A stretch of 38,830 nucleotides of DNA from a virus (Duplodnaviria; Caudoviricetes): positions 1-38,830 of IMG/VR virus record IMGVR_UViG_3300048851_000195; one strand, written 5' to 3'. Positions 1 to 38,830 of the stretch are shown piece by piece; within the stretch, counting starts at the first letter, position 1; each line of letters begins with the position of its first letter. Made by a program: the position numbers and the translations under genes. The notes under the pieces are model-generated. The model saw only the letters and a list, made by a program, of their open reading frames with translations. It made no database searches and was not told the DNA's origin.

Positions 1-63
1 TCGCTGTATTGCTGCTCGGACGGCGTGCGTGGTCGTGGCGCTCCCGTGACGTACCTGTCCCAT
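1..63 (-). CDS. IS481-family transposase, N-terminal fragment (partial)
   Basis: Manual translation gives MGQVRHGSATTTHAVRAAIQR, which matches the MGQVxHGSATTTxAVRxAIQ N-terminus of alphaproteobacterial IS481 transposases. Not in the ORF track. Confidence 0.85.
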   Translation of the reverse strand, partial: MGQVRHGSATTTHAVRAAIQR

Positions 64-120
64 ATGGCTTCCTTCCATTCCAACGAAAGGATCGCACCAT
101 CAAACCGTGGGATCAAACAC
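1..120 (-). mobile_element. Left end of an IS481-family insertion sequence (continues outside the window)
   Basis: Minus strand reads CTAG-G-TGTTTGATCCCACGGTTTGATGG (TGT terminus next to a CTAG), then an RBS (GGAAGG) and a transposase start at 63. Confidence 0.8.
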
Positions 121-345
121 CTAGGCTGGGCGGAAGGGTAGCAGCGTCTCGTACTGTGCGAGCGGCGGCGCACCGGGCACCACCGCGCGATGGCGCAGCA
201 GAAAGGCGTGGCGGACGATCTCGGCCTGCTGCTCCAAGCCATAGCGGGCAAAGGCTTGGCCGGGCTTGATCGCATAGGCATAGCGGCAAAAGGGGTGCCG
301 CTTGAGCGGCAGGAAGATGCCGCTCTGATGCTGCCAGATATGCAC
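121..345 (-). pseudogene. 3' remnant of host 'vgr-related' HExxH protein gene, cut by the prophage insertion
   Basis: VHIWQHQSGIFLPLKRHPFCRY...YGLEQQAEIVRHAF is nearly identical to the C-terminal half of 386-841. Homology stops abruptly at 345, inside the HExxH motif. Confidence 0.85.
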
Positions 346-385
346 CCTGCTTTTGCGCTAATGCAACAGCTCAGAATTGCAGAAA

Positions 386-841
386 TCAGCGAAAAACGCG
401 CAAAAGCCCCTCGTAAGTTGGTGCATCCGCAAGCCCCGGCAAGAAGCCACCTTCGCGCTGTATGAAGGCGTGACGTACAATCTCCGCTTGCTGCTCCAAG
501 CCATAGCGATCCAGCGTCCAACCCGGTGTGATCCGATAATGGTAACGGCAAAATGGGTGACGTTTCAGGGGCAGGAAGATGCCGCGTTGCGTTTGCCAGA
601 CATGGCAAAGCTCGTGAATGAAGAGCCCCTGGAGCCCTAGTTCTGCCTTGCTGAAATCCTCACGCCACGCCGATCCCTTTGGGTGAAAATGCAGGTGGCC
701 GGTGGGTGCCATGATGGTTTCACGCGGCTGAAACGGGAACCACTTGCGGCGACGGACCTCAACGTGGTCGAGGTTGATCGTGTCACGATAGACGGAACGT
801 GCGAGCTTCTTTTCACCTTCAGTCAGCAATCGCACGGTCAT
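386..841 (-). CDS. 'vgr-related' HExxH zinc-metallopeptidase-like protein (phage copy)
   Basis: RxLTxGE N-terminus, FIHELCHVWQ (HExxH) and a downstream EQQAE; full-length homologue of the 121-345 remnant. Confidence 0.8.
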   Translation of the reverse strand: MTVRLLTEGEKKLARSVYRDTINLDHVEVRRRKWFPFQPRETIMAPTGHLHFHPKGSAWREDFSKAELGLQGLFIHELCHVWQTQRGIFLPLKRHPFCRYHYRITPGWTLDRYGLEQQAEIVRHAFIQREGGFLPGLADAPTYEGLLRVFR

Positions 842-845
842 TCGT

Positions 846-1151
846 CTAACCTCTCAATCTGCGCACCAAACGCGCCCATTCCTCGTCCGTTTCCGGCAGG
901 AAAGGGGGTGCATTATGCGGGTCTCTACTCGGACCTATGCGGCTAGGCCTGCGCTTGCAGCGGATGCAATACAGGTGCGCGTAGACGTAGTGGATACCTG
1001 TGCCCCATCGCTGGCAATGGAAGTACCGTGCGAGGCGCTTGGCATCGAAGCTGGTGCGTCGTCGGCAGTATAAGCAGCTGGCGTAGATGTTGGCGTCTCT
1101 GGACGTAAACAGGTCCAGGTCGTTCCATTTCAAATTGCCGAGGTGAGCCAC
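846..1151 (-). CDS. Small zinc-ribbon protein
   Basis: CLYC...CIRC pairs. GTG start at 1151, 1 nt after the upstream stop; the stop is 4 nt before the next ATG (operon-like). Confidence 0.65.
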   Translation of the reverse strand: MAHLGNLKWNDLDLFTSRDANIYASCLYCRRRTSFDAKRLARYFHCQRWGTGIHYVYAHLYCIRCKRRPSRIGPSRDPHNAPPFLPETDEEWARLVRRLRG

Positions 1152-1152
1152 A

Positions 1153-1341
1153 TCAAAGCGGAAGGGCCAGCTGGTTGAAATCATAGGTAGGACCGCCCGC
1201 TAGGTGATCCACAATGCTCAAAGCGAGTTCCTGTGCAGCCCTGTCGCGTAGCTGTTCAGAGGGTGCAGTGATGCCAACGCGAGCCCAGCCAGGAGCTTCC
1301 AGGATCGCGGATTTGAGTTGAGTGTGGTCGATTCGTTCCAT
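1153..1341 (-). CDS. Small SOS-regulated protein (DUF6771-like) with C-terminal QLALPL
   Basis: MERIDHTQLKSAILEAPGWARVGITAP...RAAQELA. ATG at 1341 is 10 nt downstream of a LexA box. Confidence 0.7.
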   Translation of the reverse strand: MERIDHTQLKSAILEAPGWARVGITAPSEQLRDRAAQELALSIVDHLAGGPTYDFNQLALPL

Positions 1342-1351
1342 ACGCCTATGA

Positions 1352-1366
1352 GAACAAAGAACGAAC
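1352..1366 (-). promoter_or_regulatory. Alphaproteobacterial LexA (SOS) box
   Basis: Exact GTTC-N7-GTTC (GTTC GTTCTTT GTTC) between a TTGCCA -35-like hexamer and the ATG at 1341. Confidence 0.85.
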
Positions 1367-1531
1367 AGCGTGGCAATAGTTCTTTCCCACAACCCCATCA
1401 CGCCCGTGGGACTCGGCCACAGGAGACGTGAGCGATACCACAGTTACCTTGTTGTAACCCGTTGATGAGAAGGGGTCTTGCCCTTCGCGGCAGGTTCGCG
1501 GATATCGCCTTAGGAGTTGGGGGAATACGAC

Positions 1532-2206
1532 ATGATGGGTTTGCTGACGCTCGTCTTTTTGGCGGCGGTCGTAGGTGTGATTAAGCCATACATTTCGAAG
1601 CTGACGCGTAAACACTTCGGCGTAATCGCGGCAGTCTCATTCGTAGGGATGATGATCGTCGTTCCAGGCCAGGATACGACCAAGAGCGCCAACGCAACAT
1701 CCGAGGCGAAAAGCTCGGATCCCACTCCTGTCGCGAATGCAGCCGGCGCCGACGCGAATGCCAGGTTGGCCGAGACGAAGGCTGAGAGCAAGTGGTCCTA
1801 TCAAGAAGATAAGGACGAGATGCGTGGTTCGACCACCAAGTATGCTCGCATCCAAAGCAACAATGAAGTTGATTTGAAATTCCCTTATGGGGAGACTCCA
1901 GGCACGATAACCGTTCGGCGCAATGCCGAGAGCGGCTTGAATATCATGTTTTCTGTGGATGATGGGCAAATCCTTTGCCACAATTTCACGCAGTCTTTCA
2001 TTTCGGTGAAGTTCGATGATGGTCCTGTGCAGAAGATGAGCTGCACTGGAACGAGTGATGGATCAAGCGAGACTGCCTTTTTCACAAATGAAGGGCGAGT
2101 GCTGGCTGGGTTGAAAAAGGCAAAGCGCACTATCGTTGAGGCAGAGTTCTACCAGCAAGGGCGGCAGCAATTCATCTTCGATACTGCGGGTCTTGAATGG
2201 AGGTGA
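1532..2206 (+). CDS. Membrane-anchored hypothetical protein (moron)
   Basis: Two N-terminal hydrophobic segments, an Ala/Ser/Thr-rich linker and a globular C-terminal domain; G-rich RBS before ATG 1532. Confidence 0.8.
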   Translation: MMGLLTLVFLAAVVGVIKPYISKLTRKHFGVIAAVSFVGMMIVVPGQDTTKSANATSEAKSSDPTPVANAAGADANARLAETKAESKWSYQEDKDEMRGSTTKYARIQSNNEVDLKFPYGETPGTITVRRNAESGLNIMFSVDDGQILCHNFTQSFISVKFDDGPVQKMSCTGTSDGSSETAFFTNEGRVLAGLKKAKRTIVEAEFYQQGRQQFIFDTAGLEWR

Positions 2207-2318
2207 ACGGAGCGCGGAGGCTCGTCCGACTACCACGTCGGTGCGTTGGTTGGGCTGCCTCGTCAGATTGAAGTAAGACGCGACCTGCAACGCACTTCGG
2301 GAATTGCCTCAATGTAGC

Positions 2319-2341
2319 AAGCCCGCCTTTTGGGCGGGCTT
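2319..2341. terminator. Hairpin between convergent genes, probable bidirectional terminator
   Basis: AAGCCCGCC-TTTTG-GGCGGGCTT. Confidence 0.7.
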
Positions 2342-2345
2342 ACTG

Positions 2346-2480
2346 TTAGCTTTCCATCCTCAAAAGCGCGTCTGCGAGCAGTCGGGCAATCGGGCAGAAC
2401 GGGTTAGCGGAGAAGCGCGCGATGCAATCGCGGCGCATGGTTTCCAGAGCTTCCTCAGCCTCTATTGGGACCGCGACCAT
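2346..2480 (-). CDS. 44-aa hypothetical protein
   Basis: TGATG coupling to the upstream gene. MVAVPIEAEEALETMRRDCIARFSANPFCPIARLLADALLRMES ends just before the terminator. Below the ORF-track cutoff. Confidence 0.5.
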   Translation of the reverse strand: MVAVPIEAEEALETMRRDCIARFSANPFCPIARLLADALLRMES

Positions 2481-3226
2481 CAGCCCGCAAAACCATGGCG
2501 TGCCATCACCTCAAGGGCTTCGCGCTGCGCCTTCTCCTTGGGTGTTTCAAAGAACAGGAACAGGCCATCTTCAATCGCCTGCGGCTCGTTCTCACTCGGA
2601 GTGGTCAGTTTGCTGACCGGGCGCGTGCCTTCGTATTTGCGGGAGTTTAGGCGCTGATACAGCTTGGCCGTGCGCTTGATTTCCTTGACCGGATCAAGGG
2701 GAGTGCCCTGGATCACGATGGGCGTTGATTGACGATGCACGTTGATGATGTGGGTTGCGGCCAAGCAGCCGTGCTCCATGCCATACTCGTCCATCTCTTC
2801 CGCGAGGATCGAGGCTAGGCGCGCATACTGCGCTTGGTTCACTGAACTGGTGAGAGGCCAAACAACGGTGAGCGTGTTGCCGTTTTTGGTCTCAGTGTCG
2901 ATCATGAAGAATGCCCAGCCCAGCTTTTGAGCCTTGGCGTGCAGTCGGGTGATAAGGTCGGTGTCGTCGCGCTTCATCGCGTATTCCAGCAGGATCGCAT
3001 TCGCACCAACGAGATTGGACGCGACGTTCGTTCCCTTGCGCCATTCAGCGAAGGACCAGCCGCAAGGCTCGTCTGCGTGGTTATGCATTTGAGTGATAAG
3101 GCCCTGCATGTAGCGCTCAATGGTAGCGCAGTTGCTATCAGCGCTGCTGAGGCAAGCCTTGTAAGCGTCGATGTAGGTGTAGCTACGAGCAGACTTCTCG
3201 AAGCGGCTAAGCGTAACTGGTGTCAT
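2480..3226 (-). CDS. Hypothetical protein, possibly a degenerate primase-polymerase (AEP)-like domain
   Basis: Good RBS (AGGAG). The pattern RKxxNV...AILLEY...WAFFMIDT...LTVVWPLTSSVNQAQY resembles phage prim-pol domains but lacks the DxD motif. Confidence 0.55.
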   Translation of the reverse strand: MTPVTLSRFEKSARSYTYIDAYKACLSSADSNCATIERYMQGLITQMHNHADEPCGWSFAEWRKGTNVASNLVGANAILLEYAMKRDDTDLITRLHAKAQKLGWAFFMIDTETKNGNTLTVVWPLTSSVNQAQYARLASILAEEMDEYGMEHGCLAATHIINVHRQSTPIVIQGTPLDPVKEIKRTAKLYQRLNSRKYEGTRPVSKLTTPSENEPQAIEDGLFLFFETPKEKAQREALEVMARHGFAG

Positions 3227-3272
3227 TGCAATCTCCTATTGTAAGCGTCTGCGGCTCTGTCTTCCGCGTAAC

Positions 3273-3307
3273 TATTTACAACGAGGGTGCGCAAACCGGC
3301 TTCAAAT
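3273..3307 (-). promoter_or_regulatory. TAAATA box with upstream 16-bp ATTTGAAGCCGGTTTG element
   Basis: 16-mer at 3292-3307 (minus), 13-nt spacer, TAAATA at 3273-3278. Same arrangement at 5778-5812. Confidence 0.75.
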
Positions 3308-3337
3308 AGGCTCAGAACTGCTCATTTGGTGATCCGC

Positions 3338-3343
3338 TAACTA
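3338..3343 (+). promoter_or_regulatory. TAACTA variant box, leaderless lysozyme start
   Basis: GC-TAACTA-CTTG-ATG, with no Shine-Dalgarno sequence. Confidence 0.6.
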
Positions 3344-3347
3344 CTTG

Positions 3348-3776
3348 ATGACGACATCAACTAGGGCTGGTCTTGGCCTCGTAAAGACATTCGAAGGATG
3401 CAAGCTCAAGGCGTATCTCTGCCCGGCAGGCGTTCCAACCATCGGCTATGGTCGCACCAAGGGCGTGAAGCTCGGCCAGACGATCACACAAGCGCAGGCA
3501 GATGCCTGGGTGGTCGAGGAATACGACGAGTTTGAAGCGGGTGTCCGCAAGCTGGTGAAGGTGCCGTTGACGGCCAACCAGCTGGGCGCGCTGACCTCGT
3601 TCGCTTACAATCTCGGCCTCGGCAATCTCAAATCGAGCACGCTGCTGAAGAAGCTCAACGGCGGCGATTATGCGGGTGCGGCTGCGCAGTTCGCGCGCTG
3701 GAACAAGGCCGGCGGTGTAGTGCTCGCTGGACTCACCAAGCGCCGTGCAGCGGAAGCCAAGCTGTTCCTCGCATGA
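3348..3776 (+). CDS. Endolysin, GH24 phage lysozyme
   Basis: FEGCKLKAYLCPAGVPTIGYG catalytic region, plus SFAYNLG, STLLKKLN and GLTKRRAAE. Confidence 0.95.
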   Translation: MTTSTRAGLGLVKTFEGCKLKAYLCPAGVPTIGYGRTKGVKLGQTITQAQADAWVVEEYDEFEAGVRKLVKVPLTANQLGALTSFAYNLGLGNLKSSTLLKKLNGGDYAGAAAQFARWNKAGGVVLAGLTKRRAAEAKLFLA

Positions 3777-4105
3777 GTGGCTATCGCAATCCGTTTGAGG
3801 CGCGTTGCGGTCGCGATCTGGGCGCAAGCTATCAGTATGAAGCTTTGAAGCTGTCATACGTGCTGGAGTGCAGCTACCTTCCCGATTTTATCGACGTTGA
3901 TGCGAAGCGGATTGTTGAGGTCAAAGGCAGGTTCACGGCTGAGGATCGTCGCAAGATGCTCGCGGTGAAGAAAGCCCATCCCGATTATACGATTTCGATT
4001 TGGTTCAGCAATCCAGACCAGCCAATCAACAAGGGCTCGAAAACGACCAATCGCAGCTGGTGTGAAAAGCATGGTTTCGAGGCGGTTCAAGGGCCGCGTA
4101 AATAA
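3773..4105 (+). CDS. T7 endonuclease I-like Holliday junction resolvase
   Basis: YRNPFE, YLPDF, EVKGRFTAEDRRKMLAVK, KGSKTT and WCEKHGF. ATGA overlap with the lysozyme gene. Confidence 0.92.
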   Translation: MSGYRNPFEARCGRDLGASYQYEALKLSYVLECSYLPDFIDVDAKRIVEVKGRFTAEDRRKMLAVKKAHPDYTISIWFSNPDQPINKGSKTTNRSWCEKHGFEAVQGPRK

Positions 4106-4172
4106 ATGAGCAGCAACAGGATGCTCCGCTAACGGGCTGCTCAGTCCTGTGGTTGTGGATTTCGTAAACAAG

Positions 4173-4208
4173 AAACCCCCGGAAAGCGGTTAAGCTCTCC
4201 GGGGGTTT
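4173..4208. terminator. Bidirectional intrinsic terminator
   Basis: AAACCCCCGGA...TCCGGGGGTTT with A/T-rich flanks, between convergent genes. Confidence 0.85.
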
Positions 4209-4221
4209 TGTTTGATCTGAC

Positions 4222-4953
4222 TTACTTCGCCGGGGTGATCTCGCGTCCCAGGTTGTAATAGAAGCTGTCAGCCTCGTCGTCGTTCAACGCCTTAGCCTTC
4301 AGCACCTCAACCTCACCGTTGATGTTCACCTGCCCATAGAGCAGGACGACCTTACGAACGGCGACCCCAAACGTGTTCGGGATGTTTACGAGAGCAGGTG
4401 CATTGCGCCCCGTGTTGCGGAGGCTCTGCACTCGCTCAGTTGCGCCCTTGCTGGGATTGTCTGCGCGATCCTGTGCCTCGATGCCGTTGAGCTTCTTCCC
4501 ATAGGTCGGATGCTCATAGGCCCGAATGTAATCCTGGATGGTTCCAGGAAGAGTACCCTTCCGCTTGAGCGGAATGAGGTGCCGCAGGTGGTTTGCGTAC
4601 TTCTCCGCGCTCCGGTTTTCAAACACCCAGGTATCGTTCAGCTGCTCCGAAAAGACAGCCTTGATGAACGGACCATAAGGGTTTGTACCTTCGCGAGCCG
4701 GCTTCTGGCCACGGATTCGCAGGAATTTCCTGAAAGCCGTGCCCTCGATGGCCAACTCGGCAGTGAGCGTGTCAGCAAGATCGACCAGGGCTGCAATCAA
4801 GTCGTAGGTGCGTTCCGCCGACTTTTCATTCAGCCCCTTGATGGTGTTGTCGTTCGCTGCGATGTCCTTGGAAACGGGTTCCTTGAAGTTCGCGTCGAAA
4901 TCGGCAACCAGCTTCTCAACGTCAGCGACAGTCAGTTCAGTGCTATTGGTCAT
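4222..4953 (-). CDS. Hypothetical protein (243 aa)
   Basis: Long ORF with RBS (AGGAAGG), followed by a terminator. No family recognised. Confidence 0.8.
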   Translation of the reverse strand: MTNSTELTVADVEKLVADFDANFKEPVSKDIAANDNTIKGLNEKSAERTYDLIAALVDLADTLTAELAIEGTAFRKFLRIRGQKPAREGTNPYGPFIKAVFSEQLNDTWVFENRSAEKYANHLRHLIPLKRKGTLPGTIQDYIRAYEHPTYGKKLNGIEAQDRADNPSKGATERVQSLRNTGRNAPALVNIPNTFGVAVRKVVLLYGQVNINGEVEVLKAKALNDDEADSFYYNLGREITPAK

Positions 4954-5238
4954 GGTGAGTTCCTTCCTAACTGATTAAGTGTCTTGGACACTCAACCCCG
5001 CCACTTGGGGTTGGGAACTCAGTCGATCACGTCGATTCGACTAAACCAGCGCATCTCTGGTTTTGGACATCCTTGAGCTAAAGCAACTGCAAAAGCAGCT
5101 GAGCAGAATTGCAACTCTGCCGAGTTTCAGTCCTAGCATTTCTGCTCGACCTACCTGTGTGAAGGCACAGGAGACACTACCAAGCGGACTTGGATTTACC
5201 GGCGAGCCGGCTTCGGGCCAGTTAGGTTATTCGTCATT

Positions 5239-5252
5239 CTGTCAAAGAGCAC
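5239..5252 (-). promoter_or_regulatory. boxA-like antitermination element
   Basis: GTGCTCTTTGACAG resembles rrn boxA TGCTCTTTAACA; an identical 14-mer is at 33476-33489. Confidence 0.55.
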
Positions 5253-5777
5253 ACGGGATTGCTCCCGATGCCTCATGGCTAAGCGGCTCGGGTAAACGCT
5301 CGGTTAAAGGGCAAACGACGCACTGAGCACACAAGGGCTCCGCCCGTTGCAAAGATCAAAGTCACGTAGCGGGATATGAAGTTGCCAGAACTCCATTTCT
5401 GATTTTGTGGTGCGGGTGGTTGTCCACGCGGAAGGGCATCAAGCGCTCAAGGGGCGTCACATGCTAAGGCGTGGAGGGCCACTCGCTAGGTATCTGTGCG
5501 CAGGCGGGTTCCGGCCAAGCAGCAGATGCCGCCCATGGCTCTTTAACCACACCGATAGGATTCGGAGGCAAAGCCATGTGGCCACCTGGCGGTGTCCACA
5601 TGACTTGCCTGCGATTGGCCCATTGATGCTGGCTGTCCGCGTTCGCGGCCCATCCATCATCATAGGACCAACCGCGTTATTTTCATCTGTTTACCCGTCA
5701 AGGCAAACGGTTAATTCTATAATAAAAGAGTTATTCGTTTGGTATGGATCAGAGCGTCGTTTGGATACGAATATCGC

Positions 5778-5812
5778 ATTTGAAGCCGGTTTGGTGCTAG
5801 TGTGAATAAATA
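5778..5812 (+). promoter_or_regulatory. TAAATA box with upstream 16-bp element (helicase promoter)
   Basis: ATTTGAAGCCGGTTTG (5778-5793), 13 nt, then TAAATA (5807-5812). Confidence 0.75.
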
Positions 5813-5817
5813 GAAAT

Positions 5818-5932
5818 GAAGCAGCAGGGTTCGCAAGCTGCCGCTTCGGCAGTGAACTCTATTGCTTCTCTCCAAAGGTGAAAGAACTTGAGCCCGCTGT
5901 CCAATGCGAACCCGGACAGCGGGTTCTTTCAC
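5818..5932 (+). ncRNA. Structured leader with two hairpins whose loops are complementary
   Basis: Hairpins at 5818-5847 and 5878-5932. GGGTTCGCA (5827-5835) is the exact reverse complement of TGCGAACCC (5905-5913). Confidence 0.55.
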
Positions 5933-5946
5933 ATTCGGAGACTACG

Positions 5947-7377
5947 ATGACTACTTTCTACTTTCAGCCCGGTCCCGCTGGATCAGGCAAGACTTACCAG
6001 CTGGCGCATTGGTCCATTGGTCGCGCATCCGCTAACGAAAAAGTGTTGATCACCCAGCCAACCAAAGAGCTTATCCGCGCAACGGCAAACCGCATCCGCG
6101 CGCTCGATCCCAACATCAAGGTAACGACGATCTATCAGCGCAGGGCAAACGAGCGCGTTACCGCTCGCGTGCTCGATCACATGAAGCAGGCCGCTCCCCA
6201 TCATGGCGAAGTGCTGCTTATCACGCATGAAACCCTCAAGCGCCTGCCTGAGAACATGCGCCAGTTCTGGCACATGGTATGCGATGAAGTGCCCAGCGTG
6301 CTTGAGCACATTGACCTCCGCATCGCAAAAACGCACCACATCGTAACCGACTACATCGACGCCAGCGAGCAGATCGGTGATGGTCTGATTGCCTTGCAGG
6401 TTGCAGATCGTGGAGCGCTTGAAGCCGTCCAGGTCAACGAAACCAAGGACCAGAACGTAGGCTCTTTTGAGCGCTTGGTGTCCGTTCTGCTATCCGGTGA
6501 TCATGTGGTTTTCATCTCCAAGAAGCAGTGGGACGACCTAACCACCAACCCGGCCCATACCGGGCATGTGGACTTCTTCTCCGTTCTCACGGCTGATTTC
6601 GTGAAGGGCTACATGAGCACCACGTTCATGGGTGCAAACATCGAAGAAACAGAGCTGTTCGTTCTTTGGTCGGCCACTCAGGACATCAACTGGTTGCCGC
6701 ATCCAGACATGAGCAACCTGCTTCGCTACGTGAAGCACCAAAACGGCAAACGGCTTACCATTGGGTATCTCTTTGATGGAAAGCTCAGCAAGCGCTTTCT
6801 GGAGCAAGAGGACGATGAAGGTCTGACCATGTTCGATCAGGTGGCCAAGTTCGTAGCGCAGTATTTCGCTGGCACGACCTTTCTATGGCAGGCCAACAAG
6901 GACGCAATGCCCGCCGCCTTTGACTTCGCGGATCGCCTTCCAGGGGTGGCGCATGGTCTGGACAAGGACGAGTGGAAGAGCGTTCACAACGTCGCGCTGC
7001 TCAGCGCCATGAACCGCAAGAGCGCAGCTTATGGCTTCCTCAAGAGCCTAGGCATCAGCAACGAGCAGGCACAGGCAACGCTCAGCTACCAGAACGATTA
7101 TCAGGCGATGATGCGCTGCTCGCTCCGTGATCCAAACGCGATTGCTCCTGTTCGCGTGATCGTGGGCAGCAAAGAGGGTGCCGAGTGGATTGCAGCTAAG
7201 TTCGACGGCTGCACGGTCGAGCCGCTGGAACATAGCATGGGCGAACCCTCCAAGGCAGGCAGGCCAGAAGGCACCACTCGGGGTGGCAAAACCGCATCCG
7301 AACGCGGCCTGGAACATCGCAAGCGCCAAAAGGAAGCAAGGGAAGCACTCGCTCGGCAGCGAGCCCAAAACAACTGA
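5947..7377 (+). CDS. Superfamily 2 helicase-like replication protein
   Basis: Walker A GPAGSGKT, motif Ia QPTKEL, Ib ITH and Walker B VCDE; basic C-terminal tail. GGAG RBS before ATG 5947. Confidence 0.8.
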   Translation: MTTFYFQPGPAGSGKTYQLAHWSIGRASANEKVLITQPTKELIRATANRIRALDPNIKVTTIYQRRANERVTARVLDHMKQAAPHHGEVLLITHETLKRLPENMRQFWHMVCDEVPSVLEHIDLRIAKTHHIVTDYIDASEQIGDGLIALQVADRGALEAVQVNETKDQNVGSFERLVSVLLSGDHVVFISKKQWDDLTTNPAHTGHVDFFSVLTADFVKGYMSTTFMGANIEETELFVLWSATQDINWLPHPDMSNLLRYVKHQNGKRLTIGYLFDGKLSKRFLEQEDDEGLTMFDQVAKFVAQYFAGTTFLWQANKDAMPAAFDFADRLPGVAHGLDKDEWKSVHNVALLSAMNRKSAAYGFLKSLGISNEQAQATLSYQNDYQAMMRCSLRDPNAIAPVRVIVGSKEGAEWIAAKFDGCTVEPLEHSMGEPSKAGRPEGTTRGGKTASERGLEHRKRQKEAREALARQRAQNN

Positions 7378-7414
7378 GCACATCGCTCACAAAAACAAGA
7401 AGGAGAAAACTCCC

Positions 7415-7708
7415 ATGAAACATACCGTACTATTCGAGAGACTGAACGCCGGGTTCCTGACGAAGCCAACCGCCGCTGAGGCCAACGAGGTCCTGCAAGC
7501 AAGATGGCTGGATCAGCAGAAACACGTAGACTGGTTGGAAGACCGTGAGGTGCGGTTCGAGCGCGTGGTTGAGATGGAAGGCGAGATTGAGTGGGCCGCG
7601 TGGCTGGGCATGGGCGGTGGCGGCTACATCGCGAGGGCGATGGCGGGCTACCGCTTCGAAGATGCAGAACACGCTATGATGTTCAAGCTGACCTTCGGCG
7701 GCGGATAA
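7415..7708 (+). CDS. Small phage protein with C-terminal FED..HAMMFKLTF motif
   Basis: AAGGAG RBS. Shares its C-terminal motif with 37930-38172. Confidence 0.75.
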   Translation: MKHTVLFERLNAGFLTKPTAAEANEVLQARWLDQQKHVDWLEDREVRFERVVEMEGEIEWAAWLGMGGGGYIARAMAGYRFEDAEHAMMFKLTFGGG

Positions 7709-7722
7709 GCCCCAGGAACGCA

Positions 7723-7749
7723 AGCCCCGTCACTCTGAGTGACGGGGCT
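7723..7749. terminator. Perfect inverted repeat between convergent units
   Basis: AGCCCCGTCACTC-T-GAGTGACGGGGCT. Confidence 0.7.
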
Positions 7750-7806
7750 AACCTGTATGCGGAAAGATCGAAACGTCGCTGTATGAGCGTCCTAGCGCGT
7801 CCTAGA

Positions 7807-8205
7807 CTACTTCGCCGGTCGCTGGGCTTGTTCCGTTGCTGGCTTGACTGGATGCTTGGATTCTACCCCGATCTGGAGGCCCAGCATACCGATGACGCCG
7901 ATGGCTGCACCAAGCAGCGCGGTCCCCACTTTACCCAAAAGCCCGACGCCTTTGCCCGCGCCGTCCAGCTGCGCAAAGCGGCCTTCGTGGTTGGAGACCT
8001 TCGCTTCGACCGCTTCAAAGCGGCCAACGTAGGTGCTCCGATGGGTGGACGTTTCCTCCAGCTTGCGAATGCGATCCTCGTGGCCATCGGCACGGCGGTT
8101 CATCTCGTCCAGTTTTGAGTTGATGTTCTCGAAGCCATTGCTGACCTTCTCATCAAGACGAATGAGCAGGTCGCGCATTTCCTGATTTGCCGCCGTGCCG
8201 CTCAT
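7807..8205 (-). CDS. Coiled-coil protein with C-terminal membrane segment (holin/XhlA-like candidate)
   Basis: LIRLDEKV...HEDRIRKLE heptads, then a hydrophobic helix; at the end of the tail operon. Confidence 0.6.
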   Translation of the reverse strand: MSGTAANQEMRDLLIRLDEKVSNGFENINSKLDEMNRRADGHEDRIRKLEETSTHRSTYVGRFEAVEAKVSNHEGRFAQLDGAGKGVGLLGKVGTALLGAAIGVIGMLGLQIGVESKHPVKPATEQAQRPAK

Positions 8206-8477
8206 TAGGAGCCGCCCGCGAAAGCGTCTACAATCGCTACCAGGACGCCAGCGCCGGTTGCGCCCAGGCCGGTACGAATGAGCCAGGTGAGAGCCACGCT
8301 CTTCACGGCATCAACCGCCCAGACCTTCTTGGCGATGCCCAGGACGGACTTGAGCAGCGATGGCTTAGCGGGGGTTGGGGAGAGTCCGGTTGCGCTGACC
8401 GTCGAAGCGCGACCTTCGACAGCCTGCTCTGCTGGAACTTCCTTACCCTCATCGTTGTAGAAGCGAATATCAGGCAT
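8205..8477 (-). CDS. Small membrane-associated protein (lysis-module candidate)
   Basis: ATG 8477 overlaps the upstream stop; amphipathic/hydrophobic C-terminal half; TAATG coupling to the next gene. Confidence 0.6.
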   Translation of the reverse strand: MPDIRFYNDEGKEVPAEQAVEGRASTVSATGLSPTPAKPSLLKSVLGIAKKVWAVDAVKSVALTWLIRTGLGATGAGVLVAIVDAFAGGS

Positions 8478-8853
8478 CAGTCGAGCCCTCCACTGGAGGA
8501 ACGTAGGTTGGGAGCGGAGCACCCATTGGCGTCATCGGCAATGGCGTCGGCGCAGGATTGGGCTGATTGGGATCGTAGACCTGATAGCGTGCGACGTTAT
8601 CAGCGAGTGCGGACATGTTGCCCGTGATAGCGCTGGTGGTGTAATTGAACAGGTTGCTAGTCGAGCCAGCCAACGCCTCGGACAGCATCTGGTAAACCGT
8701 CGCGTACTCTGCGCTCTCCAGAACTGTTTTCAGCTTGAGGTACGCTTCGTTGTTGGCAATCTGCTGGCGCACAAACTCCTGTTGAGCATGTATCGCGATG
8801 ATGCGGTTTGCCTCTGCCAGCTGTTCCGGGGTTACGATAATCTCTTCGTCCAT
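8470..8853 (-). CDS. Hypothetical protein
   Basis: GAGGGAG RBS, its own TAAATA box and a Pro-rich C-terminus. Confidence 0.75.
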   Translation of the reverse strand: MDEEIIVTPEQLAEANRIIAIHAQQEFVRQQIANNEAYLKLKTVLESAEYATVYQMLSEALAGSTSNLFNYTTSAITGNMSALADNVARYQVYDPNQPNPAPTPLPMTPMGAPLPTYVPPVEGSTDA

Positions 8854-8885
8854 TGGGGGTTGTCTCCCTCTTATTGTTGTTCAGG

Positions 8886-8891
8886 TATTTA
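8886..8891 (-). promoter_or_regulatory. TAAATA box
   Basis: CT-TAAATA-CCTG in the 43-nt gap upstream of 8853. Confidence 0.7.
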
Positions 8892-8896
8892 AGTCA

Positions 8897-9385
8897 TCAC
8901 TCTCTTGAAGTTGCACCTTCAGCGAGGATGCGGCGATGGTAGAAGCCCGCTAGCGCCTCGTGTTCTGGAAGCAGCAACCCGCGCTGATCCACCGCAGCCT
9001 GATAGTGCTCCAGGTCCGCGATGCTCTTTTCGCGCACGTTCTCGGTGGAGTGAACGCGATGGTAAAGTGTAGCCCAAACAATCTCCGGAGTGGCGACATA
9101 GCAGTCCAGTTCAACATCTGGGGTAAGCTGAACCGACTGTACTTCGCAAAGCGCTTCCATCCTCTCTACCACCTGATCGGGATAGACGTTGATTTCCAGC
9201 ACCAAGGGCGCGTCGAGAACTAGGTACTTGTCGGGGAAAATCTGACGGAGCTGGAACCCGGTCAATGTGACTAGATCAACGAACTCGCTGACGCTGCAAA
9301 CGAGGTCGATGTCTCGCACCGCATCGTTGCGGTATGGAGGAAGGTAGCTGCCCAGCTTGGCAGCATAGGAGCCGATTACAATCAT
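8897..9385 (-). CDS. Pol-beta-type nucleotidyltransferase-fold protein
   Basis: N-terminal VIGSYA...RDIDL (hGS...DxD) signature. Confidence 0.65.
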   Translation of the reverse strand: MIVIGSYAAKLGSYLPPYRNDAVRDIDLVCSVSEFVDLVTLTGFQLRQIFPDKYLVLDAPLVLEINVYPDQVVERMEALCEVQSVQLTPDVELDCYVATPEIVWATLYHRVHSTENVREKSIADLEHYQAAVDQRGLLLPEHEALAGFYHRRILAEGATSRE

Positions 9386-10089
9386 TTGATCCTCGAAACG
9401 TCTACTAGGAAGGTGCCGGTGGACAGGTTGTTTTCTAGCCCGCTCCCCACGTAATTATCGTAGCCGTCTTGACTGAACCTACGAGTTGACTGGAACACGC
9501 TGTTTGGCGAGCAACCCCATGTCTGTAGTGAGTAGGTCACGCGATCAATCCACTGCACACCGCCGCTACCGTTGGAAATGTCGTAGGTGTCGTTCTGAAC
9601 GCCGTATCCCGCATTGAACGTGTGCGCCCACTTGCCGGTTGGAAGACTTGGTGAGTAGGCCTTCGTGATCATCGGGTAGTCCCGGTTGCTGAACACGCAA
9701 CGACCCGCGCCATCAAACACATTGACCTTCACGCCAAGGATCGTTGCGAGTGGGCGGTCAAACACATAGTAGCTGTACGAGTAGTCCTGCCCGTACCGCT
9801 CCGTGACCATGATGCGGAAGGTCCAGGTGTTGGTAGAGGCATTATAGGCTCGGCCGATGACGCCTGCCCCCATGTCATCGCGACCAACCGGGACGTTCTT
9901 GTAAATCGCGAGTACAGGGGCGGTGCCACCAGTGTATGTGATGTCCTGGATACCAACGCCGCCAGGGGGATAGTTGAAGTTGGGAGGATTGTTGGCCCAG
10001 CCATTGCCCCACTGGCGCAATGCCAAACAGACATAGTTTTCATCGACAATGACCACGTTATTGTCGTTGATTAATCTGATGCCCGTCAT
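9382..10089 (-). CDS. Tail-tip/fibre-associated protein
   Basis: MTGIRLINDNNVVIVDENY and YYVFD...VNVFDGAGRCVF repeats typical of genes after the central fibre; ATGA overlaps. Confidence 0.7.
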   Translation of the reverse strand: MTGIRLINDNNVVIVDENYVCLALRQWGNGWANNPPNFNYPPGGVGIQDITYTGGTAPVLAIYKNVPVGRDDMGAGVIGRAYNASTNTWTFRIMVTERYGQDYSYSYYVFDRPLATILGVKVNVFDGAGRCVFSNRDYPMITKAYSPSLPTGKWAHTFNAGYGVQNDTYDISNGSGGVQWIDRVTYSLQTWGCSPNSVFQSTRRFSQDGYDNYVGSGLENNLSTGTFLVDVSRIK

Positions 10090-10430
10090 GGTGCGCCCCA
10101 GCCGTAATAGAGTGTCACAGTCTCACCAGCTGGGTAGGTGCCGTTATAGCCGAGGTTGAACGTCAGCCGTGCAGTGGTGCTGTTCAACCTATTTACTTCA
10201 CCAACCGCGTAAGCCCTGTTGTTGCCCATGATGTAGAGCGTGGGCGCGGTATTGGTGGGGCAAGGAAAGTCGATGTAATAGCTCCAGCCTATGCCGCTCA
10301 CCGCTGTTGTGGTTGGTAGTGGCGGGTTTGGACCAGTGACCACATAGACACCGACAGTTCGCGTGGTGGTGTCCGCGAGACTGAGTTGCAGTGTGCCATC
10401 GGCGGCGTAGATGTTGAACTTGAGCGCCAT
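10086..10430 (-). CDS. Small tail-tip-associated protein
   Basis: N-terminal FNIYAADGTLQLSLADTTTR motif; directly follows the fibre gene. Confidence 0.65.
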   Translation of the reverse strand: MALKFNIYAADGTLQLSLADTTTRTVGVYVVTGPNPPLPTTTAVSGIGWSYYIDFPCPTNTAPTLYIMGNNRAYAVGEVNRLNSTTARLTFNLGYNGTYPAGETVTLYYGWGAP

Positions 10431-10434
10431 TAGC

Positions 10435-13400
10435 TCACACCGAGATTTCTACGCGCAGGACGTTGTTGGCATCGTAGAGCCACTGGCCGTTGCTCGTCTG
10501 CACATGCCTTGCTCCAGACGTTGCACTCTGCATCGTGACCGTTCCCGCGCTATCGACGATGAAGCGGTTGTTGATGTTGATCGAGCCAGCTGTAACCGCG
10601 CCGAGGTTGGCGCTGATTGCACTCAGCTGCTGGACGTTCATGCGGCTGGCGGTAATCGTGCCGGTGCTGATCCTGTCACCGTGGATGTTCGTGCCGCCGT
10701 AGGTCACGTTCAGGTTTGCACCGCCCCACCACGATGCGATGTGGACGATACCCGGACGACCAGGGTTCTCCTGGTTGAAGTGGATACGTCCAGCACCTGG
10801 GAACCAATAGAACCACAAGTGCGGCGGGGTGCCTCCAGTATTGCCTGCCGGAATGTATTCCTGGACCGCATTGCCCCAATCATCGGTCCAGTAGATGTAG
10901 CCTTCACTCCAGTAGACCCAGCCGTTTGCCGGGTTCCATTCGAAGATCAGGCCAATGTAAGCGACGTTGCGCGAGGCGATGTTCAGCTTTTCCGCGCCGA
11001 TGCTGTTAGCCTTGATTGCACCACCGCGAATTTCCGTCTGATCGCGCCACGCATCCAGGGAAGTGCTGCCTTGGATGAGGATTTGACCGGGATTGATCTT
11101 GGTGCTGGCCTGATTGATGCGAGCAGCTGGATCGGTGTTCACCAGGGAGTTGTCGTTGCCCTGCGTGATGCGAACGCCTGCAACCGAGCAACCGCCTTGG
11201 CTGAAAGTCACCTTGCCGAAGACCGTCAGATTAGGAGTTGCGCCCAAAGACCACATCAGCACGCCATCAGCGAGCCAGCGGATCGTGGAGCCGTCATACT
11301 CCATCGTGAACACGGTATCGTTCGTGAACGTCACGCCGTTGTAGGAAGTGCCGAGGCTCTGGTTCCACTGCCAGCCCGTATGGCCGACATACCAGCTGCC
11401 ATTCTCCGAACGGTGCCACATCCAATAGTGGATTTGCGTGTAGTTGGGGTTCGCTACTGCATTGTTGCCGGCGAGGCCAAGGAACGTGCCCGCAGTCGTC
11501 ATGCGACCGCTCATCACCGCAGCGCCACGGAAGCTCTCTAGAGTGGTCGCCGTGTATTGCGCGTCGTAGTTGGCAGAGCTTGGCACGGCACGCAGGTTGT
11601 TGCCCGTAACCTCGACAAGAGCGGTTGTCTGCCAGCTGTTAGAGCTAGTAGCCGCGCTGCCAGCGTATGGCGTGAACTGGATGTTTGTGACCTTCGCCAC
11701 ACTGGCTGGAGCCGCGATGGTGGCACCGAAGCACATCGTCAGGTTAGCTGTGGCCCTTAGCTGATAGACAAGCGTGCTGTCGGCGAACCAGTAAACAAAA
11801 TCGCCGTCATACCTGATCGAGTAGGACGTCTTTAGATCGAGCAACGCTCCGCGATAGCTGCCACCCACTAATGCCAGGGCAACCCAACTGCCACCGAAAC
11901 CAATGTAGATGTTGCTGTCCTGACCAATGTGCCAGCGGTAGTCGATGTTCATGTTTTTGTCGGAGGCGTTAGGGAACGTCTGCGTCGAAAGTAGCATGCC
12001 AAACGTGGCCCTGTTGCCGGTGAAGCTGCCCTTCACAAATGCGCCGTTGGTGTAACGCTCTCGACTGTAGGTAGCTGTGCTCCAGTCGTCATAGCCCGTG
12101 GTGTTGCGCTGTAGCGTGCTACCTACAAGCTGATACTGATCGCCGCTGTTGACGGGCATCAGCGACAGGGCGTTTCCGCTCTTGACGACCTCACCAAGTG
12201 ACTGGTTTGAACCGCTGACCACAACGCTTTGGGACAGGACGGTGTTTGCCTTGATCTTGTTTGCGTCGAGTGTGTCGATGCGGATGCGGTCGCCGTCCAA
12301 GCTGTTGACGGTGATCTTCTCGGTGGTGATCGCACCAGGTTCGATCAGCGTAGCGCCAGACGCCTTGGTCAGCTGAATTCCACCGAGACGAGCATAGCCG
12401 GTAAAAGCGGAGCCGCTGAGATTGAAGAGGATGAACTGCACCGACGCGGCTGCGTTCGGAGCCATACCCTGCATGGTCTTGTACTGGCGCGGAGAACCAA
12501 AAGCAGTTGCGGGGAAGTCTAAGCTGAAGTCGCCCAGGTACGTGCCGTAGGCATCCCAGAACCGGGCATAAACGACGATTCCCTGGCTGCTGTAGTTGAT
12601 GCAGGTTGCGGACAGCTCATAAAGCGCACCGCCCTGAACACCAGTGCTGCCCTTGGAAAACAAGTGCTGACGGCCAGTTCCAGGTGGAGTAGCTGAACCA
12701 TCCCAGAGAGTGACGAACCCTTCTGTGCCCATTTGGGCGACCGCAGATGGATCGCGAGGACTGTCCTTGTACCAACCACCTGCCGAGTAAGCGCCGACCG
12801 ACAGTGAGTTGTTGTAGACACCGTTGTTGTCCCAATACGCTAGATCGTTGAAGCCAGGGTCACGGTTCATTCGCTGAATGTCTACGATGGCGAGCTTCGT
12901 GGTTGTGACCTCACCTGCGCCGATGTTACCGGCCTTTACTGCGCCAACGTCGAGCAGGTCAGTGGTGATCGACTTGGCTTTGACGTGCTTGGTTTCGATA
13001 ACACCGTCTTTGATCAGCGTTCCATCTGCAACGCGGACGATGGAAACAAAGAACTGGAAATTGCCCGTGAAGGCCCCATAGAAGCGGAACTGCCAGTTCT
13101 TTACCCCGTCATGGCCCGCGTTCGTGCGCGTGAACTCGTGCGTCACCACGCCGACAGTGGGCGCCTTCACTGAAGACGCGCTGTCCGCCACGTGACCGTC
13201 CGCGTTCCCCGAGATGGGGCTGAACCACATCTCTCCGGGCATGTGGATCATCGGATTGAACCAGCCGACGAAGTTAGGGTCTGCATAGTAGGAGAAACGG
13301 ATGCGGTAAGTTGCACCGTACTCCATTGGGAAATACGGGGTATACCAGTCCGACACTGCGTTGCTGGGCGGGGTGATCGACGCGATGTTGACGGGTGCCA

Positions 13401-15036
13401 TCGGCCAAGATGCGTTGGTTGGCACAAGTGTTGCCGTTCCCGGCGCGCCGCTGGTGAACCAGAAGTCCTTGTCCTGCATCGCGCTATCAGGAATGATGCT
13501 GTCGGTGTTCGCGACTATCAGGTTAGTGGCCTTGACAGTGTTACCCGCGATGATGTCACCAGTGACCGAGCCAGCCGCGAGGTTGGGCGTCTTGATTTCC
13601 TTGTCACCAATCTGCGTGCTGGTGATCTTGCCAGCCAGCTTGGTTGCCGACACCGTTGCAATCTGCGCGTCGGTAAGCTGGCCGCTGATGTCCGTTGACG
13701 GAACTGCTGCCGTCCATGCGCCATTGACCAAGCGATAGAGCTTGCCGTCTGTGGTGTTCAGGAAGGAGTTGGAGCCGGTGTAGCCTACTAGACTTGGTAG
13801 TGTTGGACCGGTGCCGGTAAACTCCTGACCTGGGGCGAGGTCCAGGTTGGTTAGACCGGCAGTGGTGACGGTCGCTACCGCAGTGTCCGCGCTGTCGTTT
13901 CCGGAGGTGTCAACGGACCTTAGCCAGTAATAGTAGGTTCCAGGTGTGACGTTTGAGCGGGTGTAAGTCGAGGTGCCACCAGGGCGGGCGGCTACTTCCG
14001 CTACCTTTGTGGCGCTGGCTCGCACATTGGTTGTGCTCTCATACACCTTGACGAATGCAAGGTCAGTGTCAGCGGCATTGATCCACCGGATGAAGGCGGC
14101 TTCTACGTTGATCCCTGTTGGGATTGCGGGTGGAACATCGTCCTTCTTGGTGACATGCTCGGCAACCGCGCTGTAGCCGGATGGATTGCCCAGCTTGTCA
14201 AAGGCGCTCACTTTGAGTGAGAACTTGGTTCCGCGTGGCAGTGCAGTGCGCTCAAAGCGTGGCGAACCAACCGTGAAGTCGATGAAGTTGCCATCATTCT
14301 CAGCAATGGCGAGATTGTAGCCCGAGAGGTCCGCATCCGCTGGAGCGTTCCAGGTCGCAGTGAGGGTTACGCCTGCATCGGTGAGCTTGGACGATACCGC
14401 TAGGCCGGTTGGGATGGCAGGCGGATCAATGTCGATGATACCGTCGATGTCGAGCGGATTGCGCTCTGCTTTGACTGCTTCCCACGCGCTGAACGGATCG
14501 AAGCCGAACGCGTCGTAAGGTGCGACACGCAGGAAATATGCATCATTGTCGGGCAGTGGGATTGAGAACGAGGTAGACTTGCCCCTGTAGCGCTCGTGGG
14601 CTGCATCAAGCGGGAAGTCGGGAGTTGTGCTTACCCAGGCGATATACCCCTCTAGATCGCTATCGGCGGGCTGCTTGACCGAAACGGAGACGCCATCGAA
14701 GGTGCGAGTGACAACCGGCGCTTCCGGCAGCACTGGAACGGGGTTCTGTGCGTCGATCACAACCCACTGCGACCACTTGCCCTTAGCGTTCTGGGTACGC
14801 ATCCTCACTCGGGGTGAGCGTGTCAGACCCGCGTTGGCATTCTCGGTGTGGGTGAGCGTGTCCTGGTAGACGCGCATACCATCAGAAGCGGTGCTCTGTG
14901 GTCGGTTTGCATCGACATAGTGATTTACGACGCCGTTAGCGCACTGGTATTCAAGCTGATAAAGAAGCTCGGCACCGTTGGTGCTGACTTCCTTAAACGT
15001 GACTACAAGATCGGCTCCATTGAAGTTAACTGCCAT
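10435..15036 (-). CDS. Tail fibre / host-specificity protein (Fn3, carbohydrate-binding-like and duplicated beta-sandwich domains)
   Basis: Fn3 signatures (PPAIPTG, YYYWLRSVDTSGN), repeated ITTxKL/I helical repeats and a J-like C-terminus (LSAISANLGAVTAG). Confidence 0.9.
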   Translation of the reverse strand: MAVNFNGADLVVTFKEVSTNGAELLYQLEYQCANGVVNHYVDANRPQSTASDGMRVYQDTLTHTENANAGLTRSPRVRMRTQNAKGKWSQWVVIDAQNPVPVLPEAPVVTRTFDGVSVSVKQPADSDLEGYIAWVSTTPDFPLDAAHERYRGKSTSFSIPLPDNDAYFLRVAPYDAFGFDPFSAWEAVKAERNPLDIDGIIDIDPPAIPTGLAVSSKLTDAGVTLTATWNAPADADLSGYNLAIAENDGNFIDFTVGSPRFERTALPRGTKFSLKVSAFDKLGNPSGYSAVAEHVTKKDDVPPAIPTGINVEAAFIRWINAADTDLAFVKVYESTTNVRASATKVAEVAARPGGTSTYTRSNVTPGTYYYWLRSVDTSGNDSADTAVATVTTAGLTNLDLAPGQEFTGTGPTLPSLVGYTGSNSFLNTTDGKLYRLVNGAWTAAVPSTDISGQLTDAQIATVSATKLAGKITSTQIGDKEIKTPNLAAGSVTGDIIAGNTVKATNLIVANTDSIIPDSAMQDKDFWFTSGAPGTATLVPTNASWPMAPVNIASITPPSNAVSDWYTPYFPMEYGATYRIRFSYYADPNFVGWFNPMIHMPGEMWFSPISGNADGHVADSASSVKAPTVGVVTHEFTRTNAGHDGVKNWQFRFYGAFTGNFQFFVSIVRVADGTLIKDGVIETKHVKAKSITTDLLDVGAVKAGNIGAGEVTTTKLAIVDIQRMNRDPGFNDLAYWDNNGVYNNSLSVGAYSAGGWYKDSPRDPSAVAQMGTEGFVTLWDGSATPPGTGRQHLFSKGSTGVQGGALYELSATCINYSSQGIVVYARFWDAYGTYLGDFSLDFPATAFGSPRQYKTMQGMAPNAAASVQFILFNLSGSAFTGYARLGGIQLTKASGATLIEPGAITTEKITVNSLDGDRIRIDTLDANKIKANTVLSQSVVVSGSNQSLGEVVKSGNALSLMPVNSGDQYQLVGSTLQRNTTGYDDWSTATYSRERYTNGAFVKGSFTGNRATFGMLLSTQTFPNASDKNMNIDYRWHIGQDSNIYIGFGGSWVALALVGGSYRGALLDLKTSYSIRYDGDFVYWFADSTLVYQLRATANLTMCFGATIAAPASVAKVTNIQFTPYAGSAATSSNSWQTTALVEVTGNNLRAVPSSANYDAQYTATTLESFRGAAVMSGRMTTAGTFLGLAGNNAVANPNYTQIHYWMWHRSENGSWYVGHTGWQWNQSLGTSYNGVTFTNDTVFTMEYDGSTIRWLADGVLMWSLGATPNLTVFGKVTFSQGGCSVAGVRITQGNDNSLVNTDPAARINQASTKINPGQILIQGSTSLDAWRDQTEIRGGAIKANSIGAEKLNIASRNVAYIGLIFEWNPANGWVYWSEGYIYWTDDWGNAVQEYIPAGNTGGTPPHLWFYWFPGAGRIHFNQENPGRPGIVHIASWWGGANLNVTYGGTNIHGDRISTGTITASRMNVQQLSAISANLGAVTAGSININNRFIVDSAGTVTMQSATSGARHVQTSNGQWLYDANNVLRVEISV

Positions 15037-15049
15037 CCTTTAATCAAGC

Positions 15050-15079
15050 CTCCTGGGTTTTCTTTTATTTACCCAGGAG
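15050..15079 (-). promoter_or_regulatory. TAAATA box inside an SD-occluding hairpin
   Basis: CTCCTGGGT...ACCCAGGAG arms (15071-15079 and 15050-15058) flank TAAATA at 15066-15071. Confidence 0.7.
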
Positions 15080-15107
15080 ACCTGATTGGACTTGCGCGGC
15101 AGAGCCG

Positions 15108-17972
15108 TTAGTTGAAGCTGATGAACTCCGGCGGCAGCAATTCCTCGTCGCTTTCGCCGTAGATGAACTCATAGGTTGCGGTAAGCGCAGCGCTGCTTTC
15201 ACCAAACGTGTTGAGGGAGCGGATTGTAAACTGGTGGACGCCTTCGGTCGCGTTCTTCACCTGAGCAAAGCTGTTCGGACCTTTGTAAACGTCTTCCCAG
15301 GTTGTGCTACCTGGACGCTTTACCTGACAGTGATAGCCCTGGAAGAGCATGTTGTAATCAGGCTCGATGTCATCCCACGACACCTGGATCTCATGCTCAG
15401 GGAAGCCAAGCTGATTTACCCAGCTGTGACCCTTGGCCTTGAAGCCGGTTGGAATTGGCGTGCGCGGGTTGAGCTGCGTCCACTTGCTCTCGGTGACAGG
15501 CACGTTGTCATCGAAGAAGGCATACTTGCCCTCGATGTGGAGCGATCCCTTGACGCTGTAGGAGCCGAAGCCGTTCTCGGTGACTTCATGGATCGTGAAC
15601 TGACGGGGCTGAACACCACCAACCTGCACGATGCCAATGGGCGTGTCTGCATCAACGCCGGTTGTGTCCACCGTGACAAGATCGGTTGTCGTATCGGAGT
15701 TCCAGAGCACGACCGGACGCACGACCAGCTTGTTATCGCGGATCATGTGGGCGTTGTAGGAAGCGCCAGCGATCACCGGAATTGGGTTGTCCAAGCGCAG
15801 CTGGTTTGAGCCAACAATCTCCGCAACGCGGCCTGTGGGCACCTTGCCGGTCCTCGTCCAATCGTCAATTTCGATGCGCTGACCAGCATAGTAGCCAGCA
15901 GCCGCTAGGCTCGTCTCAAACTCGACAGTGACGTTCTCATTTTGCGCGGTCCACACCAGCATACGCGCAAAGTCGTAGGCTTCCTGCTCGTTGGTGCAGC
16001 CCAGCTTGGCCACCGTCTGGCTGATGATGCCGTTGTTGGCCAAGCCGCGCGCACGATTGCGCGCAATGCTCTCTTCGTCACGATAGCGAACGCGACGGGT
16101 GCGGCCATAATCCTCGGTATCCTTCCACTCGACCACGCACTCGTTGATTTGCTCGCGCAGTGGAGCGGAGCCGTACTTGAACACGCCATCTGTGACGGCT
16201 GCGTTGTTGACGTAATGGTCGATGTTGCCGGTTGGGCGATCCTGATAAAGCTCAACCTGACTACCGTTGAAGAACGGAATGGCGCGGAATGTCTGTGCCA
16301 CTTCCTTGAGGCGGCTCCAGCCGTCCTGCTCGTCATTGATCTGCACGTTGAACGAAAAGCGCGGACGACCGTGGACTGTCTCGTCGCAATACTTGGCTAC
16401 GTTGAGCAGCTTGAACACGCTGAAATAGCTGTCTGGATAGCCGCAACCAATCTGCTTGTTGGTGGCCAATTCCAGCCAGTGCCATACCGGATTGCTCGTT
16501 ACCGCGTATTTCCATGCACCGGACCAAACACCCGAATAGGTGCGTGCCACTGGATCGTAGTTGTCGGGAACGCGGACCTTGCGGGCCTGCATAATGAGGG
16601 CAATCTCAGGATAGCTAGTGCTGTCGAAGACCTCTAGATCGAGAGCAGCCGCGAACAGCGCGGTTGGCACTTCTCCGTTGCTGCCATCGTAAGCAAGCTC
16701 AATGTCCTTGTATTCCACAAAGCCGTTGAACGCTGCCGTGTTCTGGAGCTTGTCGTCGTTGCTGTCAGGGGTGATCCTGTAGAGGCGGAAGGACCAGCCA
16801 TCCTGCTCGTTGCCGGGTGTCTTCGGCGGCGCGGTAACAGTCCACTCGCGCACGAATGCATCGCTGCTCTTCTCGTTGATCGAGAGAGTGCCGGCGGATT
16901 GCCATGCGGCTGCGCTGTCACGCTTGCACTCAAAGCCGACCTGGAGCGATGTGCGTTCCTGATTGCCTTTCTTGTCGGTCTTCACCAGCTGATTGACGCG
17001 GATACGGACCTTCACGCGGGAAACGTCTGCATCGCTGACAGGCTCAGTGCGGTACGAGACGCCACCACTTGGAGTGCGCGTTAGCTCGACGTTCCTGTTC
17101 TGGTTTGCAGGAATGCCCGGTGTGATCGGAACTGCGCTCTGGCCGGGAACGCCTGGACGCTCGGTCCATGCGAAGCCCTGGAAGTTGTACTGGCTCGTTC
17201 CACGGTCACGAAGCGGCACCTCGTTGATGAGGATGTGCTTCTCTTTTTCCTGCGTGGTCGCACCATAAATGCCGCCGAGTTCACCAGCACCGACCGCAGC
17301 GAGGACACTCAGGCGAGCGTTGCTCGTCGTGGTGTTGTTGATGGTTTTGCCGCCGCCCTTTTCGCCACGGAAGGCGTCTTGAATCTGCTTGCTGGGGCTT
17401 TCGCTTACCGCACCGTAGAGCGCTGCTTTGGCTGGGTTGATGTTACCCAAGCCGCCGTTGTTGGTGTAATCGACGGATGCTTCGATGATGTTGGAGCCGC
17501 AGAAGACCTTTTCGCCTGCCACGTAGGGCAGCACGATTTCCTCTTTCTGCGTGTTGAGGCTGCTGCCGTCATAGAGAACGCTCTTGCGCTTATCCTGCTC
17601 GCTGGTGCCGGATGGCATAAAGGCGTTGATGAGGATGCTGGCCGCGATGGAAGCGGCTGCGCTGATCGCAGCCGTGATGAGCATTGCGGTCGTGATTTCA
17701 TGGCCGTGAACGTGCGGGCCGATGTGCAGCACTGCATCAGCGGGAAGCTGCCAGCGTCCAGCTTGTTCAGCGGTGAGGCTCTTGCTGCGCTTGTAGTTCT
17801 TGCCTAGTCGGATTTCCCCCTTGCTGGTGTCCAGCAAGGATTTGATAGGAATAAGCTGCTCAAGAGCGTCTAGGACTTCCATGCAGGTGTTTGCGTGGAA
17901 ATTGACACCGCGCTTGTAGCCCTTGGGCATTGCATCGCGGAACGCGCCATGCAGGATGACTCTTACGGTCAT
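15108..17972 (-). CDS. Fused lambda-like tail tip protein I and central tail tip protein J (N-terminal part)
   Basis: N-terminal VRVILHG...LHIGPHVHG (gpI-like), then GEKGGG, VRVPDNYDPVARTYSGVWSG, SNPVW and PRFSFN (gpJ core). Confidence 0.88.
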   Translation of the reverse strand: MTVRVILHGAFRDAMPKGYKRGVNFHANTCMEVLDALEQLIPIKSLLDTSKGEIRLGKNYKRSKSLTAEQAGRWQLPADAVLHIGPHVHGHEITTAMLITAAISAAASIAASILINAFMPSGTSEQDKRKSVLYDGSSLNTQKEEIVLPYVAGEKVFCGSNIIEASVDYTNNGGLGNINPAKAALYGAVSESPSKQIQDAFRGEKGGGKTINNTTTSNARLSVLAAVGAGELGGIYGATTQEKEKHILINEVPLRDRGTSQYNFQGFAWTERPGVPGQSAVPITPGIPANQNRNVELTRTPSGGVSYRTEPVSDADVSRVKVRIRVNQLVKTDKKGNQERTSLQVGFECKRDSAAAWQSAGTLSINEKSSDAFVREWTVTAPPKTPGNEQDGWSFRLYRITPDSNDDKLQNTAAFNGFVEYKDIELAYDGSNGEVPTALFAAALDLEVFDSTSYPEIALIMQARKVRVPDNYDPVARTYSGVWSGAWKYAVTSNPVWHWLELATNKQIGCGYPDSYFSVFKLLNVAKYCDETVHGRPRFSFNVQINDEQDGWSRLKEVAQTFRAIPFFNGSQVELYQDRPTGNIDHYVNNAAVTDGVFKYGSAPLREQINECVVEWKDTEDYGRTRRVRYRDEESIARNRARGLANNGIISQTVAKLGCTNEQEAYDFARMLVWTAQNENVTVEFETSLAAAGYYAGQRIEIDDWTRTGKVPTGRVAEIVGSNQLRLDNPIPVIAGASYNAHMIRDNKLVVRPVVLWNSDTTTDLVTVDTTGVDADTPIGIVQVGGVQPRQFTIHEVTENGFGSYSVKGSLHIEGKYAFFDDNVPVTESKWTQLNPRTPIPTGFKAKGHSWVNQLGFPEHEIQVSWDDIEPDYNMLFQGYHCQVKRPGSTTWEDVYKGPNSFAQVKNATEGVHQFTIRSLNTFGESSAALTATYEFIYGESDEELLPPEFISFN

Positions 17973-18712
17973 TTGATCCTCCAGAATTGAACAGCAAATC
18001 GCTCTAGGAACTGCTCCTCGTTGTTATGAATCCAGTGCTCGGAGGTTCGATTCTCCAGCTGGTGCAAATAGGTGTTCTCACCCAGGTAAACTGCGCAGTG
18101 GTTCAGAATGGGCTTCTGAAAATACATGAGCGCTAGGTCGCCGGGCTTGCGATCATCGCGGTTGGCTACGCGCTTGAAGCCCAGCCGACTTGGCCAGTAG
18201 CCAAACGGGTTTTGTCCGCGTGGGTGCGCGTGATGAGGGCCAGGTTCACGGACGCGGGGAATGATCGCGAGCGGCTTGCCCTGCTCGTGATAATAATCCT
18301 CGCAGAGCGTCCAGCAGTCGCGGACACCCCAAAGATAGGCTCGGCCCAGCAAGGGTGGTCGCGGGCGCAGCGGGCCAATGAACTCGGGCTCCGCTACATG
18401 CGTGACGCCGAACTCGTTGCCGGTGATTGCTACGACGCCCCAGGTGTACCCGGATGCAATCTGCTGTTCTGTGTCGCGGTCGCTTGGCTCGGCCGATCCA
18501 TTGGGATGGCTGTGGAGCAGGACCAGCGGTCGGCGCTCGTCGAGTAACGCAACGTCACTCTGAGTGAGTTCAAAGCCGTAGAGTGGATCTGACGCGACGT
18601 TGGTTAGCTCAAGCCAGCTGCCATCGTCATAGACGGCAACGACTGCCTCACGCGGCCAAGCGCGGGCAAAGATCGGCCTAATTGCGGCCCAGGTCTTATC
18701 AGGTACAAGCAC
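17969..18712 (-). CDS. Tail tip protein K (JAB/MPN + NlpC/P60)
   Basis: PRE, HSHP...PSDRD (JAB); GVRDCWTL and NHCAVYLG...YLH (NlpC/P60). Confidence 0.92.
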   Translation of the reverse strand: MLVPDKTWAAIRPIFARAWPREAVVAVYDDGSWLELTNVASDPLYGFELTQSDVALLDERRPLVLLHSHPNGSAEPSDRDTEQQIASGYTWGVVAITGNEFGVTHVAEPEFIGPLRPRPPLLGRAYLWGVRDCWTLCEDYYHEQGKPLAIIPRVREPGPHHAHPRGQNPFGYWPSRLGFKRVANRDDRKPGDLALMYFQKPILNHCAVYLGENTYLHQLENRTSEHWIHNNEEQFLERFAVQFWRIK

Positions 18713-18716
18713 CTGA

Positions 18717-18722
18717 TATTTA
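18717..18722 (-). promoter_or_regulatory. TAAATA box, leaderless start
   Basis: GG-TAAATA-TCAG-GTG. Confidence 0.7.
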
Positions 18723-18741
18723 CCGAGGGGGAGGCTCTACC

Positions 18742-19257
18742 TTGTTCTGTCCAAGCGCTGTTGATTATGGAAACGTAGCTGACTGGTTTGCAGCCGTTGG
18801 CAGTATCACCGTTGGTAGTGCGGCGTTCTATGTTGCTTGGAAAGAGCGCCAGCGAGCGTTAGCGGCAGAGGATCGACTGGCATTGTTTGAAGCGGAGCGG
18901 CACAATGACCTTATTGTGCCTGCGCTTAGGATTATCCAGCAAGTCCAAAGTGCCACGATAGTTTTTCAAGATGTAATTGAGCGCGGAGACGACTCGCTTG
19001 CTAGGCGGCAAAGCTGGTTAAGAGTGCTTCGTCAGTCTCAAGAAAGTGCTCTACGGCTTCAACAATATCCGTATGTTGGTGCTGAGCTATTCGCCGAGTA
19101 CGAAGGCCTGGCAAGGGCGGTGGACATCAGCGACGATATGCAACAGTGGCCTGCTGAGAGTCTGGTGCGACACGCAGAGCATGTCATGGACGACACGGAC
19201 AGGCAGAAGGGCGTTCTGGTCGAAATGGCGGACAAGCGCGCTGTCCTGAAATGGTAG
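18742..19257 (+). CDS. Opposite-strand moron with N-terminal membrane anchor
   Basis: GGAGG RBS before TTG 18742; YGNVADWFAAVGS...FYVAW anchor; fills the gap between L and K. Confidence 0.7.
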   Translation: MFCPSAVDYGNVADWFAAVGSITVGSAAFYVAWKERQRALAAEDRLALFEAERHNDLIVPALRIIQQVQSATIVFQDVIERGDDSLARRQSWLRVLRQSQESALRLQQYPYVGAELFAEYEGLARAVDISDDMQQWPAESLVRHAEHVMDDTDRQKGVLVEMADKRAVLKW

Positions 19258-19258
19258 C

Positions 19259-19783
19259 TTAGTCCGAGGCGCGCAGGTTGCTTCCCAGGCCGGGATAGTG
19301 CTCGCGGTACATTTTGAAGCTGGGCACCTTCACACCGCCGAAATCCAGGTGCGTTGCGAGATTCAGGTTCACGCTCAGCTGTCCGCTGGTAACGCTGTCC
19401 AGAAGGTATTCGTACCTTGCGATGGCCGCCTGTTCGTTGCCTGAAATAACGTCCTCAGCGAGCGCCTGATAGCGGATTACCTCTGCGCCAGGAGCGTTGC
19501 CGATTTCAGCCAAACGAACAGCCAGTGCGCCCATGAAGTCTGGCACCTCAATGGAGGGCTGAGCTTTGTTCTCACTGGAGCGCTGCCAACCGCCTGTGGT
19601 GAACGGATAGCACTGCCAATCCTGATTGTTCCAACGGACTGTGCCAAGCTCAGGAAGGTCTAGCCCCTGATCGGATAGCGGCTTGCTGTTGCAATAGCGG
19701 AGGATCGAGCCAGCCCAGGGAGTGAGGTCCAGGCTCACGAACTCGACAAGGCCGTCCCAGCGGGTGGTGTTCAGCTGTGTCAT
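19259..19783 (-). CDS. Minor tail protein L-like
   Basis: VEFVSLDLT...LRYCN...WNNQDWQCYPF...GAEVIR; conserved M-L-K-I-J position. Confidence 0.8.
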   Translation of the reverse strand: MTQLNTTRWDGLVEFVSLDLTPWAGSILRYCNSKPLSDQGLDLPELGTVRWNNQDWQCYPFTTGGWQRSSENKAQPSIEVPDFMGALAVRLAEIGNAPGAEVIRYQALAEDVISGNEQAAIARYEYLLDSVTSGQLSVNLNLATHLDFGGVKVPSFKMYREHYPGLGSNLRASD

Positions 19784-20121
19784 AGGCGTTCAAAGCCAGC
19801 TGTGACCTGCACCAGCTGTCCCTTGTCGGTCTGGATCTCACGGAAGCCATAGGAGCCGGTAGCGCGAATTCTAACGCTGCCCATGATGTTGCAGGTGTAA
19901 TCGTACACCGAGTTCATCTTGCCCGCCTTTAGCGTCTGGACGAGTGCGCGAGCGTCGTCCTTGGGCAACATCCACGAGAGAGTGGCAACCTCACGGCAGG
20001 GCGCAAACCCGATTGTACCGCGGATCGACAATGCGCCGGTTTTCTTTTCGACGTTGGCCGTCTCGCCCTGCCAATCAATCGACAGGAGCAAGTTGGGCTG
20101 AAATGGTAGTGCAGTCGCCAT
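19780..20121 (-). CDS. Minor (distal) tail protein M-like
   Basis: Size, position after the tape measure gene, and C-terminal VTAGFER. Confidence 0.7.
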   Translation of the reverse strand: MATALPFQPNLLLSIDWQGETANVEKKTGALSIRGTIGFAPCREVATLSWMLPKDDARALVQTLKAGKMNSVYDYTCNIMGSVRIRATGSYGFREIQTDKGQLVQVTAGFERL

Positions 20122-22958
20122 TAACGGATACCTCGCTTCTTCGCCCAGGCATCCATCGCGTCCATCTGTTCGCGCTGCTGCTGAGCCATCATCGACTTCA
20201 CCTGCGCCTGGACGTCCTGATTGACCGGGCCATTGAAGTGCATGTGTGTTTCGCCGAAGCTGATGGAGGCCGAAGCACCGCCCAGAGCGCGACGAGTTTG
20301 GTTTGCGTTGAACACCGTTCCTGCTGCGCCGAACTTGACCAGTTCCGCGCCGCCTTCACCAACAGGGCGAATGTCGCCGGCTTTGACCGAACCACCTGTT
20401 GCGCGGCCCGCGCCGATACCCAACGCACCGCCAACAACCGTCTTGAGCAGGCCACCAATGCCGCCACCGCCACCTAGCTTGTCGCCCAGGAGCGCAGCCT
20501 TCAGGATAGCTTCAATCAGGCGCTTCATTAGGTCCTGGAAGAACTTGCGCATCGTCTCCTTGGGGTTGTCCCAGAGGTTCGTGAGGAAGTCGCTCAGCTG
20601 CTCAACGTGCTGGCGCTGACGATCCAACACCACGTTCTGCTTGTCCTGCGCGGCCAGCACATTCTCAGTTGCGACCAGTTCAGCGCGACGGGCTTCGGTG
20701 ATGCCCTCAAGCGCAGTGATCTTCTCGATGTTGGCTTGGCGATCGCGCTCAATTTGTGCGACCGCGCGAGCATCTTCCGCCTTCTCAGGATCGGTGCGAC
20801 CAAGAGCAGTGAACTCCTGTTCCTGCTTGCGTGCGGCCTGATCGCGCTCAACGTCCTTGAGAGCCTTGGCGTTTTCCTTGGCCTTCTGGAGATTGTAATA
20901 GGCTGCTGCCTGTGCGTCGATTTTGCGCGTTAGGTCAGTCGTGATCGCTAGGTCTTCTGGCAGGCCAGCACGACGGCGGGCTTCAACCTGAGCAAGCTGA
21001 ATCTGACTGTAACCGAGTTCACGAATGGACTTGTCGAAGTCCTTCATGATCTCCGTTACCTTCTTCTGCTGCTCTCCGTCCTTTAGGTCTTTGAACAGGT
21101 TGCGAATCTCGTTCGCCTTCTCGCCGGTGAGTTTGATGTCGCGCTTGAGACCGGCACGCTCCATCTCATCCGCTAGAGCCTTCTGCTCTTCGGTAAGTGC
21201 TAGGTCTGCAATGCGGTTCTTGAGGTTGGTGACAGCTTCCGCGTACTTCTTCGCGTCTGCCTCTGCCTTCTTCTGCTCGTCGGACTTGTCCTTGTTCCTG
21301 TTCTTGTCGTTCTTACCATCTGGTTTCGGGGGAGGCGCATCAGAGCCACTGTCTAGCTTAGGAGCAACGCCGCCTATGCCACGCAGACGGTTGATTGTAC
21401 GACCAGCGCCCTTCTCGTCGGCGTAGATGTTGCTCGCGTTGGTAACGACACCACCGACGACGCGACGAGTGTTCGAACCAGCGCCCTTCGCGACGCCCTT
21501 TGCAGCACCCACGGCCTTCTGCAGATCGCCTAGCGAACGTGCATTCCAGACCATCGAAATGACGTTGCCCAGCCCACGGAACATGGCCGAAATGTCGTTG
21601 ATCGCTGCGGCGAAAATCTGCGGCAGCGACAGCGCCACGTACTTGGCAGCACGCAAGATGCCCACGATGCTGTTTGCCCAGCTGCGACCACCCTGGTTGA
21701 AGCTGATGCCCATCCAATTCAGCAGCGACCCGATTGATTCAGCAATGAAGCTGCGGACTTTGCCGATGATCGAGCCGATGGCACCGAACACGGCACCAAC
21801 GATGGAGCCGAGAACCGTCACACCCTGGCCGAGCAGGTTGAATGTGATTGTCAGCGCTTCAAGCACGCCTTGCAAAGCGCTCGCATGTCCCGCCCCCTGA
21901 GACATTTGGCCAAGACCGTTCAGCACGTTACCGACGCCCTGAATGATGCCGCCGAAGAGGTTGCCAATTGACGCGAAGAACGGAGTTAGGAGGCTGATGC
22001 CGTTGGCGATGCCCTTGGCAATCTCCTTCACGGCAGTACCAAGCGCACCTTCACCGATGGCGCTGAGCATCTGTTGCGTGTTGTCTGCGACGTTGCTGAA
22101 CGCGCCGTTGAGCGAGTCCATCTGCTTGGCCATCGCACCACCGAAAGTGGTCTTGCCGATGTTCTCCAGGTACTTGGTAATCTCGGTGCTGTTTTTAGCT
22201 ACCTTCGTGGTCACGCCCTGGAACGTGAAAGCGACCTTATCGCCTTCCGTTTTGGACTTGATGCCGAATTCCTTGAGGCGTTCAAACTCGCCAGTGGAGG
22301 CGTCTGCGACAGCCTCAATCATCTGATTGAGGCTCTTGCCCATGGCCGATGCGGTGTTGCCGAACGAGGTTAGGCGTTCCTCAGTGGCAGCAAGGCCCAG
22401 CATCCTGAGCTTGTTGAAAGCGTCAACGGACTGGCCGAGGTCGAATGGCGTTGTGGAAGCGAACTTGACGAGCGCGGCGTAGGTTTCCTTCGCCTTCGTG
22501 CTCGACTTGGTGACAGTCTCAAGCTGGCCCATCCATTTCTGGGTCTGGGCTGCTGCCTTGATGGCTTCCGATCCAACGGCTGCGATTGCGAGCGCGACAG
22601 TGCCGATCACAACGGCAGTCGGACCCATCTTCGTGAGGCTGGATACTAGGCCGCCGACTGCTGGCGTTGCGCTTGCTGCGCGGGAACGAACCTCGTCCAT
22701 CGCTGAGCCGATTGCGCTGCGGATCGAGCTAGAGGCGCGTTCGGTACCGCCCTGCGTCTCGCGCATCTGGCGGTTGAAGCCGTCCAGCATTGCGCTGCGG
22801 ACTTGTACGTTTTGAATGCGCTGGAGCGATGCACGGATGGCGCTGCTATCGCGGTTGGTGATTGTTGCTGTCTGGCGTACTTTCGCCATCAGCTGGTCGA
22901 AGGCGCGGTTTACCTGCGTGTTATCAAATTGAGCGCGGTAGTTTAGGGTGTCTTCCAT
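20121..22958 (-). CDS. Tape measure protein
   Basis: FASTTPFDL, AVADASTGEFERLKEFGI and RATGGSV...VGEGGAEL; 945 aa, Ala/Gly-rich. Confidence 0.95.
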   Translation of the reverse strand: MEDTLNYRAQFDNTQVNRAFDQLMAKVRQTATITNRDSSAIRASLQRIQNVQVRSAMLDGFNRQMRETQGGTERASSSIRSAIGSAMDEVRSRAASATPAVGGLVSSLTKMGPTAVVIGTVALAIAAVGSEAIKAAAQTQKWMGQLETVTKSSTKAKETYAALVKFASTTPFDLGQSVDAFNKLRMLGLAATEERLTSFGNTASAMGKSLNQMIEAVADASTGEFERLKEFGIKSKTEGDKVAFTFQGVTTKVAKNSTEITKYLENIGKTTFGGAMAKQMDSLNGAFSNVADNTQQMLSAIGEGALGTAVKEIAKGIANGISLLTPFFASIGNLFGGIIQGVGNVLNGLGQMSQGAGHASALQGVLEALTITFNLLGQGVTVLGSIVGAVFGAIGSIIGKVRSFIAESIGSLLNWMGISFNQGGRSWANSIVGILRAAKYVALSLPQIFAAAINDISAMFRGLGNVISMVWNARSLGDLQKAVGAAKGVAKGAGSNTRRVVGGVVTNASNIYADEKGAGRTINRLRGIGGVAPKLDSGSDAPPPKPDGKNDKNRNKDKSDEQKKAEADAKKYAEAVTNLKNRIADLALTEEQKALADEMERAGLKRDIKLTGEKANEIRNLFKDLKDGEQQKKVTEIMKDFDKSIRELGYSQIQLAQVEARRRAGLPEDLAITTDLTRKIDAQAAAYYNLQKAKENAKALKDVERDQAARKQEQEFTALGRTDPEKAEDARAVAQIERDRQANIEKITALEGITEARRAELVATENVLAAQDKQNVVLDRQRQHVEQLSDFLTNLWDNPKETMRKFFQDLMKRLIEAILKAALLGDKLGGGGGIGGLLKTVVGGALGIGAGRATGGSVKAGDIRPVGEGGAELVKFGAAGTVFNANQTRRALGGASASISFGETHMHFNGPVNQDVQAQVKSMMAQQQREQMDAMDAWAKKRGIR

Positions 22959-22960
22959 CG

Positions 22961-23007
22961 CAGTAGGCGCCTCCTGATTATCGTCAGGTATTTAGCGGCG
23001 CCTACTG
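22961..23007 (-). promoter_or_regulatory. TAAATA box inside an RBS-occluding hairpin
   Basis: 11-bp arms CAGTAGGCGCC / GGCGCCTACTG (22997-23007 and 22961-22971) flank TAAATA at 22989-22994. Confidence 0.75.
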
Positions 23008-23017
23008 TGGTGAAGGA

Positions 23018-23221
23018 TTATGGAAGCTGCTGTTGAGCTTTCATTCGGCGCTGTAGTTCTCGTGGTGAGATTGGTTCATTAACCTTTGCGCCGTTCAACT
23101 CCATCTGCCCGATGATGGTGTTGAGATATTCATTCCAGGTGGTCTGGTCGATTTCGCTGGGCTGAATGTGCAGTTGCATTAGGTTAAACCGAGCGGCCTT
23201 GAGGCGGCTCAGTCTTGTTCC
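23018..23221 (-). CDS. Tail assembly chaperone GT extension (-1 programmed frameshift)
   Basis: C CCA AAA AAG slippery site at the end of the G gene; the -1 frame is open for 67 codons to TAA at 23018. Confidence 0.8.
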   Translation of the reverse strand, partial: GTRLSRLKAARFNLMQLHIQPSEIDQTTWNEYLNTIIGQMELNGAKVNEPISPRELQRRMKAQQQLP

Positions 23222-23586
23222 TTTTTTGGGGCGTTTTCCTCTTCTAGCTGGTCGAAAGCAGCGAGGATTTTTGCTTCATCGCCACCCATCAGGGCACCGA
23301 TCAGGACAGCAATACGCTTCTGGAATTCCTGGGTGAGCATGTCGGAGACGTTCGAGAAGAACGCGTCGTAAATCTCCGCGCGGTCGTACTCGGTTTCAAA
23401 CTGGAGGTGGTAGAACACCTCGGTTAGCTCGCGTGCATTAGTGACAGCCTGAATGTACTCGATACCGTCCATGCCAACGGCTTCGGACAGTGCGTCTAGG
23501 CGCTCGAAATCGTTGCGAAGAACAATCTCGTTCTCGGCCCATTCAAAGGTCTTGGTGTTGGTGCGACGCTTTAGTAGTTTTGCCAT
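23209..23586 (-). CDS. Tail assembly chaperone G
   Basis: Acidic 125-aa ORF between the tail tube and tape measure genes, with a terminal slippery site. Confidence 0.85.
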   Translation of the reverse strand: MAKLLKRRTNTKTFEWAENEIVLRNDFERLDALSEAVGMDGIEYIQAVTNARELTEVFYHLQFETEYDRAEIYDAFFSNVSDMLTQEFQKRIAVLIGALMGGDEAKILAAFDQLEEENAPKKEQD

Positions 23587-23637
23587 TTTCTGGTTCTCCT
23601 TTGGGCCGGGTAGCGAACCCGGCCCATGGTGTTTCGA

Positions 23638-24069
23638 TTAGCTTCCTGCTGCTTCGTCCAGGTCCACTTCGGTCACAGGACCGGCGTTCTGGATGGTGTA
23701 GCTGCCGGTACGTGCGCCGACTGCTGGAGCACCAATCTCAGCGCTGGACAGGATGAAGTCACCGGAAATCCAGAGGTCTTCCTGATCGTAAACGCGAAAA
23801 GGCCAACGCTTGTTGAAAGCCTTGCGCATGTACGAACGAGCAACGTCGTCCAGGTTCTCTGCGGTGGTGAACTGAATTTCCCAAGACTCTTCGCCTGGAG
23901 CCTTGTAGGTGCCAGCCTTGATGGTCGAGGTCTGAACGTCAGCAGTGCGAGTGATAGTCGCTTCCTGCTCGTTCTCAATGAGTACGAAATCGGTATCAGC
24001 TGTAGCATCTGCGGACTTACCGATTTTGATTCGGGTGTCCTTGCTCAGCTTCTGGTTTACAGTTGCCAT
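23638..24069 (-). CDS. Tail tube (major tail) protein
   Basis: GGAGG RBS; position; beta-rich pattern ending SYTIQNAGPVT. Confidence 0.8.
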   Translation of the reverse strand: MATVNQKLSKDTRIKIGKSADATADTDFVLIENEQEATITRTADVQTSTIKAGTYKAPGEESWEIQFTTAENLDDVARSYMRKAFNKRWPFRVYDQEDLWISGDFILSSAEIGAPAVGARTGSYTIQNAGPVTEVDLDEAAGS

Positions 24070-24079
24070 AATCGACAAT

Positions 24080-24128
24080 CCTCCATAGCTATCACGGCAA
24101 ACGTTGCCGCTGGGTATTTAGCTGGAGG
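24080..24128 (-). promoter_or_regulatory. TAAATA box inside an SD-occluding hairpin
   Basis: CCTCCAGCTA upstream arm pairs with TAGCTATGGAGG (SD); box at 24115-24120. Confidence 0.7.
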
Positions 24129-24142
24129 TCGTGCGACTCTTG

Positions 24143-24496
24143 TTAGAGGCGGCTCATGTAGATGATCGAAGGAATGCGGAACCTGTTGCGCGCGTTATCC
24201 GCTTCTGGCTGATTGACCATTCCATTTGTGAGAATGACAGGGCTGCGCTGGATGGTGTTGAGGACCGTTCGTGCAACGGGGAGAGCATCGACGCTCATGT
24301 CCTCGGTCACGAAGTTGATGTTGACGCGCCAGCTGTCCTGCTTGTCGTCCAAGCACTGGAAGCCGTCTAGGTAGATGCAGGGAAACTGCTCTGGAAGCTC
24401 GGTGAATAGCCATTCCTCACCCATGTACGCAGCAAGATCGGGATTACCCTCAACGAGCGCAGTGATGTGGGCTGCTAGATCGTGAAACTGGCTCAT
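24143..24496 (-). CDS. Tail terminator-like protein
   Basis: ELPEQFPCIYL motif and position before the tail tube gene. Confidence 0.7.
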   Translation of the reverse strand: MSQFHDLAAHITALVEGNPDLAAYMGEEWLFTELPEQFPCIYLDGFQCLDDKQDSWRVNINFVTEDMSVDALPVARTVLNTIQRSPVILTNGMVNQPEADNARNRFRIPSIIYMSRL

Positions 24497-24834
24497 TTCA
24501 TACCCTTTCGTACTTCGTCCAGGATGCGCTTCTTGAGCTTGTCCTTGGTCTGATCGAGCGCGGGTTGCATGAAGGGCTGAGCGGCCATCTTCGTTGTGCC
24601 GTGCTCTACGTGTGGCGCGTGGGGAGCCGCTGCAAACACGGTGACGCCCGTTGCATCCACTTCGCCGTCGATGCTGTCGCGGAGTTCACCAGTAGCAACA
24701 GGAGCAAGCGCCTTGGCCGCTGGTTTAAAGTCCTGCTCAAGCCAATCCTTGCCAGCCTTGGCCGGTGCCTCGTTGATAGCCCTGCGCGCTTTCTCAAGCC
24801 GAGCCATAATGCGGTCGAAGCCATCAAAGCTCAC
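24493..24834 (-). CDS. HK97 gp10-family tail completion protein
   Basis: APVATGELRDSI and VEHGTTKMAAQPFMQPA. Confidence 0.92.
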   Translation of the reverse strand: MSFDGFDRIMARLEKARRAINEAPAKAGKDWLEQDFKPAAKALAPVATGELRDSIDGEVDATGVTVFAAAPHAPHVEHGTTKMAAQPFMQPALDQTKDKLKKRILDEVRKGMK

Positions 24835-25147
24835 TGGCGACGACCTCGCTCAGCAAGTGGTTTGCGCCTGCGCCGGTCTGGTCTAGCTTGACGATCTGGT
24901 AGCGCTTGTCCTGGACAGTCAGCACACCGTTTTCGACGTTGCGCTCACTCCAAGTGACCAATGCTGTAATGGTGGCGGGCTTGCCTTCACCGGGCACGTT
25001 GCGGCTCTTGATGAGCACCCAAACGTCAACCGTTTCGGTCTGTCCGGTCCTGTTGAGCGCCTTGCTCGTGAACGTGATCGTACCGCGCTCAGCGATCTTG
25101 CTGAGCTTGTCCGTGATCTTTGCGCGTGATGCGCTCCAATCTGCCAT
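24824..25147 (-). CDS. Head closure (stopper) protein
   Basis: Size and synteny between the adaptor and gp10-like genes; overlapping stops and starts. Confidence 0.65.
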   Translation of the reverse strand: MADWSASRAKITDKLSKIAERGTITFTSKALNRTGQTETVDVWVLIKSRNVPGEGKPATITALVTWSERNVENGVLTVQDKRYQIVKLDQTGAGANHLLSEVVASEL

Positions 25148-25530
25148 CAGCGCACCACACGCATTGCGACGATGCCACCGGAGCGACCGGCCATAAGCGG
25201 GCGCAGCAAGGAGGTGACGAGCGGGTAAGGATCGGCAGGAGTTTCGCTGTACTCGAATTCCTCGACCAGCACGCCTGCGGTGTCCTCTTTGCTCTTGAGG
25301 ACTTGGCGTTCCTGCTTGAGCGCAGGAGGGTTGGTTAGGAACTCCAGTGCGAGCAGGCAGAGCGCCTTAACCAGCAACGGATGATCCGTTGGAGTGTCAG
25401 CCCGCAAGCTGTAAACTGCCTCAACGTAGTCTTCTGCTCGTAGGATAGCAGCCGACTTCTCGGCCTCAGTTCCTTCCCAGGCTTCGTTGTTACGGGCTAG
25501 GTGGAATGCGTCTGCAATCTGTGTTTCCAT
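25147..25530 (-). CDS. Head-tail adaptor (DnaT-like annotated family)
   Basis: ADAFHLARNNEAW...KSAAILRAEDYVE...VTSLLRPL; follows the capsid gene. Confidence 0.8.
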   Translation of the reverse strand: METQIADAFHLARNNEAWEGTEAEKSAAILRAEDYVEAVYSLRADTPTDHPLLVKALCLLALEFLTNPPALKQERQVLKSKEDTAGVLVEEFEYSETPADPYPLVTSLLRPLMAGRSGGIVAMRVVR

Positions 25531-25534
25531 CTGC

Positions 25535-25540
25535 TATTTA
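25535..25540 (-). promoter_or_regulatory. TAAATA box, leaderless start
   Basis: GG-TAAATA-GCAG-ATG. Confidence 0.7.
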
Positions 25541-25576
25541 CCGCCCTAGGGACGGTAGACAGACCTGGAGGACGCG

Positions 25577-25738
25577 ATGAGTTTTCTTGATTGGCTGTTC
25601 GGTGGCGGAAGCGGTGGCAAGAGCAGCAATGAGCGCTTGCGACAGGGAACGGGTCGGTACGGTCGGAAGGGCCAGTACCGAAAGGTGCGGAACGGTGATC
25701 GCGTGGGACGCGGCCCGGATGGACGCTACAAGAAGTAG
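25577..25738 (+). CDS. 53-aa basic Gly/Arg-rich protein (opposite-strand moron)
   Basis: GGAGG RBS. MSFLDWLFGGGSGGKSSNERLRQGTGRYGRKGQYRKVRNGDRVGRGPDGRYKK ends just before a hairpin. Not in the ORF track. Confidence 0.65.
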   Translation: MSFLDWLFGGGSGGKSSNERLRQGTGRYGRKGQYRKVRNGDRVGRGPDGRYKK

Positions 25739-25747
25739 TCGCAGGGA

Positions 25748-25771
25748 AGCCCCGCTGTTGCCAGCGGGGCT
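25748..25771. terminator. Terminator hairpin after the capsid gene
   Basis: AGCCCCGCTG-TTGC-CAGCGGGGCT. Confidence 0.75.
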
Positions 25772-25789
25772 CCTGTTTGCATTAGTCGA

Positions 25790-26758
25790 TTAAGCGGTTG
25801 GGTTGCTCAGGCTCGACTTGATGAACGCGAATGGGAGGTTCTTAGCTTCGAACTTGACCTGCCAGTCGTTTGCGTTTGCCTGCTCTGCATTGGTTGGCGA
25901 GAGCTTGCCGAGTTCGCCCACGAACTTGTGGCCAGCTGGTGCCAGGATGTACTGCGCACGAGTGGTCAGAACGTCAGCACCCGAGCCGTTACCGACCAGT
26001 GCCTTGCGGGTGAACTCCACAGCGTGCTTTGGAGTAGCGCGGCCCATTGCGAACGCGCCGTCAGCCAGCAGAGCCGAGGTGTAAACACCACCAGCGACAG
26101 GCATGCGGTCGTTGATGACCAGCTTGTAGCCGTAGTAGGTCGCAAAGCCGATGTTGGTCTGGGAAGCAGGAACGTAACCGTTGCCTTCTGCCTTCTGCAT
26201 CAGCGCGTGGACAGCCGAGTGAACCACGAGGGTACGGAACTTGTCCTTTGCGTCGCCGTGGGTCTGAGCAGCGTCGATGACCATGCTGCCGTCGAGCACC
26301 TTAGTGCCGTCGCCTGCGGTCAGACCGGTGTTCAGCTTCGCAACGCCGGTCAGGATCGCCATTGCGTGCTTGGTCAGATCGGTCGACCAGTAGTCGCCGA
26401 ACTTGTTAGCGATTTCGCCAACAACGTCCTTGCCGGAAACGATGGAAGCAACGTCCATTGCGCCGAAGGTCTTGGAACGCAGGTGGCGGATGACGCCCAG
26501 CTCGCCCATCGTGATTTCGCTGATGCCAGCTTCCTCAGCGAAGTCAGCGGACGCAACGTCAGCTTCGTCGGTTGCGAGAGGGTTGAAGAATGGAATGGTG
26601 GTCAGCTGACCCTCACCAGCAGCGCGCGAGTTATAAAGCTCGTTGCTGACGATGACGCCGGCCTGAACCAGATTGTTCTTTTCAGTAGTGGCCTGATTGA
26701 TTAGACCAGCATACACGTTGTCGTCGTAGACGAGCGTGCTTAGATCGGTAATTGCCAT
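25790..26758 (-). CDS. Major capsid protein
   Basis: LVQAGVI, TIPFFNPL, IANKFGDYW, VVHSAVH and YKLVINDRMP; follows the scaffold gene. Confidence 0.92.
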   Translation of the reverse strand: MAITDLSTLVYDDNVYAGLINQATTEKNNLVQAGVIVSNELYNSRAAGEGQLTTIPFFNPLATDEADVASADFAEEAGISEITMGELGVIRHLRSKTFGAMDVASIVSGKDVVGEIANKFGDYWSTDLTKHAMAILTGVAKLNTGLTAGDGTKVLDGSMVIDAAQTHGDAKDKFRTLVVHSAVHALMQKAEGNGYVPASQTNIGFATYYGYKLVINDRMPVAGGVYTSALLADGAFAMGRATPKHAVEFTRKALVGNGSGADVLTTRAQYILAPAGHKFVGELGKLSPTNAEQANANDWQVKFEAKNLPFAFIKSSLSNPTA

Positions 26759-26826
26759 AGGTATCCTCCATGTGGATTACGCCGACCCACAAAGAGGAGC
26801 CGGGGGAGCGATTCTTGCTTCCCCGG

Positions 26827-26832
26827 TATTTA
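26827..26832 (-). promoter_or_regulatory. TAAATA box for the capsid gene
   Basis: AA-TAAATA-CCGG, followed by a structured leader. Confidence 0.7.
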
Positions 26833-26856
26833 TTCGGATGAGTGTCTTGGCTCTGT

Positions 26857-27486
26857 TCAGCCGAGTAGGTGAGTCATGCCCATTTCAGTTGCTAGTTCCC
26901 TAGCAAGGTCTGGGTTTTCCTTCTTGATGTTCAGGTACTCGGTTGCGTTGAAAGTCTCCTTGGTCATGCGCTGTGGCTTCGCGGGGGTTGAGCCGGTCGA
27001 GCCAACACCGCTCGACGCAGGAGCGTTGACGTAGAAGCTGCCTTCCTTGCTGCCGAAGAACTCCTTGGCGTAGTCGCCAATCGCAGCACCGTTGATGTTA
27101 GCTTGCTTGGTGGAGTCGTCGTACTGTGCCTGACGGAGCAAAAGTGCTTCCACGGCAGGGACGAGTTCAGGACGCACGTTGCCAGCAGCAATTGCGCTCT
27201 TTACTTCGTTGTCCAAACGGATGGTGCGTAGATCACCCGAGAGAGCGTCACGCTCTGCTGCAAGGGCGTCGTACTTCTTCTGCCACTTGGCTTCCAAACG
27301 CTTCTCCAGCGCTTCCAAGTTACCGGACTGACGCTCCGCTTCCTCTGCGGCGGCTTCGCGTGCCTGCTCTGCTTCTTCGGCGCGCTGTTCAGCGAGCTTG
27401 AGGCGGCGTACCAGGTCAGCGTTCTTGTTCTTGAGACCGGAAGTGTCCTCGGTCGAGGTATCCGTGATGGTGGTGTCTGTAGTCAT
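26857..27486 (-). CDS. Head scaffolding protein
   Basis: SGLKNKNADL coiled-coil region and C-terminal APASSGVGS linker; lies between portal and capsid. Confidence 0.88.
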   Translation of the reverse strand: MTTDTTITDTSTEDTSGLKNKNADLVRRLKLAEQRAEEAEQAREAAAEEAERQSGNLEALEKRLEAKWQKKYDALAAERDALSGDLRTIRLDNEVKSAIAAGNVRPELVPAVEALLLRQAQYDDSTKQANINGAAIGDYAKEFFGSKEGSFYVNAPASSGVGSTGSTPAKPQRMTKETFNATEYLNIKKENPDLARELATEMGMTHLLG

Positions 27487-27487
27487 G

Positions 27488-27581
27488 TAATCCTTTCAGC
27501 CCGAAGCTATCTAGGTTGCGGCCGAACCGCGGTTTTGCTGGCCGAACCAGCATTCCTATTTAGCGTTCGGGCTAAGGATTA
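27488..27581 (-). promoter_or_regulatory. TAAATA box, long-range SD-occluding arms and three UUCGG-loop hairpins
   Basis: Box at 27557-27562. TAATCCTTAGCCCGAA pairs with TTCGGGCT-GA-AAGGATTA. Confidence 0.7.
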
Positions 27582-28997
27582 GAGGGTTGGTGCTTCTGGA
27601 GCAGTCGGGGCAATGGTATCTCGTGCAGCTGAAGCGTTCACAACTTCCGGCTCAACCGCTGCCTCTTCCTTGAGGCGCTTTTGCTCTTCCTCATAAGTCA
27701 GCGTTTCGTCGTAAACACCACCATCGCGGAGCTTGTAGAACATGCTCCTGTTGCTGAGCTTCCTAGCTTGGTTTAGACCCAGAAGAGCGGTGATTTCCTG
27801 CGGACTCATGTTGCTTGGCAGGTAGTCGGTGTTGATCTGGAAGCGGACGGTCGCATCGTTGTCGGTGAAAGCCGCTGCACGCTTCAAGGCGGTCTCCAGC
27901 TTCTTGCTGATCGTGTTCGCCAGCATGGCGAGCACGCTGTTCTCTGCGCCCTGGCGCACTGCTTCGGTTTCCGCTGCCTCGGCCACACTCTTTTGACGGG
28001 CTAGAATGCGGCTCGCGATAGCTGCTAGACGGTCTTCCAGAGCTTGCAGCTGGTGCTCAAGCGGAACGGCTGCATCCGCCGATACACTGATGACGTATGC
28101 CTTCGCTTGGGCGTCACTGAGCGTGAAAACACCACCCGGCGTCCACTTGATCTTTTTGCCTTCCTCGCCCTCGGTTCCCGACACGATCAGCATCGGCGAA
28201 ATGCCGAATAGGTGCTGGGTGCTGAGCAAGCCCTGGGTGACGTAGTGGTCCAGGTTGGTCCAGCATACGTTCTCCAGCGGCGGAGCACTCGGAGTGAAGC
28301 TGCCATCCGGGGTTACTAGGTCGAACGGGATTTCCTCTAGACGCTTGCCGTTTGCCACGGGCTCGTAGGTCTCGGTTGGATCTTCCCAGGCCGGAAACGC
28401 ACCATTGTCGCTCGCGCGGTACACATGGACGACCACAAGACCGTCAACTCGCTCAATGAGGTAAACGGTGCGCGCGTTTTCGAGCAAGCGCACGCGAATG
28501 GGCTGCTTGCGACCCTTCACAACCCCTGGGGTGCATTCCAGGATGGAAAAGCAGTCGTAGAAGTTGACGAATGGACGGATGCCCTCTTCGATAGCTGCGC
28601 CCTTACTCGATGCCTGGCCCACCGGATGGTCGGTGAAGTAGCCGTAGAAGCCGGAACTGAGGAATTCGCGTGCCGAACGACGGGCCAGCTCTTCCACGCT
28701 GTCTCCGTTGCTGCTGATAACGTCCTTGATCTCCCTGAGCGTGCCGGTTGCCTCCAGAACGGGCTCCTGGCGCATCATCAGGCCAACGATACCGTCATGA
28801 GTGCGGTTTGCAGCTGGGTAGAATGGAACGTACTTCTTGTAGGACAGGTATTCCTCGTCATTCATGTCCGAGAATGATCGTGGAAGGTAAGTCAGGCCCT
28901 TCTTTTTGACCGCATAGGTTCCAGAGATAACATCGCGACAAACCTGCCAACGCTCGTGCATCTCTAGAATTTCAGGTGTTGGCTCATTGATCTTCAC
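27579..28997 (-). CDS. Portal protein (DUF4055-type)
   Basis: TYLPR...EEYLSYKK...FYPA, RLEEIPF, PPLENV..TNLDHY and AETEA; follows the terminase gene. Confidence 0.92.
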   Translation of the reverse strand: MKINEPTPEILEMHERWQVCRDVISGTYAVKKKGLTYLPRSFSDMNDEEYLSYKKYVPFYPAANRTHDGIVGLMMRQEPVLEATGTLREIKDVISSNGDSVEELARRSAREFLSSGFYGYFTDHPVGQASSKGAAIEEGIRPFVNFYDCFSILECTPGVVKGRKQPIRVRLLENARTVYLIERVDGLVVVHVYRASDNGAFPAWEDPTETYEPVANGKRLEEIPFDLVTPDGSFTPSAPPLENVCWTNLDHYVTQGLLSTQHLFGISPMLIVSGTEGEEGKKIKWTPGGVFTLSDAQAKAYVISVSADAAVPLEHQLQALEDRLAAIASRILARQKSVAEAAETEAVRQGAENSVLAMLANTISKKLETALKRAAAFTDNDATVRFQINTDYLPSNMSPQEITALLGLNQARKLSNRSMFYKLRDGGVYDETLTYEEEQKRLKEEAAVEPEVVNASAARDTIAPTAPEAPTL

Positions 28998-29036
28998 GAA
29001 TGTACCTCGACAAATTATGTCAGGTATTTATTCGTG
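28995..29036 (-). promoter_or_regulatory. TAAATA box inside a hairpin covering the SD and GTG start
   Basis: Nested stems CACGAAT/ATTCGTG, TACCT/AGGTA and GACA/TGTC; box at 29025-29030. Confidence 0.75.
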
Positions 29037-29057
29037 CTAACTGCTGAGCCGGTCCTG

Positions 29058-30434
29058 TCAGCGGAAGATAGAGCCCCTGTTGGTGTTCACTGTAATGGTG
29101 CCCGAAGGACCACCGATTTTGAGAACCTCGGTTACACCCCAAACAAGTGCGTCCATGCGGTCAGGCGACTTCTTTGTGCCTTCCTTGTAGTCGCACATCT
29201 GCGCCTCAAGCTCTTTGAAGGTGTCGATGTGGAATACCTTGCCCTGGTGATATGCCATTGCGACAGGTTCAGCACGTAGCAGCTTGCCGCGTGTTGCATT
29301 GACCAGCTTAACCGGCAGGTTGCGTCGGTACTGACGGATGGTGTTCTCAACCATCGTGCCGCCGTAGTTTTTCTCAGCTACGATCAAGTCGGCGTTCCAC
29401 TTGTCATACATGACGCCGACTTCCTTGCTCCACTGCTCAGGGGTTCCCTTGATACTGGCGTCCTCAAGAATGTACGCGAGACCATCGGAGCCCAGACCCA
29501 CTACGCAGATGCCGGTGTGGTCGCCCTGATTGCCATTGCCGCCGCTGGGATCGACTGCGACCACAATGCGGAGGAAGAAATCGAGCGGCGGGCACTCCCG
29601 ATAGCGGAACATGCTCTTGCGGAAGAGCGCGTTGGGGTTGTCATCGCGCCATTGTCCCTCAAGGAAGCGCGAAGCCATATTGGGCGAGCCATCGTAACGC
29701 TCAGCAAGGCTGTCTAGGTAGCCTTTGGCGAGGTTGTCAGCGTTCTCATGCGCGGGCAGAAAAACGCTGCGCCACTTCTTCTTGTCCTTGAACGGCTTTC
29801 CGCTTTGCGGATGCTGCTTGGCCTTGAAGCAGAGGTAGTCCCAATCGCCCTTGGTGTCGGGATTGCAGTCAAAGAGCATGAGCGGGCGGCACATGACCAT
29901 CTGGCCGTTGGGATCGAGTACGACCTTGCCCGTCGAGGGATCGACCATCGGAGCAGTGTCGGCCATACGAGACGCCAGCTGCTGGATGACTTCGTAGTCC
30001 TGGACCTCGTTACATTCGTTGACCCATGCGGTTGCGTATTGAGCACCCAGCACCTTGTCGATGTTGTTGGGGTCCAGTCCCTCGAATACGATCTTGCTGC
30101 CGTTGTGGAACTGTACCCAGGACTCCGCGCGATTAACGTGAACTGCTTTGTTATCCAGGTATCCCGGATAAAGCATGTTCATGATTTCCGGGAAGGTGCC
30201 GTTGAACAGGTGTGCGCGGCAACTGCGCATGGTGAGACGGAAAATGGCGTGCTTTGTGCCTGGAAAGGCCAGTGCGCGTGCTGCAATCAGCTGAACGAAG
30301 TTAGCGCTCTTGCCGGATCGCGAGGGACCATACGCAAGCAAGTTCTCCACATAGGGGTCTTGCCAAGCTAGTGCGTTTACCTTGTCCTGTGCTGGATTAG
30401 GCGTGAATGTCTTGCGGTAAGGCTGTACTGTCAT
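29058..30434 (-). CDS. terL: Terminase large subunit
   Basis: Walker A GPSRSGKS, Walker B-like AWVNE, CNP motif and nuclease motifs VAVDPS and SPDRMDALVW. Confidence 0.95.
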   Translation of the reverse strand: MTVQPYRKTFTPNPAQDKVNALAWQDPYVENLLAYGPSRSGKSANFVQLIAARALAFPGTKHAIFRLTMRSCRAHLFNGTFPEIMNMLYPGYLDNKAVHVNRAESWVQFHNGSKIVFEGLDPNNIDKVLGAQYATAWVNECNEVQDYEVIQQLASRMADTAPMVDPSTGKVVLDPNGQMVMCRPLMLFDCNPDTKGDWDYLCFKAKQHPQSGKPFKDKKKWRSVFLPAHENADNLAKGYLDSLAERYDGSPNMASRFLEGQWRDDNPNALFRKSMFRYRECPPLDFFLRIVVAVDPSGGNGNQGDHTGICVVGLGSDGLAYILEDASIKGTPEQWSKEVGVMYDKWNADLIVAEKNYGGTMVENTIRQYRRNLPVKLVNATRGKLLRAEPVAMAYHQGKVFHIDTFKELEAQMCDYKEGTKKSPDRMDALVWGVTEVLKIGGPSGTITVNTNRGSIFR

Positions 30435-30438
30435 CCAG

Positions 30439-30444
30439 TATTTA
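30439..30444 (-). promoter_or_regulatory. TAAATA box, leaderless start
   Basis: CT-TAAATA-CTGG-ATG. Confidence 0.7.
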
Positions 30445-30547
30445 AGAAGGCAGAGCTATTCTTAGGATGACAGCCGCTTACAACGATGTTAGCAGCGGAC
30501 CACGTCCACTAGAGACGTTCTCTGGGGCAGAGACAAAAGGGGAAGTC

Positions 30548-31072
30548 ATGAAGTTGCGTTTGTTTGTTGCGACCGCTTTGGTCGCACTGTCGTCACCCGC
30601 GTCCGCTGGTGAAAAGACCACGTTTAACGCAAGCAATGGCGTTGTGGTTAACGTAAACAGCGACTCGTTTGCCGAGCGCTATGAGTACAGCGCTCCAACG
30701 ATCAAGTTCTCGGAAGAGGGTTCAACGGAAGAGAGCTTTGCACTTGTGGCAAAGATCAAGACCGCCAACAAGGCTCCTTCAACGACCGTACAGGGGTATA
30801 TCTACTACAAGGGTGAGTGGCACTACTATGTGTCTGCCATATTCAAGGGCGGCGTTGAAGCCAAGTTCACTAGCACGGGTCGCGATGTGTCCTCTTGCCG
30901 CTATGGTTGTAGCTACAATGAGGGGTTTATGATCGACATCACCCCAGCGGAGGTGGCGAAGTATTCTGAAAATGGTGTGCTGGCTATCCAGCTGCGCAGC
31001 AAGGCGACCAGGACGGCCATGCTGAAAATCCCTGTCAGCTACTTCGATGCGGTCAACGAAGCGTCCAAGTAA
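30548..31072 (+). CDS. Secreted/periplasmic hypothetical protein (moron)
   Basis: Signal peptide MKLRLFVATALVALSSPASA, a CRYGC pair and its own terminator. Confidence 0.8.
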   Translation: MKLRLFVATALVALSSPASAGEKTTFNASNGVVVNVNSDSFAERYEYSAPTIKFSEEGSTEESFALVAKIKTANKAPSTTVQGYIYYKGEWHYYVSAIFKGGVEAKFTSTGRDVSSCRYGCSYNEGFMIDITPAEVAKYSENGVLAIQLRSKATRTAMLKIPVSYFDAVNEASK

Positions 31073-31125
31073 GCGGCAGCGCGCAAACGCTGCTCCTTGA
31101 CGCTTTCCTGGGGCTCATTGACGCA

Positions 31126-31151
31126 AAAGGGCCGGAGTGATCCGGCCCTTT
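31126..31151. terminator. Bidirectional intrinsic terminator
   Basis: AAAGGGCCGGA-GTGA-TCCGGCCCTTT. Confidence 0.85.
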
Positions 31152-31326
31152 CTGTGTGTCTTTCCCAGGCTTAACGGTCTTCACCCCCAAAGGGTCTAGT
31201 TGCGTCCCGCGTTCACTCCATTGACGCCCACGAATGTCGCAGGGGGTAAGCGTTTGGGAGCAGCCTAGGCCTGATTGGCATCCCGCGACAAACGGACTCC
31301 AAAGGAGCGCAACAAGCCCTAGGCAA

Positions 31327-31611
31327 CTATTTACGCCTAGCAGCCTGACGCAGTTTGGCGACCGTAGAGTCGCTGACACCAAAGCGCTTTCCAACCTCAA
31401 CCTGTGAGCCTTCGGTGGCAAGAATGGCTTCCCGCAATTCAGGCGTGATCTTGGCATATCCCTTTGGTCGGCGCTTGCTCTTGATGCCCACATTCTCACC
31501 GCGTTGATGGGCACGCACTTGCTCCAACCCATTGAGCGATACGTATCCCCATGACAGGTCTTCGCGCTCGTCCTGTTTGAGCGCTTTCAGCTGATCGGTT
31601 TCCTCTTCCAT
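31327..31611 (-). CDS. Small helix-turn-helix protein
   Basis: C-terminal AKITPE...SQVEVGKRFGVSDSTVAKLR HTH. Confidence 0.75.
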   Translation of the reverse strand: MEEETDQLKALKQDEREDLSWGYVSLNGLEQVRAHQRGENVGIKSKRRPKGYAKITPELREAILATEGSQVEVGKRFGVSDSTVAKLRQAARRK

Positions 31612-31615
31612 GCCG

Positions 31616-31621
31616 TAGTTA
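31616..31621 (-). promoter_or_regulatory. TAACTA variant box, leaderless start
   Basis: GC-TAACTA-CGGC-ATG; CCGCTAACTAC is identical to the lysozyme site. Confidence 0.65.
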
Positions 31622-31680
31622 GCGGTTCTGAAACCCGTCCCGGATTAGCCCCTCACTCGGAGTGGGCAAACGTGGGCACC

Positions 31681-31881
31681 ATGAGCGACACGGAAAAGCA
31701 GATCGACGCGATCCAGGACGTTACCAGCGAGGACGAGCTGATGAAGCTGGAGACGCTGCTGAGCCGTTCTCTACGCGAGGAAGCAGGTCAGAATGAGCAC
31801 GTTGCGCGTATGGCTGCGCAGCCGGGGGAATTGCTCAACGGCAAGACCGCAGAAGCGGTAAAGCGGCTCAAGAACCAGTGA
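31681..31881 (+). CDS. Small hypothetical protein
   Basis: 66-aa helical ORF directly upstream of 31927, same strand. Confidence 0.55.
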   Translation: MSDTEKQIDAIQDVTSEDELMKLETLLSRSLREEAGQNEHVARMAAQPGELLNGKTAEAVKRLKNQ

Positions 31882-31926
31882 CCAAGGTACATTGACCGGA
31901 AGCCTGGAGTTGCCCAGCATCGTAAG

Positions 31927-33159
31927 ATGCTAACGCTAAACGCGCCGCACCTCCTACCGCTGATCCGGGAGTATCCTGGCGGGCTCTGCGACATCGAAAT
32001 TGATGGACGCAAGTGCTTGGTCATCAAGGCTCCCAAAGAGAGCTTGTTGGCAACCCAGATCAACATGAGCTTCAAAATCTACGTGGTGCCAATTCCGTTC
32101 ACCAACGGCACCACGATAGGGCTGCTAACCGCATTCTTTGACGACGACGATAACCCGCTCAAGATCAGCACACCGATCTTTGGCGACGATCCAATGGCGC
32201 AGAACCTCATCGAAATGCTCTATGGGGACGAGCTAGACATCTACTTCTTCGATGAACACTCGCGTGAGTTTATGAGCTACCGCTGCGAGCTATCCGACGG
32301 TGGTAGCCTGCTCGTATCGGGTGACGAAATCAGACTGCTTCCGAGTGATCCGGTGATGGGCTTAAAGATGCTCCACATTGTCCAACACTGGTTCGGTCTG
32401 CGCACGCCAGAGGATGACGCAAAGGCAATCACCGTCACGCTCACTGAGGAACTATGGCCGTCTGACATCGCCATCATGGACCTGATGGACGACAGCAACG
32501 ACTATGTGGGCAGCAAGGGACACTCAATGTCCATGCTGGTCAGGGAAGATCCCGGATACTTCCAGGAGCGAGACATTGTAGGGCTGCTTAAGCGCTCCCT
32601 TGATGGCCAACAGGTGATCCTCAACCCTAGGCGCCGGGCTACGAAGAAGGAATTTGCGGACGTTGTAGCGGGCACGGAACGCGCGTTCATCATCGTACAG
32701 GCCAAGGACAGCCCCAATACCCAAGCGGCCCTTGCGAGGCCGCTGGAACGCAAAATCCGCACGTCCAATGCGCAGATCGAAAAGGCGCTAAAGCAGGCAA
32801 AGGGCGCACTCGATCACGCGCAGGAAGCAGAGCCGATCGCGCTCTGGCTCTCAGAGGAGCAAGAGGACTTAGGCCTCTACGTTGACGGACGCACGATCAT
32901 CAGTTTGGTAATCGTCAAAGAGGTATTCCCAATGCAAGCGCCGGCAATCCTAAAGGCAATGGCAGAATGGCGCGCTAGGGGTGATGCACTGCTGGTGCTG
33001 GACTACATCGGCTTCCACACGCTGACACACGAGTTCTCGACGGAAGAGCGATTGGTTGATGCACTGCTGGATTTGATCAGTGAGCAGCTAGAAAAGGGTG
33101 CGCTCGTCAATCCCAGCGATTTTGCAATCAGGGCCTTCTCGGAGCGCTGGAATGGCTAA
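31927..33159 (+). CDS. Hypothetical protein with C-terminal PD-(D/E)XK nuclease-like domain
   Basis: QERDI...KEFADVV...IIVQAKD fits the E...D...(Q/E)xK restriction-endonuclease fold. Confidence 0.65.
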   Translation: MLTLNAPHLLPLIREYPGGLCDIEIDGRKCLVIKAPKESLLATQINMSFKIYVVPIPFTNGTTIGLLTAFFDDDDNPLKISTPIFGDDPMAQNLIEMLYGDELDIYFFDEHSREFMSYRCELSDGGSLLVSGDEIRLLPSDPVMGLKMLHIVQHWFGLRTPEDDAKAITVTLTEELWPSDIAIMDLMDDSNDYVGSKGHSMSMLVREDPGYFQERDIVGLLKRSLDGQQVILNPRRRATKKEFADVVAGTERAFIIVQAKDSPNTQAALARPLERKIRTSNAQIEKALKQAKGALDHAQEAEPIALWLSEEQEDLGLYVDGRTIISLVIVKEVFPMQAPAILKAMAEWRARGDALLVLDYIGFHTLTHEFSTEERLVDALLDLISEQLEKGALVNPSDFAIRAFSERWNG

Positions 33160-33475
33160 ACCAGTTTTTGACTGCTCAAATAGTTTTGCTGCAATCCACC
33201 CTCGTTCTCAGGAAAAGCACGTATACCCCCTGGCACCTCGGCCAGCGTACCTGTCAACGTCATTGATAGGTTGACTGCACGTTTTTCACTACCACTGTCA
33301 CTCTTGATTGGTGTCCATACCTCCATTGTCACACTAGCAGGTCTATCCACCTAATCGAGCAAAGACTGCTCAGTAGGAATATATTTTCTACAAATGCGAT
33401 GACCTGTTGGGATAGTGTGGGGTCTGGGCGCTAGGATAGCTGCTCACATTACCACAATTGATTAGTAGCACCGAG

Positions 33476-33509
33476 CTGTCAAAGAGCACGAAAAAAGATG
33501 CTCTTGACA
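33476..33509. promoter_or_regulatory. boxA-like element(s) forming an imperfect inverted repeat
   Basis: CTGTCAAAGAGCAC (identical to 5239-5252) and TGCTCTTGACA at 33499-33509, followed by CCTTTTTT. Confidence 0.5.
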
Positions 33510-33952
33510 CCTTTTTTCTCTGACACCCACGCCTCTGAATAGGTACGGTTTAGATATATTATCCGTATCTGTAATGAGTGGTTGATTAGGCTGTTAGCGG
33601 TGTTATGTGGAGTATGTCGAGGTATGACTTCCATTCGTTTGTGGCATTGCCAAAAGAATAGCCGACCTCTGAACTCTTAGGTTGCCCTGGTTTCTAGCCA
33701 TGTTAGTTTGCTAGGGTAGAGGTACGACTGAGTACCGAGAGCCACATGCTCCACCGGGTACTCTGCTGTATTAGGCTACCAACACACCTGCCGGCTGATG
33801 TGCGAACTATTCGCAGGAGCTTGGAAGAGCTGATTGAAAGCCGAACAATGGGAGCAGCGCCATAGAGCTGTCACACAGACGCTCTTCCGCTAGGGTAGCA
33901 CAAGGTAGCTTCTCGACCGTTCCACTATCAGGAAGACGCGTTCCTGGCGCTC

Positions 33953-34135
33953 CTAGAGCCCAATGGCGTTTGCTACAGCCATGTCGTGCTCCACAGTCTC
34001 TAGGTCCATCGCTAGGAGCAGGTCTCGCATATCAGCGGGAAGCGGCTCACTCGAAGTGGCCACAAGAGCAGCCCGCATGAGGTTGCCCAGGTAGTTGTGG
34101 TAGTCTGTGTTGTCTACGACTAGATGCAATGCCAT
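33953..34135 (-). CDS. NepR-like anti-sigma factor
   Basis: LGNLMRAAL...EPLPADMRDLLLAMD matches the NepR core (G..LR......EP.P....DLL..LD); GGGG RBS before ATG 34135. Confidence 0.6.
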   Translation of the reverse strand: MALHLVVDNTDYHNYLGNLMRAALVATSSEPLPADMRDLLLAMDLETVEHDMAVANAIGL

Positions 34136-34274
34136 ATTAACTTCCCCGTTAGAAGTCACAGCTATAAAGCCTGCATGAAGTCCGCGCGAGCAAAGATGCT
34201 GGGAGAACGCGAGGCGCGGTTTTCAATCGACAGAACCAAAGCCTTTGATTAAATCGACGCAAACGGGGGACGGT

Positions 34275-34598
34275 ATGAAACGGGCTATCGTAGCAGCGGC
34301 TTCGATCTTGATGTTCAGCACGAGCGCAGATGCCGCGTACATGAGCGGAAATGACCTATTGGCGAAGTGCGAGGGGAGTAGCCTCGACCAGATCACCTGT
34401 ATGTCATACATTATTGGCGTGGCCGACGCACAAGGCGGGTTGCTTGAAGGTGCAAAGCTGCAATCCGTTGCGATGCCTGCCGGTGTGAAACCTGGTCAGC
34501 TTCAGGCCATCGTAGTGAAGTACATGAAGGAGCATCCTGAAATGCTTCACTATGAAGCCGCTCAGCTGGTTTACATCGCCTTGAAACGATCTTTCTAA
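34275..34598 (+). CDS. Rap1a/Tai-family T6SS amidase immunity protein
   Basis: Signal peptide, SGNDLLAKC...CMSYIIGVAD...QLQAIVVKYMKEHPEMLH..AA.LV..AL...F. Confidence 0.88.
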   Translation: MKRAIVAAASILMFSTSADAAYMSGNDLLAKCEGSSLDQITCMSYIIGVADAQGGLLEGAKLQSVAMPAGVKPGQLQAIVVKYMKEHPEMLHYEAAQLVYIALKRSF

Positions 34599-34613
34599 CC
34601 AGCGGGGCTACCT

Positions 34614-35168
34614 TCATTCCGCGTCGGGATCGTAGTCCTCGCTGAACTCCCCATCCTGTACGGAAGGCGGAACACCAAACGTCCACTGCGGCATTGCGAC
34701 GTTGATCGAACCAGTGTGATCCACCTGGACGTTATCACCCCATGCCTTGCGATTGGATCGAGCCGCGATCCACTTGATGTTGTCGCTGAGCAGCTTCTTT
34801 GCCGTGTCACTCAGAGTGGTGTCGTAGGGAATCTCATATAGTCGCTCTACCTGAGCGTGCTGACCCTGAGCACAAGCAATGGCTAGGCGCTTGTCGAACT
34901 CGTCGTCCATAGCGGCCAGATTGCGGATCACATTGGGATCAACACCGATCTCCCTGCACACTGTAGACAGGATATGCCCGCCACGCAGACGGTACAGGAT
35001 GATCTCTTTGTGCTCCTCGCTGATAGACCGCCATGCGTTCGTATCGCTCTCAGCGAGGTTGCGGTCGGCTAACTCAGATAGAGCCTTTGCACTCTCAGCC
35101 GTCTTGGCAGCGCACTGGATCGCTCGTTTCGATTTCTCGTCTAGCTTGGGGAGTTTCTTTTGGGCCAT
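34614..35168 (-). CDS. terS: Terminase small subunit (Sf6 gp1-like)
   Basis: ILYRLRGGHILSTVCREIGV HTH and KLLSDNIKWIAARSNRKAWGDNVQVDHTG. Confidence 0.85.
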   Translation of the reverse strand: MAQKKLPKLDEKSKRAIQCAAKTAESAKALSELADRNLAESDTNAWRSISEEHKEIILYRLRGGHILSTVCREIGVDPNVIRNLAAMDDEFDKRLAIACAQGQHAQVERLYEIPYDTTLSDTAKKLLSDNIKWIAARSNRKAWGDNVQVDHTGSINVAMPQWTFGVPPSVQDGEFSEDYDPDAE

Positions 35169-35173
35169 AAAGC

Positions 35174-35179
35174 TATTTA
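35174..35179 (-). promoter_or_regulatory. TAAATA box, leaderless start
   Basis: TC-TAAATA-GCTTT-ATG. Confidence 0.7.
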
Positions 35180-35212
35180 GAGATTAGGGGGCTGAGCAGG
35201 GGATCGTGCTGA

Positions 35213-36031
35213 ATGAGTGATTATGGGCAGACGTTGGCGCAGGAAGTGTCGGGCATCTTCCGCGAACTGGCCAAAGAGCCGAACCGCAAGATGATCACTG
35301 CTTTCGCGGATTTGTCTGAAGCAGACGCCGGCTCTGTGGAGTTCCTGACCGCGTTGGCGGTCGTTCAAAGAAAATGTGACCAGCTTGTAGCGGATATTCA
35401 TGCGAGCAAGTTGCGGGAGGGGAGCAAGGACCTCTACGCCGGGGCTGTCCAATCTCTAGAAAAGTATATCTCTATCGCAGGCCTTCTAGAGTATAAAAAT
35501 CACCAATTGAGAAGTGAGACGCAGGCGTTTGAATATCTTGTTCTCGTTGACGATAATCTCGCTCCGTTGGAAGACCGGGAAATCGACGAGCAATCTGTTG
35601 AAGAAATAGTCGAACTTGCCGAGCGAATGCTTAAAGACCTAAACGCCGCGGACATGGATCCGCGTCTCAAGGCCTTTCTGGAACGTCAGATAAAGCATTT
35701 CCTGTGGACGATTCACTCCTTTGAACTGGTCGGTGTTGAAGGTCTCTCGCAGGCTTGGGGTGCAATGACTGCCGAGATACATCGGAGCAAGGGCATGTCG
35801 GGCGCGAAGAAGCCGGAAGCGGAGGCATGGTACAAGAAGGCTTTGCCAATTCTCGGCGCGATAGGTCTCGTCGTCACCTCGGCTAGTGCGACAGTCGAGC
35901 AGGCCGACAATCTGCTTACCCACGGGCAGCACATCATCGGGGTAGTGACCGGTCACGACGACGACTCTGCTGACGACAAGGGCGGCGGAAAAGAGTCGGA
36001 CGGCAAGGCTGCTGCCAAGGCGGCCGGTTGA
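35213..36031 (+). CDS. Hypothetical helical protein with C-terminal hydrophobic segment
   Basis: 272-aa ORF ending 3 nt before the Abi-like gene. Confidence 0.75.
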   Translation: MSDYGQTLAQEVSGIFRELAKEPNRKMITAFADLSEADAGSVEFLTALAVVQRKCDQLVADIHASKLREGSKDLYAGAVQSLEKYISIAGLLEYKNHQLRSETQAFEYLVLVDDNLAPLEDREIDEQSVEEIVELAERMLKDLNAADMDPRLKAFLERQIKHFLWTIHSFELVGVEGLSQAWGAMTAEIHRSKGMSGAKKPEAEAWYKKALPILGAIGLVVTSASATVEQADNLLTHGQHIIGVVTGHDDDSADDKGGGKESDGKAAAKAAG

Positions 36032-36034
36032 GCA

Positions 36035-36958
36035 ATGGCGCTCCCGCAGACCTACTCTAGACGAAAGCGCATCCGAGATCAGGAGGGGAAGACGCTTGAG
36101 CTGCGGACCTCGCCATTCGGTCAGAAGCTGCTGAATCAGATATTCAGCGCGTTCCAGGTCATCGACCATCACCTCGGCGCGATGGGCGAGCCACTGTTCC
36201 GTGCGCTAGTCGCCCACACGAGAACCGAATTAGGTGTACCGGCTCTCAGCCAGGGCAAGACGTTCCAGGAGGAGTTCTACTGGTGGTGGTTGTCCGAGAA
36301 CCAGTTTGGTTGTCCCAATCACGACTACCGACTTGATGCCATCGAAATAGCCTGTGTCTGGCCGTTCGAATTTATCCGAGAGCTGTCGGCGACCGAGCCG
36401 GAGATGGCATACAGGCCCGCCCAAGAGATCAGTCGCGTCGTGCGAGAGTTGAACGCACGAATGGCGGAGGATGGCTTCGGCTATCGTTTCGAAAATGGGC
36501 AGGTGATCGAGGTCACGTCCGAATACCTCTATGACACCGCCATCGCGCCGGTCCTTGGCCTCACCTCGGACGAGGACTTCGCGGCAGTCGATCAGGAGTT
36601 CAGGGACGCCCTTGCGGAGTTGCGCGCGGATAACTTCGACGATTGTATCGCGGATTGCGGCAACGCGCTTGAGAGTACTTTGAAGGTCATTGCGGATAAG
36701 AAGCAGTGGCCCGTAAAGCCGAATGATCGTGCTGCCTCTTTGATTAACATGGCTTTTGAGCAGCAACTAATCCCCGGCCACCTTCAATCGCAGTTCACCG
36801 GTCTGCGCTCCGTTATCCAGGGCATCCCCACGATGCGGAACAACGAGGGTGGCCATGGTGCTGGCATAAATCCTCGTGTCGTGGAAAAGTACTTCGCAGA
36901 GTATATGGTTCAGCAAACTGCCGCTGCGATTCTGTTCCTAATTCGTGCCGCAGATTAG
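36035..36958 (+). CDS. AbiJ-N-terminal / Abi_C-type abortive-infection-like protein (STM4504/CBY_0614-like)
   Basis: TYSRRKR start, ELNARMAEDGFGYRFENGQVI, ALESTLKVI and RNNEGGHGAG (HEPN-like RxxxxxH). Confidence 0.8.
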   Translation: MALPQTYSRRKRIRDQEGKTLELRTSPFGQKLLNQIFSAFQVIDHHLGAMGEPLFRALVAHTRTELGVPALSQGKTFQEEFYWWWLSENQFGCPNHDYRLDAIEIACVWPFEFIRELSATEPEMAYRPAQEISRVVRELNARMAEDGFGYRFENGQVIEVTSEYLYDTAIAPVLGLTSDEDFAAVDQEFRDALAELRADNFDDCIADCGNALESTLKVIADKKQWPVKPNDRAASLINMAFEQQLIPGHLQSQFTGLRSVIQGIPTMRNNEGGHGAGINPRVVEKYFAEYMVQQTAAAILFLIRAAD

Positions 36959-36990
36959 CGCTTTAATCACCACACTTCAACATGCGCACT

Positions 36991-37698
36991 TCAGTCGGTT
37001 AGCCACGGGCAATAATCGATCATGGCTCCAGCGACACCTTCAACGTAAAGCTGTGTTTTATCCGCCCCACGATCGATGCGGGCTCGCCATTCTTTCGATG
37101 ACCTTCTCCAGAGCCACCGATGCTCTTGCTTCCATCCCTTGGACCGACCCGCTTCCGTTTGGCCAATCAGATTGACTAAACCCAGTTGATCGAGTGACAC
37201 GTCATCGAAGTGTTCATCATGGTGCGTGGAATTGCGCTCGGCGATCTCCTGTCGAAAGACTTTCTTGTAGTCCTTCACGAAATCTCCGGTGTTGAATGCC
37301 GCTGGCGCTATGGTCGCGCTTAGAGCATTCATCATCTTCTTCAACCGTTCGCTAAATTCATAGACACGGCTAAAATATAGTTCGATCATGTAGCGCAAAT
37401 GATCTTCGGTCGAGATGCCAAGTCGGTGGTCAGGAGCGTGCCGCAGGTATGAGGAGCAGGCTCGCATTCCACGGACGGTCGCGTTCAGATGTAGCCACGC
37501 CATCATAGCGGCGTGCTGCGCGTCCATCTCAGCCGAAAGCTCGAACATATCTGGCAAATCGGCGGGTTTCCGCGCTCCGTCGCCATGAGCCAGCGTGAAC
37601 GAGATTTTTGCCCTGTTCCACTCTCTCCAGCCGGGCACGGCCTGGAGACGTTCAGACCATTTCACGAAGGCAGCATAGACTTCCTGGCTTCTCGTCAA
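36991..37698 (-). CDS. HEPN-domain protein (Cthe_2314-like)
   Basis: HLRYMIELYFSRVYEFSERL and ERNSTHH (RxxxxH). Start codon uncertain. Confidence 0.65.
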   Translation of the reverse strand: MTRSQEVYAAFVKWSERLQAVPGWREWNRAKISFTLAHGDGARKPADLPDMFELSAEMDAQHAAMMAWLHLNATVRGMRACSSYLRHAPDHRLGISTEDHLRYMIELYFSRVYEFSERLKKMMNALSATIAPAAFNTGDFVKDYKKVFRQEIAERNSTHHDEHFDDVSLDQLGLVNLIGQTEAGRSKGWKQEHRWLWRRSSKEWRARIDRGADKTQLYVEGVAGAMIDYCPWLTD

Positions 37699-37929
37699 TC
37701 CTAGTCTTCCTCACAAAGCGATGATGGCTCGCAGCTGAGGCAGCCATAGCCCGAGCTACGTCCTTCGAGGAAGATCGCTACGCTCTCAGGTCTGTCGTCC
37801 CGATGCTGCCGTGCAGTCATTTATGGACGGGACCGAGAGCTCGTCGTGCCCAAGATCGTTCAAGGGCGTGGTTCCCTTTCTAAGCGCGAGTCCTACGCTC
37901 GTCTGCATGTCCACGGAGGCCAACACGGC

Positions 37930-38172
37930 TCATGCTGCAGCCCACGCCAGTTTGAACATCGCCGCGTCGGACTTCTCTTCGAAGAACACGATCAGGTGGG
38001 GATTGGGGCGGGTTGCCCCTACAATATCATAGCGAGCCCTGGCCATTTTCCGAAGCCATTCGTTTACCTCATAGACTTCTTGATCCACCAGAAAGCCCGT
38101 TGCGATTCTGGTCCATTGATTTGGATGTTCGTCGTAGCTTCCTGCGATAACGAAGGCTGAGATTTCGGTCAT
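37930..38172 (-). CDS. Small phage protein with C-terminal FEE..DAAMFKLAW motif
   Basis: AGGAG RBS and TAAATA box; shares its motif with 7415-7708; divergent from the recombinase. Confidence 0.75.
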   Translation of the reverse strand: MTEISAFVIAGSYDEHPNQWTRIATGFLVDQEVYEVNEWLRKMARARYDIVGATRPNPHLIVFFEEKSDAAMFKLAWAAA

Positions 38173-38205
38173 TGTAAGCTCCTGCAATGTGGTTTCTGTC
38201 GCAGG

Positions 38206-38211
38206 TATTTA
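38206..38211 (-). promoter_or_regulatory. TAAATA box
   Basis: AA-TAAATA-CCTGC; the CCTGC can pair with GCAGG at the SD. Confidence 0.7.
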
Positions 38212-38305
38212 TTCGCGGGCATTCTCCAGGTTCTGCATCTGGAGAGTAGGAATTGGTTGCCCTGCATGGAGACTGGCAGCAAATAGCTTGGGAAGGAGAC
38301 AAGCA

Positions 38306-38830
38306 ATGCGTGCCCCGATTAAAGAAGCGCAGGAGTTTGAAACTGTTCTCAGCTACATCGAGACCATGGAGCGTCCCGCAATGTACCGGCTGATGATGCT
38401 GCTGAGCATCCGGCTAGGTCTGCGCCCCATGGAGATCGCTGGCCTGGACACCAGCTGGTTCCGGGGAGACGAGCTTCGCATTCCGCTGGGCTATTCCAAG
38501 CGCAAAAGCGGGCGCAGCTTGCCCATCAGCGAGGAAATCATCGAAGCGCTTTCTGCTCATATGGGTGAGCGCAATGGCCGCGTGTTCATCAACCGCAGCG
38601 GTGATCCATTCGATGCAGGCGGGATCGAGCGCGCATTTCGTCGGCTCTACAAAAACGCAGGGGTTGCAGGGTCGTGCTACTCAGGCCGTAGGACGCTGGC
38701 CACAAACCTCGTGGACAATGACGTTAGCATGGCCGTGGTGAGCAAGGTGCTTGGTCACTCCAACGTGCAGACGACGATGCACTACGTTGCTGTCACCGAT
38801 AATATGATGCGCAGAGCACTCTTTTCATAA
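38306..38830 (+). CDS. Tyrosine recombinase/integrase, catalytic domain only (174 aa)
   Basis: LGLR, YSK, YSGRR (in place of HxxR), LGH and TMHY; GGAAGGAG RBS before ATG 38306. Confidence 0.9.
   Translation: MRAPIKEAQEFETVLSYIETMERPAMYRLMMLLSIRLGLRPMEIAGLDTSWFRGDELRIPLGYSKRKSGRSLPISEEIIEALSAHMGERNGRVFINRSGDPFDAGGIERAFRRLYKNAGVAGSCYSGRRTLATNLVDNDVSMAVVSKVLGHSNVQTTMHYVAVTDNMMRRALFS

Follow-up and report, generated by a model that had tools for sequence, protein, structure and literature searches.

Hairpins predicted to lock ribosome-binding sites on read-through RNA at T4-late-type boxes in a prophage family

In the 38,830-nt stretch of viral DNA analyzed here (the window; virus record IMGVR_UViG_3300048851_000195), several virion genes are preceded by a short TAAATA box that sits in or next to one arm of a hairpin, and the other arm covers the Shine-Dalgarno sequence (SD) or start codon of the gene. 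Why would a promoter-like box be placed where a longer transcript hides the ribosome-binding site? A preliminary description, made from the letters alone, proposed a systematic translational lock on read-through RNA, such that virion proteins are made only from RNA started at the box, and took the hairpins as independent support for the boxes being promoters. We examined the box, the predicted locks, and the likely 5′ end of the RNA in the window and in related loci.

The window element is a siphophage-type provirus (the record is classed as “provirus”), and its minus strand encodes the packaging, head, tail, and fibre functions. Its host is likely a sphingomonad, since its portal homologues, at 44 to 60% identity, are named from Sphingomonas, Erythrobacter, Sphingobium, and Novosphingobium. 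A search for a cultured relative found none, the best matches being 32% for the capsid, 34% over 89% of the length for the terminase, and 28% for the portal, with plasmids at 25%. Single-protein DNA-pattern scans recovered no close relatives, and none of 600 candidates was confirmed when host-genome contigs were scanned with the portal alignment. The relatives used below are 14 viral and 8 metagenome loci retrieved by portal alignment; several are duplicates, and because they are not independent genomes, p-values overstate significance. A held-out clade (G011/G012) was found via a small-RNA motif, and its head genes have no tblastn match to the portal, scaffold, or capsid of the window. A public contig of 44,277 nt is identical to window positions 14000 to 33000 and runs about 5.5 kb past the right end of the window; it possibly comes from the same source sample and is not independent of it.

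TAAATA occurs 17 times in the window, against 3.85 expected, a count reached in 0 of 100 shuffles, and 15 of the copies lie on the minus strand. Across the relatives, the family box is TAA[A/G]TA. In 21 of 22 related loci, several of which are duplicates, the same genes have a coding-strand box ahead of them, and boxes also precede genes of the held-out clade; they are nearly absent from an outgroup at 32% identity (L014). Genes inside operons have no box. The replication and lysis genes are box-headed too, namely, the primase-like and helicase-like genes and, via the variant TAACTA, the endolysin gene. Some boxes lie between divergent genes, where no gene precedes them on their own strand (window 3278, 5807, and 38211, and back-to-back pairs in L024, L034, and L035), and one heads an ORF-less unit closed by a terminator-like hairpin.

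Once contexts were de-duplicated, 99 boxes preceded an SD-type leader, 48 preceded an ATG or GTG at 4 to 5 nt, and 70 were left unclassified. An SD core is present in only 4 of the 48. The SD-less genes are those for the small and large terminase, the adaptor, and a minor tail protein, with the start codon at +5 or +6 after the box. According to the spacing of ATG codons after 207 boxes, there are peaks at 4 nt (18 boxes) and 5 nt (21 boxes), while every other spacing has at most 6. In 19 of the 24 cases with the codon at +6, a pyrimidine occupies +5, as expected if the polymerase takes the first purine. The two bases flanking the box are most commonly AA, AC, or GC, the spacer after it is GC-rich and often 4 nt long, and no −35 information was found in 147 gene-heading boxes. 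The positions of the window features are collected in Table 1.

Table 1. Box-headed leaders, predicted locks, and related features of the window
Feature	Positions	Strand	Description
Primase-like gene	3226..3305	−	Box 3278-3273; TTGAAG 21 nt upstream; weak predicted lock, 3.2 kcal/mol
Endolysin, variant box	3338..3350	+	TAACTA 4 nt before ATG
Helicase-like gene	5781..5812	+	Box 5807-5812; TTGAAG element as at the primase-like gene
127-aa gene	8853..8891	−	Box 8891-8886; SD present, no predicted lock (0.4 kcal/mol); exception
Fibre lock	15034..15090	−	Stem of ~20 bp; 5′ arm 15090-15071, ending in box 15071-15066; 3′ arm over SD 15054-15049; ATG 15036
Minor tail gene upstream of tail tip J	18712..18722	−	Box 4 nt before GTG; predicted leaderless
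Tape-measure lock	22958..23007	−	Outer 11-bp arms 23007-22997 / 22971-22961; box 22994-22989, then inner CCTGA/TCAGG stem; ATG 22958
Tail-tube lock	24069..24129	−	Anti-SD arm upstream of and overlapping box 24120-24115, pairs with SD; ATG 24069
Head-tail adaptor	25530..25540	−	Box 4 nt before ATG; predicted leaderless
Capsid leader	26758..26832	−	Box 26832-26827; two hairpins; SD paired on box-initiated RNA; read-through lock absent (1.1 kcal/mol); exception
Scaffold lock	27486..27581	−	16-nt arm 27581-27566 pairs with 27505-27488 (third leader hairpin and SD); box 27562-27557; ATG 27486
Portal lock	28995..29036	−	Outer arm over GTG 28997; inner stem from box/spacer bases to SD; box 29030-29025
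Large terminase	30428..30473	−	Box 30444-30439; ATG 4 nt on; predicted leaderless
ORF-less RNA unit	31122..31333	−	~200 nt; box-headed; terminator-like end hairpin; between HTH gene and large terminase
HTH gene, variant box	31621-31616	−	TAACTA 4 nt before gene
Small terminase	35168..35179	−	Box 5 nt before ATG; predicted leaderless
80-aa gene	38172..38211	−	Box divergent from tyrosine recombinase; inner CCTGC/GCAGG stem over SD; 4.7 kcal/mol, z 2.4

We expressed a lock in the window as the extra free energy required to open the region from SD to start codon in an RNA with 50 nt upstream of the box, compared with an RNA starting at +5/+6, and as a control the untranscribed part of each leader was shuffled 30 times. 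Every arm first described at the five structural genes (portal, scaffold, tail tube, tape measure, and fibre), all on the minus strand, is present at its position, and RNAfold pairs the arms with the SD or start at all five sites, in stems longer than those originally quoted. The long form is costlier to open in every case, by 13.7 kcal/mol at the portal, 6.9 at the scaffold, 6.2 at the tube, 17.5 at the tape measure, and 17.8 at the fibre (z 3.1 to 7.6), each above 30 of 30 shuffles. In addition, the portal and tape-measure genes have an inner lock, absent from the preliminary description, in which CCTG, the four bases right after the box, pairs with the SD. The fibre stem contains two G-U pairs, and the scaffold stem, of 16 bp, encloses two inner hairpins. 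The tube gene more likely starts at ATG 24069 than at TTG 24078, judging from homologue alignment. Of the nine boxes that precede SD-type leaders in the window, two have no lock (the capsid gene and the 127-aa gene), and the tube and fibre leaders keep some predicted structure even when the arm is missing (opening costs of 8.2 and 11.5). In these foldings the box often lies unpaired within a loop, and many boxes, including most of the leaderless ones, have no consistent stem. At the large terminase, the ATG of read-through RNA is covered in the model by an upstream arm of 9 bp, and a similar arm is predicted in several relatives.

To extend the comparison to the family, 11 of the 99 SD-type leaders were excluded by hand for doubtful start assignment, leaving 88. 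Their median extra opening cost is 6.25 kcal/mol; it is at least 3 kcal/mol in 60 leaders and below 3 in 28, z is at least 2 in 47, and 35 leaders lie above all 30 shuffles. The value of at least 3 kcal/mol is reached by 11/11 portal, 7/7 tube, 7/7 fibre, 8/9 tape-measure, 8/13 scaffold, 4/13 capsid, and 15/28 other leaders, two of the tape-measure labels being assigned from ORF length and position. Under one fixed protocol, 50 box-headed short leaders have a median of 7.4 kcal/mol, with z of at least 2 in 32, versus a median of 0.75 and z of at least 2 in only 3 for 36 box-less genes. In the held-out clade the locks are weaker, with at least 3 kcal/mol in 11 of 21 leaders and z of at least 2 in 6 of 21.

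The arms themselves cannot be aligned: the anti-SD lies upstream of the box in some genomes and in the four bases after it in others. Since a MAFFT alignment of the portal leaders lost the register of the stem, covariation was assessed by exchanging the upstream parts between orthologues. A leader's own arm is stronger than those of its orthologues in 37 of 46 cases, with a median difference of 3.9 kcal/mol, indicating covariation between each arm and its leader. The stems differ in length, loop, and position, and the 3′ arm follows the SD at distances of 11 to 70 nt from the box. Pairing of the untranscribed bases peaks on the SD (0.77 versus 0.46 when shuffled); in the scaffold leaders (0.68 versus 0.43) it centers there even when the SD is 60 to 70 nt from the box.

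Where would an RNA have to begin to escape these hairpins? We scanned the 5′ end along 50 leaders. The mean opening cost is 13.9 at −30 and 8.8 across the box, declines between +1 and +4, and levels off at 5.6 from +5 onward. This unlock point coincides with the position of the start codon in the predicted leaderless genes. Shuffles, box-less controls, arm swaps, SD-centered pairing, and the +5 unlock point all support the systematic lock that had been proposed, as a prediction of folding models. The stronger proposal, that virion proteins are made only from box-initiated RNA, is too broad: most low-copy genes are predicted to be locked, but the capsid gene is predicted to be locked in only 4 of 13 genomes and operon-internal genes have no box. 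Likewise, the hairpins do locate a useful 5′ end, yet by themselves they do not separate initiation at the box from cleavage there.

A similar arrangement is known from T4. According to a review (PMC3014915), the late promoters of e, soc, 49, and I-TevI, the genes named in the preliminary description, lie within the DNA that encodes the 5′ strand of a hairpin, and the longer RNA hides the SD or start codon; the lock represses e 100-fold. The same review describes this arrangement for mobE of phage Aeh1 and implicates segB. In the open-licence literature, this review is the only paper that we found on late leaders that sequester ribosome-binding sites. The family hairpins resemble the T4 lock in that they are predicted to hide the SD or start on the long RNA, whereas a box-initiated RNA would lack the 5′ strand. 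In T4, the arrangement has been reported for a few genes with lysis, accessory, and endonuclease functions that early RNA runs across; in the family, it is predicted for most low-copy core virion genes of an integrase-bearing siphophage of 40 to 45 kb. Unlike in T4, the anti-SD of the family is often contained in the 4 to 5 bases between box and start, and other genes have SD-less starts. We regard the predicted lock as a systematic variation on the known T4 mechanism, used on many genes across a prophage family.

The box is also of T4 type. In PMC1524935 and PMC2988020, the T4 late promoter is given as TATAAATA at −13 to −6, with no −35 element, read by gp55, and that of Aeh1 as (a/g)C-TAAATA; gp55 alone is reported to give basal transcription on supercoiled DNA. 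The position −13 to −6 (PMC1524935) implies the same 5-nt spacer as that of the family box. A TAAATA core about 6 nt before the start with no −35 element, as expected of a T4-type late promoter, is what we find, with the start site placed by prediction. In Caulobacter phage Cr30, which encodes gp55, 16 of 43 structural-cluster genes have TAA[A/G]TA before them at a distance of up to 90 nt, versus at most 3 of 45 hand-picked other genes; the variants TAACTA and TAATTA give 1 and 2. The family box is therefore of the alphaproteobacterial T4-late type, with the same A/G tolerance as in Cr30. T4, Aeh1, Cr30, and the family share one short box with no −35, a 5-nt spacer, and AA, AC, or GC flanks. 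In contrast to T4-type promoters, the family spacer is GC-rich rather than AT-rich and often 4 nt long, replication and lysis genes are box-headed, and gp55 was not found. In Cr30 (L057/L058), 5 of the 16 box genes, late genes of the baseplate region, have the same predicted lock (z 3.5 to 10.8). On these folding models, T4-like phages may use systematic locking more often than has been described so far. It is also observed that boxes of replication genes have a second element, TTGAAG, TTCAGG, or TTGACC, 20 to 21 nt upstream (window 3279-3305 on the minus strand and 5780-5806 on the plus strand, L024 16359, L026 13914 and 11411, and L034 12817). This suggests a two-part promoter class or a regulator site; a search of Cr30 for the TTGAAG-N21-box arrangement found no counterpart.

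Three other explanations have to be weighed against initiation at a T4-late-type promoter. The box could be an RNA signal, at which an endoribonuclease cuts polycistronic late RNA about 5 nt after UAA[A/G]UA, releasing the lock and producing leaderless messages. Cleavage fits the +5 unlock point equally well, and it would agree with the box being often unpaired in a loop, with the capsid leader, whose first hairpin starts at +1/+2, and with no sigma gene having been found in the searched records. However, the boxes in divergent gaps have no same-strand gene upstream; the purine-start rule and the presence of the same degenerate motif before the late genes of the gp55-encoding Cr30 also argue for promoters, and such a nuclease was not recognized among 50 window and 130 relative proteins. 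Spacing, divergent boxes, purine starts, the ORF-less unit, and the missing −35 signal together favor initiation, as far as sequence can tell, and we regard cleavage as very unlikely.

Alternatively, the inverted repeats might act as DNA, either as supercoil-extruded hairpins that present the box to RNA polymerase or as recombination sites for cassette exchange. The former is how the virion-polymerase promoters of phage N4 are presented to their polymerase. Such roles would suit the foreign opposite-strand genes found just upstream of several boxes and the conserved small tyrosine recombinase, and the sense strand is more stable than the antisense strand in only 34 of 54 cases (p 0.10). Against them stand the free variation of the stems in length, loop, and position, with a 3′ arm that nevertheless follows the SD, the many boxes that have no consistent stem, and the G-U pairs within the fibre stem; this explanation strikes us as highly improbable. 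The boxes could also be ordinary −10 elements of host sigma-70 that lack T at −7, with the hairpins serving as pause, terminator, or stability structures. According to PMC8407463, over 80% of Novosphingobium sigma-70 promoters lack −7T, and in the family two replication boxes have a TTGA-like element upstream. The same paper places the start most often 6 nt from the −10 element and the −35 element at 17 nt in Alphaproteobacteria, in contrast to the spacing of 4 to 5 nt, the absent −35 signal, and the 21-nt offset in the family. None of the five hairpins was called as a minus-strand terminator, and we consider a sigma-70 origin very unlikely.

The promoter reading is based on the boxes in divergent gaps, the preference for a purine start, and the match to Cr30. 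We hold it to be probable that the boxes before virion genes are T4-late-type promoters that start RNA 5 to 6 nt on, that the modeled hairpins block ribosomes on read-through RNA, and that most box-initiated RNA is translatable. The anti-SD, whether upstream of the box or in the 4 to 5 untranscribed bases after it, would be present only in read-through RNA; an RNA arriving from upstream would fold over the SD and exclude the ribosome, and one begun at +5/+6 would lack the anti-SD and be translated. The SD-less genes, with their codon at +5/+6, would reach the same outcome, being translatable mainly from their own start. Each box-headed gene would then have its output set by its own promoter. 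With boxes stacked on one strand and few terminators, read-through in the lytic phase would come mostly from upstream boxes. For this reason the lock probably sets how much of each low-copy part is made, preventing overproduction of portal, tape measure, and fibre from stacked upstream late promoters, and it likely also keeps the lysogen silent to stray host transcription.

If boxes are read as T4-type late promoters, what reads them? The gp55 profile phrog_234 matched none of nine family records, while the Cr30 positive control gave an E value of 1.5e-50; a profile of three gp55 sequences reached at best E 2.2 in 11,034 six-frame ORFs, and phmmer with T4 gp55 reached E 0.06 in 2,459 ORFs. The searched records may be incomplete: G001, G002, and G004 start with a large integrase-cluster gene and look near-complete by gene order but are rated at 49 to 61% by CheckV, and the window ends about 5.5 kb short of the right end of its own contig. 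PHROGs and Pfam revealed no sigma factor among 130 and 107 selected non-structural proteins of relatives, and for a box-reading factor they gave only weak HTH hits (31327-31611) among window and relative proteins. In PHROGs, neither gp33 nor a sliding clamp (gp45) is annotated among 50 window and 130 relative proteins. PMC4621102 describes alphaproteobacterial T4-like phages with gp55 but without gp33. Structures were predicted for two conserved orphans, one encoded at window 4222-4953 (pLDDT 92.7) and the other by the gene that follows the tyrosine recombinase (pLDDT 78). No significant structural match was obtained for either, which neither shows nor excludes a role; the second has weak matches to PUR repeats (E 0.09).

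The box may thus be read by an unrecognized factor of the element or of the host, or by gp55 from a co-infecting T4-like phage. As the searches of nine family records yielded neither gp55 nor another sigma gene, the element may borrow the late sigma of a lytic phage. More broadly, complete Sphingomonadales prophages could have wired almost all of their lytic programme (replication, packaging, virion, lysis, and small-RNA genes) to a T4-like phage's late sigma that they do not encode, a tentative proposal about which we have some doubt. If it is correct, the prophage would wake only upon infection by a T4-like phage, and the locks and SD-less starts would make it deaf to host transcription, a “sigma-borrowing” prophage in need of no classical repressor. 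Under that proposal only, it would resemble the PLE satellites of Vibrio cholerae, which, according to PMC13595925, are activated by the transcription programme of the lytic phage ICP1, in that the expression of an integrated element depends on such a programme. PLE, as described there, hijacks phage components, whereas the window element has genes of its own for the terminase, portal, scaffold, capsid, tail, fibre, and endolysin and would borrow only sigma; it is not a satellite in the sense of lacking virion genes and taking them from a helper. Among open-licence papers, we found none on a prophage or satellite run by the late promoter or sigma of a helper.

In T4, the lock is known from few genes; in this prophage family it would amount to a design rule, kept by re-invention while structural modules were exchanged. 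Together, box and lock allow start sites (+5/+6) to be placed from sequence alone. They also raise the question of how T4-type late promoters are read in a temperate phage of 40 to 45 kb in which gp55 is not detected: such promoters would need either a new specificity factor or direct activation of the prophage by the sigma factor of another phage. Moreover, such compact box-plus-lock units could be used as parts that insulate genes from read-through.

The capsid and scaffold leaders have features of their own. The read-through lock of the capsid gene has a median of only 2.2 kcal/mol. In most genomes (window 26759-26826, minus strand), the capsid SD is paired in a hairpin lying wholly inside the box-initiated RNA, with a loop that often starts UCG, so that capsid translation requires an explanation other than the lock. 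The first hairpin of this leader, which leaves the SD uncovered, is likewise unexplained by the lock. The box-initiated scaffold leader (window 27487-27556, minus strand, and 12 relatives) forms three small predicted hairpins whose loop sequence is repeated within a genome and differs between genomes. These are perhaps a protein operator for autoregulation by scaffold, by analogy with P22.

The ORF-less unit of ~200 nt is also found in L001, L005, L006, L010, L020, L021, L042-L044, L047, and L048, with an invariant 18-mer. Its stems covary, with double changes in 13 of 40 pairs, making it a candidate conserved structured RNA; a search of the window against Rfam families found none, this RNA included. 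The bases that follow box 38211 are complementary to a segment of the 18-mer over 11 bp, G-U pairing included; a wider duplex scan was non-specific. We considered this RNA as a trans-acting key for the locks and found no support for the idea, the duplex energies being non-specific.

Several further observations concern the makeup of the element. A small tyrosine recombinase is conserved in 10 genomes; this gene and the conserved one downstream have no box, and a common motif like TCTGGTT/TCGGTT lies upstream (window ~38240-38305, plus strand, and 11 relatives). Complete relatives also encode a large serine-type integrase and DUF2958. Cargo genes on the plus strand lie directly upstream of boxes at window 18767-19257, 25579-25740, 30551-31072, 31927-33159, and 35213-36958; one of the cargo genes is an AbiJ/Abi_C-like defence gene, and G001 has a Shedu-like gene. 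One promoter per gene would render such opposite-strand insertions harmless. In L020 (~15980-16080), the tube leader is a perfect palindrome with no box, while the nearly identical L007 has the box (7651); the palindrome may be the product of template-switch repair or an assembly artefact at the hairpin. Finally, the end of the tail assembly chaperone gene (window 23222-23233, minus strand) has a slippery-type run, CCCCAAAAAAG, with a homologous downstream frame in relatives, as is ordinary.
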